From Prorocentrum cordatum (Eukaryota), in assembly GCA_963575745.1 (NCBI GenBank), contig CAUYUJ010000300.1, positions 1 through 64,000 on the forward strand: a stretch of DNA of 64,000 nucleotides, given 5' to 3'. The position numbers and the translations under genes are program-made. The notes under the pieces are model-generated. The model made no database searches and had not been told where the DNA came from. It saw only the letters and a program-made list of their open reading frames with translations. Positions 1-64,000 of this stretch are shown piece by piece (the first letter of the stretch is position 1; each line of letters begins with the position of its first letter).

Positions 1-789
1 TCCTCCTCCTTCTCCCCCTCCTGCTCTTGCTCCTCCTCCTGCTTCTACTCCTGCATCTCCTCCTTTGATGCTGCTCCTCTTCCCCTGCCCCTCCTCCTCC
101 TCCTCCTCCTCCTCCTCCTCCTCCTCCTCCTCCTCCGTGGCGGGCCAGGTGGCGCGTGCCCGCCCCCCCGGCCGCAGGGGGCGCGCGCTGTGGCGCGCCT
201 CCGCCGCGGGGGGCGGGGCGGGGGGATGAATTCTCGGGGCGGGGCCCCAGAGAGGGGGGCTCCTCCTCCTCCTCCTCCTCCTCCTCCTCCTCCTCCTCCT
301 CCTCCTCCTCCTCCTCCACCCCTTCTCTTGGGGGGGGGGGGGGGGGCGAATTCTCGAGGCGGGGCCCCAGGGGTCCGGGCCTCGTGAGGGAGCTTGCGGC
401 GGGCGCGGCGGGCGCGGCGGGAGTGGCGAACAGCGACGGGCCTTGAGCGGCTCTGCCCTTGCTCCTGCTGCTCCGCCCGGTGCGGGATTTTCCACGCTCT
501 CCTCGTCGTCCTCCTCCGCCACCTCCCTCGTCACCCACTCAGCCTTGCTTCGAGCCATGCCACTTATCCTCGTGCTCCTCTTGTGCTGCACCCCTCCCAG
601 ACCCCACCTGCATCATCACAAGCCCTGTTTCCTTCTGCTCCTTCCTCCATGCCCCTTTCTTGCTCCTCGCTCCTCGCTCTTCCCTCCTCCCCACCCCTAC
701 CCTGCTGACCTCATTTCATTGTTTCGGTTCTTCCAGATCGAACCGCGTTCTCGACGCGACGATGTCGGCTGTGGCCGTGCTTTTCTATG

Positions 790-960
790 CCATGCTTTGC
801 CGTACTATACCATGCATCGCGCACTCTTTCGGGATCATTGCCCAGCTCGACATCCGACTGTGCGAATCGAGAGGAGGTCTGCGCAATGGCAGCTACGGGA
901 TTGGAGGGAGGGGTAGGACGTCAGACATGACGCTTGCGCACCTAGATTGCCCTACCTCCT
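790..960. repeat. Dispersed repeat of about 170 bp, second copy at about 59120-59280
   Basis: Both sites share 'ctttcgggatcattgccc..ctcgacatccgactgtgcga...ggagggaggggtagga..tcaga.atgacgc...cgcacctag'. Confidence 0.8.
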
Positions 961-1329
961 CTATCTATCCCTCCTCCTCCTCCTCCTCCTCCTGCTCCTC
1001 CTCTTCCCTCGCCTGTCCACCCCCCTCCCTCCTCGCCGCAGCCGCGCCGCGCCCGAGCGGCCCCTCCGTGCGTGGGCCTGCCCGAGCCTTCCCGAAGCAG
1101 CCTTCGGAACGGCGATGCTATGGGGCCCCGCCCGCCACCGAGCAGCCACGGTGCCGTCGAGAGACGGCTGCGCCAATCATGGCGCAGCCGTGGGAGAGGC
1201 GCACGCAGAGGGGCCAGGACGTCTTCCCTTCCTGCCGTGCTCTCTTTCTCCGCGTCCCCCTCTCCCTCCTCCTTCCGGCAAGCGCCGGTGATGCCTCCCA
1301 GCACGCCGGCATCGAAGCGCAGGGGCCCG

Positions 1330-2600
1330 GCGCCTTCATCAGCTGCAGCGCTGGGACCGGCGTGTGCGAGGAGAGCGAGGAGTGGCAGCAGACTCTGGCC
1401 CGACTCCGCGAGCGGGCGATAGTAGGGATACAGGAGGAGGAGGAGGAGGAGGAGGAGGAGGAGGAGGAGGAGGAGGAGGAGGAGCAGGGGGAGGAGGAGG
1501 AGGAGGAGGAGGAGGAGGAGAAAGGAGGAGGAGGAGGAGGGGGGAGGCGGAGGAGGAGGGGAGGAGGAGGAGGAGGAGGAGGAGGAGGAGGAGGAGGAGG
1601 AGGAGGAGGAGGAGGAAGAGGAGGTCTTCAGCTACAGCAGCCACAGCGCCGAAGGCAGCGCGTGTGAGAAGGGCGGGCAGTGGCAGCAGGCTCTGGCTGG
1701 GCTCCAGGACACGGAGGTGAAGCTGGAGCCCGACGTCCTCAGCTACAGCGTTGAAATCAGCGCGTCCGGGAAGGGCGAGCAGCGGCAGCAGGTAGCGGCA
1801 GCAGACGCTGACGCTGCGAGGAAAGTGCGGAAGGGCCACGATCAGCAACGCTGGGAGCAGCCCATGCGCGAAGGGTGCGCGCAGTGGCAGCCGAAGCTGG
1901 CGCTGCGAGGAAAGTGTGGGCGTGCCACGATCAGCAACGCTGGGAGCAGCCCGTGCGAAAAAGGGGACCCGCAGTGGCTGCCGACGCTGGCGATGAGCGA
2001 AACGTGCGGGTGGGCCACTATCAGCTACAATGCTGGGAGCAGTCGGTGCGAGAAATGGGGCGCGCAGTGGCAGCACACGCTGGCGCCGCGGGGAGAGTCT
2101 AAAACCCGACAGGCGAAGGACGAGCCTGACGACATCAACTACAGTGCTGGGGTGAGGGCATGCGAGTCGAAGGCCGAGCTCGATGCCATCAGCTACACCC
2201 GACGAGTCGCGGGAGGCTGGAGGCGGAATCGGCGCCCGACGTGGGTAGGCAAGTCGAAGAACGAGCCCGATGCCGTCAGCTACATCCGACGAGTGTGGAG
2301 AAGCTGGAAGCGAAGACGGAACCCGAAAGTGCGGGCGGGCGCCCGTGAGAGAAAGGGGGCATGCAGTGGCAGCAGACGCTGACGCTGCGAGAACGCGAAA
2401 AGCGGGGGGTGAGGATATAGCCTGATGGCTTTCCTCCCCCTCGTCGCTGTGGCTGGGCGCGGACGAAAGCTGGACGGCTCCGATACCACTGTGTGAAAGT
2501 GGAAGGAAGCTGGATCCAGAGTCTCGAGCGAGCCACCTGCTACAACTCTGAAATCAACTCGTGCGAGAAGGGGAGAACAGGCAATGGCAACAAAAACTGT
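1330..2600 (+). pseudogene. Degenerate pentatricopeptide-repeat (PPR) gene fragment
   Basis: Repeated PPR-like motifs across frames: ISCSAGTGVCEESEEWQQTLA, LEPDVLSYSVEISASGKGEQRQQ, TISYNAGSSRCEKWGAQWQH, EPDDINYSAGVRACE, EPDAVSY. Frameshifts are present and a (GAG)n tract interrupts it at about 1432-1623. Confidence 0.75.
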
Positions 2601-3902
2601 CAGGCGTGTCACCCGTATTTTAGGCCAAGCGTTTCTGACGGTCAGTGCAAATGGGCAATATTGTGAAGGAGGTATGCACCACCCCGAGCGAGAACGGCCA
2701 AGGGTATTGATTCGTTATGGGAGAGAGGCCATTGACCAGGAGCGCCTATGTAAGTACGGCTTGCAAAATGCGAGCAGCCTCGTGTTGTGTGTTCTCATCG
2801 GCACGTGAGCGCAAGAGAGCAGTCCCACATCAATCCCTCCTCACCGCGAGCCCTCGGCCCCGACCTCGTCTCCGCCCACCCCGAGAAGCCTTCCGACAGG
2901 TCGTGGCCCCTCAGCAGGAGGCAGGAAAATTGAGGCCTGGAAATCTCGTAGAATGACCCTGGCCGAAATTGCCCCCGGGTTGTCGCTACTTTTTGGTGTT
3001 CCCGGAGCCCTGTGCCTCCCTTCTTCCATCTTTCCCCCAGCCCCCCACGCGGCCGCCTTCCGCCTTCCTCTCCCTCTTGTGCCGCTGGACAATTCGTGTT
3101 CTGTGCCCTGGACTAGTTGAGCGCGTGCGGATTGCCTCTGCCGCGCTGCGACGGAGCCCTCTGGGCCTCGTGAGGGGTGCCCTGGAGGTCCTCTGGGCCT
3201 TCTTGGGGTCATCTCGGGCCGGGGTCCCGTAGGATGTCTTCGTGAGAACAATCGGGGACGAATGCAGCCGTATCGGGAAGCTACTGAGCCCGATTTCGCC
3301 CAGGATCGAGCCAGATGAAGCGGGATTGCACTAACCTGAGCCTGATGATAGGACGGGTTCGCATGGGTGACATCCCAGCGCCGACGCTGAACTCAACCTA
3401 GCAGGAGCTGCAACCCACAAAAGTGGCGCTGGAAACTGCAGGACCCACGGTCGCACGGGATCGCCGATGCAGGAAGAGGAGGAGGAGGCGGCGGAGGAGG
3501 CGGAGGAGGGGGAGGAGGAGGCGGAGGAGGAGGAGGGGAACGAGGAGGAGGAGGATGAGGAGGAGGAGGCGGAGGAGGAGGAGGAGGAGGCGGAGGAGGA
3601 CCATCGGAGGGGAGGAGGAGGCGGCGGAGGAGGAGGCGGAGGCGGAGGGGGAGGAGGAGGAGGAGGAGGAGGAGGAGGAGGAGGAGGAGGAGGAGGAGGC
3701 GGAGGAGGAGGAGGAGGAGGAGGGCCATCGGACCCACGGTGGCACGGGATCGCCGATGCACCGCCGAGGCGTCGGCCTCCGCCGGGATATGGAGAACAGC
3801 CGACTGCACGTCGCGCCTCGGTGCCCCCAGCGAGGCGGTGCGCGCTCCGGAGGCCCCGCTCGCCTGCCTCGGGTCGCACGGAGGAGGGAGACAGCATAAG
3901 TG

Positions 3903-4060
3903 AAGGGGCCCTGGGACACAAAAATAAATACACACAAATAAAAATATTCCTCATATTTTCCCATATTTTATGAGGTTCTGTCTTCCCCCCACTTCCCATA
4001 TTTTCCTGTATTTTCTGAGGAATCGACGATTAATTGTGTCTGTGTGTTTTTTCCCTCCTG
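3903..4060. repeat. Dispersed AT-rich repeat family 'R1', the target of the YR retrotransposon. Other copies at about 6921-7083, 39509-39660, 41833-41877 (partial), 52294-52455, 53058-53205, and split at 11651-11686/19831-19960
   Basis: Conserved 'gggacacacaaataaatacacacaaataaa..attccccatattttcccatat...gaatcgacgattaattgtgtctgtgtg'. Confidence 0.9.
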
Positions 4061-4149
4061 AATAAGGGAGGCCGGCGAATCGGCTTCGGGGATCCACTAA
4101 CTGAGCATTTTCTTGGGGTGGAGGGCATTTCAAGTTTCACCATTTGCCC

Positions 4150-4390
4150 TCCACCCACAGAAGATGCTCCGACTAACCCGGGTCAATCAGACCCGGGTCA
4201 GCAGGAAACGACAAACATTGCAGAGCAAGGACAAAAGGCGACGCAGGGCTTCGCAAACCCGGGCCAGCCAACATGCGCGGCCGCCTCGCGGCCACGAGCG
4301 GCTCGCCAACCCGGGTCAGCCAAAGGTGGTCTTCGCAGAATCCTGCAGGATCCGGTGCCCTGGCTGACCTCCGTTTGCATTGGCCATTGG
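4150..4390. repeat. Dispersed repeat with 'aacccgggtcagcc' motifs, second copy at about 53510-53725
   Basis: Near-identical 'gcagggcttcgcaaacccggg.cagccaa.atgcgcggccgcc.cgcggccacgagcggctcgc.aacccgggtcagcca'. Confidence 0.8.
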
Positions 4391-4536
4391 CCCCCGTCTC
4401 CGAACCCCGACGGCTCACGCAGCGGACTTCCCCGGCGCCTCCTGGCGCCAGAGGCGCCGATGCGTATCGAGGAATGCGCCTGGCGGTGAGGCCGAGACCA
4501 GCTGCACGTGGCAGATTTCGTCCCCCCCCCTTTCCC

Positions 4537-4722
4537 TACTCCAGATTTCGTAGTGAAAGGGAGGGGGTCTGGACCCTCCAAGACAAGCCATTTCAGACCT
4601 CCCCCGTGGGAGAACCCTCCAAAAACATCGTCCCCAGAACCCCCCAGGCCCTCCAAGATAGCCTGGAAGAGACCCCCCTCCCGAAATGAGACCCCCCTCC
4701 CTTTATTACGAAATCTGGAGTA
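4537..4722. mobile_element. MITE with terminal inverted repeats (TIRs) and TA target duplication, inverted copy at about 44090-44277
   Basis: TA-ctccagatttcgta ... tacgaaatctggag-TA. It interrupts 'cctttccc|ta|tcccccc', which is intact at about 30721-30740 and 63175-63192. Confidence 0.8.
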
Positions 4723-5382
4723 TCCCCCCCTCTTTCGTCCGACCCGGTTGCCCTGTCAGGAGGCCTGGGGGAGAGGGCACAGTCGTGCATGACAGCGGGG
4801 TGAAACCAGGGCGCGCCGATCGGCTGCGGGAGACCGCGCTGTGTGGCGGCGGCGCGCGCTGTGCTGGGGTGCATGCAGAGCGGGGGCGGGCTCGACCAGG
4901 GGCGGCCACGGCACAGCACGGGGTGAGACAGGGCAGGGCCTGCTGGCGGAGGCCCAGGAGCAGCAGAACGGCATGAGCACGACTCCTTGGCTCGGCGCTG
5001 GACCGAGAAGAGATGTCCAACCCATGGGCGTGTCTGAAGGCGATGTCCCACCCATGGGCGGGTCTGAAGGAGGTGTCCAACCCGTGGGCGGGCCTGGAGA
5101 TGGCGCCAGGTTTGGCCGTCTCTCTACTTAGAGGAGCCAAATAAACATGAACATAAATTTTGGAAGGTCCGCACGGATTTCTTGGATCCACGCCGGACCC
5201 CCCTCCCCGGAGCGCGGACGGCGCCAGGGGCGGCGCCAGAGGCGCCGCTGGGGGGGCCCAGCGCGGGTCCAAGAAAGCCGCGCGGAGCGCCAACTGTCTA
5301 TGTGTAGTTCTTCTCCGACGAATGGCAATTGCTCTTCGTGCCCGTTCTCGCCCTCGTCTCGGGAGAGCGATGGGCCTCGTCA

Positions 5383-5559
5383 TACAGTCGACCAGTATAG
5401 TGAGGATGCGCGATGAGGACGCAAGGGCCTTGGACGCCCATTTCGTAGCTTTCCGAGCGGGGCGCGGCCAGCGAGAGCGGCGAAGGATGGACCGAGGAGG
5501 CAAGGATGCAAGGGTACCCTTGGGAAGGTTGCCCATCCTTACTATGCGGGTTGACTGTA
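5383..5559. mobile_element. Tc1/mariner/pogo-type MITE (TA-CAGTC...GACTG-TA), partial copies at about 11295-11438, 21905-22070, 52885-53032
   Basis: Imperfect TIRs 'tacagtcgaccagtatagtgaggatg' ... 'catccttactatgcgggttgactgta'. The internal 'ggatgcaagggtacccttgggaagg' is shared with the copies. Confidence 0.7.
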
Positions 5560-6487
5560 TGGCGTGCGCAACGCGCGCCAGGGGCGGCGCCGGAGGCGCC
5601 GCCAGCGGGGTCGCCGTCGTCGTCCTCCTCCTCATCATCACCATCATCATGATCCACCCCCTCCTCCTCCTCCACCTCCTCCTGATCCTCCTCCTCACCA
5701 GAACTCCATAGAACTCCGTTCCCGAGGCCGCACCCCCGAGCTGGTGGCACTCCGTTCCGGGCACTCTCTGGGAACTCGTCCGGAGCTGGATGTTTTATCA
5801 GCTCGGGGGGCGGGGAGCGGCCAGCCCTCATGGCTTGTGGTGGTGGTTTTCTCTTCTCTGGTGACTTCAGCTGGCTCTTGCCATCGCTCGGGCGTCCACT
5901 CCCCGTGCACTGTCTGGCTTCGTGCGTGCTTGTGGCTTCAAGGCGGTCCAAGTTGCCCTAAGCTGGTGCAGCTCTTCTGACGCTGGCCTCGCCGCGAAAT
6001 GCATGCCCGAGCGACAACAGGGGCCTGTGGTCTTCGACGAGGGACAGCTGCTCGTCTGGCGCGCGCGCGCGCTGCCAGGTGAGCGACGGACTAAGCACGG
6101 GCCCCGCGCGAGAAGACGCAGCGACCTCACGCCGCGGCCTACGCGGGCCGCCCGCGCCGCACACCGCGTGGAGCCGCGGGCGCTGGCGCACGGCCTCACG
6201 CGGGCAGCCTTGCAGACCCCGACGTCGTGACTTTTTCCACAGCGTCGACCCCCAGAGGTCCAGGCCCTCCTCCTCCTCCTCCTCCTCCTCCTCCTCCTCC
6301 TCCCCTTTCCCGGGACCTGCTTTTCGTCCTGAGTCGTTCCTCGACGGTCCCGCGCAAGGGCCCCTGGAGGCCGGAAACCCAGCGAGAAAGCTCCCGTCGT
6401 GATTCCTTCACATCGCGAGGGGGTCTGGGCTACCGCGCGAATGTCGACGCCATCGGCACCGTTTTTTGCTGCGTGGCTCGGGTGCGT

Positions 6488-6720
6488 TGAGCAGGGACCG
6501 ACCGTCCCGGTATGTCTATAGGCCCACCACGACATGTTCTCAGAACCCAACAGTGCTCCGAACACAAGCACCATGTTCTTAGAACGCAAGCCCGATATGT
6601 TTAAACACGTCAGTCCCAGCCAGACATGCTCTAAGCACATGTCGTGGAAGCCACCAACGGCTCGCAAAACACTCCTTGGTAGGCCTATAGGCACGCCAGG
6701 ACGCTTCGCCACTGCCTGAG
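6488..6720. mobile_element. MITE-like family of about 230 bp, copies at about 10607-10850, 32160-32393, 39038-39501 (with nested insert), 44956-45184
   Basis: Ends 'gagcagggaccgaccgtcccgg..cctatag' and 'ctatagg...gacgcttcgccactgc(t/c)tga' form imperfect inverted repeats. Confidence 0.75.
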
Positions 6721-8109
6721 TGCACCCCGACGCGTGCCGCGGCGAAGGCCCCGAGGCGCCCCGGCCCTCTCAGAGCTTCAGCCCCGAAGGGGCGCCCCGC
6801 GGCTCCGCGGTCGGTCCGCGGCGGCGCCCCTCGCCGCGGGGCCGTCCGCCAGCTCCATGGACACCTCCCGCAGCGTCGAGATGCTGCCCCTGATGAGAGG
6901 CTGCAGTCAGCCAGGATACTGAAGGGTCCCTGGGACACACAAATAAATACACACACATAAAAAGATTCCCCCTATTTTTCCCATATGTTCTGTTTTTTTG
7001 TCTTCCCCCCCACTTCCCATATTGTCGCATATTTTCTGGGGAATCGACGATTAATTGGGTCTGTGTGTTTTTTCCCCTCCTGAGGATACAGTCGACCAGG
7101 ATACAGTCGGGGCGCTGACTTAAGGAAGCGCGCGCAAAGGTTCTTGACACCGCCTCGATCGTTCAACCTTGAACCGATCGCGGCACCGATCGTTCAAGGT
7201 TGAATTCCGTTGGGCCCTGTGGCGTCAACGTGCCCCTCGGTGCTTCCTCGTCGTTCCATCGTGCGGAGTTCAACCTTGAAAGTCTTCGCCGGCGTCGCCA
7301 GCGCGCCATCGACGCGCCGCGGAACTGCACTGAAGCCACGCACCCAGGGACAGTGAATGACCGTTCGGCCCCCTCACTCTGATTCATCCTTGTCCTTGTT
7401 CCATCGGGGAAACCGAAGGCTTGGGTTCGGAGAACTTGGGTTGGCCTGGCGAAGCCGTCAGGAAAATGACGAGACCCGGTCTGACATTTGACGCGAGCTC
7501 CCGCTGCGCACATCCCACGAAAACTGGATCGCCCAAATCCAGGACGGGCTGGGCTCGTCGAAAAGCGGCGGCGAACCAGAGTCCCTGCGAACTCGAGCCT
7601 TGCGTCATGCTGTTCCCAGCGCACTTCAGGACCACATCCCAGACAAAATTTCAAGCACCCAGAGAAATATCGAAACGGTGTCGAACGAGTATCGCCTCCC
7701 AGGGACCGATACGTGACCCCCCCCCCAAGTTTTCGGAACTTTCTTGGTGCTCGGAACTACATCTGGTGATCAAGGCTAAAGTGGGTTGGAACATCATAAG
7801 CCTTACGTTTCACCGACCCCAGCCCCCCGAGGCCGTAGGCGACCCGAGGAGGGGGATGAGGACGAGGAGGAGGAAGAGGAGGAGGAGGAGGAGGAGGAGG
7901 AGGAGGAGGAGGAAGACGAGGAGGAGAAGGAGGAGGAGGAGGAGGAGGAGGAGGAGGAGGAGGAGGAGGGGGAGAAGGAGGAGGGGAGAAGGAGGAGGTG
8001 GAGGAGGAGGAGAGGAGGAGGAGGAGGAGGAGGAAGGAGGAGGAAGAGGGGCGGAGGAGGAGAGGAGGGAGGAGGAGGAGGAGGAGGGGGAGGAGGAGGA
8101 GGAGGAGTT

Positions 8110-9007
8110 TTAAACTCGCGTGCTCTCGCCCGTGAGTGAATGCCCCTGGTCTCGGCACCCCGCGCAGGCGACGCGCCCGAGGCAGGGTGGGCCAGCGGCC
8201 TCAGCTCACGGCGCTTCTACTAGCCGTTCTCCAGCGCTGGCTGACGGAGATTCTGCAGCACCATCTTGCGAGCACGCCTGATGTGCTCGTCGACCCGCTC
8301 CTCGCGGCAGGGCTGCGCCGTGCCGAGCTGCGCCGAGCCAGCACCGCCGCCGTCGGCCACCGCCAGGGCCTCCTGGCCTGCCGAGGAGGCGTGGGCCGCC
8401 GCCGCCACCGCGGCCCCGCCGCGGGGCGCGGCCGCTCCTCCACCGTCGCCGAGGGGCTGGGTGGCGCTCATGCCCTTGTCCTTGCCCACCGACGCGGGCG
8501 CGCCCGCGCGGCTCGTGCGCCGCCCCGCGCTGGACGGCGGGCGGCTCGGCTGCGCAGGCACAGCTCGTCCGCCCAGCTGTCGTCCTCCATCATGGCCTCG
8601 GCGACCTCCTCGCCCTCCACGTCCATTTCCTTCGTCTCTGCAGCAGTGGCTCCTCGCCGACGTCGACCGCGCCGTCGCCTCCGCCGCGGCGCCGCGGCGC
8701 CAGGCGGCAGGCCACCCGCGGGATCATCAGGGGCTCGATCATGCTCGGCGTCAGGGGGACGATGAGGAGCAGCAGCACGGCGTCGCGAAGCCTCCAGCTC
8801 CGCCGCCGCCGCCCTGCACAGGCCCTCGGCGGCGCGCAACATGCGGCAAGCCGCAGGCGCTCCGGGGGCCAGCCCCGCCGCCGAATGGGCCGCCGACGTG
8901 GCACCTCGGGCGGCCGCGATTGCAGCGCGGGGATCAGCAGCCGGCATCACCCGAACCGAGGCGGGCGGCGCGGCCCGGCGACACCAGGTTCGAGCGAAAT
9001 GGTTACT
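8110..9007 (-). mobile_element. Retrocopy headed by a degenerate DinoSL, encoding an Ala/Arg-rich protein (family shared with 28440-29238)
   Basis: The minus strand begins TAGTAACCATTTCGCTCGAA (degenerate SL). The ORF reads MPAADPRAAIAAARGATSAAHSAAGLA...RMLRAAEGLCRAAAAEL. (GAG)n tracts flank both sides. Confidence 0.55.
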
Positions 9008-10905
9008 AGGAGGAGAGGAGGGGAGGAGGGGAGGAGGAGGGGAGGAGGGGAGGAGGAGGAGGGGAGGAGGAGGAGGAGAGGAGGAGGAGGAGGAGGACCC
9101 GCCCGACCTGCCGCTGGGGTCGTCGCTGCGCGACTCCACGCCGGAGGGCCGAGAGACCTCCGGGCCGCGCGCGGGGAGGCGGCGCGTCGGGAAGGGGTGG
9201 CCTCGAGGCGCGCGCCTGGCCAGCCGCCGCTTGCTACGGTAGTGAGGGGCAACGATCGGGGGGGACTGGCACAGGGGGGATGTCTCTCCTCCTCCTCTCC
9301 TCCTCCTCCTCCTCCTCCCCTCCTCTCTTCCTCCTTCCTCCTCCTCCTCCTCCTCCTCCTCCTCCTCCTCCTCCTCCTCCTCCTCCTCCTCTCCTATCTT
9401 CATCCTCCTCCTCCCCTCCTCCTCCCTCCCCCCTCCCCCTCCCCATCCTCATCTCCTCCTCCTCCCCTCTCCTCCTCCTCCTCCTCACCTCCTCCTCCTC
9501 CTCCTCCTCCTCCTGCTCGCCCTGCGCCTCCTCCCCCCTCCTCCTCCCATGCGGGGCAACGATAGAGGGGGACTGGCCTAGGGGTGGACACATCGACCTG
9601 GAATCGGCGATACATCGCCGATAGATCGGCGATAGGCCTCCGATAGCGAATCCGCACCTTCCTGGGCAGGTTGGGGCTGTCGGGCCCCTATCGGCGATCA
9701 ATGGGCGCTATGGGGTCGATGCATCCCACCCTATGCCTGTCCCCCCCTATCGTTGCCCCCGAAGTCGGGGCCCGACCACAAGGAACCTTGCGCAAGAAAC
9801 CCAACCCAGAGACTCCGGAGACCCCAGGACGTCCATAGAGATGTTTGGTGTGGGAACACGTCGCGCTGTCCATCGCACAGCCATCGAAGCCTAGGAAGCC
9901 CAGGGCACCCTGGAGGCAAGCAGGGTGCTTCTTGGCATGGATCCCCGCTGTATGCCCGGGCCTGCCCCTGGGGAGGCAGGGCTTCCGCCGGCGGAGGCAG
10001 CCCTCGTTTGGCTTCCGCCGCCCTTCTGCCAAGGAAGAGACGACAAAATTCCTTCGGCCCTTGATAGCGAGGCTTTTCCTTGAGTGCCTCACGTGTTGCT
10101 CCCCCCTTGGGGAAAACAAGAAGGTACCGATGCCGCTGCTCCCGTGACGTCTGCCGGGGTGCGCTCCGACCATAAATCTCGAGGCGACCTCAGCCGTGGC
10201 GACGAGAGGCAGCAGCACGTGGACCCTGCCCCTTCGTACCAGATTTCTGCAGAAGCGGCTGGGGCGCAGAGAGGTCTGCGGAGGCCTGCAGCCAGGTGAG
10301 CCCCGGCGGGGGTGTCCGATACCCCAGGAGCCAAATGGATCCGCAGGGGCAGCCTTCGCCACCGGTCGCAGAGACGAGGGCCTCGGAAGACCAGAAATGC
10401 GAAACCGAGTAGATGGGGTCGAAGGATCGCGCCGCATCGCCAATACATCGCCGATGCATCGTCGATGCATCGGCGACCTCGGCGATGCATCGGTGCCGTC
10501 GGCGTGGTGAACCACGGCCTCGGCATCGGCGATGCGTCGCCGATGCGGCGATGCGGCGCGATCCTCCGACCCCAGCTGCTCGGACCCCATCTGGGAGGCC
10601 CAGAGTTAAGCAGGGACCGACCGTCCCGGCATTCCTATAGTCCTACCACGAAGTGTACTTAGAACCCCAAACTGTTCTAACAGCAAAAACCATATTCTTA
10701 GAACATAAGCCCGATGTGAGAAAACAAAACAATCTCCGCCAGGTGGAAGCCACGAGAGGTTCTCAGAACATTTCGTGGGAACCACGACAGGTTCTTAGGA
10801 CATTGCTTGGCAGGGCTATAGGCGAGCCAGGATGCTTCGCCACCGCTTGACAGAAGGCAGCGGCACCCGTGCCTCTGAGCCTGCCCCAGGGTCTGCCCCC
10901 CCTTG

Positions 10906-11286
10906 GGGGCCACATGCGAGCCCTACCCCTACCCCCCGCGATTTCGGAGGGGGAGGGTGGGGTTTCCTTCGCTCGGGAGCTCCCGGGCGAAGCGAGCCCC
11001 ATCTAAGGAACCCTAAATAAGGAACGAGGCCCCTGTTCCCATACATTAAACTTCGGTATCCCTTGGAAAAAATACGGAAAACCTCAGGCACAGCGTAAAG
11101 CAACCAAGGAACACGGAGCCCCTCCCCAACGAAAAGGGCTCCTTCTTCAGGGCCCCGCCTGCACCTCCCCCGATTTCGGAGGGGGAGGGTGGGGTTCCCT
11201 TCGCTCGGGAGCTCCCGGGCGAAGTGAACCCCACCCACCCCCTCCGAAATCGTGGGGGGGTAGGGGTAGGGCTCGCATGTGGCCCC
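10906..11286. mobile_element. Long-TIR MITE-like element containing a nested repeat (about 11003-11157)
   Basis: Inverted repeat of about 55 bp: 'ggggccacatgcgagccctacccctacccccc..gatttcggaggggg' / 'cccctccgaaatc..ggggggtaggggtagggctcgcatgtggcccc'. Confidence 0.7.
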
Positions 11287-11686
11287 CTTCATACGGATGC
11301 AAGGGCCTTGGACGCCCAGTTCGAAGCTTCTCGAGCGGGGCGCGGCCCGCGAGAGCGGCGAAGGGTGGACCGAGGAGGCAAGGATGCAAGGGTACCCTTG
11401 GGAAGGCTGCCCATCCTTACTATGCGGGTTGACTGTACTAGAGACGTTGCTGGCTACACGCAAGCTTTTTTTGGCAAACGAAGCCACAAACCACGGAGCG
11501 CAGATCCCCCTCCCCTCGCGGGGGCTGCAGGCGACCCCTTGATACAGGCACGCTGCAACGCCAAAGCAGGCATGCGCAGTATCGGCCGGCCGGGTAAACG
11601 TCGCCGGGCTCCAAGGGGAGGAGGGAGAAACGGGAGGGGTCTTTCTTTGAAGAGGCCCTGGGACACACAAATAAATACACACAAAT

Positions 11687-12003
11687 GTGTGCAGGCGGGG
11701 GTCAGAGCGGTAGCTCATAGGGAATAGAGGGGAGCCGCAACATGCAATGATCACTCACACTGGGCGTTGCCCCTTCTTACTCCCTCTACTCGTTGGCCAA
11801 AGCTGTTGACAGAGCTTCGAGTGCCTCGAGACAACGGCACCAGCATGTGCGAGCCACAGGGCCCGCCCCGAGGCAACGGCAGAATTCGCACCTCGAGTGC
11901 ACCACCGTCGTGCAACGACCGGGGTCAGAACGCCGCCCCAAGCGGGCCTCGAGGGGGAGCAGACTCGCACCACGCTCTGCCCAGAAGCCCGAGAAGAAGA
12001 AGC
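11687..12003 (-). repeat. Split direct repeat B2 (3' end of element)
   Basis: About 317 bp, differing from 12176-12492 by roughly 9 substitutions counted by eye. Confidence 0.95.
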
Positions 12004-12090
12004 GAAGCTCTCGCGAGACGTTGAACGGGCAAGAGCGGCCAGGCAGAGAAGGAGCCTGGACGGCATGGCACAGGGCGGACTGCGGGCGGG

Positions 12091-12173
12091 CCACAAAGGC
12101 TGCCATGCATTCTGATGCGGCCAACGTTCGCTCATTACCCCTCCGCCCACACATTGACCGTAAACGTGTTCAT
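12091..12173 (-). repeat. Split direct repeat A2
   Basis: 83 bp identical to 19748-19830 (ccacaaaggctgcc...aaacgtgttcat). Confidence 0.95.
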
Positions 12174-12175
12174 GT

Positions 12176-12492
12176 GTGTGCAGGCGGGGGTCAGAGCGGT
12201 AGCTCATAGGGAATAAAGGGGAGCCACAACATGCAATGATCACTCACACTGGGCGTTGCCCCTTCTTACTCCCTCTATTCGTTGGCCAAAGCTGTTGACA
12301 GAGCTTCGAGTGCCTCGAGACAACGGCACCAGCATGTGCGAGCCACAGGGCTCGCCCCGAGGCCACGGCAGAATTCGCACCTCGAGCGCACCACCGTCGT
12401 GCAACGACCGGGGTCAGAACGCCGTCCCAAGAGGGCCTCGAGGGGGAGCAGACTCGCACCACGCTGTGCCCAGAAGCCCGAGAAGAAGAAGC
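12176..12492 (-). repeat. Split direct repeat B1
   Basis: Direct copy of 11687-12003, abutting A2 through 'ttcAT-gt-gtgtgcagg'. Confidence 0.95.
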
Positions 12493-12565
12493 TCTCCACT
12501 CCAAGAACACCCAAAAGCTCTCCAATGTGTTCCGACATGTGGCCGAAGGCCGCCCATAACATTCT

Positions 12566-13340
12566 TCAGAGTCGCACCTGGCCTGGATTTGAGGCCCCTT
12601 GCAACAGTATGCCCGAGCGCGGGCAATCAAGGTCCTGAGAAAGACTGGAGCGAGGAACGGGTGGCGGCAGAAAACGCAAGTCGGCCAAAAATCGCGGCCC
12701 CACCTGAATGTAAATCTTGCTGTCTTTATGAGCTCCAATGACCTCGGAGCACACTTTAGGCAAGTCGCCTGTCAGCAAGTATTCATGCGTAGCACCGCCT
12801 CTGCGCATGCACAGACTAGGCCGAGATGCGCGCGCCCGAATCTCGCAGGCCAGTGCGAACAAGCAAATGAAAGGCGCGAGGAGACGAGGGCCATGAACGC
12901 CCGTCACGATGCAGCTGCATACGGATGACCGCTCCCTCAAGTGGGTCACCTAGTGTCATCGTCTCTCGTGCCCCCTTTTTGACAGGCTGTCCTTGTCTAT
13001 GTCAACGACATTGTGTTCTGCCGCAAGGCTAGAGCTGAAATCGCGCGCGCCAGAGTACTGCTGGCGCGTCCTCAACAGGTGCTGCACCAAACCCAGTGTA
13101 ACGTTAGCGTGGCTCCTGGTGGCACCCTTGGCCCACAGCAAGGTAAACTTGTAATGCGACATCCGTGTCTCCCCGTTGAACGGCAACGGCAGATTCATGG
13201 CGTTAAGATGGCCGACGAACTGCTGGCTGCTCGACGGAATCTAGCAAGAGCGGCAGCGCCGATCTGGGCATCTTGCAGCTTCCCCAGGCCAGCTCTGGCC
13301 GTGCGCCTGTCGGCGGGGCTAGACCGCTTCCCCTTCCTTC
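12566..13340 (-). pseudogene. Tyrosine recombinase of the retrotransposon, frameshifted and probably internally deleted
   Basis: N-terminal RRTARAGLGKLQDAQIGAAALARFRRA and LWAKGATRSHANVTLGLVQHLL. C-terminal box 'LCMRRGGATHEYLLTGDLPKVC' at about 12755-12820 (compare HSLRRGGAT). 'RGHWSS/IKTAR/IYIQ' with the catalytic Tyr is spread over frames at about 12700-12748. Confidence 0.75.
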
Positions 13341-16300
13341 AGGCGCGACGGCGCGTCCGCGGGGTTCCGAGCAGATGAGGTGAACCCGAATGCTGCCCGC
13401 GCGCCCATCGCCAGCTCCCAGGCCGAGAAGCTGCGCACAACCTTGTTGAGCTGACTGCTGCTTGAGCGGCGCTTTGAGAGCGCACCGATGTTGACCATGC
13501 TGTCGAGGAGGTGCAAGAAGACTCGCTGCTGTCGGCCCAACGATCGAGCACGCCATCGAATCATCATCAGCGCGCCCTGGCACTCCAGTACATTGATATG
13601 TTCAGGAACATCCCACGCCAGCTGTCCTGCCTCACGCCATTGCCAAAGACCTGCATCAATCTCTTGCCGAGGGAAAACTTTGCTGAGCTCCGCAGAGCTC
13701 CCGTCGCCACGGAGGTCCGCACCATTGCTGTGGCACGCCATCACAAGGCCCATCACCAGCCTACGCGAGACATCCGCATCACGCCAGGACGTAGCATCGC
13801 GTTTGGCCAGCTCTGCAAGCAGCACATCTGCATGACATGCTGCGGACTGACAGTGGCAGACCAGCTTGGCACCGCGCAGGTCCTCCAGGCGGCGAAGCAG
13901 CTCGGGCTGCTTGCGCAGCCATCCAGCAAACAGCGCCACCGGGTCCTCGCAGGAGCAGCTCGGGCCCACTGCGAACGGGTTGCCGAAACACGACGGGGTG
14001 AGGCCCCAGCGCCATGAGCCGCGGCCGACGTAGACGAGCCTGTTGGCCGCCGCCGGCGCCGCTGCGGCGGGTTCCTCGCCCGCCTGCTGCCGCTCGGCCG
14101 GTGCGGCTGCGCTGCAGGCCACCAGCTCGTCGCGGACCTCCGCGTCGACCTCCACGCGGCTGCGTCGCAGCGAGGTGGCGTCGCCAGCCCGCAGCTTCCG
14201 CCCGCCAGCCCAGGCCCGAGCGCTCTCGCGCAGCTCGGAGAAGGGCGGCGCCGCCACCAGCAGCCCAGCCGCAACAGCCCAGTGCGCCAGCAGCCACGCC
14301 ACCACCTCGCACTGGAACGAGTTGCCGATCAGCGAACGCCTCAGCCCCTCGTACTTGCTGGGCTCGGCATTCGCCGCACTGCTGGTCATGCAGGGCACGG
14401 TGTGGCCTTCGGCGAAGCCCATCAGCTTCTCCCTCATCGCCGCGTCAGGAGGCGCGATCCGTCCGTCAGGCCAGTGAATGCACCACCTGTCACGGAACTG
14501 GCATGGCGGCGCCGCAAAGGCCGCCTCCTCCCAGCGCGTCAGCTCAGCAGCCGTGCACTCCCCGATGCCCGCGGGCCTGGGGCGCGGCTGCGTGCGCGGC
14601 GTCCAGCGAACGAACGTAGGGAGGGGCTCGCCACCCTCCGCTCCAGGGCCGCGCGCGCCAGCCGGCAGCCACTCCTCGAGCGGCGGGCGCTCCACCTCCA
14701 GCGACACGCGGCGCAGGCGGCGAGAGGCGCCGTCCTTGGTCAGTACCATCACCGTCTTAGCTTCGTACGACGGCAGCAGGTCCCAGGACGGCCAGTAGAG
14801 ACGAGGACGCCTCACCCAGCCAATGTCCCCAGCCTCAACCTCCAAAGGGATCCGCTCGAACAACCCGCTGAGGAGGTGAAGGGCGTCGGACTCTGCCATT
14901 GATGCCACATTTTCCCCAAGGAAGTCAACGCTCACCTCGGGCATGGCCGCCCGCAGGCCTCGGATGACCCTCACCATGTGATCGACAAGCGAGGCGCGCG
15001 AGTCCGACGAGCCCTTGCGGTCGACGTTCAAGCTCGTGTAGATCTGGCATGGGAAGCCGCCGATGACCACCACGCGGGTGATGCGGCCACGGGCCCGCAG
15101 CAGACCAGCCAGGGCAGCAGGGTCAGCAAATGTAACATCTCCGAGGTGCTGCGTGCCAGGGTAAGCGCGCCGCGCGACGCGAACCGCCTGCGGGTCCACC
15201 TCGAACGACAGGTGCGCCGCTGGTACCAGGCCCAGTATCTCGAAGGCTCGGCGTCCGCCACCGATACCATCAAAGACGGTGATCAGGGCGGTCTCCTCCT
15301 CGCAGGCGGCGTTGGCGGGCCGCTGGCGCCTGCCCGCAACGACGCGGCCGCGCTCGGTAAGCGCCGTGCTGTGCACCGCGGCCCCAGCGGCCTCCGACGC
15401 GTCCGACGCCGTCACCAGGTGATCGACATCAAGCGTCATGTCGGCCACGCAGAGCCCCGACAGGGCTAGGCGCATCAGCAAGTCCTCGATCACGCTCACG
15501 CTGAAGCGGCCTCCACAGCGCGGGTCGTTGAGCCACTTCCAGGTGTAAGCGAAGCTCGCGGCCAGCGGGCGGCGGGAGCAGTGCACGCGAGCCCAGCGCC
15601 CAAGAAGAATACGTATCAATTGCATGCTGGCTCGCCTCTTGCCCAGAACCCAGAGCGTGAGGCTGGCCATCTCATTGATGTATCCTGCAGGCGGCCGACG
15701 GACACCCTCAACAAGCTCGCCCAGAGTGGTGGCGCGCACCACGCGGTGCAGGTCCTTGCCCGGGGGGCCAGGGGACCCTGCTGCCTCGTAGCAGACTCGA
15801 GCGTCAGTCAGCAGCTCGGGGACCGTCCCGCGTAACTTGTCGGCCTCAGATTTGTCGACGATCTCGGCGATCTCTAAGTTATCGATGTACGCCATCCAAG
15901 CAGGCGGGCAGGGCTTCTCCGCGCCAAGCGGCAGGCGGCGGCGCCGGGTAATCTCGCAGCTGGGGCTCAGGCCGCGAGGCACCGCGCCGCTGCGGCGCGG
16001 CATGTTGCGATGCAGGTGAGTCGTGACCCCCGCCGCGCTGATCCAGCCCATGCCGATTACCCGCAGGCAGATGTGGGTAGCGCCGCCGTCCTTGAGGCCC
16101 AGTAGGCGCGACGGCACGGGCGGCCCGATCACCATGTGCGGCCACCGCGGCGGCGGTGCACGGAAGACGTAGAAGAAGGCCTTCCTGTCGGCACCGCTCC
16201 ACAGCAAGTCCTCGGACTCCGTCAAGACCAGGCCGTTCAGCTGGCTCATCGTCGGCATCTCGGGCGTGTCGCCAACGATGCACTCCTGGCAGGCGTTCGA

Positions 16301-16342
16301 CGGGATCAGATTGGTGATGAGCCTGAGCACGGGCATCACCAT
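13319..16342 (-). CDS. Open 1007-aa part of Pol: reverse transcriptase, RNase H (N), C5 DNA methyltransferase, DUF4326-like, RNase H (C)
   Basis: RT: LRLITNL, SGADRKAFFYVF, VIGMGWISA, YIDNL. RNase H: VTASDASEAAGA ... HINVLE ... LLDSMV ... NPADAPSR. DNMT: VFDGIGGG, SFEVD, LGDV, GGFPCQ, GENVASM, RRPRLYW, REKLMGF, LIGNSF. DUF4326: YVGR..FGNPF..LVCHC..CHADVL. Confidence 0.9.
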   Translation of the reverse strand: MVMPVLRLITNLIPSNACQECIVGDTPEMPTMSQLNGLVLTESEDLLWSGADRKAFFYVFRAPPPRWPHMVIGPPVPSRLLGLKDGGATHICLRVIGMGWISAAGVTTHLHRNMPRRSGAVPRGLSPSCEITRRRRLPLGAEKPCPPAWMAYIDNLEIAEIVDKSEADKLRGTVPELLTDARVCYEAAGSPGPPGKDLHRVVRATTLGELVEGVRRPPAGYINEMASLTLWVLGKRRASMQLIRILLGRWARVHCSRRPLAASFAYTWKWLNDPRCGGRFSVSVIEDLLMRLALSGLCVADMTLDVDHLVTASDASEAAGAAVHSTALTERGRVVAGRRQRPANAACEEETALITVFDGIGGGRRAFEILGLVPAAHLSFEVDPQAVRVARRAYPGTQHLGDVTFADPAALAGLLRARGRITRVVVIGGFPCQIYTSLNVDRKGSSDSRASLVDHMVRVIRGLRAAMPEVSVDFLGENVASMAESDALHLLSGLFERIPLEVEAGDIGWVRRPRLYWPSWDLLPSYEAKTVMVLTKDGASRRLRRVSLEVERPPLEEWLPAGARGPGAEGGEPLPTFVRWTPRTQPRPRPAGIGECTAAELTRWEEAAFAAPPCQFRDRWCIHWPDGRIAPPDAAMREKLMGFAEGHTVPCMTSSAANAEPSKYEGLRRSLIGNSFQCEVVAWLLAHWAVAAGLLVAAPPFSELRESARAWAGGRKLRAGDATSLRRSRVEVDAEVRDELVACSAAAPAERQQAGEEPAAAAPAAANRLVYVGRGSWRWGLTPSCFGNPFAVGPSCSCEDPVALFAGWLRKQPELLRRLEDLRGAKLVCHCQSAACHADVLLAELAKRDATSWRDADVSRRLVMGLVMACHSNGADLRGDGSSAELSKVFPRQEIDAGLWQWREAGQLAWDVPEHINVLECQGALMMIRWRARSLGRQQRVFLHLLDSMVNIGALSKRRSSSSQLNKVVRSFSAWELAMGARAAFGFTSSARNPADAPSRLKEGEAV
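13805..14040 (-). other. DUF4326-like domain within Pol
   Basis: LVYVGRGSWRWGLTPSCFGNPFAVG...LEDLRGAKLVCHCQSAACHADVLLAEL matches the YIGR/WGNPF/L.GK.L.CWC/CHGDVL pattern as recalled. Confidence 0.8.
14285..15290 (-). other. C5-cytosine DNA methyltransferase domain within Pol
   Basis: Motif I FDGIGG, motif IV GFPCQ (catalytic Cys), motif VI ENV, motif VIII RxRLYW, motif IX (REKLMGF) and motif X GNS, all in order and in frame. Confidence 0.92.
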
Positions 16343-17914
16343 CCCGTCCTGGCACTAGACAGGGGCGTCGTGGGCCTTCGGAACGCCGAAGGCTCCGATC
16401 AGCAGCGGCGACCCATCCCGGCACGCGATGTCAGACGCGGAGATCGGGCCGACCATCCCGCGCTCATGAAGGGCCCCAGCATTGCGATGCCACTCGTCTT
16501 CCGGGGCCCAAACCCGCGCCGAAGTCGGCGCCGCGCGGCGCAGCGCAGGCGGCAGCAGCACCAGCCCAGGGTCCAGCAATGCGTCCCGCACGAAGCCCGT
16601 CGCGACGTCGGCCGCCTCAATCGAGGCCGCAACACCAGGCGGCGGTAAGCCGTCCAGCACCTGCTCCAGGGTCAGCTTGTGAGGCGCGGTGATCTCGGCG
16701 CCACCGTAGCCGATCTTGCGGTCCTTCAGGCGGTCCTCCCAGTTGAGCTCCGCAGGCAGGCTGGTCTCGATGCGCGTCGCCAGGTACAGGCGGCGCCCAG
16801 GGCCGCCAAGGCTGCCCGCTGAGCAGCGTTCGGGCGCCTGCGGCAATGGCGCGCGAACTCCAGCGAGCGAAAGCCTGCGTCCCAGTTGAGCGCCAGCACC
16901 GTGACAACCAGCCTGCAGTGGAATGCCTCCCAGTTCAGGTCGCTAAGGTCGTCGCCGTCGCGCACGACGTCGGTCTTCACGATGGTAGGGTACGGTAACG
17001 GCAGCAAGTCACGTTGCAGCCGACCTCCCATGGTGGCCATATGCTCGCGCAGCTGAGGTTTGAGGGGGTCGCGGACGTAGCGACCGAACGAACCGGGGAA
17101 GTCCCTGACGAGGTTGAGCAAGATCGGGCCCACCCCATAGGGCTCATGGAGCAAATCACCAGCAGCGCCAGCAAGTTCTCTCCAGTCCTCCAGAGGATCG
17201 TGTCGAGGAAAATCATCATCAGCGGTGGGAGATGGCGATCCCAGAGGGGCAGCAGCGCAGTGGTCAGGTAGCGAACGAGACGGCGAGGCCCCAGGCGGTC
17301 CGCGCGGCGCAGCAGCCTGCAGAGGAGCGGCCGCTGCAGCCCGGGCGTCAGCAGCAGGGGCATCGTCACCATGCGCTCTCACCGCGCCGCCGCCGGGGGG
17401 CCAGCCCTGCGGCCGCCAGGCGGGCGGGGCCGCGAGCCGTTGGCTCTCCCTGCGTTGCGTCCCCTGCCGCCGCGGCGTCTCGGGCGACCGCGCCCTGCTC
17501 CCTGGGGCGCCGCCGCCGCCGCTGCTGGCTCGTCCTGCCTGAAGGTGTGGCGCTCGGGGCTCCCCGCCAGCACAACTCGGCGCGGGTGAGGGCTGTCCCC
17601 TCGGGGGGTCCGCTCCGCCTGAGGGGGCGGCGCCCGCGCGCGGGGGCCTCGGGGCGCTGCGGCGGGCCCCTCCTCGGCCCGAGGCGCTGCGGCTGGCGAC
17701 CCTGGAGCGCGAGCGGGGCTGCCCCCTCGGAGCGGGAAGTAGCGGAACCGTCCGCGGCCTCGACCCTTGCCCTTCCCGCGCGAGAGTTCCCGCGCTGGCT
17801 GAGGCGCGGGTCGAGAGGGGGAGCGCGGCCGTTGGCCCTCCCGCGCCCCCCCCTCGGGTCACCCGCGCCCCTGGCCGCGGCCGAACGCCCCGAAGGCTCC
17901 GCGGCTCTTGGCAT
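16343..17914 (-). pseudogene. 5' part of Pol, broken by frameshifts and an in-frame TAG at 16355-16357
   Basis: ATG at 17914 overlaps the gag stop. Pieces RDLLPLPYP..VLALNW..PNAAQRAAL, IGYGGAEITAPHKLTLEQVLDGLPP and LLIGAFGVPK lead in frame into the RT ORF across one stop codon. Confidence 0.75.
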
Positions 17915-19451
17915 CCTCCAAGCGCCTCCGCAGCAGCGCCGAGCGCCGCGCCAGATCCTGCCCGTCCATCGACGCCTGCGACGGCCTCACGTCTGGGACA
18001 ATCTCGAACTCGCTCGCAACCTGCCAGCCCGCGTCCGACAGAGAGAGCTCTAGCGCCTTGAACCTCTGCGTCAACACGTCGCTCAACTGCGGCAGAGCGC
18101 CGCTCTCCAACTGGTCCAGCGCTGTCGCCAAGGTCTGGGGCTCGCGCACCGTGTTGATCCGCAGCTGGGACACGGGGTGGTGGCCGAACACGATGGCCTG
18201 CAAGTAGCCGACCACCTTCGGCGTCGTCTCGGAACCGTCCGCCCCCTCCCGCAGGCCCATGACGCAGGCGATGTTCTGCATCGCCTCGTCGTAGAGCGCG
18301 CCAGGCTGTCTCTCCGCCAGCAGCCGTGCGCTGCCGCCGCGGGAGGGGGCATCTCGAAAACGCGGCTCGCCTTCGCCGTCGCTGCGGCTGCCGGACTCGC
18401 TGCGAGCCCGTCGCCTGCCGCGGCCAGCCACGCCGCGGCCGCCGCCGCCTCCGACCGCAAGCGCGCGGGCAGCTGCTGCGGCTGCCGGGCGGTCGGCGGC
18501 GGGCCCGCCAGGGATGGGAGCGGGGCCGCCTCGACCAGCTCCACCACCACGGCCGCCGAAGGCGCTCGGCCGCACCCAAGGCTCCACCAGGCCGCGCGTC
18601 GAGCGCAGCCGAAGCCACTCCACGTGCAGGACGGCCCGCCCTGCCTGCGCAGGCTCGCCACACCGCGCGGGCCCCTGCGCGCAGAGGTGCAGCAGCCCAG
18701 CAGGACCGCCGCCGCGCGGATGGAAGGCGCCGTCAAAGCGCATCGCCTCAGCAGGCAGGGGCGCGCCTCTGAACTGCGCGCTCAGGTACTGGCCTCCAGC
18801 ACCGGGCGCGCCGACCTCGTCGATCTCGAACAGTGCGGTCCCACTGATCGCCCCCGCCACGTCGTGGGTCGGCAGCTCGACGGCCAGGCCCTGGCGCCAG
18901 TTGGCCCCGACGAGGGCGGCTGCCTGCGTCCAGGCCCCGTCGACGAGCCCGCCAAGCTGCACTCCTGCAGCTGGGGCGACCGCGCCTCCCAACACGCCGA
19001 GGGCAGCGCCCGGTCCTGCGGGCCCCGCGCCAGGCGGCGCGCCCGCGCCTCCAGCTCCGCCAGCGCTAGCAGCGGCCAGCGCGCCAAGCAGCGCCACTCC
19101 GACGCCGCCCCCGCCGCCGCCGCCAGCGCCGTCGCCAGGCGCCCCGAGGGCAGGGGGGGGCGCGCCTGCGGCGCCCGCGCCAAGGGCTCCAGGCAAGCCA
19201 GGGAAGCCGCCGAGCCCGGGCACCACTGGCGCACCAGCCGCGCCGCCTCCAGCGCCTCCGCCAGCCGCACCTCCAGCCGCGGGCGCGAGGCCGCTTCCGA
19301 GGCCGGCGGGCGCACCTGCCGCTCCAGCTGCCGCGCCTGCGCGCCCGCGACCGCGCCGTCCTCCGCCATGTCCAGCGCCTCGGCCGCGGGCGGCAGCGGG
19401 AAGCACAGGAAGAGCCTTCGCCTTCGCCTTGGCCTTGGCCTTAGGCGGCAT
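17859..19451 (-). CDS. Gag-like ORF1 of the YR retrotransposon
   Basis: Open frame from ATG (MPPKAKAKAKAKA), Gly/Ala-rich N-terminus, a CAQGPARC..H motif and a helical C-terminus (TLATALDQL..SDVLTQRFKALE..WQVASEFEIVP). It lies directly upstream of pol. Confidence 0.7.
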   Translation of the reverse strand: MPPKAKAKAKAKALPVLPAAARGRGAGHGGGRRGRGRAGAAAGAAGAPAGLGSGLAPAAGGAAGGGAGGGAAGAPVVPGLGGFPGLPGALGAGAAGAPPPALGAPGDGAGGGGGGGVGVALLGALAAASAGGAGGAGAPPGAGPAGPGAALGVLGGAVAPAAGVQLGGLVDGAWTQAAALVGANWRQGLAVELPTHDVAGAISGTALFEIDEVGAPGAGGQYLSAQFRGAPLPAEAMRFDGAFHPRGGGPAGLLHLCAQGPARCGEPAQAGRAVLHVEWLRLRSTRGLVEPWVRPSAFGGRGGGAGRGGPAPIPGGPAADRPAAAAAARALAVGGGGGRGVAGRGRRRARSESGSRSDGEGEPRFRDAPSRGGSARLLAERQPGALYDEAMQNIACVMGLREGADGSETTPKVVGYLQAIVFGHHPVSQLRINTVREPQTLATALDQLESGALPQLSDVLTQRFKALELSLSDAGWQVASEFEIVPDVRPSQASMDGQDLARRSALLRRRLEDAKSRGAFGAFGRGQGRG

Positions 19452-19725
19452 CGGGCGACAAGGTCGACAGAGCCGTGATCTGCGCCGCCAACAGCCGCGC
19501 CTGCTCAGCGAGCAGCGCCCGCTCCTGCGGTGCCAGCCGCGCCTCGCGCGCCCCCTGCCGCGCCAGCGCGAGGAGGTAGCACAACTCGCACACCTCCAGG
19601 AGCGCGCCGCCCTCCGCGAGGGCCAGACTCTCGCCCTCGGCGAGCCGCCCGGTGCACCAGCCGCAGATCCGAGGCTGCTGGGCACGCGGGGCAGCAAAGC
19701 GCGCGGTGGCGCAAGCAGGGAGCAT
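19441..19725 (-). CDS. Small upstream ORF (94 aa) with two CxxC pairs, putative zinc-binding
   Basis: ATG 22 nt downstream of A1, motifs CGWC ... CELC, and a TAA overlapping the start of gag. Confidence 0.45.
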   Translation of the reverse strand: MLPACATARFAAPRAQQPRICGWCTGRLAEGESLALAEGGALLEVCELCYLLALARQGAREARLAPQERALLAEQARLLAAQITALSTLSPDAA

Positions 19726-19747
19726 CCCAGGCCCTCAAGGCCCTGAT

Positions 19748-19830
19748 CCACAAAGGCTGCCATGCATTCTGATGCGGCCAACGTTCGCTCATTACCCCTC
19801 CGCCCACACATTGACCGTAAACGTGTTCAT
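19748..19830 (-). repeat. Split direct repeat A1 (5' end of element)
   Basis: Identical to 12091-12173. Confidence 0.95.
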
Positions 19831-19974
19831 AACAGGATTCCCCATATTTTCCCATATTTGTATGTTTTTTGTCTTCCCCCCCACTTCCTATATTTTTCCA
19901 CATTTCTTTGGGAATCGACGATTCATTGTGTCTGTGTGTTTCTTTCTCTCCTTATTCTTACGCGGCTGCATGTA

Positions 19975-20153
19975 TCGGGAGCGGCCAAGAGGGGGGTGTC
20001 CAGGGGGGGGGTGCAAATCGTGACCGGCGGGATGTGCGCGGCCCAGCGGGGGGGCCAGGGACGTGATGAAATAAGAAGAGGCGCCATGAAATCTGGGGAG
20101 ATATCATGGCCCCCGCCATGATATCCCCCCCCCTAGTCATCACCCCCCTCTTT
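19975..20153. mobile_element. MITE-like repeat, second copy at about 51928-52120
   Basis: 'tcgggagcggccaagagggggg...gtgcaaatc.tgaccggcgg...ccctagtcatcacccccctcttt'. The second copy has the matching TIR 'cccccctctttgccgcccccga'. Confidence 0.7.
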
Positions 20154-23100
20154 AGGGGGGAAACAAGCCTACCTCGCTTTTGACCACCCTCGCTTCCAAG
20201 AGATACCAAACGATGCCAAACTGCAGCCTGGACTGGTCAGGCCGCTTGACGAGGAGGCGCGTGGTATGGCTTGGTTTTTCCTGGAAGCGAAAGCGGGGTA
20301 GGTAATTCACGCTCTGACTCTTTTCCGCCCCCGAACGTAAGAACGACCCTGGACAGGCGGGATCTGTCGTGCGCGACTTTCGCGGGGGCCGCGGGGAGGC
20401 CGACTCCGAAGCGCGCAGGCCGCCGCCGCCGCGTCGCATCCGGGCCACAGGGGGGGGCCCGTGTGCCCGCAGAGGAGGAGGAGGAAGAGGAGAAGAAGCA
20501 GATGGAGGAAGAGGAGGAGGAGGAGGAGGAGGCGGAGGAGGAGGAGAAAGACGAGGCAGAGGAGGAGAGGGAGGAGACGAACGATGAGGAGGAGGAGAAC
20601 GAGGAGCACCAGGGGTCACTCCAGCGAAAGGTCGCTCTTACGTATACAATTGAAGTAGGAAGGCGCTTGAAGTAGATCGGGATCGCAGAATTCTCACCAC
20701 GAATTCCCTATTCGGCCACATTCCCTATTCAGCCACGCGCCCATGGACAATGAATGACCGTTCGGCCCCCTCACTCCGACTAATACTTTCAACGACCAGC
20801 GTGTACGTATAGCCGGCAATGGACCACTTCACTAGGGCCGGTTTTGCGCCCTGAGCTGTTTACGGCCCCGAAGCCCGGAGAGGGCCCCCAGAGGCCCAAA
20901 ACGGCCAAACACACTTCAAAACAAACTGCGAAAAACGGCCGAAAGCGGCCCAAAATGCTCCAATTTTGTTCGGAGCGTCCCCCTCCCCCCCCGCGAAGGG
21001 CAGCGCTGGTTGCAAATCCACGCGCCTTGATCCATGTTTGCGATTCCTTGCAATCCTTGCTCCTCCCCCCAACCCCCCACCCCCCACCCCGGAGGAGGAA
21101 GAGGAGGAGGAGGAGGCGGAGGAGGAGGAGGAGGACGAGGAGGAGGAGGAGGAGGAGGAGGAGGAGGAGGGGAGGGGAGGAGGAGGAGGAGGGGGAGGAG
21201 GGGGAGGAGGAGGAGGGGAGGAGGAGGAGGCGGAGGAGGAGGAGGAGGAGGAGGAGGAGGAGGAGGAGGAGGAGGAGGAGGAGGGAGGAGGAGGAGGAGG
21301 AGGAGGACCCCTCCATCAGCGCCTGCCCTCCCGAGGGCCAGAGCGAACGGCGGCGGCGGCCGAGGGCCTGCGACGCCCGCGCGCGGCCGAGCTGCGGCTG
21401 CGAGGCCGGGCGGCCAAGGGACGGCCGCCCGGGCGCCAACGGCCAGGTGGAGCACCCGTCCGCCGCGCCGGCGGCGGCGGGCGGGGCCGCCAGCGAGGCC
21501 CGCGAGGACTCGCGGCTCGGGGCGGCCCGGGAGCTGCCCGCCGCGTCCTCTGGAGGGGCAGGCCTCAGGGCCCAGGTCCTCCTCCGCCTCCTGCTCCTCC
21601 TCCTGCTCCTCCTCCTTCTCCTCCTCAACCTTCTTCTCCTCCTCCTCCTCCTCCTCCTCCTCCTCCTCCTCCTCCTTCTCCTTCCTGTGGGCCTGCAGCT
21701 GTCCGAATGCTGCTGTACGCCCTCAGCTGTGGCTCCCTGGTGAGGCCCTTGCGCGGACTCTTGATCCGATCCGATCCGATCCTCCTCCTCCTCCTCGTCC
21801 TCCTCCTCGTCCTCCTCCTCGTCCTCCTCCTCGTCGTCCTCCTCCTCCTCCTCCTCCTCCTCCTCCTCCTCCTCCCTCTCCTCCTCCCCCAAACGGGGAG
21901 GCGTACGATGCGCGACAAGGATGCAGGCCCCTTGGACTCCCGTGCTGAAGCTTTTTCGAAAGCGACGGGCCATCGAAAGTAGTCTAGGATGGACCAAGGA
22001 GGCACGGATGCACGGATGCAAGGGTACCCTCGGGAAGGTTACCCATTCTTACCATCGCTTTCGACTGTACGGCAATCGTGCTACCATAGGGAGCGCAAAA
22101 CAGGGAACGAAGGGGCGTCTCTGCCCACGGCGTGCCCAGGACACAACAGGTTCCGCGACAGACATCTAAGGAACGGTCCGAAAACCAAAGCCCGTGCCAA
22201 ACCCAAAGCGGTCCTTAATTTCAGCGTCTTGACTGCACGGCAGGTTCGCGTCGTGCCGACACCAGCGATGGCTCCTGACACCGCGGGGATCGTTCAAGCT
22301 TGAACGGTCGGCGGATCGCCAGATCGAGGAGGAGGAGGAGGAGGAAGGAGGAGGAGGAGGAGGAAGGAGGAGGACGAGGAGGAGGAAGGAGGAGGAGGAG
22401 GACGAGGAGGACGAGGAGGACGAGGAGGAAAAAGGAGGAGGAGGAGGAGGAGGGAGGAGGAGGAGAAGGAGGAGGAAGGAGGAGGACGAGGAGGTTCCAC
22501 ATCGACCGATTCTGGGCCACTGGCGGCGTTCTGCCTCGAGCGCCCGCAGCGGTGGTCGCCGCCGCGATGGCACGGCACGACCTTCCTCCAGCACGGTCGG
22601 GGCAAGGCCTCAACGAGCGCGTGGTTCTGTTGGCGCGGCACTGCTGCTGTGTCGAGCTCGCCGGGAGACGCAGACGTGTCAAGCTGCAGCCGACGGTCAA
22701 AGGACCATGGCAGGGAATAGCAGCCGCCACAAAAGAAGAGTTCGGCGCATTCCGAGATCATGCGAATGAGCTCGAGCGCGCGCAAGCGTACACCCTGCGA
22801 AATGCTTAAGAAATCATGGGTTAAGAAATTCATAGTCTCAGAAATTGAATAAAACCCAGAACTTCTATCAACATCTGGGGATTTACATTGAAAAGTTAAG
22901 AATAATCGAGATTCTGGACGAAAACTTAGGTTTTCTTAAGCATCGCCTAAGGTGTAGAGTAGTTTTGTCCAGCTGTGCAACGTTACGGTTGGGCGACGCT
23001 GCGGCATCGTAGCCGCGGCCAGAGCGCAAACCGACAGCCCAGGCCCTTTCTCCGGAGGCCTCTGGCCGCAGACAAGGCACCCCTGACGAGGAGCACTCCG

Positions 23101-23829
23101 AGGTGGAGATTCCAAGCACGAAGTGCATGAGTGCACCCCTCGAAGGCTCGGGCTGCTCTTAACCCTCGCGCCAACTATACCAGTGCAGTCACCGTGCCAC
23201 CATAAGGAATTCTCAATAGGGAACGTGGAGGAAGATGAGACGGAGGAGGAAAAGGCGGAGGAGGAGGCTAGGACGAGCATGGGCATCGGTACCCTTTGGA
23301 GGCGCGGTCATGGGAACCAGCAGCACCAAAGGGGGGTGCGTCCACGAGGGAAAGACGATGTTAGATTTTGCGGGGCTGGTGGTAATCATTCGGCCATCTA
23401 GGAAGCCCGAGCGTTTTTACCCTCACCGAGAGCGGGGTCATCTGCTCGGGGGCGTCCACGAGGCACGTGCGCGGACAGGGGTGGCCCAGGGGACGCGTTG
23501 AAAGAAGAAGAGGGGGCCATACAGTTCTCAAGATATCATGCCCCCCGCTATGATGCCCACCCCCTCCCAGTCACCACGACCCAATCGGCCGCCCCCCATC
23601 TTCCCCTGGCGGAGGCAACCGCCGACATTGGTGTTTGTGTCAACCTCTAGGCCTTCGACTCTCCTTGTCCCCCCCCTGGTCCTCGCCGTCCGCCGCAGAT
23701 GCCCTCGGCGCGAGCGCGTCCACCTTGGCACGAAGGGAAAGGGTCCCGAAGGACGAGGAGGGAGGGAGGGAGAAAGGCGGACGGCGGACGACGACGATAT
23801 AGGATAGCAGCAAATAGTACGAGGAGGAG

Positions 23830-25755
23830 GAGGAGGAGACCTACAGACAGGACCACATGCCGTGAGCGAGCGAGCGAGCGAGGAGGAGAAAGAGGATGAG
23901 GATGAGGATTTCCAGGATTTCCGCCATCACGTAGTGATAACAAGGCTTAACGCTCAGCTCTTCGGAAACAGGCCGCGTTCTATCCTGTCAAGATATGCGT
24001 GGCCTTCGAGATGGGCACTTTGCACGATTCCGCTAGCCCCCTGAGCTGGGCTTGACCGTAGAACCCGCATGTGCCACAACACCACATCTGAAGGTCTTTC
24101 TGATACATCAAAGCATGCGTGGGATGGGTCCAACCCCCAGCCAAGTGTAAACGCCGTCCTCTTGGAACGCGGGCAATCTGGCTATTCACATGGAGGAGTT
24201 GGACGCACTCACTTTTTAACCACTCCGACAACACAGCTTTGGTCGACGAGCCCCTACACACACTACACGCCCTACCACTTTCGGTCAGGGAGTGGGATGG
24301 CGCGAAGCGTGCAACAGCAATAAGGGGAGGAGGAGGCGGCGGAGGAGGACCAGCCCTCGCTGGGGCCCCAGCATCCCCAGACATCTGAGAGGCCCGAATT
24401 GAGTCGAGTCCCGCTCTTAGCAGCCGCCTCCGGACTAACATGGCTTTGTATTCGATGGTCATAACTTGTTGACGACTGGCCTGGGAAACGCGCGCGTGCG
24501 CGGCTGATTCTCCAGCAAGGACGTCAACACAAGCATTGCCAAACACGAGCCAACTCGGGATCCCGCGAGCACGGTATTCTCGCGGGCTGAGGTGCGAAGG
24601 AACCTGCACAATCACTATGCTGGTCGGGTGTCGAGCCTGCCGCTGAAGGAGATTGCCAACCTCTCTCCAGAGGTCGGCCTGTGGCCCCTCTGGCCTGCGG
24701 AAAAGCTCTGAGTACCACCCCCTCGAAACCTCGGCACAGTCAGTCACGTAAACAAGCACCCCCTCAGTGTATCGGAGGGCCCCAAAAAACGTTAAAAATT
24801 CGCCCCTCGGGGCGCTCTGGGAGGCTCCTGGGAGCGGCCCCACCATGAAAGGCCCCAAAGTAGGCGGGTCATACGAGTCCATCTTGGCGATAGCCAGCCC
24901 TACCCTACGAAGCCTAGAATCGTGAGTGTCGTTCCCCCCCGGCGCGTCCCCAAACAGGACCAGGGGCTCCTGAGAAGTGCCAGCACCTAGACAACCTACC
25001 TCCAGAGAGCCTCCGAGCCAGTTGCCCCCGAGAATGGCCTCTTCGGAGGGAGGAGGAGGGACCCCCGTCCAGGAGGAAGGGATGAGGCCCCTCATCCAAA
25101 AACATGGGGAAGGTTCAGACTCAGAAATAGCCTGGGTGATTAGATCATTCGAATCTGCATATGATTGGACACGGAGCTGGCGTTAGCCTCGCATGTCCAA
25201 CGTCTGTGCAAGGGTGTCTGTGGACCACTTCCGCACCGCAGGCAATCTGTCGTGCTGCACAGGTTGGCCTGGGAACTCCTCTCGCGCGTCCAGTAGCCAC
25301 CTGTGGCGATGGACACGAGCAGCTCCGCGAGCTGCCTGCCTTTCTTGATGTCCTGCAGGTCATGAATCATGGACTGCAGCGATGCGACGTCGACGCCCTC
25401 GGCGACTCCCTCGCCACAAAACTGAGCAGCCGCTGCTCGCCACTGCTGGAGCTCTCGTGTCCGCTGGAACTTATCCAGCAGGGGTCTTGCTTGATCCAGC
25501 GCCTCGAAATCACTGCCGTGGAACAGCCAAGTGTGTGACGTCGAGGAGCCATCACGCGGCACTTCCCATTCAGTCGGCGAGGTCGGCATCCACCCTGCCT
25601 CCATGAAATACATAATAACCGTCGTCATCGGCCCTCGTATGCGACGCGCTCGTTTGCGGACTGGTAAGCTGGAAAGATGGGCCACCGCTCATGGCCATGC
25701 TCGCGCAATGGCTGGCCGAATCTGAGGATCAGACAACCGCGCGCTCAGCCACTGA
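23830..25755 (-). mobile_element. 5'-truncated non-LTR (LINE) retrotransposon 3' end: Cys/His motif, RNase H and C-terminal Cys/His motifs
   Basis: TGGYWTRER..CLRCGSGPQTPLHRRWTC; LFGDAPGG..RRVGLA..LPGASQSAPRGE..YVTDC..ADLW..VPSH..GNACVDVLA; CSVC..HPTH..WCCGTCG. One frameshift near 25100-25140. Confidence 0.8.
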
Positions 25756-25878
25756 GAGGAGGAGGAGGAGGAGGAGGAGAAGGAGAAGGAGGAGGAGGAG
25801 GAGGAGGAGGAGTTCCCCCCCCCCCCCCCCTCCCACACACCGAGAGCAGGGTCGCGCCCCCGCCCGCGCTGCTGAAGT

Positions 25879-26350
25879 CCCAGTACCTGTGAGTGGCCCG
25901 AGCACCACCCCATAAGCAAGAGACTCCATTAGAAACGTGGTGTCCCAGTCCATGTGAGTGGCCCGAACACCACCCCATAAGCAAGAGACTCCATTATAGA
26001 GAAAGTGAGGACCCAGTCCATGTGAGTGGCCCTGACACCACCCTGTAAGCAGAGAGACTCCAGTTCAAATGAAGACCCAGTCCATGTGAGTGGCCCAGAC
26101 ACCACCCCATACGCACAGAGAGTCCATATCAGATGACGTCCCAGTCCTTGTGAGTGGCCCGAACACCACCCCGTAAGCAGAGAGGCTCCAATTCAAGTGA
26201 AGACCCAGTCCATGCCAGTGGCCCGAGCACCACCCCATAAGCAAAGAAACTCCATTCGAGAAACGAAGTCCCAGCCCCTGTGAGTGGCCCGACAACCACC
26301 CCATGAGCAGAGAGACTCCATTCGAGAGAAGACCCAGCCCGTGTGAGTTG
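25879..26350. repeat. Tandem array of about 8 units of 63-68 bp with a constant ~50-bp core and variable linkers
   Basis: Core 'cccagtccatgtgagtggcccga.caccaccccataagca(g)agagactcca' followed by a variable linker of 10-18 nt. Confidence 0.9.
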
Positions 26351-27725
26351 CTCAAAGCAGCCGCCATGCCGCTCAAGCGTGACTGCGCTACTCCTCAGAG
26401 TCGACGCCATACCTCCCAAGAGACACTGCACTCCCCGACAGTGAAGACGCCATACAAACCAAGAGAAGCTGCACTCCACCTCAAAGAGGACGCGGAACCG
26501 AGCTTCCCAAAGATATCGACTATAGCGCAAGAGCCCACTACACATAGTGAACTGATTCGTCGAATGGGTCGCCGTCGAGAACCGCCGAACCACCTCGTAC
26601 ACCTTCATAGAACTGAAAATCCATGATCTCGTCCAGAGGCAGGGCATGAGGATCACGAAGAAGAGACTCGATGCGTCCATCGGCAACCCGAGCGAGCCCT
26701 TCGAATTCAAGCAGAAGCACCCTGACGAACGCCTGCACCTCATCTAAGAACTGCTCGAAACATCTAATTGGGTCCCCCATCTGCAGCTCACAAGAGAAGG
26801 AGTCCGCAAGCGAAACGTGCTCGACAGAAGGCCGCGGGCCAGGAGGAAGGGTAGGTAGCTCGGCAATGGCTTGGCCCAATGCATCCAAACGGGCGCCAAC
26901 ATCTTCGGCAACGCGCTGAAATCCAATGCCCACGACATCAAGAGCACCGCCACAGATCACTACGGAGCTGGCAGAGGGCACAATTGAGCCCATCGTCTGC
27001 GTGCCAACGCACTTGGAGCCATCGGAGATGTCGGAAAACTCCGTCACAATGTGGTCCGCGCACTCCGAGGCGCCGGAAGAGGACGTAGCAGACGACCCAA
27101 TCGGAGAACAGGCAGTCGAACACGACAACGATGGCAACAGCACCCGCGTGCGAGGGGCTTTACGCGGCGGGGTGACAGAGTCCTCACCAGAAGCTGGGCG
27201 CGACTGCCCAGCAGATGAGGAAGAGGCCCGAGCCCCAGCATGTCCACCGTCGGGCCCTCTATGGTCATCGCCATTGGCGCCAAACCCGCGTCGAGGAGGC
27301 GCATCATCCTCGGGGTCCTTGTCGCCGTCACCGTCGTCGCTGTCGTCTCCTCCGCCTCCGAACTCATCAGCAGCAGCAGGTGGCCCAGGACTCAGTGGCC
27401 GCAGCACGAAGGACACGTCCGAACGCCCTCCAGAGTGCTGGTGACCATGGTCCACGACTACGTACTGCGCCTCGATGGCAAGCACATGTTGCAGCAGGGC
27501 TTGCACCAAGCGGCATCACCACGACGTGGATGCGGAGGTCAGCAGCATTCATGCTGATCCGCGCCTTCACGGGCCGCCCGATCGCCACCTGCTCCAGGAG
27601 CCACGCGAGCCGCGCACGGATGGCCATGGCCGCAGAGCCGAAAAGGGGAGGAGGGGAGAGGAGGGGATTGGGGGCGCACGTGCGTCCGCGCGGCCGCCGA
27701 GGCGCAAAAACACCTGAAACGGCTA
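26350..27725 (-). pseudogene. Degenerate ORF of unknown product (possibly a retroelement ORF1) running into the tandem array
   Basis: Overlapping frameshifted ORFs MAIRARLAWLLEQVAIGRP.../MVQALLQHVL...(323 aa)/...YLWEARFRVLF. They start just after a (CTC)n tract. Confidence 0.35.
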
Positions 27726-28227
27726 GGAGGAGGAGGAGGAGGAGGAGGAGGAGGAGGAGGAGGAGGAGAAAAAGGAGGAGGAGGAGGATGAGGATGAGGA
27801 GGAGGGGGATGAGGAGGAAGAGGAGGAGGAGGAGGAGGAGGAGGAGGAGGGAGGGGAGGAGGGGGAGGGGGAGGAGGATTTTTCTTATCCAGGGGGCTTC
27901 AACCGCTAAGGTAAAAGGCGCACCGACGGCAGAGGGCGGCGAATCCACTACCGACGACGAGGACCGCTACAGTGCACCACGACGAAAGCGACGGGGCGCA
28001 ACTATAGCGGCAATGCAGTCCTATGCACACGGGGGGCCTGCACCCACCCCCCGGCCGTGTACCGCGCCGAGAAGACCTCCAGGAGCGAGAACGCGAACGC
28101 CACGACGATCACCCTGCGCCTCGGATGATCGCCGCGCCCGCGCGCGCAGCGCCCACCGCCGCTCCTCCACCTCCACGTCGTCCGCAAAACGGCCGTCGGG
28201 AGGCGCAGCAAGGGCAGCCCCAGCACC

Positions 28228-28440
28228 AGTTTGGACACCCGAAATGGGTACCGAAAGAATGGATGCCCAACAACAAATGTTGTCCCAAACCAACAGCGGC
28301 CGCTGTTGGGCAGGCGGCCTTCTGTCTCGAATGGACACAGGCCGCGGCGGCGTGGACAGCGAATCCTGTTCAGAATGAACAGGAACTGCTGTTGGACATC
28401 GTACCCATTCTTTCCATGCCCATCTCGGGCGTCCAGCACC
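28228..28440. repeat. Dispersed repeat, copies at about 39235-39440 and 42862-43050
   Basis: 'tgcccaacaacaaa.gt..cccaaa..cagcggccg.tg.tgggcaggcggccttctgtct'. Confidence 0.8.
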
Positions 28441-28757
28441 AGCAGCTCCACCAGGAGCCGCCGCGGCAGGGCGCACCGCCCCCACGGCGGGCGGGCGCGC
28501 GGCGCGCGGGGAGGCCACCTGCGGCAGGAGCACCAGCACCGAGAGGGGGGCCGCCGCGCGGACCTGGGAGCTCGTCGGCCCAGCTGCCGCCGGGCAGGGG
28601 CGAGGGCGGAGTCGCGTGGCCCTCGTCCTGCGAGCCCCCGCGCGCCGCCGCCAGCGCCGACGGAGCGGGAGCAGCCCTCCCCAGCTCCGCTCCCGAGGCC
28701 TTCCACCTTCACCACCTCCATCGAAGCGTCGTCGCCAAGCTCGGCGAGTCCAGAAAC

Positions 28758-28885
28758 TGGCTATCGCTCGGACGTCCATTTCCTGTTGTTTTTGGGGTTT
28801 CGTGCGTGGTTGTTTCGCCAAATGATCAAGGATGCTCCTCGATGGTCCTCGCCGAAAGAAAAATGCACACGTCCGAGCGATGCCA
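28758..28885. mobile_element. MITE of about 125 bp, second copy at 52760-52883
   Basis: TIR atcgctcggacgt / acgtccgagcgat with a near-identical interior in both copies. Confidence 0.8.
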
Positions 28886-29217
28886 AGGAAAGGCCGCCAG
28901 CACCGCCTCGCCCTCGCAGCCGTCGCCGCCGCCGAGGGCGGCCCGCAGGCTGGGCAGCGTCGGGCTCAGGCGGGGGCGCCGCCTCGGGCGCGCCGAGCAC
29001 TGCCGCCGCCGTGCGGAGGAGGCCCTCGGCCGCACGCAGCAGCCGCATTCCGTCGAGGGAGTGAGCGGCCGCCAGCCCGCAGGTAGCGTGCGCGGCCACG
29101 AGCGCGCCGCGGGCCGCCTCGAGGGCAGCGCGGCGCCCGTCCACCGCCCGCGGCATCGGAACGCTGCGGCCGCAAGCACGGGGCTTGAGTCAGCGAAGCG
29201 AACCTGAGCCAGCAGGG

Positions 29218-29238
29218 CTTGAGCCAAAATGGCTACGG
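29218..29238 (-). other. Dinoflagellate spliced-leader sequence (genomic relic)
   Basis: The reverse complement reads CCGTAGCCATTTTGGCTCAAG, a 21/21 match to the DinoSL core. It is not followed by GT, so it is not an SL-RNA gene. Confidence 0.95.
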
Positions 29239-29280
29239 GGAGGGGGAGGAGGAGGAGAAAGAGGAAGAGGAGGAGAAGGA

Positions 29281-30037
<757 letters not shown>

Positions 30038-30558
30038 TCGTAGGAGAGAGAGGGAGGAGAGGACAGGAGAGTAGAGGAGGGTAGGAGGAGGAGGGAAGGA
30101 GGAGGAGGGAGGAGAGGAGGAGGAGGAGGAGGGAGAGGAGAGGAGGAGGAGGCGAGGAGGAGGAGGAGGAGGGAGGAGGGAGGAGGAGGAGGAGGGACAG
30201 GACGAGGAGGAAGGACAGAAGATCAACGAGACGGGCGCCGCGTCCAAAGACGACGCAGCGGCTGCAAGACGAGAGGGGGGGCCGACGGGGGCCGACGACC
30301 CCAGGACTTCCCCCAGGATCAACACTTCGCACCTGAGCACCAGGCGATGATGGGCGTGTCTTCCACCACCACCACCACCACAAGTTGGAGGGGGGTCCTC
30401 CTCCGCCTCCTCCTCCTCATCCTGCTCCTCCTCCTCTTCGTCCTCCTCCTCGCCCTCCTCCTCCTTCCCCCCTCCAACTTATGGTGGTGGTGGTGGTGGC
30501 AAGCCTTCGGGCAGCCGAACAATGTGAACGACCTCGAGCAAGATCGAACCAAGAAGAA

Positions 30559-30753
30559 TCGGGCCGGGCGAAGGGGGGGATAGCAAAGGGGCGGTCTGAG
30601 AATCAGCTCACGTAGCTGATTTTCCCGGCGCCTCCCGGAGCCGGGAGGCGCCCATGCATCGAGGAATGGGCCCGGCGGCGGGGCCGGAACAAGCAGCATG
30701 CAGCAGATTTCGTACCCCCTCCTTTCCCTATCCCCCCCTTCCGTGCGGCCCGA
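30559..30753. mobile_element. MITE-like element, copy at about 63024-63206 and a partial interrupted copy at about 4430-4747
   Basis: TIRs tcgggccgggcgaagggggggatag / ctatcccccccttccgtgcggcccga, with an internal hairpin aatcagct-cacgt-agctgatt. Confidence 0.75.
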
Positions 30754-30852
30754 GAAACATCAAGGACCCTTGAGAGCAGCCGGCTCTGAGGAGGATGTAT
30801 CATCGGGCGCCACGGCCGTTCCAAACTCTGAGATGTACCCCAGGAGGGCCCA

Positions 30853-31060
30853 GAATCGAATCGACAAATCGGATCGGCGATCGACATACATCGGATCGGC
30901 GGAAATCGGCAGCCGTGTTGGGAAAAGTCGAATCGGCGTGAATCGGCATGCTAGTAGGCCTCCACTGAGAAATCGGATCCCGGATCGACATCCGAAGTCG
31001 AATCGAACCTGAATCGGAGTCCATCGAAATCGAATCGAATCGAATCGGAACAGTCGAAAT
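30853..31060. repeat. Degenerate (GAATC/GGATC)n low-complexity repeat
   Basis: Many gaatc, aatcg and gatcg pentamers. Confidence 0.7.
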
Positions 31061-32959
31061 GAGTCTTGTGTACCCCGGTCTTGGCGCTCCCCCTCCCCCT
31101 CCTCCTCCTCCTCTCCTCCTCCTCCTCCTCCTCCTCCTCCTCCTCCTCCTCCTCCTCCCCCATCCCCCTCCTCCTCCCCCTCCCCCTTCCCCTCCCCCTC
31201 CTCCTCCTCCTCCTCCTCCTCCTCCTTCTCCTCCTCCGCCTGCTCCTCCTCCCCAAAGGGAGAAGGGCAGAGCGAGAGCGACACTCGGTTGCCCCCTAGG
31301 GGGGCGACAAGGTGGCGGTGCCGCTGCTCCGCGGACCTCTCCCAGGAAGGGTGCGTCCTGACCCGTCTCGGGGCCACTCCGGCCGCGGCGGCGGAGGGCT
31401 CTCCAGGAAGAGCCGCGGCATCGGCACGCACCCTAGAGTTCGTAAGAAAAGGAAAGGGGGTCACAACCCTCCCAGACGAGAAGTCTTAGACCCCCCCAGA
31501 CCATCTATATGAAAGGGCGGCCCTCTGCCCAGACCCCCCCGAACCCTCCACGACAGCTCAAATCAGACCCCCCCACTTTATTTTGGAATCCAGAGTACCT
31601 CACGGCCGGCAATTTTTGCGCAGCGTGTCGCGGCGGCGGCCCTGGCGATGCGCTGTGCCTTGCGAGCGGAAAGCGTGTCGCTCGGGCCCGTGGGGCGGGG
31701 AAGCGGGGAACGCTCGGCACGTGGACGCCTGGGGACTGAGCAGGCGGAGCGACACGCTCAGCCCAGACTCCTAAGCGCATCCTCCCCGGACCCCCCTTGT
31801 CTTGGCGGTGCGCACGCGGGGTTATAGGGGAAGGGGGGGGGCTTCTTAGAAGGAGGCCGCTCCTTCAAGGACGCCGGCCCTATAGGTAAGGCCCGCGCCT
31901 TCTCAAGAGGATGGGTGCTTTTCAAAAACACCCCTCCCTCCCCCTCCTCTTCGGCTGCACGCAAGAGTGATCCTGGGTAACAGCGACCTCTGATGCACAG
32001 CTTTTCGGGGACCGCAATGGGGACCAAACACAGGCGCGCATGACGCGGCCATCGCATCGCGTTCGGCGGTCGGGGGGCCCCCATGGGCCCGCACCCAAAG
32101 GTCACCTCGGCGAAGGGCCACTCCCACGCGTAGTCGACCTCTGCGCGTGGCTGGCTTTTGAGCAGGGACCGACCGTCCCGGCAATCCTATAGTCATATCA
32201 CGAAATGTTCTTAGAATCCAAAAATGCTCGAATAACAAAAACAAGGTTCTTAGAACATAGTAAGCCCGATGTGGTAAAACAAGACGGGTTCCGCCAGACA
32301 TGCTCCAAGAACAGTGTTTGAAAACCACAGAAGGTTATCAGAACATTGCCTGGTGGGACTATGAGCGAGCCGGGACGCTTCGCCACTGCTTGATGCCCCG
32401 CAGCGACCACCGTGGACGCTCTCGGCGCGAGCACGCTCGCCCGGCCGGGCAGCTCGGAGACCGTGGACGACCTGGACAGCTCGGAGGTGGCGCTCGGCCG
32501 CGCGGCGGCGGCCCGCGGGGCCCGCGGGGGGGGCGCGTCGCCCGCCGCTGAAGGGCGAGCCGCCCGCGCCTCCGCCTGCCGCGAGGGGCTGGTATCGCGC
32601 CTGGCGGCGGGCCCTCCTCCTCCTCCTCCTCCTCCTCCTCCTCCTGTTTCTCCTTCTGTTCCTCCTCTTCCTCCTCCTCCTCCTCCGCCTCCTCCGCCTC
32701 GTCCTCCTCCTCCGCCTCGTCCTCCTCCTCCTCCGCCTCCTCCGCCTCCTCTTCCTCCGCCATCTCCTCCTCCTCCTCCTCCTCCTCCTCCGCCTCGTCC
32801 TCCTCCTCCGCGTTCTCATCCTCCTCCTCCTCCTCCTCCTCGTCCTCCTCCTCCTTCGTCCTCCTCCTCCGCCTGCTCCGCCTCCTCCTCCTCCTCCTCG
32901 TTCTTCCTCTCCTCCTGCGACGCAGACAGACGACGACAGAAGGGTCAGTGAACCTGCCC

Positions 32960-34500
32960 CCTACAGCTGCGCTGCGCCCCGGATCAGATCACTTCCGAGC
33001 ATTCCAGAAGGGCGGTTCTCAACTGGAATCCAACGACCCCCCCAAAAAACAGTTTCAAACGATCAAGGCCCTTGAGCACACGGCGGTCCCAGGTCGAGGG
33101 AGGCCCGCAACTCTGGCCCAATCTCATGACCGGATGCGTCGACACGGCGCCACAGACCACGCACACAACTCAATCTGAATCGTCACCACGCTCCTCGCTG
33201 GCCGACATACGAGGCGAATGCCCCCCGCAATCAAAACGCGACGGAAATCAACGCGCCACTGACAAGTTGACTTTTTCGCCCACAAATCAGCGAACCGATT
33301 CCCCGCAACAAGGCCAGGAGAAAACAAGACGCGCTGATCAGGGGCGGGGCGGGCCTTCATTTCCACACCTCATCTAATTTCTCCCAGAGGAGCTCCCACA
33401 CATCAGCATGAGCTGAAGTCAGGCCACAGCGACGCTCCCGCCCTAGCTCCACGATGCCTCGATAGACGAAATCTGTGTCAGTGTGTATGGTGGCGGACGG
33501 GAGGGCCACGAGGAGCGCGTGCAAAACTGCAGCCAGCTCAGCACGATCAACGCTCTGAGTCGGGCCCTCCGCTCCCGCAGCATAAACCACCGACGCAGAA
33601 TAATCGGTGAGATCGCGCGGAGGTGGTCGATCCGGGCGCATGGCAATGACGACCCAATCTGAAACGCACGCATTAGGCACATCATGGTCATATCAAAAGC
33701 CATCGACACACAAGTCTCCCGTGAGTGCCTCGCGTTTGCCCAGGTAAAACTTCCCCGGGGCGAATTAAGGCAACTGCAGGACCCGTTTTACGGCGCTGGA
33801 GCTCTACGTGGAGGAGACAAGCCAGCTCCGATGGGGTCCCAGGGCAGAGCGCGGCGAAGCGCGCCAGCGGGCTGCAGCCTGGCAGTGATCAAGCCATCGC
33901 ACTCAAGATGGCAGCGGTGGAGCGCGGCAAGAAAGCCTTCACACACGCGGCATAGCGTCGATTGAACACATTTAGCATCGAACATCAATTGCTGCGCCCA
34001 TCGCGCGCCGATGATGACACATCGAAGATAGGCCTTGTCCTCGGGCGAGAGGTGCGAGGTGCTACCCAGCAGCTGAACGAGCGGCTCGAGCAAAATGCCT
34101 GTCCAAAGTTCTGGGCACAGGTGGGTCGAGCAGATCTACTTCTGCTGCCAGGCCTCGCAGGCCGTGTCAACGAGCTTCTGGGGCCCGTGGGCGCACAACT
34201 TGACAGGCTGCATGGTGAGGCCCCACGTAAAAGTCCAGCTTTGAAAACCATCGGCCTTGATGTCCAATCGCGCAAGCGTGGCCGGGTAGGCAGGGAACGG
34301 GGCCCGATGCGGACTGCCGCGGGCTGCATTTGCTGGATCGGGCTTTCCCTTGGGCCTGGCCTACTCCTTGCCCGATCGCATTCCTCGGGGCTCACTGCTG
34401 CCTCCAAGCAGCCAGCGCAACGCAGAGCGGTTCAGCGGAAGCCTCGAGCAGAGGGCCCGCCTGGCGCCCAGGGGCCAGGAGGAGACGGAGCATGGGCGAG
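32960..34500 (-). mobile_element. Decayed LINE 3' fragment: Cys/His motif and RNase H
   Basis: GARWAQQLMF..LCRVCEG..HRCHLEC; GPTQSVDRAELAAVLHAL..IHTDTDFV..HADVWELLW; GNRFADLWAK. Multiple frameshifts. Confidence 0.75.
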
Positions 34501-34957
34501 GAGGAGCTAGTGGGGCCTTGGCTCCCTACCCGCTGCCTGAGTCTGATAAGCAGCTCTGGCTATTGGTGCTAGTGGCGCTGCTGCCATATCCCGCGCAGGT
34601 CTCGACTGCGGCTTTGACCATCGCAGCGACGAGACGGCGGCGCTTTGCTATATTTCGAATCATAAGCCTCCTGAGGCGGGCAACTGCAACAACCGGCCGC
34701 TCGTGCTTGGCGCCTCTGCCCAACCTCCGACCCGACCCGTAGCCCGCCCCCGAGTTCCTTCCAGCGCGAGTGCTGCGCCCCCCCAAGACTGCGCAGACTG
34801 GCCTCTGAAGATGTCCTGGGACTCGCGCTGCTACCTGGGAGCTGCGTCTTATCTTTGACATCTGCGAGGTCCACTTTTTCCACCTGTCGACTGAGTTCCA
34901 TTCCTGCAGACGCAAGCTCGGCCAGCGCGCGCTCGGCGCCAAAACCTTGCGACCGAT

Positions 34958-35091
34958 GTGGTGGTGGTGGTGGTTGCGGTGGTTGTGCGTGTGTGTTTGT
35001 GTGCGTGTGTGTGTGTTGTGTGTGTGTGTGTGTGTGCGTGTGTGCGTGCGTCTGTGTGTGTGTGTGTGTGCGTGGGGGGGGGGGGGGGGGG
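34958..35091. repeat. (TGG)n/(TG)n microsatellite and G run
   Basis: Seen directly. Confidence 0.95.
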
Positions 35092-35099
35092 CGTCGAGC

Positions 35100-36897
35100 G
35101 TGCAGCGCTGCGGACTTACCCCCTGCAGTTTTCTACGGATGCGAATCCTCGGCCAGGACGCAAGCATAACTGCCTCATCTCGACTGGTGGGCAGCGCCCA
35201 GGCACAGCCCTGCGACGTCCAGCCTTCTGCGCCGCCCATGAGACACGTTTGATACCATTCCTGGCTCGATCCTCCATCTCAAGGGTCAGATCGGGGAGTG
35301 GCTCCTCGGACAACTCCATCCTCGGCGCCTCCACCTCCTGCGCAGATATCCCACCATGCTTGCTTTGTTGCTTCCAGGCCTCCAACCATTCGGTTCGGGT
35401 AGGTTGCGCTGCTCTGACTGCGCTGCCGTCTCGTTCCTGTGGCCCGAACCTGCAGCGGCTAGCTTGCCTTGACAGCCGCACCGCCATCGCCAACTTACGT
35501 GACTTCCTAGCCTCCAGGATCTCCTCCTCCATGATACGCTTGCGCTCAACACGCTCCCGCTGTCGCTGTTGGAATAATGCTCAGGTCACCTACTGCAGCT
35601 GCTCCTTGATATCCAAATGGTGCTCCTCCGAAGCCGCGCGACCACGATGTCGTAGTCCTGCTCGGAGTTCAGCTCGCTGGCGAAGTAGCTCGCGTCGCCT
35701 CTCAGCATCGCCACGATACCCTTCCTAATGGCCAGGGCGAAAGAGGGTCTGACCTGCCTCCACCAAGACACGATTCATGTCATCGAAGAAGCCGTCGGGA
35801 CCGCCTCCGCGAATTAGCCCCGTCCTGTCAATATCCTCAAGACTCAGTCGGACTTCAACAAGTCGCAAGAAATCGCGCTTCAGGTCACCTTCCCCGCGTA
35901 AGGCATTCATGATCGTGTCTCAATCCCTGGCCAGTTTCGGTTCTCTGTACATTTGTTGAACAACAATAAACACCTCGGCAAACGTATGTGTAGCAGTACT
36001 GGTACATCATCCTGTAGGGGAGTCCCCATTGAAGGCCTGTAGTTGTGATCCCAACCCTCGAACTGGGTGACATCAAACTGTCGCGTCCGCCATGCGCATC
36101 GGGAAGAAGATATCGCCGCCCTTGGTGCTGAAATATGTTGGCGTCCAGCCGCAGTGCGCATTCGCCGCCATCAGGTGGTGCCTCGCTGCTCTCATACGGA
36201 TGATATCACCAGCTCCTAGTCGTCTAGCTTCTGTCTCCACCACTCCGTCAGATACCCACTGCCACTCCGAAGCCACTTGAATGAAGCCGATCCCGTCGTT
36301 CACGTCCGAACGCACGATGGGGCAGCAGCGCGTCGGCAGCGAGCTGAAAACCTCGTCCAGCCAGATTCCCAGGATGCGCACTGTCTCAAGATAGTGCGGC
36401 ACCTCAGCGGAACTGCGCGGCTGGGGAGGGAGGTCGAGCACCACTAGGCAATAGTCCTGGCAATCACGTTTGATCCTGACCACGAGTGCCCGTCCTTCTG
36501 CGCCCGGCGGGCTTGGCCAAACACGCAGTATGTCGTTCACTCGGTAGTTGCGACGGAGTATCACCGCGCAACCTGTGCTGCTGTTAGTCTAGTGTTCTGG
36601 GCTGAGTTCGCTCTCTACAACCCACTTCCCCTGGACCCGACGCTGCAGCGGTTCCGCGGCCTTCCAGTCACACGCTTGCGTGCCTCCGAATAGAATGAAG
36701 TCAACCGATCTGTACGACAAAACAATCTCTTCCAAACGATTCCCACGGGCGCCATGCGGATTCCACGCAAGTATCGTCGTTGTGGTCGGCCACGGCTCAG
36801 AAGGCGTTTGGGCGAAAGAGGGGGGAGTCCCGCTGGCGTTGCTGCAAAAATCTCTGGCCTGCCGCCAGACGAATCGCTCGAGCAACAGCGGCGGCTA
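35100..36897 (-). mobile_element. Decayed LINE 5' fragment: APE-type endonuclease and linker, RT missing
   Basis: ILAWNPHG..VDFILFGGTQ; LDLPP; PIVRSDVND; HLMAAN..PTYFS. Stops and frameshifts are present. Confidence 0.65.
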
Positions 36898-39779
36898 GGA
36901 GGAGGAGGAGAAAGAGGAGGATGAGCAAGAGCCGGAGCCAGAGGAGGAGGAGGAGGAGGAGGAGGAGGAGGAGGAGGAGGAGGAGGAGAAAGAGGAACCT
37001 CTCCGACCGGCGGACGTCATATCTGACGGTCAACACATTCCGCTGGGGCTGTCCTGGGCACGTTCGTGGCGCTGTCTGCTGTGCCAGCGCAGGGGGGAGC
37101 CCTGTGGCACAGAGAGGAGGGAGACGACAGACGACGGGACGGCATGACACTTTCGTGTCACAGCTTTGCCTCAGCACTGGGGGCAGAGCTGCGAGTGGTT
37201 ACTCGCCCTGTGCCCGCTGGCGTATCGATTGGCACAGCTCACTGGCTCTGGCACCTTGAACGGTCGATACCTACCCTGCTTACCGTCCTGTCGACGCCTA
37301 AACATGGCCAATTCGAGGCCAAGTCATCCGCTAAGTCCAGCTATGCCCAACTACGTCCAGCTGCGTCCATAAACGCATACCGCGATGAATGCGTAGGCAT
37401 ATACACATTCGGATTCTTGGGCATCAGCAGTTGCATGCCTAGGCATCCACACGACCAATGCCTAGACATGCTATGGTGATGCGCTGGCATCTAAGCTGGA
37501 GGGTTCAAGGTGATAGCTGAAAGCTTAGCGAGAGAACCGACCCAACGTATCGATACCCGCTCGAGACGGCTGCCTTCTGCGGCTGCGAAGACCCCATCAA
37601 TGCCGCGCCGCTCCACTCCGTTAATTTGTTGTACAGTTGTTGCTGTCCTGGCTCGCCCTCTTGCAGGAGCTAAGATATTGGCACATCGGCCAACTCTTGA
37701 TCCCTTGACCCTCTTCCCTCGCTCATCCTTGTTCCTCGATTCCTATCCTCCTGTATGCTCCTACTAGAGTGGGGGCACCTGGGAACTCCTCCTAGCTCCT
37801 AGTGCCTGCTGCGAACACGACAACGCGGACGAAGATGATGAGGACAACGACGTAGACGAGGACAATGGGGAGAGAACGAAGACGAGAACGAAGACGAGGA
37901 CAACGAGAACGAGACCAACGACGGAGACGAGCACGACGAGGACGAGGACGAGGACGACGACGAGGACGACGACGACGGAGGCGACAACACCGTCGTCTTC
38001 GCCCCCGTCCTCGCTGGTGCCCCCGCCCTCGTCGCCGCTGTCGCCTCCGTCCTCGTCGCTGTCCTCGAGACACTGCCAATGAGCACGGTCATCCGTGCGC
38101 ACAAATGTCGTTTGTGCGCACGGATGCGTGCCAGCGGATCCGCGTCGAGAAACATGTCTGTCCGATTTGTGCTGGAGACCAACGCATGAACTTTCACTGA
38201 TGTGGGTGGGCATAGCCTGGTTGAGCGCCACGTAGGGTACTAGGAAATTACCTCAAACACACACACACACACTGAATCCAACTGACGGACATGCTGCTTG
38301 CTGCTATACCGTGCACAAAAAACGAGAACAGAGCCCACCCGCCATCCTGCCACGATCACCATTTGCGCATGGCATGGATCGAGGGCTGGTTACCCCCCCC
38401 CACTAGAAGAACCAGAAAATGCATAAACACAACCTTTTGGAGCTCCGCGCGGCTTTCTTGGATCGGCGCTGGGCCCCCTTGATGGCGCCTCCAGCGCCGC
38501 CCCTGGCGCGCTCCGCGCGCCAGGGAGGGGGGGGTCCAGCGCCGAACCGAGGAACCTGTGCGGACAGTCGAAAGCCTACAGTATGCTTATGCAGCTGCTT
38601 CTTCTTCGTCCCCCGGGCGCCTCAGGGCCTCGGGCACGACGGCCGCCTCGTCCGAGGCGTCCAGCCTGCGCGCGCTGCGCGCGGGCTTGGGCCAGGGTCC
38701 GAGCTAAGCAGTGCTGTCTCCGTTTTCGTGTCGTTTTCGGTACCCCTCGCCCTGTGAGGGGCCACGAGGAGGGGGGGACTGGCATAGGGGGGGGGTACGT
38801 CGGCATGGAATCGGCGATGCATCGCCGATAGATCGGCTACAGGTTGCCGACAGCGAATCCGCACCTGCCTGGGGGGGTGGGGATATCGGGATCCGATCGG
38901 CGATCAGTGGGCGACCAGGGGTCGATGCATCCCCCCCTGTGCCCATCCCCCCTATCGCTGCCCCTGATTATGTCTTCGCTCCACCTCTGCTGCAAGACGA
39001 GATCAGAATGACAACGGTCCGCGAAATCGCCAAAACTTGAGCAGGGACTGACCATCCTGGCATTCCTATAGGCCTACCACGACATGTTCTTAAACCCCAA
39101 AGCGATCTAAGGAACACAAATGGGAAGGTGCCCTCCCCAAAGTGCGGCCGGTGCCGCCTCCTTCGGCGGCGGAAATCCGCGATTTCCCATGGAATCGGGA
39201 CCCGTCGCTAATCCACGCCCCCTTGATCCATGTTTTTGGACGCCCGAAATGGGTACGGAAAACATGGGTACAATGCCCAACAACAAATGTTGTCCCAAAC
39301 CCACAGCGGCCGCTGTTGGGCAGGCGGCCTTCTGTCTCGAATGGACACGGGCCGCGGCGGCGCGGACAGCGAGTCCGGTTCAAAATGAACCAGAACTGCT
39401 GTTGGGCATTGTACCCATTCTTTCCGTACCCGTTTCGCTCGTGCCGAAATGTTTGCGATCGCCGGACTGTAGGCGAGCCAGGACGCCTCCCCACTGCTTG
39501 ACGTTTGTGAAGGGGCCCCAGGACACACAAATAAATACACACAAATAAACAGATTCCCCATATTTCCTCATATTTTCTGGGTTTTTGTCTTCCCCCCCAC
39601 TTCCCATATTTTCCCATATTTTCCTGGGAATCGACGATTAATTGTGTCTGTGTGTTTTTCGACCCCTTGTGGGTCCCTAGGCGTGTGAGATAGTTCCCCC
39701 CCCTACAGTCCCCCCCCAGGGACCCCAAACTGGCGATTTGACCCCCCCCCCATGGCCCCGCCCGAGCGACTCACGGAGC

Positions 39780-40372
39780 TTCTTGGGGCTCAAAAGTCTC
39801 TCAAGGCGGCCCAAGAAGGCCCCAAGACTCCTCCAAGACGGCCCACGAGGGCCCCGAGACGCCAAACGAACGCTCCAAGGCGCCCAAGATGGCCCCAAGA
39901 CGGGCCAAGAGGCCTCCAAGACGGCCCATGAGGCCTCCAAGAGCAGTTCTCAGAAGGGCCGAAGAGCCGAAAATCTTCAAATTCCTATGGAAAACGTACA
40001 TTTTGATCATATACGGCTTCTCGGCCTTCACGGCGTTGAACACGGTCCAAGAGCACCCCAAGACCGCCCCAAGACGGCCCAAGAGGCCCCCAACACGCGC
40101 CCAAGTCCGCCCAAGAGGGCGCCAAGACAGCCCAAGAGGCCCCCAGGACGGCCCAAGAGAGCCCCAAGACGGCCCCAAGAGGGGCCCAAGAGAGGGAGCC
40201 CGAACTGACATCCCGAGCCTTCCGCCCCGAGACGGCCCTAAAAGGCCCCGAGAGGCCCCAAGAGGCCCCCAAGACGCCCCCAAGAGGCCCCAAGAGGCCC
40301 CCCAAGAGGCCCCAGAACGGCCCCAAAACGGCCCCCAAGAGGCTTCGAAACTGCCTCCAAGAGTCCCGCGAG
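39780..40372. repeat. CCAAGA-rich dispersed repeat, other copies at about 41155-41330 and 60035-62015
   Basis: Dense 'ggcccaagaggcc/ctccaagacggcc' subrepeats with AT-rich spacers. Confidence 0.9.
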
Positions 40373-40805
40373 AAGCACCACCAGAGATCCCAGCGATCAT
40401 CGCACAAGCGGGATTCGCGCTCCCGAGGCGAAGAATTCCAAAACCATGACCCAGAACATTTCCTCCGCGTCCCCCTCCTCCTCCCCCTCACCCGCCTTGT
40501 CCACGTCGGCCCCCCAGTGGCGTCAAAACTGCTTTCCAGAGGCCCCCGAAAGGAGTGCCGCGAAATTCCGATACACATACAAGAACCTCTCACCCAAAGA
40601 CCATAACCCAGAGCCTCCTCTCAGTGTCCCCCTCATCCTCCTCCTCAACCACCCTCTCCTCGTCCCCCTCCTCCTCGTCCCCCTCCTCTTGTTCATGGCC
40701 CGTCACCTCGACACGTTCGATGATTCTCCCCTGTGTCCTCCGCCTCACCCCCCATTCTCCTGTCCTCGTTCTCCTTTTTCCTCAGCGCGCGCGCCCGATT
40801 CGGCA

Positions 40806-41720
40806 TCATTTGCAGGTCTTGCACTTCAGAGTGCCTTTTTTTGCGTCGCGCGGGACATTGTGAGGGTCGGGGAACGCCGACTTCGGTAGTCTTCTCTTGC
40901 ACGCGCCGCTGCACTGATACGCCTGGCAACTGCGGGCTGTGAACCCGAGTGCCGCGCAGCTTCCGCACACCACCTTTTTTTGATTCGACCATCGATGATG
41001 TTCTTTTTGGCTCTGCCTCAAATGTTTCGTGTCTGAGAACGCTCCTCCGCACGCCGCGCACGTCAGCGGCTTCGCTTCCGCCTCGGCTCTCCGTTTCCTA
41101 TTATTGGACTCAAGCGTCGTCCTCTGACGTTCTTCCGCGCATTTCCGACAAGACGGCACCAAGAGGGGCCCAAGAGGGCAACCAAAAATTCAAAAATCTA
41201 GCTTCCCGCCCCCACGAGCCCCAGGGGGCCCCAAGAGTGCCCCAAGAGGCCGCCAGAGGCCCCCAAGAGGCCGCCAAGACGCCCCAAGGAGCCCCCAAGA
41301 GGCCCCCAGGAGGCCTCCAAAAGACCACCAGACGCTTCCGCATTGCGAGCCGTCAAGCCAACTGCAATGCACTCCGCGCATGCAGCCTTGCTCTTCCTCG
41401 CGACGTGCTCACAATCTTGCTCGGCGCTGTGCTACGCGACGTGCTGCTGCTACGCGAACTGTTTCGTGCGCGCTGCGAACGTCAACAGCCTCTTCACCCG
41501 TTTCGACTCATCTGCCACATCTTTCGCGGTGATGCTTCGCTGATCACAGCTTCCGCACGCTACTCTTGCTCCTTTCGTCTTCCGGTGCTCCTCCACTTGG
41601 TTGAGGGGCGAGAGGCCGACCTCCCAGAAGGACACCCCGCACCCGGGTGCACAGCACGCAAAGCGCTCGCAAAACACGCCCCAGACCACCGGCATCACGC
41701 AAACATGTGGACCCCCTACG
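40806..41720 (-). pseudogene. Cys-rich tandem zinc-finger-like protein fragment interrupted by a CCAAGA repeat
   Basis: Related units: CCAPGCGVSF..QVEEHRKTKGARVACGSCDQRSITAK; KSKAACAECIAVGLTARN; CAACGGAF..QKEHHRWSNQKKVVCGSCAALGFTARS; CSGACKRRLPKSAF..KCKTCK. Confidence 0.55.
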
Positions 41721-43709
41721 TATCTGCCACCACCCGCGCGCGACACCGCACCCTCACACAAGACGCCGCTGGCCAGAAACTCCTGGCCTCGCAACAGTCA
41801 CAGAAGGGGTCGGCGAAAGTGGCGTAAGCCTGTAGAATCGACGATTAATTGTGTCTGTGTGTTTTTTCCCCTCCTGAGTTTGGCTCGAGCCCTGGCTTGG
41901 GCCACCGGCCGCCGCGCGAGGCGCGGCCCCATGCGGCGGGCGCCGGCTCCCAGGCGCCGCCCCCCTCGCCCCCACGGGCTCCACCGAGGTGTGTGGCCTC
42001 GCCTTGCCGTGGTCCTCTCGGCCCGGGACTCGAGCTGAGCAGGGCGTGCCGCCTTCGTTCGTCGCGACCGCGCGGCCTCGCGCTGCCTTCGCGCCGTGCC
42101 CCTGCGGCGAGGCGAGGTCAGAACGACAGCCTACGCACCTTTCAGCTCGAGCCCTGGCTTGGGCCGCCGGCCGCCGCGCGCGAGGCACGGCCCCCGCCCG
42201 GCCTCGGGCGGCGTGGCTTCTCTCGGAAGCCCTCGGGCCTGCTGACATGCTCTCGGTCTTCGGCGGCGGGCGCAGGGAACTTCTCAGAAGGCTGGCCTCG
42301 GGCGTAGGAAACTTCTCGGTCTTCGGCGGCGGGCGCAGGAAACTTCTCAGTCTTCGGCGGCGGGGGTAGGAAACTGTTCGGGCGTAGGTCTTCCAGGCCT
42401 TCTGAGACGGCCCGCCCCCTCTCACCTGCCCCCCCGGGCTGGCCGCCCCTCGATGAGATCCCCTCGGCCTGCACCTTCCGCGCCTTCCGCGCAGGAGGTG
42501 CCGCCGCGAGGCGGCCGCGGCGGCCCGGCACCTGCCGCGCGGGGGGTGCGGAAGGCGCAGGGCGAGGGCCTCCGGAACGGTGGTTGCCTCGGGGGGGGAG
42601 TGTCGCGCACACGGGGGGCGAAGAAAGGCGCCCTTCTCGGGACCCATCAGCCTCTTCCTGGGTCCTAAACGGCCCCTTTCGGGGCCCTAAAGGGCCCCTT
42701 TTCGGAAGCCCTCGCTCCCCCCCCCCCCCTCCCCGATTTATCGCCCCCCTCATCATTACGCGCCCCCCAAGGGAGGCGGGGTGGGGTATGGGGCAACGGG
42801 TAGCAGCAACGCTTGGGCGGGGTGGGGCACGTCGGGGGGGTGCTCTGCAATCGCCATAATCTTGAACGCCAGAGACTGTTGCGGAAAAACGGGCACGATG
42901 CCCAACAACAAACGTGACCCAAAACCGACAGCGGCCGATGCTGGGCAGGCGGCCTTCTGTCTGACACCGACGACGAATCCGGTTCAAAATGAGCAAAAAC
43001 TGCTGTCGGCTTTCGTGCCCGCTCTTTCCGTCCCACTTCGCCCGTGCCGAATAATACGCGCGCCAACGCGGGCATGATCGGGGGGTCCAAGCCCCGCCCT
43101 ACGCACGATCGTTACAGTCACCGGGGGTGAATGAGGAAATGACCACGTCAGGGACGCAGAGCCCGAGCCTTCCGAGGGCTAAAGAGGGAACTTACGTGAA
43201 CAGAAGACGGCCCCACACACGACGGGGCTTGCGCGCCAAACTCACGGCCACTCTCTGGGACAGAGCCTGCCTCAGGTGCCCATCCGTGACCAGCACGGTG
43301 CTAGCAAGTCCCCAACAGCTTCCCTGTGAGGAGCGGGGGGCGAGGGGGCGTACGATGGGGGTCGCATCAGCCAGCCAGGTCGAGCGAGCCAGTGGGCACC
43401 GCCCGTCCCCCCCCCCTTCTCCCCAGCAGCACACGCAGTCATGGTGGGACGGCTCGATATTGGGACGGGCGCGCCTTTGCTCGCGTGCGCTCCCGCCTTC
43501 GAGAACCCCACGAAGGGAAGGCACGCCGGCGGCGCACGGGCGGGAACAGAACTTGAGAAACTCCCTGTGCGGCGCTGCGGCGAGAACGCCATGCTGACCG
43601 CGGGCGATCAGGTGCCGCGTGCGCGCGGCGAGCCCGAGGCGCGCGCCGCGCCGAAGCAGTGCTGCCACGTCCACGGGCGAGCTGCGCAACGCCTGGGCGA
43701 AGACAGCAC

Positions 43710-43895
43710 GGGTAAAAACGTGTATTGGAATGGGTTTTCTTCGGCGCCGCCTCGGAACTCGATTTTCCGGCGCCGGCCGGAACCGGCTCCGGACCCGGCC
43801 CGGGCGCCGGCCCGGGCGCCGGCTCGGGCGTCCGGCCCGGGCGCCGGCTCGCGCCGGCCCGGGCGTCGGAATCGGCCCCGGAGGCCTCCCGGGCG
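43710..43895. repeat. GC-rich 'cgccggcccggg' repeat family, inverted copies at about 56130-56560 and 58620-59050
   Basis: Shared 'ttcggcgccgcctcggaactcgattttccggcgccggccggaaccggctccggacccggcccggg' and its reverse complement. Confidence 0.85.
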
Positions 43896-45878
43896 GCCCG
43901 CTCCCTCGCAGAGCCCCGCAACTGGTGCCGTGTTGGGTCGGCGCACGATGACGTGCGCAGCGCCCGCGCGGTGGCACCGCTCCCAAGCGGCATCGGCACG
44001 GAGATTGGGCGAGGGCGACAAGGCCCGCTCGCGCGAGGCCCCACCCGCAACCACTTGGCGAGTAAAACGCGCTTCTGATTTCATACGAATACTCCAGATT
44101 TCGTAATACAGGGAGGGAGGTCTCATTTCGGGGGGGGGTCTCTTCCAGGCAGGCTATCTTGGAGGGCCTGGGGGGTCTGGGGACGATGTTTTGGAGGGTT
44201 CTCCCACGGGGGGGGGTCTGAAATGGCTTGTCTTGGAGGGTCCAGACCCCCTCCCTTTTATTACGAAATCTGAAGTAATGATAGCAATAAGCAGTTTAAC
44301 AAAAAAAAATCTAGCACGAATGCCAATCATAGTAGCCCTAATGGTAAGAAAGGGGGATGGTCTGATTTGTGGGTCTGATTCGAGCTGTCCTGGAGGGTTC
44401 CAGCGGGGTCTGGGCGAAAGGCCGCCCTTTCATGGCTGGTCTGGGGGGTCAAAAACTGCCCGTCTGGGAGGGCTGTGACCCCCTGCGCTCTGCTACGAAA
44501 TCTGAAGTGTGCACCGCGCCGAAGCGGGGGCGCCGCTCTCCGGAGAAATCCGTGAGGCGCCGAACCGAGAGCGACACCCTCATCCTGTTCGCGCGGCGAA
44601 GGCTTGGCAAGCGAAAGCGCACGCCACTTCCAAGCGGGAGCTCAACTCTCAGGAAACATAAGCGTGGCGCCAAAGCGAGAGCGGCATCTCGCCCTTTCGC
44701 GCGCGATACGTGCCGCCCCATTCCCGCCACGCATTCGCTCTGCAACGTCGACGCCCAAAGGTCCATATTGAAAGGAGAGACGTCAGCTTTGTACTGATCC
44801 TTGCAAGCAGGATGGGACCTGCTGGATCCGGTGGTCACATGCTGGCTACGTGCCCTACGTAGGACACCACGGCCCACCCTCACCCCCGGCCAAGACCCCC
44901 CCTCCCGACCTGGTGGTCCAGGTGGTCCTTGCTGGGGTTTGGGGTAGCTTTGGTGGAGCAGGGACCGACCGTCCCAGCATTCCTACAGGCCTACCACAAA
45001 AGTTCTTAGAATCCATCGATGTTCTAATAAGAAAGCAATGCTTTGCTAATGCAAACCTACGTGTAAAACACGACAGCCCCAGCCAGAAATGTTCTCTAAG
45101 AACATGTCGTGCAGACCACAAAAGGTTCTCAGAACATTCTTTGGTAGGCCTACAGGCCCGCCAGGGCGCTTCGCCACTGCTTGATTTTGGAGGCTCCTGG
45201 GTACATTCGGCGTATTGACCTAAGGAACCCTAAATAAGGAACGAGGCCCCTTTTGTCCGTAAGTTAAGCTTCGATTTTCCATCGAGACCTGCGGAAAACC
45301 GAATGCAAACTGTGAAACAACTAAGGAACAATGAGCCCCTCCCAAACGAGAAGGGTTCCTTCTTCAGCGCCCCAGCTGTAAGGGGTGGGCCGTGCTGCCC
45401 TCACAGAGGGAGCGCCGCTGCCCCCCGAGAGACTCCGGGGCGGGGGCGCGGGGGAGCACGAGGAGGGAGGCGGCACCGGCCGAGGGGCGCGCCCACAAGC
45501 TGCTCAAACGCGCCCCGCCGCCCTCTCTCTCTCTCTCCTTCTCTCTCCCCATCCCCGCCCCCCCCCCTCTCTCCCCTCCTCCTCCAGGATCTCTCCCCTC
45601 CTCCTCCTCCTCCTCCTCCTCCTCCTCCTCCTCCTCCTCCTCCTCCTCCTCCTCCTCCTCCTCATCGCCCCCTCCTCTTGCGGCTTCCTTCCTCCCCCCC
45701 GCTCAACACCTCCTCCGGTTGCTCCCCTCCGTCCTCCTCTCCCCATCCTTCTCCTCCCGCCCCTGCTCCCTCGTGCTCTGTCCCTGCTCCTGCTCCTCCT
45801 CCGCTCCCCCCTCCGTTTTTCCTTCCCCTTTTCCCCTCCTTCCTGCCTCCTCCTCCTCCTCCTCCTCCTCCTCTCCTC

Positions 45879-45879
45879 G

Positions 45880-45910
<31 letters not shown>

Positions 45911-45926
45911 TTCTTATTATTATCAC

Positions 45927-45959
<33 letters not shown>

Positions 45960-46010
45960 GATTATTATGATTATTATTCTTATTATTCTTCTTCTTCGTC
46001 TTTTTCTTCT
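45879..46010. repeat. (TTC)n/(TTA)n microsatellite within CTC tracts
   Basis: Seen directly. Confidence 0.95.
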
Positions 46011-47415
46011 TCCTCCTCCTCCTTCTCCTCCTCCTCCTCCTCCTCCTCCTTCTCCCCACCGTCGCTCTTCTCGCCCACGTCTCCCCCCCCCTCCTCCGAC
46101 GCTCTCGCTTCCCCCTCCCCCTCTCCCTCGGCAACGGGAGGGCGGGCCCCGCCTCCTCGGGGGCTTCCTTCTCGCCTCCGGCGGCGCCCACAGCGGCCTC
46201 TCGTAGCGGGAGCGGGCCTCGAGGTTCGGGCAGGGGCGCTCCTCGGCCATGTTGTGGAGGTTCCTGAGGGGAAGGGGGGGCGAGTAGGAGGAGGAGGAGG
46301 AGGAGGAGGAGGAGGAGGAGGAGGAGGAGGAGGGGGGAGGAGGAGGAGGAGGTGGAGGAGGAGGAGGAGGAGGAGGAGGAGGAGGAGGAGGAGGAGGAGG
46401 AGGAGGGGAGGGGAGGAGGGGAGGAGGAGGAGGAGGAGGAGGAGGAGGAGGAGGAGGAGGAGGAGGAGGAGGGAGGGGGAGGAGGGGGAGGGGGGAGGCG
46501 GAGGGAGGAGGAGGAGGAGGAGGAGGAGGAGGAGGAGGAGGAGGAGGATAGGAGAGAGGAGGTGGAGGAGGAGGAGGAGGAGGAGGAGGAGGAGCGCAAG
46601 TGGCTCCTTATACGTCTCACGCACCCTCTCCTCCCATGGGGGGGTGGGGGGACGGGGGAGGGGAAGTGGGTGAAGGACGGGGGAGGGAGGAGGGGGGGGA
46701 CGGGGAGTTGAGGTGGAGGGAGCTGAGGTGGAGGGAGAAGGGGAAGGAGAACGTGCCAGAGCAAATCCAGGATGCACCCATGATGTTGCACTGCGCCTTC
46801 CAACCTCGGGCCCCTCCCTATTAGCCGCCACAAGCATTCTGCTTCAATATGCGCAACGCCTCCTTTGAAAGACGAATGCACCGTGGGCCCACAATTCTGG
46901 CTGGAGCTCTGCTTTGACAGGAGCAGGGCTCCATCCTTCAAAGTGTAAGGAATGCAACGCAGTGGAGCGGGGTCATACAATTCGAGGTGATGCCCAGCCA
47001 TAACCACGTTGAGAAACATAACTGCCACCCATCGCGGTGAAAACTCAACAATGCTGAACGCCCGTTAATGACAAGTGGTGGGCTCCTAGGCACGAGCCGC
47101 GAGAGAAACGCACGCCCTACTGTAGGGCGTGTGTTCCTGTCCTTTTGCTGCTCGTAGATACATGTAAGGTGTTTCAGTGCATGTACGGTGCTTACAGGTA
47201 CGCGTGTCGTTTTGCAACAGGTGCTTACATGTATGTAGGGCCCATGCATATGTAAGCACCTGTTGCACGATTTAAGCTTGTGGTGCGAATGTTGAATACG
47301 TCCCAAGCAATCACCCCATGCAGACACTCACGTAGCTGCTGGAATTCTTTAGAGCGGGTGCTCGCGGCGCCAGGCCAAGAACCCCATTTTGAAAATCCAC
47401 ATGCTGAAGACCAAT

Positions 47416-47437
47416 GCCGTAGCCATCTGGGCTCAAG
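47416..47437 (+). other. Relic dinoflagellate spliced leader
   Basis: GCCGTAGCCATCTGGGCTCAAG, a 20/22 match to DCCGTAGCCATTTTGGCTCAAG. Confidence 0.85.
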
Positions 47438-49560
47438 AGCGGCTGAGCGGGCTGCGGGCTGGCGGGCGGGGCGCCCCGGGCGCGCCTGGCGCCGATGGGC
47501 CGCGCTCCATGGAAGGGTCAGGCCTCCCGAGCCTCCCGGCAGGCTGGGCGTACGCCTGGTTCCCCGCGCCGATCTGGGTCGGACCCGGCGCGCCGCCGCC
47601 GCCGCCGCCGCCGGCAGAGCGAGCGTGCGCCCCCGGAGGAGCGGCGGCGTTCGGGACCGTCGACCTGGCCCCGGCGTGCTGGGGCGGCGTACTGGGGCGG
47701 CGTCGGCGACTGGAGCCAACGCGGCGATGCCCCAGCCCTGGCCGCTCGCGCTCTCGCAGGCCTCCAGAGGAGCGGCCTGCGAGCAGAGGCCGTGGCGGGC
47801 GCCGCCGCGCAAGCCCCCGCCGGAGCCGGCGCCGCCGAGGCCGGCGCCGGAGGCGGCGCCGGCCCCGGACTCCGAGCACGAGGAGTCGGAGGAGAGCTCG
47901 TACGAGGAGGAGGGGGGCGAGGAGGAGGCGGTGCCGGAGCCTGCGCCAGCAGCCCCTGCCCGGACGGCTGGCGCGGAGGGCCGGCCGGGCCCGCCCCTGG
48001 CGCCCCCCGCGAAGGCGCCGCTCAAGACGGCAGCCGCGCCCCCCGCAGCTCCCGGGGCAGGGGCAGACGCTGCCGGAGGAGGCAGCGCGTCCGCCCCCCG
48101 CGCGAGGCTCGTCGCCGCAGCCCTCGAGCTGGCGGGGCTGCAGGGGTACCGCGCCGAGGATTTTCCCGAGGGAGTGCTTCTCCGGGCGGTGGGGATTTGA
48201 GCTCGGCGTCCGGGGCCTCCATGCCGTGGTACGGCTCAGGGAGTTCTTGCCGCTGGGCCGACACCGCGGACGACGAGGGGCTTGGGACGCTGGACCCCAG
48301 CGACGGCTTGGAGGCTGCGCAGCCGTCTGCGTGCCGCGTGGTCGCCACGCCCCCCCGGCAGCAGCCGCCGCGGCCCGGCAGCCCGCGGCAGCGAACCGGT
48401 AGCGGCTGCGACTTCGATCGCCCACCGCCTCCCATAGGGTTCGGCCCTGTGGTCGAGGGCGGCGCTGCGGCTTGCCCCCGGGCGCGGGCGCCGCCGCCAA
48501 GGAGGGCGACGCGGCAACGTGCCCCCTCGACGTGGGCGAGTTCGCCATCGAGGGCAAATACGACGCTCTTGGCGCCCTCCCTCCTGGGCCTGGCCCGGTG
48601 GAGGTCGAGGTGGAAGTGGCGGCGGAACCGGCCTCCCCCCTTCCCGGCCACGAGGTGGAGATCGCGCGGCGCATTTCCGCTGGGTGGCGCGACTTGGCCC
48701 CTGGACCGCCGCCTCCGGCCATGGACCCGATGGCTGAGGGGGGCACCCTCCCCGCTGGGACGCCCCCAGTGGAGGTCGAGGTGGAGGTGGCGGCGGCGCC
48801 GGCCTCCCCCCTCCTCGGCCACGAGGTGGAGATCGCGCGGCACTTCTCCGCCCGGTGGCGCGACTGGGCCCCTGGACCGCCGCCTCCGGCCGCAGTGCGG
48901 ATCCCAGGTGCCGAGGCTGGCGCACCCTCCCTCCCGGGGGCGCCCCCGGTGGAGGTCGAGGTGGCGGCGGCTGCCGCGGAGGCGGCCGCGGGCCCGCCGG
49001 CAGCCACGGCGGCAGCCGAGGCCGAGGCGGACACCCTCCCTCCCGGGGCGCCCCAGGTGGAGGTCGAGGCGGCGGCAGCGGCGGCGGAGGCGGCGGCGGC
49101 GCACGCACCACCTTGCCCTGGTGCATGCGCTGGTGCGGGCTGGCGGCCGCGCTGCCGAGGTGGGGCCGGCGCCCCACCTGCGCGTCCCCCCCGCGCTGGC
49201 AGCTGCAGCGGCGGCGGGGAAACCGCGCTCGGCCGCCCGCCGGACCCGGAGCTCGCGGAGCTCACATGGGCCTCGTGTGGCGGCCGGCATCGGCGCGGCA
49301 GGGTATAGCCTTATATAGGCGGGCGGCACGTCGCCGCGGCCAAAGGGCTGCCGGGCCTGAGCGGGGCTGCGCCGGGCGCGGGCGCCCCCCCGTGGGCCCC
49401 CTTGCCCCATATCCGCTTCCCTCCCCGCCTTTCTCGCGCCTCTGTCGTTCGTCTGGCGTGCGTCGTTCGTCGTCGCGTCGGTGTCGCCTCCCGCGCTCTG
49501 CCGCTGGGCTCCCGCTCGCTGGTGAGAAGTGTCCGCGGCGCCGGTGCGAACACCTCAGTT
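47416..49560 (+). mobile_element. SL-headed, very GC-rich retrocopy with internal 170-180 bp coding-like repeats
   Basis: GC content rises abruptly at the SL. Repeated PVEVEVEVAA.PASPL.GHEVEIAR..SA.WRD.APGPPPPA units lie at about 48595-49080. Confidence 0.45.
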
Positions 49561-49563
49561 GAC

Positions 49564-49743
49564 TACAGTCGGGGCCTTGACCTAAGGAACCCTAAATAAG
49601 GAACGAGGCCCCTTTTTCCTACAAGTTCAACCTCGATTTCCCATCGAAAAAATAAGGAAAACCTGATGCAAACTGCGACACACTTAAGGAACACGGAGCC
49701 CCTCCCCAACGAAAAGGGTTCCTTCTTCAGGGCCCCGACTGTA
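49564..49743. mobile_element. Tc1/mariner/pogo-type MITE, partial copies at about 11003-11157 and 45216-45380
   Basis: TA-cagtcggggcc ... ggccccgactg-TA with interior 'ctaaggaaccctaaataaggaacgaggcccc'. Confidence 0.8.
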
Positions 49744-52700
49744 ATCGACCGCCGTCCACCAGTGGAAGTGACAGAAGACCAAGGCCGCAAGGGTGAGCAA
49801 TCACGAGCGAAACGCCAAACCCAGCCTAACGACAAGGTTGGCGGCGCAACACGGAGGCATGAGCAACATCAGGACGGATGAGGGAATGCACACACGGAGA
49901 GGGGTGCTGAGGGAAGGAATGGGAGGTTGATGAAGGGCAGATTTTGGCTTATGAGGAGAGAAAGAGATTAAGATGGACAGAAAAATCGACTGGCGAAAAG
50001 CAGACAGCGACATTCTCGACCGTGCCTGCTCTGGGCGATTGGAGGCTCCATGGGTAGGTTGTTCGCCCATGAGTGTGCAGTCGCGGCGAATCGATCCCTC
50101 TGTACATTTCTGCGGCCGCTGGAGTGACGATTACTGTCAGGAGGAGGAGAAGGCGGAAGAGGAGGAGGAGACCCGATCCCATCTGGCAGGTCATCCGAGG
50201 CGCCCGCACCTGCCAGAAGCCTTATCGCCGCGCCAGAGACCTCGCCCTGGCATCCCTTCGGCAAATAAGGCGGAGACGGCCTGCTGCAAGCCGTATGGCT
50301 CGCGAAGCGCTTTGGGCCGCCTCTGGGAAGAGGAGGAGGAGGAGGAGGCGAGGAGGAGGAGGAGGAGGAGGAGGAGGAGGAACAGGAGGAGGGCGCGACG
50401 GACGGACGGAGGACGAGGAAGGCGACTCGTAGCTGGACGAACCGCGGAAGGCTGGTGGCGCAGCGGGTTTTTGGGAGGCCCGCTCGGGACGACCCCGGCC
50501 GTCCCCGATAGCACGAGCAGGCGGCGGCCGCCCCAGGAGGAGGGAGGAGGAGGAGGAGGAGGAGGAGGAGGAGGAGGAGGAGGAGGAGGAGGAGGAGGAG
50601 GAGGAGGAGGAGGAGGAGGAGGAGGAGGATGGGAGGAGGAGGTGGAGGAGGAGGAGGAGGGAGGAGGAGGGAGGAGGAGGAGGACGAGAGCTCTGACAGG
50701 GCGGAGCTCCACGGGCCGGGAGGCGAGATGCCGACGGGCACGGCGCCGAGGGCGCGGCGCGGGGTATGGGGTATGGAAGGTGCAGCTCCTGCCTCGGGGG
50801 AAAAAGAACGGAGCGTGGCAAGGCCACTCGCCCTCGCCCTCCTGCTGTCTCTTCCGTCCTTCCTTCCTTCCTCCCTTCCTCCCTCGAGGCGCATGGGCTT
50901 CTTGCGCTCTGGGTCCAGCCAGGCACGTAAATTGCGGTAGCAGCCGCCGCATGACTTCAGCCAGGGAGACGCGTAGCTTTCGTGGATGTTTTGTACCCCC
51001 TCCGTGCGCCCCGCGCTGGACACTCAAGCGCCGCTGACAACTCACAGTTGCAGATGAGAACTGTGTGGCCACCGGCCTGGTTCGCCACTCGGGCTTGACG
51101 CGGAACTGTGCGCCCAGCGCCATCCTCGCCGACTCGTCCCAAATATCAAGCGGTGCTCAAACATGTCTGGCTCGGCCAGCACTACATGAAGCTCCGCGCC
51201 ATGCAGATGAAATGCCTCGCCGCAGGCTTCTGCAACGGTGCGCTCCTCTCCTGCTCTAACCTTCCTCCTGGCGCAGCGAGGAGCTCTCTCGACGCCTGGC
51301 CGCACCCTGGCCTCCTCCAAGACCGCCGCGGTGAGGACGAGCGTCGCGGCGAGCCCGCAGGCGGCAGCGACGAGCAGGAACAACCTCCCTCCTCCCTCCT
51401 CTTCATCCTCGTCCTCTCGAGAATCCTCAGAATGTGTGTTAGCGCAAACGTGTTTGTCCACCGACTCCCTCCAATGCGAAGCAGGCGGCGTAGATAACGA
51501 AGGCCAACACGGGCTGCGTTGCATCGACGGCGCTGAACGGGGTAAGCACGCATGGGATTGGCACACGTCCTGAGAATCATCGACCCTCTTCCTCCTGGTC
51601 CTCCTCCTTCTTCTTCTCCTCCTCCTCCTCCTCCTCCTCCTCCTCCTCCTCCTCCATCTCCCGTCCTTGCGAGGCGGGGATCTGTCGATATCAACCGCCT
51701 GCGGAATCGACGTCCTGGGACCCCAGCGGACGGTGAATCTATGGCTAGGTCTGGACCCCAGGGAGGCCCGCACAGCTCCAGATCCGCCGCCTGCCGAGGC
51801 CTTCGAACATCGACCCTCCGGGCGGGTGCCCCGTACCAGCCCCCGCCCGCCGCGAACGCCCGTCCTGCTTCTTGGCTTGGGGACGCGGGTGAGAATCAGG
51901 CGCCAGGTCCCGAACGCTCGGCACAATCGGGAGCGGCCAAGAGGGGGGTGTCCAAGAGGGGGGGGTGCAAATCATGACCGGCGGCATGTGCGCGGCCCAG
52001 CGGGGGGGCCTGGGACGCAATGAAATGAGAAGAGGCGCCATGAAATCTGGGGAAACATCATGGCCCACGCCATGATATCCACACCCCCCTAGTCATCACC
52101 CCCCTCTTTGCCGCCCCCGACACAAAGAGGCGAGCGGGGACCGAGCGATGGCCCCGAGAGACGCACGGGGCGAGCGCCGCGGAAGCCACGCGGCGGAGGG
52201 AAAACGACCGAGCGAAACGACCGAGGCCCGAAAGCCCGAGGGGACTGCTCCCGGCCGGGTCCCTCCCCGGTGGGCCGGAGCGGGGAGCAGATTTGAAGGG
52301 GCCCCGGGACACACAAAAAAAGACACACAAATAAAAAGATTCCCCATATTTTCCCATATTTTCTGGGTTTTTGTCTCCCCCCCCACTCCCCATATTTTCC
52401 AATCTTTTCCTGGGAATCGACGATTAATTGTGTCTGTGTGTTTTTTCTCCTCCTGAAGATTCCCAGCCTGGAACATATCCCTATCCCTATGCTGGGCACC
52501 TCCTAATCACGATGCCGACCTTAAGGATTCCCTTCTTTTTGGAGGGCGGATCCCAGAGATTGCAATCGCCTTTTGGCGTGTCGATCTTAAGGATAGGGAT
52601 ACGTTCGAGGCTGGTAAGCAGAGGCGGCAGGGGAGAGCGGAGGCGCCGCCGGGACCAGGGAAGCGAGCAGCACTGCAGGAGGCGAGGAGGCGGAGCAGGG

Positions 52701-53849
52701 ACCGAAGCAGCGACGCGGCCAGAGGCAAAACTGACGGCAAGGACGCAGGATGACTCGCCATCGCTCGGACGTCCATTCCCTGTGTTTTTGTTCGGTTTCG
52801 TGCGTGGTTTTTTCGCCAAATGATCAAGGATGCTCCTCGATGGTCCTCGCCGAAGGAAAGATGCACACGTCCGAGCGATGCCAAGGGATGAGGGTGCAAG
52901 GGCCTTGGAAGGTCATGGCGGCACTTTTCGAGCCGGGCGCGGCCAAGGAAGGTGGCCAAGGATGGGCCGAAGGGAAAGGATGCAACGGAGACCTTGGAAA
53001 GTCGCGCATCCTTACTATCAGTGTTGACTGTACAGGAAGAAACAAACAACATTGAAAAGGCCCAGGGGCACACACACAAATAGACACAAATCCCAGGATC
53101 CCAATACTATTCTACGTATTTTCTGGAATTTCGTCTTTTCCTCCACTTCCTCTATTTTCCAGTCTTCTCCTTAGACTCGACGAATTGTCGTGTCTGTCTA
53201 TTTTTCCCGCAACAGCGGCAGCTGTTGGGCAGACGACCTCCTCACTCAAAAAAACAACTTCAACACCCACGGAGACGCCGACAGCGAACCCCGTTCAGAA
53301 CGGACGCGGAATGGTGTGAGCCTGCGTACCCCCCTTCCTTCCGTTCAGAGGCGACGATGGGAGCGAATAGCCCAGGGAAGAGCAATACACGTATCCAAAA
53401 GCGCCGACGATCTATGTCCTCGAAAAGGCTCCCGGGCGAATGCGTGTAATGCCCGCCCCTGGGCCATTCGCCCCTATCGTCGAAGCCGAGGCGTACCCCA
53501 TCGGGGATCTTCTGACCCAGGTCAATCCAGACCCGGATCAGCAGGAAACCAACAAAACTGCAATGCAGGACATAAAAACTGCAACGCAGGGCTTCGCAAA
53601 CCCGGGTCAGCCAATATGCGCGGCCGCCCCGCGGCCACGAGCGGCTCGCTAACCCGGGTCAGCCAGAGGGGGTCTTCGCAGGATCTTGCAGGATCCAGTG
53701 CCCTGGCTGACCCCCGTGTGCATTGACCCCCGTCCCAAGGCTCCCGACCCCACCTCGGCCCTTCAGCAATCCTTGGGCCGGCGCGGGACCACCGCTCCCC
53801 TGGCGCGCTGCAGCGCGCCAGAGAAGCGCCGCCAGAGCGGGGGCCCAGC

Positions 53850-54041
53850 GTTAAGTCGGGCCTGTCCCCCCACAGGGGGATTTTCGACGAAAAATAAAAA
53901 GTACCCCAAAAATGCTCCAAAAAGGTCAAACAATGCTCCAAAAATAATCCCCAGACTATGTTTGGACTATGTTTGACTATTTTGGGGGTGCTTTTTATTT
54001 TTCGACGACAATCCCCCTGTAGGGGGACAGGCCCGACCTAA
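53850..54041. mobile_element. Foldback/MITE element, second copy at about 62589-62783
   Basis: Long imperfect inverted arms 'gtcgggcctgtccccc.acagggggattttcgacgaaaa' / 'ttttcg.cga.aatccccctgta.gggggacaggcccgac'. Confidence 0.8.
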
Positions 54042-56559
54042 GCCCAGCGCCGACCCGAGGAGCCCGGGCGGACCTCTCTCAGGCTTTTGGCTTCCCGCCG
54101 CGCTCTGGCTTCTGCGGGCGACGCAGCACAAAAGGCGCTGGGCGCAGCGCGCACCGGGCCGGCGACATCGACGGCGGCCACCGGCGACTCGACGGCGGGG
54201 GGCGGCTCTTGTAGGAGCCCTTGCTCACCAGCCAGTTCGCCAGCTCCGGCTTGCCTGCGGCTCCCAAGCGACGGCGCCAGACCCGATCCGCCCCCCCTTC
54301 CCGCCGAGAGAGCACCCTGGGGGATCTCTCGCGTTGCCTCTCCGTCCTCTGAGCTGCCTTTTTTGTTCTTCCTCTCTCTCTCTCTCCCTATCTACCTCTC
54401 TCTCTCTCTCTCTCTCCCCCCTCGCAAGACGAGACCAAGACTGAGGAGACAAAATCGGACCGGGACACATCAAGGACACTTGAGTTTCGGCGGATCCGGA
54501 GGCACTCCAGGCTGCCATGAAAGCGTTCCGGAACGCTCTGGAACGAGCTACGGTACAATCGTGTCGTGACGACCCTGGCGTTGATTTCTGGCACCGCGTG
54601 GATCGTTCAACCTTGAACGATCGGCGGCTTCTCGATCGCCAGGTCGCTCCGTATCGGTCGATTCTGGACCACTGGCGGCGCTCAGCCTGGAACGCCAGAG
54701 GCGTGGGCGCCGCCGCGTCGGGACCACGCGAACCTGCCGTAACCTAGGGCAACCATCTTCGCGCTTCGCGCTCCGCGAAGCGCGATTACCTTCGCGCTTT
54801 CGCGCCGCCCCCCGTCCCCCGGAACAGGATGAGGGACTCGCGCCTCGCTCTGAAATCGCCCAGGCCGCGAAGTGCGAAGCGTGACTAACGTCGCTCCCTC
54901 GTGGTGGCCCTGGCGCATCCTGGTCCTAATTAGGCCCGCGCGATCTTACAGAATGACCATAACAGGGGATATGTCGACCCCTATCCCAGGCTTCGTGGGG
55001 TTTCCGAATGGACCAGAAATTTGGGGCCTAACCCTGGGATATACGATGGGGGGGTGTCCATTCTCGATAGGGGTGCGTCCGAATAGCCCCCTTGGGGTGT
55101 ATCCCAGGGTTTTCCCATTCTTCTGAGCGGCCAGACTTTTCGGGCGAAACTCGGGGATTGGGGGAGAAACATCGCCCGCGAGACCAGGGGAACGAACCAC
55201 GACGTGCACATAAAAGCTCGGAGGTACGCGTGGAGTTCTCGGATCGGCGCTGGACGGACCCCTTCTTCTGGCGGGGCGCGCCATGGGGCGGAGCCGGAGG
55301 CGCCGCCAGGGTGGTCCAGCACCGATCCGAGAAATCCGCGCGGGCAGCCGAGCTGCTCTGTGGATGCCGTGCCTCGTTCCCCGAACGTCGTCCCTCGCGT
55401 CCGCCTCGTGGCCCCCCTCTCGAGTCGCTCTGCTGATGGTCCGAGGCCCAGCGAGGGCCCCGGGAGGCCGAACACTGCCCAACCCCCGCCTCTCTTGGGA
55501 GCGTCGGATCCCACAGCAGGCGAGCTACGAAAAAACACCCGAGCCGTCCGAGCAGGCCCGGGATCCGCATCGTCCACGGCGCGCGCACGCGCGCCCGACT
55601 GTGGACCTCTCGCGTCCGCCTCGTGCCGCCGTCGTCTCGCCTCGCCTCCTTGTGCGCACGGCCATGCGCGGCGCGCGGGAGCCCCCCGGGCACGGGAGCG
55701 GCGGCGTCCGCGCCTTGGAAGGCGGCCACCTGGCAGAGCGTGAGGCTATCCTCGGCGACGCCGGCGCCCCCCCCCCCCCCCCGCAGCAGGCCCGACGGAG
55801 CCGACGTCCGCGAGGCCTCCCTTCCGAGGGTAATGACAGATCGACGGCGCGCCCAGGGAGGAAGGCAAGGGGGGGCACCTCCTCCTCCTCTGCCTCCTCC
55901 TCCCCCTCCTCCCCCCTCCCCCTCGTCCTCCTCCTCCTCCTCCACCTCCTCCTCCTCCTCCTCCTCCTCCGCCTCCTCCTCCGCATACTCCCCCTCCTCC
56001 CCCCCACAATACCTAATATGAATACTACTCTCCCTCTTCCCCTGATGACGGAATGGGAGTAGCCGACCCCCCCCGCGTATTGTTTTTTTACCCACAGGTT
56101 TCCCCGGAGTTGGGTTTTCGCTTGCATTTTTTCCAAAATGCTGCTCTCGCTGAGGCGCCGGCCTCATTTTCGGGCCCCGCTCGTTCCGAATCGTGCTCCC
56201 GCTGCAGCGCTGGCCTCATTTCCGCCGGCGCGGGCTGCACGCCCGAGACGGCGCCCCGGGTGGCGCTCGGGCCGCCGGGTCCGGAGCCGGTTCCAGCCGC
56301 CCCCGGAAAATGGAGTTCCGAGGCGGCGCCGAAAAAAGGCAATTCTAATACACATTTTTCTTGTGAAAATGCTCAAGTCTGCTTCCGGCGCCCAGGAGGC
56401 CTCCGGGGCCGATTCCGACGCCCGGGCCGGCGCCCGAGCCGGCGCCCTGGCCGGACGCCCGAGCCGGCGCCCGGGCCGGCACCCGGGCCGGGTCCGAAGC
56501 CGGTTCCGGCCGGCGCCGGAAAATCGAGTTCCGAGGCGGCGCCGAAAAGAAACTATTCT

Positions 56560-56560
56560 A

Positions 56561-56591
<31 letters not shown>

Positions 56592-56632
56592 TATATATAT
56601 ATATATATATATATTTTATATATATATATACA
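56560..56632. repeat. (TA)n/(GA)n microsatellite
   Basis: Seen directly. Confidence 0.95.
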
Positions 56633-56751
56633 TACCTAACATAGAAGACTGATAGGTTTTTACTAGAATCAAAAGAAATCATCATGACGCCCCGGGGGGG
56701 TCTGGGCATGATCCGGGGGAGTGCCGGGGATTTTTTTTGTTGCCAGCAGTT

Positions 56752-57104
56752 ACACACTTCGTGGTTTTCAAGGTTCCAGAACCCCATTCCCGGGCCACAT
56801 TCTGAATGCCTGCAGCCAACTCTAAGCCACTTCGTGGTCTTCGAGTTCCCAGAACTCCATTCCCGGGCTACATTTTGAATGCCCGGAGCCAACTGTAGGC
56901 CACTTCGTGCTCTTCGAGTTCCCAGAACTCCATTCCTGGGCCACATTTATTTTGAATGCCCCGGAGCCAACTCTAGGCCACTTCGTGGTCTTCGAGGTCC
57001 CAAAAATCGATTCCTGGGCAAGATTTTGAATGCCCGGAGCCATCTGTAGGCCACTTCGTGCTCTTCGAGTTCCCAAAACTCCATCCCCGGGCCACATTTT
57101 CAAT
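56752..57104. repeat. Tandem repeat of about 5 units of 72-78 bp
   Basis: Unit 'ccacttcgtg.tcttcgagttcccagaactccattcccgggccacattttgaatgcccggagccaact.tagg'. Confidence 0.9.
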
Positions 57105-58475
57105 GCTGAGGCAGGCTGATGCTGAGGCTGAAGCAGGCTGAGGCTGAGGCAGGCTGAGGCTGAGACCGAGGCTGAAGGCAGACTGAGGCTGAGGCTGAAG
57201 CAGGCAAAGGCTGAGGCTGAGGCTGAGGCTGAGGCTAAGGCTGAGGCTGAGGCTGATGCTGAGGCAGGCTGAGGCTGAGGCTGAGGCTGATGCAGGCTGG
57301 GGCTGAGGCAGACTGAGGCTGAGGCCGAGGCTGAAGGCAGACTGAGGCTGAGGCTGAAGCAGGCTGAGGCTGAGGCAGGCTGAGGCTGAGGCTGAGGCTG
57401 ATGCTGAGGCAGGCTGAGGCTGAGGCTGAGGCTGATGCAGGCTGAGGCTGAGGCTGGGCGAGGCTGAAGGCAGATGAGGCTGAGGCTGAAGCAGGCTGAG
57501 GCTGAGGCTGAGGCAGGCTGAGGCGGAGGCTGAGGCAGGCTGATGCTGAGGCAGGCTGAGGCTGAGGCTGAGGCTGATGCAGGCTGAGGCTGAGGCAGGC
57601 TGAGGCTGAGGCCGAGGCTGAAGGCAGACTGAGGCTGAGGCTGAAGCAGACTGAGGCTGAGGCTGAGGCAGGCTGAGGCTGAGGCTGAAGGCAGGCTGAT
57701 GCTGAGGCAGGCTGAGGCTGAGGCTGAGGCTGATGCAGGCTGAGGCTGAGGCAGGCTGAGGCTGAGGCCGAGGCTGAGGCAGGCTGAGGCTCAGGCTGAA
57801 GCAGGCTGAGGCTGAGGCTGAGGCAGGGCTGAGGCTGAGGCTGAGGCAGGCTGATGCTGAGGCAGGCTGAGGCTGAGGCTGAGGCTGATGCAGGCTGAGG
57901 CTGAGGCAGGCTGAGGCTGAGGCCGAGGCTGAAGGCAGACTGAGGCTGAGGCTCATGCATGCTGAGGCTGAGGCTGAGGCAGGCTGAGGCTGAGGCAGGC
58001 TGATGCTTAGGCAGAGGCTGAGGCAGGCTCAGGCTGAGGCAGGCTGAGGCTGAGGCCGAGGCTACAGGCAGACTGAGGCTGAGGCTGAAGCAGGCCGAGG
58101 CTGAGGCTGAGGCAGGCTGAGGCTGAGGCTGAGGCTGAGGCAGGCTGAGGCTGAGGCAGGCTGAGGCTGAGGCTGAGGCTGATGCAGGCTGAGGCTGGGG
58201 CAGACTGAGGCTGAGGCCGAGGCCGGCGGCAGACTGAGGCTGAGGCTGAAGAAGGCTGAGGCTGAGGCAGGCTGAGGCTGAGGCTGAGGCAGGCTGATGC
58301 TGAGGCAGGCTGAGGCTGAGGCAGGCTGAGGCTGAGGCTGAGGCTGATGCAGGGTGAGGCTGAGGCTGAGGCTGAGGCCGAGGCTGAAGGCAGGATGTTG
58401 AGGCTGAAGCAGGCTGAGGCTGAGGCTGAGGCAGGCTGAAGCTGAGGCTGAGGCAGGCTGAGGCTGAGGCTGTGA
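57105..58475. repeat. (GCTGAG)n satellite with recurrent variants
   Basis: About 1.37 kb of gctgag with gcag, gctgat, gccgag and gctgaag-gcagac variants. Confidence 0.99.
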
Positions 58476-60034
58476 CTGCGACTGCCGTTGCCGCTGCGAC
58501 TGCCATCGCGAACAGAATTCTACAACAGGATTCTCATCTGAATCTAAAGGGAATGCTTCCAAATATGCTCCTACACCTCGCTGTTAGGTTGCTTTGCCGG
58601 GTTTTTTTTTTTTTTTTTTTTTTGAAAATGCTCAATTTCTGCTTCCGGCGCCCGGGGGGCCTCCCGGGCCGATTCCGATGGCGCCCGAGCCAATTTCTGC
58701 TTCCGGCGCCCGGGGGGCCTCCCGGGCCGATTCCGACGCCCGGGCTGGCGCCCGAGCCGGCGCCCGGGCCAGACGCCCGAGCCGGCGCCCGGGCTGGCGC
58801 CCGGGCCGGGTCCGGAGCCGGTTCCGGCCGGCGCCGGAAAATCGAGTTCCGAGGGGGCGCCGAAAAAAGGCCATTCCAATACACATTTTTTTGAAAATGC
58901 TGAATTTCTGCTTCTGCCGCCCGGGAAGCCTCCCAGGCCGATTCTGGCGTGCTTCCGCTCGTTCCGAATCGTGCTCCCGCTGCAGCGCTGGCCTCCTTTC
59001 CGCGCTTCCGCTCGTTTCGACTCGTGCTCCCGCTGCAGCGCTGGCGTCATTTCCCGTGCCATGCCACGGCATGCAATGCAATGCTAGGTTGATACTACGC
59101 TTCGCGGTGCTCGTCTACGCCATGCCATGCCGTGCTCTACAATGCATCGCGTACCCTTTCGGGATCATTGCCCTGCTCGACATCCGACTGTGCGAGTAGA
59201 GAGGGGATCTGCGCCATGGTAAGGGATGGGAGGGAGGGGTAGGATGTCAGATATGACGCGAGCGCACCTAGCTTGTCCCCCTCCCCCTCCTCCTCTCTCC
59301 TCCCCTCCTCCCCTCCCCCTCCTCCTCCTCCCCCTCCGCCTCCTCCCCTCCGCCCTCTCCTCCTCCTCCTCCTCCTCCTCCTCCTCACCTCCTCCTCCTC
59401 CTCCTCCTTCTCCTCCCCCTCCTCCTCCTCCTCTCCTCATCCTCCTCCTCCTCCTCCTCCTCCTCCTCCTCCTCCTCCTCCTCCTCCTCCCCCTCCTCCT
59501 CCCCCTCCTCCTTCCGCTCTTCTCCTCCTCTTCCCCTTCATACTCCTCCTCCTCCTCCTTTTCCTCCTTCTCCGCCTCCTCCTCCCGGGCCTTCTCAGGA
59601 GATTCAGGAGGCTTCCCCGCCCCTAGACCTCTGGGAAGCTCTCGAAATCTTCTGGGAAGCCGCAGAGAGCTTCTGAGACGGCCGCGAGGGGGGGGCTTCT
59701 GCGAAGCCGCGCCGCCGTCTGAGAAGGCTCGCCCCCTCCCATTTCCCCCCTCAAATCTGCCAACAGGCCCCCGAGAGGCCTCCCACGACATCCCAACGAA
59801 CATCCAAGAAGCTTCTATCCAACAACCCAGGCACGGTGGCGGGACTTGCCGAAGGCAGCTGGGTCCGCCGCCCCCTGTTGATTCATCACAAGGGTGCCTG
59901 GCGTGCTGAACTTCTTACGATTTTGGTTGGTTCTTTTCCAAAAGAACTCTCCCAATGGGCTCCGGCGCGTCCCGCAGGGGTCCCGGGAGGATGCCGCAAG
60001 AACTTCCAGAGGTGGTTGCAAAGGGTTTTTCCGT

Positions 60035-62015
60035 TCCAGACGGCTCCAAGATGGCCTAAGATAGCCTCCAAGACGGCCAAGATGGCCTCCAAGACGGCTA
60101 AGATGGCCCCAAGATGCCTCCAAGATGGCCCAAGATGCACCCAAGACGGCCTAAAATTGCCTCAAGATGGCCCAAAACGGCCCAAGAGGCTCCTTAGAGG
60201 CCTCCAAGACGGCCCAAGAGGCCTACAAGAGGTCCTCCAGGAAGGCCCAAAGAAGCCAAAATCATTAATTTTCCTTAAGTTTTTGAAGGATTTTGGCATT
60301 TGCGCATTTTCGGCTTTCCGACGGCCCAAGACGGCCCAAGAGGCCCCAAAGGTCGCCGCAAGATCGCCCAACCTTCAAGATGGCCCCATGACGGCCCAAG
60401 AGGCCCCTCACGACGGCCCCTCACGACGGCCCGAGAGGCCTCGAAGACGCCCAAGATAGCCTCCAAGACAGCCAAGATGGCCCAAGATGGCCTCCAAGAT
60501 GCCTCTATGCCGGCCAAGATGGCCTCCAAGACGGCCCAAGAGGCCTACAAGAGGTCCTCCAGGAAGGCCCAAAGAAGCCAAAATCATTAATGTTCCTTAG
60601 GTTTTTGAAGGATTTTGGCATTTGCGCATTTTCGGCTTTCCGACGGCCCAAGACGGCCCAAGAGGCCCCAAAGGTCGCCGCAAGATCGCCCAACCTTCAA
60701 GATGGCCCCATGACGGCCCAAGAGGCCCCTCACGACGGCCCCTCACGACGGCCCGAGAGGCCTCGAAGACGCCCAAGATAGCCTCCAAGACAGCCAAGAT
60801 GGCCCAAGATGGCCTCCAAGATGCCTCTATGCCGGCCAAGATGGCCTCCAAGACGGCTAAGATGGCCCCTAGATGCCTCCAAGACGGCCCAAGATGCACT
60901 CAAGACGGCCTTAGATGGGCCCAAGAGGCTCCCAAGAGGCCTCCAAGACGGCCCAAGAGGCCTCCAAGAGGTCCTCCAGGAAGGCCCGAAGAGGCCAAAA
61001 TCAGTGATGTTCCTTAGGTGTTTGAAGGATTTTGGCATTTGCACATTTTCGGCTTTCCGACGGCCCAAGACGGCCCAAGAGGCCCCCAAGGTCGCCCCAA
61101 GATCGCCCAAAAGGCGTCCAAGATGGCCCCATGACGGCCCAAGAGGCCCACAAAACGGCTCCAAGAGGGCCCCAAGACTGCCCAAAAGGCCTCGAAGACG
61201 CCCAATATGGCCTCCAAGACGGCCTTGGAGCACCCCAAGGGGGCCCCAAGTCGGCCCAGAGAGGCCCCCCAAACGGCTTCCGACGGCGTCAGACGGGCCA
61301 GGAGCCCACCAAGATGGCCGAGGGTGGCTCGAAGTTGGCTCAAGACGGCCCAAGAAACCTCCAAGAGGGCCTCCAGGAAGGCAAGACAAGGCAAAAAACA
61401 TGGGTTCCCCATAATTTTGGTTAAAAGAGACATGAAAATTGCTTATTTTCGGCCTTCCGACGGCCTCCCAAAGATGACCCACAGGATGGCCCCAGAACGG
61501 CCCAAAAGACCCCCAAGACGGCCCCAAGAGGCCCCCAAGACGGCCCAGGAGGCTTTAAAGACGCCCAAGATGGCCTCCAAGACGGCCCTGGAGCATTCCA
61601 AGAGGGCCCCAAGTCGGCCCAGAGAGGGCCCCCCAAACGGCTTCCGACGGCGTCGGACGGGCCAGGAGCCCACCTAAACAGCCGAACAAGGCCCTAAGAT
61701 GGACCAAGACGGCCCAAGAGGCCTCCAAGAGGGCCTCCAGAAAGGCCCGCAAAGGCCAAAATCATAGATTTCCCATAAGTGTTCGAAGAATTGTGACATT
61801 TTTTTTTTGTTCGGCCTTCCGACGGCCCGAGACGGCCCAAGTGCCCCCAAAGATCTCCCAAGAGGCCCAAGACGGCCCCAAGAGGCACCCAAGACGGTCC
61901 AAGAGGCCTCCAAGACGCTCAAGATGGCCTCCAAGACGGCCCAAGAGCCCTCCAAGACGTCCTCCAAGAAGGCCCGAAAAGGGTCAAAATGGCCTCCAGG
62001 CGGCCACCTTCAAGA
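60035..62015. repeat. Long CCAAGA-rich element with an internal tandem duplication of about 322 bp
   Basis: 'gcctacaagaggtcctccaggaaggcccaaagaagcc' occurs at 60221 and 60543, with diverged further units near 60960, 61365 and 61725. Confidence 0.9.
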
Positions 62016-62268
62016 TGCCCACGTGTCCCCGAAGGCTTTCCGAACCGATTCGGGGAACACATGGTCCGATAGCTTGGCAGGTCTGGCCTCAACGTTCGGC
62101 CACATAGGCGCTTCCAAAAAGGCAGGGGGCGGCGGTGATTCGCCGTAGGCGTCTTCGATACTTTTCACCCTGAGTCTTTGCAACATAGAGAGCCAATGCC
62201 TCCGTCGTTCCTCCTTCACTGACAAAGAAAATCTGGGGACGCCGAAATCGTAAAACAAACGCCCGTTG

Positions 62269-62326
62269 AGTGCGTGTGTGTGTGTGTGTGTGTGTGTGCT
62301 TCTGTCTGTGTGTGTATGTGTGATTA

Positions 62327-62368
<42 letters not shown>

Positions 62369-62412
62369 CCTCTGTCTGTCTGTGTCTGTGTCTGTGTCTG
62401 TGTCTGTGTGCG
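62269..62412. repeat. (TG)n/(TCTG)n microsatellite
   Basis: Seen directly. Confidence 0.95.
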
Positions 62413-64000
62413 TGGGTGAGCTCCCTCTAGGCTCGGTTTGCGGGGGCCCCATGCGCTCGAGCGCTGCACCTCCCCGGGGAGACTTCGTGCAGAAGGGGCT
62501 CCCCGCGGGTAGGCCCTGCGCTCGCCCTCTGGGCCTCCAGAGAGCCCGGCAGCGGCCGCCGCACCGCCCTCCACTTGCACCCGCTAGCCTTATGTCGGGC
62601 GTGTCCCCCTACAGGGGGATTTTCGACGAAAAATAAAAAATAACAAAACGATGCCCCAAAAAGATGAAACAATACTCAAAAAATAATCCCCAGACTACTT
62701 TTGGAGCATTTTTGGATTATTTGGGGGGTATTTTTTAGTTTTCGTCGAAAATCCCCCTGTACGGGGGACAGGCCCGACTTAACGCTAGCCCGACTCCAGA
62801 GCGCTGCTGCGCGCTTGGCCGCGACGCCAGGAGAGCTCCCCACCGGCGACCCCCGGCGGAATTCGCCGCAGTTTGAGCCCCATCCCGCCACTCGCTGCGG
62901 CGACGTCGCCCGGCCAGCGGAGGAACAAGTGCTCGCGTGGGGGAGCCTGGGCCGCCACACCCGGCGTGAAGGACTTCACGCTCTGAGCGCCCCGCCTGCG
63001 CCCTCTCCGCGGTCGCTCTCGTCTCGGGCCGGGCGAAAGGGGGGGATAGCAAAGGGGGGGTTTGAGAATCAGCTCACGTAGCTGATTCTCCCGGCGCCGG
63101 AGGCGACCATGCATCGAGGAAGGGGCCCCTCGGTGGGGCCGAAACCAGCTGCATGCAGCAAATTTCGTAACCCCCCTTTCCCTATCCCCCCCTTTCGCCC
63201 GACCCGATCGTCCCCCTCCGCCTCCGCGGTGCTGGCTGCTTGCCGTGTCGCAAGCTCGCCCCCCCCCCCCCACCGCGCCGTGCGACCGCCGGCGGCGTGC
63301 GACACCAATGCTTCTTCCTCCTGTCGCTCGCTGCGGCGACGTCGCCTGGCCGGCGGAGGAAACCGCGGTGCCCGCGGGGGTTCTCGCGACCTCGGAGGTC
63401 CGGTGCCCGAGGCTGCCTGCGCGCTCCTCAAGGCGTACCCATCGGTCGGAAGGAGTAGGTAGAAACATGAAGTAGGAAGGCGTTGGAAATATATTGGGTT
63501 TCCGCCCGCCTCCTGAGGAGGAAGGAAGAGGGAAAACCACTCGACTCTTGAAGTAGAAAGGCGCTGAAAGTGGATTGGAATCTGGGAATCCAAAAATACC
63601 TACTTTCAACGACCGATGGGTGGGCTCTCTACGTCTGGGGCCCCTTCCTTGCTTCCGCCTCTGCGGCCGCCCTCCGCTTTCACACCTGTCTTCCGGTGGG
63701 CTCGCGCGGCGTCGGAGCGAGCAACGGTTTGTGACACCGCGCCGATCGTTCAACCTTGAATCGATCGCGGCCCCGATCGCCAGGGCTGAATTTTCCGTCG
63801 AGCCCAAGCAGGCGCTTTCTCTTCTGGGCTTCGACCGTTGGCCGAAGGGTGGCGGAGGGAGAGGGCCTGGTCCTGGCCGGTGCTTGGCAGATCTGCTTCT
63901 GCCAGTCGCGCAATCCGACTGGGGGGAGGGAAACAAGCCGCCAAAAGCAGCCAAGATCTGGTCTATGGAAAAGGGGGGAGGGGGGAGGCCAAAGGCACGC

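What the first reader, a model, noticed from the sequence alone, without database searches (positions are those of the whole stretch)
13319..16342. Retrotransposon Pol with a C5 DNA methyltransferase and a DUF4326-like domain inside its RNase H
Seen: one open 1007-aa frame reads RT (YIDNL), the first RNase H strand (ASDASEAAGA), a complete DNMT (FDGIGG/GFPCQ/ENV/RxRLYW/GNS), a DUF4326-like domain, then the rest of RNase H (HINVLE, LLDS, NPADAPSR). The RNase H acidic residues are thus separated by about 570 aa of passenger domains. Established: DNMTs inside dinoflagellate retrotransposons, including DIRS, have been reported in Symbiodinium, and self-methylation of cDNA was proposed. Inference: the two-domain cassette in an RNase H loop could couple RNA removal to methylation of the new DNA. 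I am not aware of this exact architecture being characterised.
Basis: partly seen in the sequence, partly recalled or inferred. Interest (0 to 1): 0.88.

Follow-up and report, generated by a model that had tools for sequence, protein, structure and literature searches.

The report
Retrotransposon RNase H split by methyltransferase cassette
A defective dinoflagellate retrotransposon encodes a polymerase whose RNase H domain is interrupted by a DNA cytosine methyltransferase and a small domain of unknown function, an arrangement that extends a known family of methyltransferase-carrying elements.

Summary
The minus-strand ORF 13319..16354 (1011 codons) gives Pfam hits to DNA_methylase and DUF4326. 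An AlphaFold2 model (pLDDT 85.1, pTM 0.86) aligns to DNMT3B (Z 27.6), to RNase H1 (Z 14.3-14.4, 124-129 residues, model range 310..1010) and to Ty3, MMLV and HIV reverse transcriptases (Z 9.7-11.2).

RNase H strands 1-2 (residues 315-332) lie before the cassette. Strand 3 and everything after it (904-1008) lie behind it. A separate two-chain prediction docks the halves with the pairing expected of RNase H (score 0.81, best control 0.01).

The ORF belongs to an 8.1-kb DIRS-like element (11687-19830) of Prorocentrum cordatum. This copy is dead: a TAG interrupts the RT and the recombinase is broken.

The methyltransferase sits at the same place in more than 100 relatives, one of them from Cladocopium. 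That places this element in the family of the published SymbioDIRS-Dnmt3 (de Mendoza 2018). DUF4326 is held only by one subclade, consistent with a single gain.

The papers I searched mention neither the nesting inside RNase H nor DUF4326 in a retroelement. I file it as a new variant of a known kind. The function of DUF4326 and any coupling of RNA removal to methylation are untested.

The parts
11687..19830 (-). Whole DIRS-like element, about 8.1 kb: A1, gag-like region, Pol, recombinase remnant, B1, A2, B2.
   Evidence: The repeats sit at the ends. The flanks 11648-11686 and 19829-19896 lie side by side in a paralogous repeat at 3901-4004.
19748..19830 (-). Terminal repeat A1 (83 nt).
   Evidence: 100% identical to 12091-12173.
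17859..19747 (-). Gag-like upstream region, spread over two frames. No family hit.
   Evidence: The N-terminal part of P0008 maps to 19671-19450 (frame -2) and 18401-17955 (frame -3). Pfam finds nothing at E<=1.
16358..16942 (-). N-terminal part of Pol/RT, in the same frame as the main ORF but cut off from it.
   Evidence: Translation. Aligns to relatives P0004, P0008 and P0038.
16355..16357 (-). In-frame TAG that interrupts the RT.
   Evidence: Relatives read V or R at this position.
15455..16354 (-). Reverse transcriptase, residues 1-300. Motif A Asp56; motif C Y-I-D-N 156-159.
   Evidence: Fold matches: Ty3 RT 4ol8_A Z 11.2, MMLV RT 8wus_E Z 10.4, HIV RT 6uir_A Z 9.7 over model 8..306. D158 is invariant in 41 of 41.
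15356..15433 (-). RNase H N-terminal piece, residues 308-333: strand 1 (315-319, catalytic Asp318) and strand 2 (323-332).
   Evidence: Secondary structure. D318 and A319 are invariant in 41 of 41. It contacts 945-950 and 904-907.
14255..15319 (-). Dnmt3-like C5 cytosine methyltransferase, residues 346-700. Motifs I, IV, VI, VIII and X are present.
   Evidence: PF00145. DNMT3A by phmmer, E 3.9e-6. Profile of A1, E 4.4e-26. DNMT3B 6u8p_A Z 27.6 with 280 of 291 residues aligned.
14048..14254 (-). Ala/Glu-rich flexible linker, residues 701-769.
   Evidence: pLDDT 47-74. Variable or absent in relatives.
13787..14047 (-). DUF4326 domain, residues 770-856, with YVGRG, GNPF and CHC...CHADV.
   Evidence: PF14216, E 5.4e-14. 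phrog_464, E 2.5e-18. Every invariant column of 17 stand-alone homologues is kept.
13739..13777 (-). Return helix, residues 860-872, which packs on the N-terminal RNase H piece.
   Evidence: Helix 862-871. Residues 861-868 and 871 are in the interface.
13331..13672 (-). RNase H C-terminal piece, residues 895-1008: strand 3, helix A (Glu924), strand 4 (Asp951), helices, strand 5, last helix (Asp1000).
   Evidence: Secondary structure. RNase H1 matches reach model residue 1009-1010. E924, D951 and D1000 are kept in at least 90% of 41.
12636..13318 (-). Remnant of the tyrosine recombinase ORF, with stops, a frame change and an internal deletion.
   Evidence: The tail of P0004 maps to 13046-13300 and 12636-13028 in different frames. 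Four stops. The motif RRGGATHEYLLTGDL is present.
12175..12492 (-). Repeat B1 (318 nt).
   Evidence: 97.2% identical to 11686-12003.
12091..12173 (-). Repeat A2 (83 nt).
   Evidence: 100% identical to 19748-19830.
11686..12003 (-). Repeat B2 (318 nt), the 3' end of the element.

Best explanation
Window 11687-19830 (minus strand) is a now-defective copy of a DIRS-like, tyrosine-recombinase retrotransposon of the dinoflagellate Prorocentrum cordatum. It belongs to the same family as the published SymbioDIRS-Dnmt3 elements.

Its Pol is one polypeptide. The hairpin between strands 2 and 3 of the RNase H domain carries a nested cassette of about 570 residues: a complete Dnmt3-type C5 methyltransferase, a flexible linker and a DUF4326 domain. 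The two RNase H pieces (315-332 and 904-1008) are predicted to come together into an ordinary RNase H1 fold with all four acidic residues (D318, E924, D951, D1000).

The methyltransferase insertion is old and shared across the family. DUF4326 was added later, most simply once, in the subclade found in P. cordatum.

Inferred working in intact copies:
- RT makes cDNA and RNase H removes the template RNA.
- The methyltransferase, tethered to the RNase H domain, methylates CG sites of the new DNA. De novo CG methylation by retrotransposon DNMTs was shown for relatives in PMC5890265, as stated in its abstract.
- DUF4326 is probably a small Cys/His-dependent enzyme that acts on a nucleotide or on nucleic-acid-linked phosphate or ribose. 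It would serve either the DNA modification or the evasion of a host defence. This last step is the least supported.
For: Domains:
- Pfam PF00145 and PF14216 both score above their cut-offs.
- The AlphaFold2 model has pLDDT 85.1 and pTM 0.86.
- Against 48,161 chains it aligns to DNMT3B (Z 27.6, rmsd 3.0, 280 of 291 residues, model 346..700); to RNase H1 4e19_A (Z 14.4, rmsd 2.6, 124 of 133, model 310..1009) and 3u3g_D (Z 14.3, rmsd 2.7, 129 of 140, model 310..1010, chain 1..140); and to Ty3 RT (Z 11.2, 229 aligned) and HIV RT (Z 9.7, model 8..306).

Split RNase H:
- Residues 895-1010 number only 116, so 129 aligned residues cannot all come from the C-terminal piece.
- Behind the cassette the model has only three strands of 3 or more residues (904-913, 944-950, 986-991). 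Strands 315-319 and 323-332 lie in front of it.
- Two-chain prediction of residues 303-346 with 860-1011: score 0.81 in each of 3 runs, best of 3 controls 0.01. That mark was reached by 51 of 78 solved complexes and 2 of 108 mismatched pairs. The runs agree in at least 92% of contacts and the partner's pLDDT is at least 76. The closest contacts are 314-317 with 945-950 and 327-333 with 904-907, which are the strand 1-4 and strand 2-3 pairings of RNase H. Halves of a known fold can pass this test from likeness to solved structures.

Conservation:
- D318 and A319 are invariant in 41 of 41 relatives. E924, D951 and D1000 are kept in at least 90%.
- Among 127 stored relatives that hold RT, DNMT and RNH-C blocks, the [SAT]DA[SC] motif is found in 12 of 12 with DUF4326 and in 113 of 115 without.
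- The methyltransferase sits at the same place in 40 of 40 aligned relatives, degenerate in some such as P0175 and P0055. One of them is P0023 of Cladocopium sp. Y103.

DUF4326:
- The block is present in 7 of 41 aligned rows and in 27 of 211 stored proteins.
- The 7 rows form one group with SH-aLRT 98 in a quick ML tree, nested among rows without it.
- One carrier, P0038, is only 44% identical and comes from unnamed 7.4-7.8 kb contigs.
- The window copy keeps every invariant column of 17 stand-alone homologues: YVGR, GNP, C-x-C and CHADV.

Element:
- The repeat order is A, coding, B, A, B, as PMC5890265 describes for SymbioDIRS-Dnmt3.
- An empty-site-like paralogue lies at 3901-4004.
- A recombinase remnant is present.
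Against: - Pfam gives no RVT_1, RNase_H or Phage_integrase hit, neither for this ORF at E<=1 nor for four relatives at E<=10.
- A profile of the family finds only methyltransferases in the PDB by sequence.
- The fold evidence is all prediction. I could not read model coordinates, and alignment ranges give only the first and last aligned residue.
- The two-chain test can pass from memory of solved RNase H structures.
- I found no relative without the methyltransferase. An uninterrupted ancestral hairpin in this lineage is therefore inferred only from cellular RNase H1.
- RT motif C reads Y-x-D-N in 33 of 41 relatives, which is unusual for an active RT.
- This copy is dead: a TAG in the RT, and stops and a deletion in the recombinase.
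- CpG observed/expected is 1.00 in the element against 0.83-0.84 in the flanks, so there is no deamination footprint of self-methylation.
- The DUF4326 model has no clear solved neighbour. The best is YbiA at Z 5.1, rmsd 4.9, 91 residues aligned, and Foldseek finds nothing at E<=0.001. Its activity is unknown.
Confidence: 0.85

Rival explanations
1. The C-terminal segment is a self-sufficient, newly acquired RNase H. The SDAS strand before the methyltransferase is then only a vestige of an older, degenerated RNase H, as in the retroviral connection domain (comparison recalled from the literature, not looked up here).
For: Many relatives carry a conserved motif G-S-D-V-R-L shortly before strand 3 that could be read as another first strand with an Asp. 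G878 is kept in at least 90% of 41 rows.
Against: - The Asp of that motif is not conserved: the window copy reads NGADLRG, and P0018 and P0019 read RGGAVTW. D318 is invariant in 41 of 41.
- In the model, residues 873-903 form no long strand and have pLDDT 48-71.
- RNase H1 chains align over 124-129 residues with the model range starting at 310.
- The two-chain prediction pairs 314-317 with 945-950.
Confidence: 0.07
2. The cassette is a one-off secondary insertion, or an assembly or gene-model artefact, in this copy only.
For: This copy is degenerate. Public gene models of the family are unreliable: P0002 skips the in-frame stop, and P0183 is named Calmodulin.
Against: - One frame stays open across both junctions.
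- The same domain order occurs in 27 of 211 stored proteins, apart from the scrambled model P0123. P0038, at 44% identity, comes from unnamed contigs.
- The methyltransferase lies at the same point in all 40 aligned relatives.
Confidence: 0.02
3. The RNase H is catalytically dead in the whole family and now serves only as a scaffold that holds the methyltransferase and DUF4326. RNA removal would be left to host RNase H.
For: There is no RNase_H Pfam hit. A 570-residue insertion might disturb substrate binding. No activity data exist.
Against: All four acidic residues are present in the window copy and are kept in at least 90% of 41 relatives. That conservation would not be expected for a mere scaffold.
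Confidence: 0.06

Closest known systems
SymbioDIRS-Dnmt3 retrotransposons of Symbiodinium (de Mendoza et al. 2018, PMC5890265; abstract, sections 6 and 7, term searches of the text and of 3 supplement files read)
   Same: - Dinoflagellate host.
- A Dnmt3-type C5 methyltransferase in the Pol ORF together with RT and RNase H.
- A tyrosine recombinase.
- Repeat order A, coding, B, A, B.
- No CpG depletion.
- A Cladocopium protein (P0023) aligns over RT, methyltransferase and RNase H at about 30% identity, with the methyltransferase at the same point.
   Different: - The window family adds a DUF4326 domain between the methyltransferase and the rest of RNase H (7 of 41 aligned rows).
- The host is Prorocentrum.
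- The text I could read does not hold 'split', 'DUF' or 'Prorocentrum', and the 3 supplement files do not hold 'DUF4326'.
- The figures are not held, so I cannot tell whether Fig. 1e draws the methyltransferase between RT and RNase H.
Classical DIRS1-group elements with a Dam-like adenine methyltransferase domain (as cited in PMC5890265 section 6 and in PMC6338049, passages read)
   Same: A tyrosine-recombinase retrotransposon whose Pol carries a DNA methyltransferase as an accessory domain.
   Different: That methyltransferase is an N6-adenine enzyme, unrelated in structure to C5 enzymes (PMC5890265). From recall it follows RNase H rather than being nested in it; I did not test this here.
Stand-alone and fused DUF4326 proteins of phages and giant viruses (PMC7824862 and PMC9503650, passages read)
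   Same: The same Pfam family, with the same invariant residues. phrog_464 matches at E 2.5e-18. Those papers report fusions to DNA replication and restriction-modification components. A methyltransferase neighbour fits that pattern.
   Different: Here the domain sits inside a eukaryotic retrotransposon Pol, nested in RNase H. The nine papers that mention DUF4326 were seen only as a listing of titles and abstract openings, and passages of three were read. None of these titles or passages describes such a context.
Insertion domains inside RNase H-like catalytic folds of DDE transposases such as hAT/Hermes and the P element (recalled, not looked up here)
   Same: A whole extra domain is nested within an RNase H-like fold, and the fold still assembles.
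   Different: Those are transposase and integrase folds with the insertion near the last catalytic residue. Here a type 1 RNase H of a retroelement is interrupted in the strand 2-3 hairpin by two enzymatic domains.

Membership tests
C5 DNA methyltransferase (PF00145), Dnmt3-like | Family model hit above the curated cut-off | tested here: met
   30.4 bits against a cut-off of 22, E 3.5e-7. The family profile against DNMT3A gives E 4.4e-26.
C5 DNA methyltransferase (PF00145), Dnmt3-like | Catalytic motifs I (FxGxG), IV (PC), VI (ENV), VIII (RxR) and X (GN) | tested here: met
   FDGIGGG 361-367, GFPCQ 433-437, ENV 481-483, RRPRLYW 515-521, GNS 677-679. The motif names are recalled.
C5 DNA methyltransferase (PF00145), Dnmt3-like | Complete methyltransferase fold | tested here: met
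   DNMT3B 6u8p_A Z 27.6, rmsd 3.0, 280 of 291 residues aligned. This is a predicted model.
C5 DNA methyltransferase (PF00145), Dnmt3-like | Methyl transfer to cytosine in DNA | not testable with these tools
   Needs an assay. Relatives were shown active in PMC5890265 (abstract).
DUF4326 (PF14216) | Family model hit above the cut-off, with the invariant residues kept | tested here: met
   53.1 bits against 25. YVGR, GNP, C-x-C and CHADV are invariant in 18 of 18 rows, the window included.
RNase H type 1 fold | Five-stranded sheet with helices that superposes on solved RNase H1 | tested here: met
   4e19_A Z 14.4 (124 of 133 aligned) and 3u3g_D Z 14.3 (129 of 140), model range 310..1010. Strand pairings. 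Predicted models only.
RNase H type 1 fold | Four acidic catalytic residues (D, E, D, D) | tested here: met
   D318, E924, D951 and D1000 are present. They are invariant or kept in at least 90% of 41. Their assignment to the catalytic positions rests on motif likeness and is recalled.
RNase H type 1 fold | Sequence family model (Pfam RNase_H and related) | tested here: inconclusive
   No hit at E<=1. The split domain and its divergence may hide it.
Reverse transcriptase | RT fold (fingers, palm, thumb) | tested here: met
   Ty3 RT Z 11.2, MMLV RT Z 10.4, HIV RT Z 9.7 over model 8..306.
Reverse transcriptase | Motif C Y-x-D-D | tested here: inconclusive
   The window reads Y-I-D-N. In A1, 33 of 41 rows have D-N and 8 of 41 have D-D; the first Asp is invariant. 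No RVT_1 Pfam hit at E<=1.
DIRS-like (tyrosine-recombinase) retrotransposon | Tyrosine recombinase ORF in place of a DDE integrase | tested here: inconclusive
   A remnant with RRGGATHEYLLTGDL maps to the tail of relative P0004. There is no Phage_integrase Pfam hit at E<=10 for P0004. Language-model features of that tail are nearest to clusters with PF00589 (score 0.99; 19 of 30 hits fall in the set that carries PF00589 alone and 6 more in a set that also carries PF02899). That is a lead only.
DIRS-like (tyrosine-recombinase) retrotransposon | Split terminal repeats in the order A, internal, B, A, B | tested here: met
   A is 83 nt at 100% identity; B is 318 nt at 97.2%. Order on the minus strand: A1 19830-19748, B1 12492-12175, A2 12173-12091, B2 12003-11686.
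SymbioDIRS-Dnmt3 family (PMC5890265) | Homology of Pol to Symbiodiniaceae elements that carry a Dnmt3 domain in Pol | tested here: met
   P0023 (Cladocopium sp. Y103) matches at E 1.2e-91 with 30% identity over 69% of the query and the same domain order. I did not compare with the paper's own sequences.

The most novel reading that the evidence does not exclude
The methyltransferase-DUF4326 pair is a functional 'cDNA finishing' module. It is held at the nucleic-acid-binding hairpin of RNase H so that the new DNA is modified as the RNA is removed. DUF4326 would be a previously uncharacterised nucleic-acid or nucleotide-processing enzyme, for example removing a phosphate- or ribose-linked adduct. 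It would either cooperate with C5 methylation or disarm a host defence based on NAD/ADP-ribose. If so, a retrotransposon gives the first eukaryotic genetic context in which the activity of DUF4326 can be assayed.
Probability: 0.2. Interest if true: 0.8.

Novelty: new variant of a known kind. Interest (0 to 1): 0.6.

Why it matters
Methyltransferase-carrying retrotransposons are one proposed source of the unusual methylation of dinoflagellate genomes.

If the enzyme is nested inside the RNase H fold, it is physically tied to the step that exposes new DNA. That gives a concrete structural hypothesis for self-methylation of cDNA. It is also a clear case of a large two-enzyme insertion tolerated in a hairpin of a small catalytic fold.

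DUF4326 has no known activity. In the literature it is predicted only to link NAD/ADP-ribose chemistry with DNA modification. Its single gain next to a methyltransferase, with every invariant residue kept, offers a defined place to test what it does.

Tried and rejected
- The window's own genome is not held. I could not count intact copies, look for sister elements without the methyltransferase, or compute dN/dS.
- The first 91-sequence alignment failed internally. I repeated it with 41 sequences.
- A profile search of the PDB with the family alignment found only methyltransferases and no RT or RNase H.
- I looked for relatives without the methyltransferase. All 41 rows of alignment A1 hold the methyltransferase block. 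My HMM census covered the 211 stored proteins, which include the 150 best representatives. Three of them hit the RT model but not the DNMT model. P0152 still has a degenerate block of about 330 residues at that place. P0205 and P0124 are fragments that end before or at the start of the methyltransferase. The search with the C-terminal piece and 'longer' lengths returned only 11 P. cordatum proteins.
- DUF4326 alone (model pLDDT 81.2) has no clear solved neighbour. The best VIA match is YbiA at Z 5.1, rmsd 4.9, 91 residues aligned, followed by NADAR entries at Z 3.5-3.8 and RapZ at Z 4.0. Only 1 chain of 48,161 reaches Z>=5. Foldseek finds none at E<=0.001; its weak rows include dual-specificity phosphatases at TMq 0.35. 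I treat the NADAR-like and phosphatase-like resemblances as hints, not assignments.
- Sequencing runs: no RNA holder is listed. Three DNA rows hold 0.41, 0.11 and 0.06 of the sampled words. I laid no reads.
- Earlier findings of this scan: nothing to show.
I repeated the call without that item.
- Language-model look-alikes of the RT part, with DNMT and DUF clusters left out, scored 0.91-0.92 for RVT_1-bearing clusters with only 139-144 shared features. This is a weak lead.
- Rejected: a CpG-deamination origin of the in-frame stop. The codon is TAG, and relatives read V or R there.

Full report
**What is there**

The minus strand of the window holds a stop-to-stop frame at 13319..16354 of 1011 codons (translation). 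Pfam finds DUF4326 (PF14216, E 5.4e-14, residues 772-846) and DNA_methylase (PF00145, E 3.5e-7, residues 358-495), both above their curated cut-offs. It finds no RVT_1 or RNase_H at E<=1.

phmmer against the PDB gives DNMT3A as best hit (E 3.9e-6, residues 355-523). A profile of 41 relatives raises that to E 4.4e-26 but still finds only methyltransferases.

The frame is not the whole Pol. A single in-frame TAG at 16355-16357 separates it from 195 more codons of the same frame. These align to the RT N-terminus of relatives.

**Fold**

An AlphaFold2 model of the 1011 residues, made with the 41-row alignment, has mean pLDDT 85.1 and pTM 0.86. VIA-align against 48,161 solved chains gives:

| Match | Chain | Z | rmsd | Aligned | Model range |
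|---|---|---|---|---|---|
| DNMT3B | 6u8p_A | 27.6 | 3.0 | 280 of 291 | 346..700 |
| RNase H1 | 4e19_A | 14.4 | 2.6 | 124 of 133 | 310..1009 |
| RNase H1 | 3u3g_D | 14.3 | 2.7 | 129 of 140 (chain 1..140) | 310..1010 |
| Human RNase H1 | 2qk9_A | 12.3 | 3.5 | 123 of 153 | 307..1009 |
| Ty3 RT | 4ol8_A | 11.2 | 4.6 | 229 of 390 | 1..988 |
| MMLV RT | 8wus_E | 10.4 | 4.8 | 263 of 453 | 1..964 |
| HIV RT | 6uir_A | 9.7 | 3.7 | 237 of 544 | 8..306 |

So RT, RNase H and methyltransferase are all supported at the level of predicted fold.

**Is the RNase H really split?**

In the model, strands 315-319 and 323-332 precede the methyltransferase. Behind DUF4326 there are only three strands of 3 or more residues (904-913, 944-950, 986-991), with the helices between them.

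Residues 895-1010 number 116. The 129 residues aligned to 3u3g_D therefore cannot all lie there, and the aligned range starts at 310.

As a second test, with another program and no alignments, I sent residues 303-346 and 860-1011 as two chains:
- The score was 0.81 in each of three runs. The best of three controls was 0.01.
- That mark was reached by 51 of 78 solved complexes and 2 of 108 mismatched pairs.
- The runs agree in at least 92% of contacts. The partner's pLDDT is at least 76.
- The closest contacts are 314-317 with 945-950 and 327-333 with 904-907. These are the strand 1-4 and strand 2-3 pairings of the RNase H sheet.
- Halves of a known fold may pass from likeness to solved structures. 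The result shows that the two pieces look like complementary parts of an RNase H, not that they bind in the cell.

Conservation agrees. D318 and A319 are invariant in 41 of 41 rows, and E924, D951 and D1000 are kept in at least 90%.

The alternative first strand that I considered is the motif G-S-D-V-R-L ahead of strand 3. Its Asp is not conserved, and the region has low confidence in the model.

**The element**

An 83-nt repeat is identical at 12091-12173 and 19748-19830. A 318-nt repeat is 97.2% identical at 11686-12003 and 12175-12492. Read on the minus strand this gives A, coding, B, A, B, the order that PMC5890265 describes for SymbioDIRS-Dnmt3.

The flanks 11648-11686 and 19829-19896 lie next to each other in a paralogous repeat at 3901-4004. 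This fixes the ends of the element at about 11687 and 19830.

Upstream of Pol, a gag-like region matches the N-terminal part of relative P0008 in two frames and has no family hit.

Downstream of Pol, the tail of relative P0004 maps in two frames, with four stops and an internal deletion. That tail has no Phage_integrase Pfam hit. It carries the motif LRRGGATHE, and by language-model features its nearest named clusters carry PF00589 (score 0.99; 19 of 30 hits fall in the set that carries PF00589 alone). The recombinase is therefore likely but not shown.

This copy is dead.

**Relatives**

Names given by NCBI place the identical gene model P0002 and 15 further hits in Prorocentrum cordatum. P0002 skips the in-frame stop, so it is an artefact of gene calling.

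A full scan of 1.84 billion representatives finds 6457 proteins at E<=0.001 and 332 at E<=1e-30.

In the 41-row alignment every row has the SDAS strand, then a methyltransferase (degenerate in a few, such as P0175 and P0055), then W-x-W, HINxLE, xDS and NPADxPSR. P0023 of Cladocopium sp. Y103 is one of these rows. This ties the window family to the Symbiodiniaceae elements of de Mendoza et al. 2018.

The distance from SDAS to HINxLE has a median of 471 residues in 106 relatives without DUF4326 and 539 in 10 with it. It is 602 in the window copy.

**DUF4326**

- The block is present in 7 of 41 aligned rows and in 27 of 211 stored proteins. Wherever the flanking blocks are also present it lies between the methyltransferase and the C-terminal RNase H piece. 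The scrambled model P0123 is the one exception.
- In a quick ML tree of the RT-methyltransferase part, the 7 rows form one group (SH-aLRT 98) nested among rows without it (the careful search was not finished and the root is at the midpoint). One gain is the simplest reading.
- Seventeen stand-alone homologues of 81-179 residues share 38-49% identity with the window domain. Every column invariant among them (YVGR, GNP, C-x-C, CHADV) is kept in the window copy.
- The domain also matches phrog_464 (E 2.5e-18).
- Its own model (pLDDT 81.2) has no clear solved neighbour.
- In the literature DUF4326 is only predicted to be enzymatic, and is placed in the rhodanese-phosphatase superfamily. [quoted passage not shown]

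**How it most likely works**

Shown by prediction and conservation: one Pol chain in which an RNase H fold is completed across a nested cassette of two domains, with the catalytic residues of RNase H, methyltransferase and DUF4326 intact.

Inferred:
- In intact copies RT and RNase H make the cDNA.
- The tethered Dnmt3-type enzyme methylates CG sites of that DNA, as PMC5890265 proposes and as it showed for retrotransposon DNMTs in a de novo assay (abstract).
- The role of DUF4326 is open. I favour a small Cys/His enzyme that acts on a nucleotide- or nucleic-acid-linked phosphate or ribose, serving either the modification or counter-defence.

Against self-methylation leaving a trace, CpG observed/expected is 1.00 in the element and 0.83-0.84 in the flanks. 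That matches what the paper reports for the DIRS type.

**Novelty**

A methyltransferase in dinoflagellate DIRS Pol is known. I did not find in print that it is nested in the RNase H hairpin, nor that a retroelement carries DUF4326. The searches were:
- 'DUF4326': 9 papers, seen as a listing of titles and abstract openings, with passages of three read; none of these titles or passages concerns retroelements or dinoflagellates.
- 'dinoflagellate, DIRS, RNase H, methyltransferase': 2 papers.
- 'Prorocentrum, retrotransposon, DNA methyltransferase': 2 unrelated papers.
- 'Prorocentrum cordatum, DIRS': none.
- A five-term search: 1 unrelated paper.
- Term searches of PMC5890265 and its 3 supplement files.

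Figures are not held, so the drawing of domain order in that paper could not be checked.

I file the finding as a new variant of a known kind, of moderate to good interest.

Noticed in passing
window 3901-4004, 6956-7023, 39548-39616, 52331-52398: The sequence into which the element is inserted is itself a dispersed repeat. The copy at 3901-4004 holds both flanks side by side, like an empty site. Three more places match the right flank at 84-87% identity.
   Followed up: partly
window 15872-15892 (residues 155-161) and alignment A1: RT motif C reads Y-x-D-N in 33 of 41 relatives and Y-x-D-D in 8 of 41. The second Asp of the classical motif is replaced across most of a family that has clearly multiplied.
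   Followed up: partly
window 16355-16357; protein P0002: The public gene model for this locus skips the in-frame TAG with an invented intron. Another family member, P0183, is named 'Calmodulin' although it holds RT, DNMT, DUF and RNase H blocks. Gene models of this family are unreliable.
   Followed up: partly
window 9000-9550, 20450-21320, 21540-21920: Long GGA/GAG-rich low-complexity tracts lie on both sides of the element. They give long spurious open frames on both strands.
   Followed up: no
window 11164-11259: A 96-nt stretch matches its own reverse complement at 89.6% identity (a palindrome), just outside the element's 3' end. A direct repeat of 82 nt lies at 10920-11001 and 11152-11233 at 88%.
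   Followed up: no
proteins P0038 and P0185; also P0018, P0019, P0041, P0053: Many relatives sit on unnamed contigs of only 5-8 kb, about the size of one whole element. P0038, the most distant DUF4326 carrier at 44% identity, is among them. These may be intact elements worth fetching.
   Followed up: no

What the first reader, a model, noticed from the sequence alone, without database searches (positions are those of the whole stretch)
13805..14040. DUF4326-like Cys/His domain as cargo of a eukaryotic retroelement
Seen: the YVGR-x9-FGNPF...CHC...CHADVL motif is intact and in frame right after the DNMT. Established: DUF4326 is functionally uncharacterised and, to my recollection, mostly found in bacteria, phages and large DNA viruses. 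Inference: retention next to a DNMT and RT suggests a role in nucleic-acid modification or binding (dinoflagellate DNA is rich in 5-hydroxymethyluracil), and possibly capture from a virus or bacterium.
Basis: partly seen in the sequence, partly recalled or inferred. Interest (0 to 1): 0.75.

Follow-up and report, generated by a model that had tools for sequence, protein, structure and literature searches.

The report
DUF4326 domain inside dinoflagellate retrotransposon polymerase
A small enzyme-like domain otherwise known mainly from phages, giant viruses and bacteria is a conserved built-in part of the replication protein of a DNA-methylase-carrying jumping gene in the dinoflagellate Prorocentrum cordatum, although the copy in this window is itself a dead one.

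Summary
Window 13817-14041 (minus strand) encodes a DUF4326 domain (Pfam E 5e-14). It is in frame in a 1011-codon Pol frame, about 70 residues after a Dnmt3-like C5 methylase.

The host is an 8.1-kb DIRS-type retrotransposon (A-coding-B-A-B repeats, 11686-19830) of Prorocentrum cordatum. This is the DNMT-DIRS kind described by de Mendoza et al. 2018.

New here:
- DUF4326 is present in every P. cordatum paralogue model that reaches that region.
- It is as conserved as RT and DNMT and much more than its linkers.
- It occurs at a second, different Pol position in a sister lineage (P0017, P0107).
- It is absent from 12 more distant DNMT-DIRS Pols.
- The DNMT plus DUF4326 block is nested inside the RNase H fold.

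This copy is decayed. It has a TAG in RT and a broken recombinase. A nearly invariant Arg is replaced by Cys, and one residue is deleted from the Cys loop.

Function is inferred only. The most likely role is a Cys-dependent sugar-phosphate or nucleic-acid-end processing module (RapZ-C/DUF488/DUF4326 clade). Capture from a sampled virus is not supported: the element's CHC-x5-CH subtype is rare in viral contigs.

The scan's 8 shown earlier notes on DUF4326 were all on phage DNA, none on a eukaryotic retroelement.

Verdict: new variant of a known kind, moderate interest.

The parts
11686..19830 (-). Whole DIRS-type retrotransposon copy, about 8.1 kb, with layout A - coding - B - A - B read on the minus strand
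   Evidence: Repeats. Homology of the interior to P. cordatum Gag/Pol/YR models. The layout matches the SymbioDIRS-Dnmt3 description in PMC5890265 (section 6).
19748..19830 (-). Terminal repeat A, 5' copy
   Evidence: 83 nt, 100% identical to 12091-12173.
12091..12173 (-). Repeat A, internal 3' copy, lying between the two B copies
12175..12492 (-). Repeat B, first copy
   Evidence: 318 nt, 97.2% identical to 11686-12003.
11686..12003 (-). Repeat B, second (terminal) copy
17868..19671 (-). Gag-like upstream coding region, in other frames and with no Pfam match
   Evidence: tblastn of the N-terminal parts of P0010 and P0033, 51-66% identity. Pfam found no family.
16355..16357 (-). In-frame TAG stop that interrupts RT. 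The public gene model P0003 skips it with a small predicted intron.
15455..16942 (-). Divergent reverse-transcriptase region (FGVPK and YIDN motifs read by eye), split by the TAG
   Evidence: Homology to the Pol family. Only one relative, P0031, gives a sub-threshold RVT_1 match (E 0.0044). PMC5890265 states that these RTs are divergent.
15320..15427 (-). RNase H N-terminal part (strands 1-2, DAS catalytic motif)
   Evidence: Model me35d0615249c has strands at 20-24 and 28-37. RNase H1 chain 4e19_A aligns with Z 15.0, 124 of 133 residues, rmsd 2.7, model range 15..714.
14255..15316 (-). Dnmt3-like C5 cytosine methyltransferase domain, with motifs FDGIGG, GFPCQ, ENV and GNS present
   Evidence: Pfam PF00145. 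Best structural matches are DNMT3B 6u8p_A at Z 27.7 (278 aligned, rmsd 3.0) and DNMT3A 4u7t_C at Z 26.3. Motifs read.
14042..14254 (-). Low-complexity linker 1 (Ala/Glu/Arg-rich)
   Evidence: pLDDT under 50 at model residues 416-480. Identity to paralogues is 27-59% where RT and DNMT show 43-81%.
13817..14041 (-). DUF4326 domain, the finding itself
   Evidence: Pfam E 5.4e-14. 2485 relatives at E<=1e-3 among 1.84 billion representatives. AF2 core pLDDT above 90.
13832..13858 (-). Cys loop CHCQSAACH (aa 833-841): strand end, then loop, then helix start. This is the candidate active site. One residue is deleted in this copy.
   Evidence: C91 and C96 are invariant and C89 and H97 are at least 90% conserved in 81 sequences. 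Secondary structure E85-88 and H97-109. 3-base insertion in other copies behind 13850.
13949..13951 (-). Codon for Cys802, at the position of the family's nearly invariant Arg. This is a private change of this copy.
   Evidence: Arg is kept in P0004, P0005, P0006, P0007, P0008, P0009, P0015 and P0032.
13670..13816 (-). Linker 2
   Evidence: pLDDT under 50 at model residues 558-565 and 580-600. Low identity to paralogues.
13328..13669 (-). RNase H C-terminal part (strand 3, helix A with NVLE, LDS motif, NPADAPSR)
   Evidence: Motifs read.
12633..13240 (-). Broken remnant of the tyrosine recombinase ORF
   Evidence: About 43% identity to the C-terminal extensions of P0005, P0009 and P0015, which carry the SLRRGGAT and GRW...KIY recombinase motifs. 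Only short stop-bounded frames survive.

Best explanation
The segment encodes a genuine DUF4326 domain that is a selected, built-in module of the Pol polyprotein of a DNMT-bearing DIRS-type retrotransposon family of Prorocentrum cordatum. Together with a Dnmt3-like methylase it sits on flexible linkers as a nested insertion inside the RNase H fold (shown).

Across the family its Cys-x-Cys...Cys-His-x-Asp loop is kept, and the domain is as conserved as RT and DNMT. I therefore read it as catalytic (inferred).

The most likely mechanism (inferred; about 1 in 3 on its own) is as follows. As a member of the RapZ-C/DUF488/DUF4326 branch of the rhodanese-phosphatase-like superfamily, it uses the loop cysteine at the end of a beta strand to bind and process a sugar-linked phosphate. 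In this setting that would be a phosphate at a terminus of the element's RNA/cDNA replication intermediates, for example preparing ends before the circle-forming and recombinase steps of DIRS replication. It would act in cis with RT, RNase H and DNMT.

The particular copy in the window is a dead relic and probably makes no active protein.
For: Domain and context:
- Pfam hit.
- DIRS repeat layout.
- The window's protein is identical to a Prorocentrum cordatum model that UniRef names 'DUF4326 domain-containing protein'.
- DNMT3B/3A matches at Z 27.7/26.3, and an RNase H1 match at Z 15.0 that spans model residues 15..714 across the insert.

Retention across the family:
- 14 of 29 Pol relatives have the domain.
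- The 15 without it are 3 gene models that end before it (P0011, P0014, P0020) and 12 distant Pols of 27-33% identity. Of those 12, 10 align on both sides of the site with only 22-83 residues between.

Conservation:
- Identity to the window copy for RT / DNMT / DUF4326 against the two linkers is 43/43/44 against 27/28% for P0016, 57/58/65 against 38/30% for P0013, and 62/65/65 against 45/47% for P0010.
- C89, C91 and C96 are each Cys in 16 of the 17 rows that cover the loop, and H97 is His in 13 of 17. All the exceptions lie in the degenerate rows P0035, P0021, P0042 and P0013.

Second placement:
- P0017 (unnamed source) and P0107 (P. cordatum) have RT_N-DUF4326-RT_C...DNMT.
- A single origin of all 14 retroelement domains is not rejected. 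The AU p is 0.725, and the constrained tree scores 18 lnL units above the free search.

Fold and clade:
- The AF2 core has pLDDT above 90, with strand 85-88, Cys loop 89-96 and helix 97-109.
- Weak Foldseek rows are dominated by Cys phosphatases (DUSP/MKP5, PRL, RNA 5'-phosphatases; TM 0.25-0.34, E>=0.3).
- RapZ-C scores Z 3.8.
- DUF488-N3a is the second family hit, by 6 of 81 members at E<=0.1. P0039 passes the DUF488 cut-offs.

Nucleic-acid context elsewhere: among 43 relatives scanned there are fusions to DnaB/AAA_25 (2), DUF5131 (2) and a DNA pol beta thumb (1), against SLOG (2).

Literature: predictions read as passages in PMC9503650 and PMC7824862.

Decay of this copy.
Against: - No activity of any DUF4326 protein has been shown.
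- No structural match reaches significance. Foldseek gives no E<=0.001. The best VIA Z is 4.2, to NADAR/YbiA rather than to a phosphatase.
- dN/dS could not be computed, so purifying selection rests on protein identity alone.
- A subclade (P0010, P0012, P0013, P0033, P0034) has lost the family's Arg58 and changed GNPF to GNPC/GNPR. Either these residues are not essential or that subclade has a changed or lost activity.
- 12 distant DNMT-DIRS Pols do without the domain, so it is not required for this type of element.
- The published prediction favours ADP-ribose-derived substrates as much as DNA ends.
- In the 716-residue model the DUF4326 part has only pLDDT 50-59, so nothing can be said about contacts with DNMT.
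- One X1 contig skips 13668-14002, so some copies may lack the domain.
Confidence: 0.55

Rival explanations
1. Counter-defence or signal-erasing module. The domain removes phosphate from ADP-ribose-derived molecules, or reverses an ADP-ribose-type mark, as proposed for viral DUF4326. It would protect the retroelement's cDNA or its replication from a host NAD+-based response.
For: - Published prediction read in PMC9503650.
- Fusions to SLOG in 2 of 43 relatives (P0094, P0116).
- The top VIA rows are NADAR/YbiA enzymes, one with bound ADP-ribose: Z 4.2 (rmsd 5.0, 93 aligned) and Z 4.0 (rmsd 4.6, 79 aligned).
- A preprint notes DUF4326 fused to SLOG-like anti-Avs homologues in amoeba viruses.
Against: - No Macro, NADAR, SLOG or ART domain is present anywhere in this Pol.
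- The partners here are RT, RNase H and DNMT, all of which act on nucleic acid.
- The Z scores are below 5 and tie with unrelated rows.
- No NAD+-based anti-retroelement immunity was examined or is known to me in dinoflagellates.
Confidence: 0.15
2. Non-catalytic accessory. The Cys/His cluster binds zinc, and the domain only binds nucleic acid or tethers or targets the DNMT and RNase H on cDNA.
For: - Four clustered potential ligands (C89, C91, C96, H97) are the best conserved positions.
- The putative phosphate-binding Arg58 and the Phe of GNPF are dispensable in one subclade.
- The loop length varies between x4 and x5.
Against: - The relatives DUF488 and RapZ-C do not share the full Cys set, yet they share the region.
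- The strand-loop-helix position of the cysteines is that of Cys-phosphatase and rhodanese active sites (comparison from general knowledge).
- C96 and H97 are adjacent, which is awkward for binding one metal (inference).
- Metal binding was not tested here.
Confidence: 0.15
3. Neutral passenger. The domain was captured once and is merely carried along or decaying, with no role in the element.
For: - This copy carries private changes at conserved sites, and the element is dead.
- Several fragments (P0021, P0035, P0042) have lost the cysteines.
- The distant clade lacks the domain.
Against: - The domain is kept in every P. cordatum model that reaches it, down to 49% overall identity, and in P0016 at 42%.
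- Its identity equals that of RT and DNMT and exceeds the flanking linkers by 15-35 points.
- It is also kept at a different Pol position in a second lineage.
Confidence: 0.1

Closest known systems
SymbioDIRS-Dnmt3 retrotransposons of Symbiodinium (de Mendoza et al. 2018, PMC5890265; section 6, term searches of the main text and of 3 supplementary text files read)
   Same: - DIRS-type element with A-coding-B-A-B repeats.
- Dnmt3-like DNMT inside the Pol ORF, with a separate tyrosine recombinase ORF.
- Two coexisting Pol domain orders.
- Divergent RT.
   Different: - Here the host is Prorocentrum cordatum, and the Pol carries an extra DUF4326 domain.
- The paper's main text has 0 occurrences of 'DUF', and its 3 supplementary text files have none of 'DUF4326', 'PF14216' or 'DUF'. 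Its figures could not be seen.
- The 12 distant DNMT-DIRS Pols that lack the domain may be of that type, but their organisms are unnamed.
Stand-alone and fused DUF4326 proteins of phages and giant viruses (for example the 'T4 NrdA.1-like protein' of Burkholderia phage BcepNazgul; jumbo-phage and NCLDV fusions, PMC7824862 and PMC9503650)
   Same: - Same Pfam family and same conserved G-R, GNPF and C-x-C...C-H-x-D motifs.
- 33-47% identity to the window domain.
   Different: - Viral and bacterial forms mostly have a C-x-C-x4-C-H loop, usually CWC/CFC: 77 of the 80 best viral-contig relatives.
- The retroelement forms have CHC-x5-CH.
- The viral partners are SLOG, Macro, NADAR, helicases and R-M genes, not RT or RNase H.
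RapZ C-terminal domain and DUF488 (the RapZ-C-DUF488-DUF4326 clade of Burroughs and Aravind 2023, NAR Genom Bioinform lqad029). The paper is not held. Its title was seen in a reference list; its content is recalled.
   Same: - Weak structural likeness to RapZ-C: 5o5s_A, Z 3.8, rmsd 4.2, 77 aligned.
- Sub-threshold to threshold Pfam cross-hits to DUF488 and DUF488-N3a over the Cys-loop region.
   Different: - No significant sequence or fold match of the window domain itself.
- RapZ-C is an RNA- and sugar-phosphate-binding adaptor rather than a proven enzyme (recalled).
Dam-like adenine methyltransferase domain of classical DIRS elements, and other captured Pol domains (chromodomain, extra RNase H)
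   Same: Retroelement Pol polyproteins repeatedly acquire accessory nucleic-acid-related domains (discussion passage of PMC5890265).
   Different: DUF4326 is unrelated in fold to these. Within the searches made here it has not been reported in a retroelement (9 papers hold 'DUF4326', and none is on dinoflagellates or retroelements by title and abstract start; passages were read in 3 of them).

Membership tests
DUF4326 (Pfam PF14216) | Profile match above the curated gathering score | tested here: met
   53.1 bits against a cut-off of 25, E 5.4e-14, profile positions 11-81 of 82. The domain alone scores 57.9 bits.
DUF4326 (Pfam PF14216) | Conserved residues G-R, G-N-P-F, Arg58, and C-x-C-(x4/5)-C-H-x-D | tested here: inconclusive
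   Of the 16 invariant or nearly invariant columns other than the start Met, this copy keeps 14. It has Cys at Arg58 and Ser at Pro93, and lacks one loop residue relative to its paralogues. The family-level motif is met in the paralogues.
Rhodanese-phosphatase superfamily, RapZ-C/DUF488/DUF4326 clade | Alpha/beta core with the conserved Cys at the end of a strand, followed by a loop and a helix | tested here: inconclusive
   The AF2 model shows strand 85-88, Cys loop 89-96 and helix 97-109. No fold match is significant: Foldseek E>=0.3, with Cys phosphatases filling the weak list; RapZ-C scores Z 3.8 and ties with unrelated rows.
Rhodanese-phosphatase superfamily, RapZ-C/DUF488/DUF4326 clade | Detectable sequence link to DUF488 | tested here: inconclusive
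   The window domain itself gives no DUF488 hit. 6 of 81 aligned relatives hit DUF488-N3a at E<=0.1. P0039 passes the cut-offs: 28.2 bits against 27, and 23.6 against 22.2.
Rhodanese-phosphatase superfamily | Phosphate- or thio-transfer catalysis through the cysteine | not testable with these tools
   Needs an enzyme assay.
DIRS-type retrotransposon | Split terminal repeats in the order A - coding - B - A - B | tested here: met
   A is 83 nt at 100% identity. B is 318 nt at 97.2% identity. The order is correct on the minus strand.
DIRS-type retrotransposon | Tyrosine recombinase instead of a DDE integrase | tested here: met
   The paralogue extensions carry recombinase motifs. The window has a broken remnant of about 43% identity at 12633-13240. 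The motif names are recalled, and Pfam gave no match.
DIRS-type retrotransposon | Reverse transcriptase and RNase H in Pol | tested here: met
   RNase H fold at Z 15.0, with 124 of 133 residues aligned. RT rests on family homology and eye-read motifs only. Pfam RVT_1 is not matched by P0001 and is sub-threshold in P0031.
SymbioDIRS-Dnmt3-like elements | Dnmt3-type C5 methylase inside the Pol ORF | tested here: met
   PF00145 at E 3.5e-7. The best structural matches are DNMT3B (Z 27.7) and DNMT3A (Z 26.3), ahead of bacterial methylases at Z 23.5 or lower.
NADAR (YbiA-like) | NADAR fold and motifs | tested here: inconclusive
   Top VIA rows are 2b3w at Z 4.2 (rmsd 5.0, 93 aligned) and 8bau at Z 4.0 (rmsd 4.6, 79 aligned). 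No Pfam NADAR match.

The most novel reading that the evidence does not exclude
The Pol of this retroelement family carries two DNA-dressing enzymes. The Dnmt3-like methylase and DUF4326 would act together on freshly made cDNA so that it acquires the host's chromatin chemistry. DUF4326 would perform phosphate chemistry on a modified base or DNA end, for instance in the 5-hydroxymethyluracil pathway that marks dinoflagellate DNA. That would make DUF4326 a DNA-modification enzyme rather than an ADP-ribose signal eraser. It would also give the first functional handle on a family with thousands of phage and giant-virus members.
Probability: 0.08. Interest if true: 0.85.

Novelty: new variant of a known kind. 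Interest (0 to 1): 0.5.

Why it matters
DUF4326 is a large, untested family: 2485 cluster representatives at E<=1e-3 and 306 phage records. Its predicted role rests on viral domain fusions.

A eukaryotic retroelement that keeps the domain covalently joined to RT, RNase H and a de novo DNMT, at two different positions, narrows the likely substrate to nucleic acid. It also offers a simple genetic system for testing it.

For transposon biology it shows two things. DNMT-DIRS elements of dinoflagellates acquired a second accessory enzyme. An RNase H fold can tolerate a nested insert of about 550 residues.

If the domain proves essential for DIRS replication, it would identify a missing end-processing step of that poorly understood cycle.

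Tried and rejected
- **Own genome:** none is held, so there is no genome-wide census.
- **dN/dS:** not possible. With A3 it matched 171 stretches, but none was a relative. Read laying showed only 40 of 784 variant places, too few for a codon-position test.
- **Expression:** no RNA holder was listed.
- **Sequence search of PDB chains with the A1 profile:** 4 chance-level rows, E>=0.18.
- **Foldseek against PDB:** no match at E<=0.001.
- **VIA wide search for the small model:** no Z>=5.
- **Viral and prokaryote scans:** A4 then worked on viral contigs. P0040 alone found no relative in prokaryote genomes.
- **Naming the organisms of the x5-loop relatives:** 20 proteins were looked up. Only P0107 (P. 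cordatum), P0099 and the P0036 cluster (both 'hypothetical protein') carry any name. A length-matched word search gave 10 unnamed hits.
- **ESM Atlas:** only phage-dominated DUF4326 clusters.
- **AU test on the 194-row tree:** did not finish in two runs. It was replaced by a 61-row subset of 14 retroelement rows, 22 chosen near rows and 25 random others. Near-duplicates P0009, P0032, P0034, P0035 and P0178-P0181 were left out.
- **P0080:** a 2176-aa hit that is a repeat-protein false positive without DUF4326. It was dropped from the trees.
- **Burroughs and Aravind 2023:** could not be read.
Full report
**1. Observation**

The finding's coordinates lie on the minus strand inside a stop-free frame, 13319..16354, of 1011 codons (P0001).
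- Pfam matches DUF4326 (PF14216) at aa 772-846, which is window 13817-14041. The match has E 5.4e-14 and 53.1 bits against a gathering score of 25.
- Pfam also matches DNA_methylase (PF00145) at aa 358-495 in the same frame.
- The excised domain scores E 1.7e-15.
- The motif string is present as YVGR-x11-FGNPF...CHC...CHADVL. The spacing is 11, not 9.
- There is only one copy in the window (tblastn).

**2. What surrounds it**

*Element layout.* Read on the minus strand, the locus is A (19830-19748), then coding, then B (12492-12175), then A (12173-12091), then B (12003-11686). The A copies are 83 nt and 100% identical. The B copies are 318 nt and 97.2% identical. This is the DIRS arrangement that de Mendoza et al. 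2018 give for SymbioDIRS-Dnmt3 (PMC5890265, section 6).

*Host organism.* The protein is 100% identical to an NCBI 'unnamed protein product [Prorocentrum cordatum]', which UniRef names 'DUF4326 domain-containing protein' (P0003).

*Other coding regions.*
- Upstream frames match the Gag-like N-termini of paralogues.
- Downstream, 12633-13240 is a broken remnant, about 43% identical, of the tyrosine recombinase seen in the paralogue extensions.
- An in-frame TAG at 16355-16357 cuts RT. The public gene model removes nine codons around it as an intron.

*Structure of the Pol C-terminal part.* A 716-residue AlphaFold model of aa 296-1011 (pLDDT 74) was compared with 48,161 PDB chains.
- Model residues 52-405 match DNMT3B (Z 27.7, 278 aligned, rmsd 3.0) and DNMT3A (Z 26.3).
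- RNase H1 chains align over model range 15..714. The best is 4e19_A: Z 15.0, 124 of 133 residues, rmsd 2.7.
- So the RNase H fold is built from about 35 residues before the DNMT and about 115 residues after DUF4326. The DNMT-linker-DUF4326-linker block of about 550 residues is nested between RNase H strands 2 and 3.
- Both linkers have pLDDT under 50.

**3. Is the domain kept?**

*Presence and absence.* The region search found 29 Pol relatives.
- 11 match PF14216 by Pfam.
- A profile of 81 DUF4326 proteins adds P0006 and P0007, which are models that end inside the domain, and the degenerate P0021. That makes 14 of 29.
- Of the other 15, three models end before the domain (P0011, P0014, P0020).
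- The remaining 12 are distant Pols (27-33% identity, unnamed sources) with no trace of the domain even at E 10.
- 10 of those 12 align on both sides of the site, with only 22-83 residues in between where P0001 has 142-207.

*Conservation.* Identity to the window copy by segment, as RT / DNMT / DUF4326 against linker 1 / linker 2:

| Relative | RT | DNMT | DUF4326 | Linker 1 | Linker 2 |
|---|---|---|---|---|---|
| P0005 | 81 | 74 | 62 | 56 | 69 |
| P0010 | 62 | 65 | 65 | 45 | 47 |
| P0013 | 57 | 58 | 65 | 38 | 30 |
| P0016 | 43 | 43 | 44 | 27 | 28 |

In the more distant comparisons the domain tracks the enzymatic domains rather than the linkers. This is indirect evidence for purifying selection. 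dN/dS could not be computed.

*Conserved sites.* Among the 17 rows that cover the loop, C89, C91 and C96 are each Cys in 16, and H97 is His in 13. The exceptions are the degenerate rows P0035, P0021, P0042 and P0013. The family's Arg58 and the Phe of GNPF are replaced in one subclade: P0010, P0012, P0013, P0033, P0034 and P0042.

**4. A second position**

- P0017 (unnamed) has DUF4326 at 502-578, before the DNMT at 805-936.
- By BLASTP the domain sits between the equivalents of P0001 aa 143 and 152, just before the YIDN motif.
- P0107, a partial P. cordatum protein (name), is 47% identical to P0017 over 623 residues and has the same order. A weak DNMT hit follows the domain.
- So both architectures exist in P. 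cordatum. This echoes the 'two distinct structures' noted for Symbiodinium.

**5. Origin**

*Size of the family.* The domain has 2485 relatives at E<=1e-3, 74 at E<=1e-10 and 3 at E<=1e-30 among 1.84 billion representatives. It also matches 306 phage records at under 60% identity, including a 'T4 NrdA.1-like protein'.

*Trees.*
- In a 194-row tree the P. cordatum retroelement domains form one supported group (16 rows, SH-aLRT 97). P0016 and P0017 are unresolved.
- On a 61-row subset, a tree holding all 14 retroelement rows together was 18 lnL units better than the free search, with p-AU 0.725.
- One acquisition followed by rearrangement is therefore compatible with the data. It is not proven, because the alignment has only 94 columns.

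*Loop signature.*
- 142 of 195 domains have C-x-C-x4-C-H.
- 45 have x5, nearly all reading CHC. These include every retroelement copy and a set of unnamed metagenomic proteins, several with tandem DUF4326 domains.
- Of the 80 best viral-contig relatives, taken from 147 confirmed, 77 are x4, 2 are x5 (both CWC) and 1 has no motif.
- The source was therefore probably not one of the sampled viral types. A protist host gene or an unsampled virus remain open.

**6. This copy**

Relative to its paralogues it differs at several points.
- It has Cys for the nearly invariant Arg (aa 802).
- It has W781 and T786 where other copies have R and A.
- It has a 3-base deletion in the Cys loop. Two X1 contigs insert CTG behind 13850.

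With the TAG in RT, the broken recombinase and 2.8% divergence between the B repeats, it is a dead copy. Run X1 gave 315 contigs at 80% identity or more: 41 at 99% or more, 78 at 95-99%, 77 at 90-95% and 119 below 90%. This points to a multi-copy family of mixed age. One contig skips 13668-14002.

**7. Mechanism**

*What is shown.* The small AlphaFold model has a confident core (pLDDT above 90 for residues 28-110) in which strand 85-88 leads into the Cys loop 89-96 and then helix 97-109.

*What is weak.*
- Foldseek finds nothing significant. Its weak list is dominated by Cys-dependent dual-specificity, PRL and RNA 5'-phosphatases, with E 0.3-1.4 and TM 0.25-0.34.
- The VIA search tops out at Z 4.2 for NADAR/YbiA and Z 3.8 for RapZ-C.
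- Pfam cross-hits link relatives to DUF488-N3a: 6 of 81 at E<=0.1, and P0039 is above the cut-offs.

[quoted passage not shown] It predicts processing of terminal phosphates on ribose in ADP-ribose derivatives, and notes fusions to DNA-replication and R-M components (passages read). Its 2023 paper, which I recall as defining a RapZ-C-DUF488-DUF4326 clade with predicted DNA-end processing, could not be read.

*Fusions among relatives.* Among 43 relatives scanned:
- 2 are fused to DnaB/AAA_25.
- 2 are fused to DUF5131.
- 1 is fused to a DNA pol beta thumb.
- 1 is fused to an HTH domain.
- 2 are fused to SLOG.
- 8 have tandem DUF4326 domains.

*Inference.* Every covalent partner here acts on nucleic acid. 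The best-supported reading is therefore a cysteine-dependent phosphate-processing module acting on RNA/cDNA termini during DIRS replication. I give the specific mechanism about one chance in three. The broader claim, that it is a selected Pol module, I put at about 0.8.

**8. Comparison and novelty**

- DNMT-bearing DIRS elements are known (PMC5890265). Automatic databases already label these proteins 'DUF4326 domain-containing'.
- I found no paper that describes the domain in a retroelement. The full-text search for 'DUF4326' gave 9 papers, all on viruses or phages by title and abstract start.
- The de Mendoza main text and its 3 supplementary text files hold no 'DUF'. Their figures and the 2023 Aravind paper could not be checked.
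- The scan's earlier notes hold 130 mentions of DUF4326. The 8 shown are all on phage DNA.

Verdict: a new variant of a known kind, of moderate interest.

Noticed in passing
window 13328-15427 (-): The RNase H fold of the Pol is split. Strands 1-2 lie before the DNMT, and the rest lies about 550 residues later, after DUF4326. In the model the two parts assemble into one RNase H domain (Z 15.0 to RNase H1, model range 15..714). So the DNMT plus DUF4326 block is a nested insertion.
   Followed up: yes
window 16355-16357 (-) and P0003: The public gene model for this locus removes nine codons around an in-frame TAG as a predicted intron. This makes a dead retrotransposon copy look like an intact 1316-aa protein.
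   Followed up: yes
P0017 and P0107 (no window coordinates): A sister lineage of DNMT-DIRS Pols carries DUF4326 at another place, inside the RT region just before the YIDN motif and upstream of the DNMT. P0107 is from P. cordatum.
   Followed up: partly
window 7800-9600 and 20450-22480: Long purine-rich (GGA/GAG)n arrays and their complement flank the element region on both sides. Some are in inverted orientation, for example 9397-9547 against 21157-21307 at 74% complementarity.
   Followed up: no
window 12983-13378 (+): A 131-aa frame antisense to the recombinase remnant contains 'LVYVNDIVF', which resembles an RT YxDD box. It may be chance.
   Followed up: no
window 10920-11259: Short local repeats just outside the element. 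82 nt at 10920-11001 and 11152-11233 are 88% identical. There is a 96-nt palindromic match at 11164-11259.
   Followed up: no
window 13668-14002, run X1: One contig joins 13668 to 14002 with 7 other letters between. This would be a family copy lacking most of DUF4326 (table 5). It is a single contig with a 36-letter side.
   Followed up: no
phage records: 141 of the 306 phage records with a DUF4326 match are Escherichia phages. One Burkholderia phage annotates the gene as 'T4 NrdA.1-like'. The small T4-type gene beside the ribonucleotide reductase genes therefore appears to belong to this family.
   Followed up: no
P0036-P0039, P0041, P0045, P0048, P0103: Eight unnamed metagenomic proteins carry two or three tandem DUF4326 domains. 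Several are of the same CHC-x5-CH subtype as the retroelement, and two are about 1200 aa long with no other Pfam domain.
   Followed up: partly
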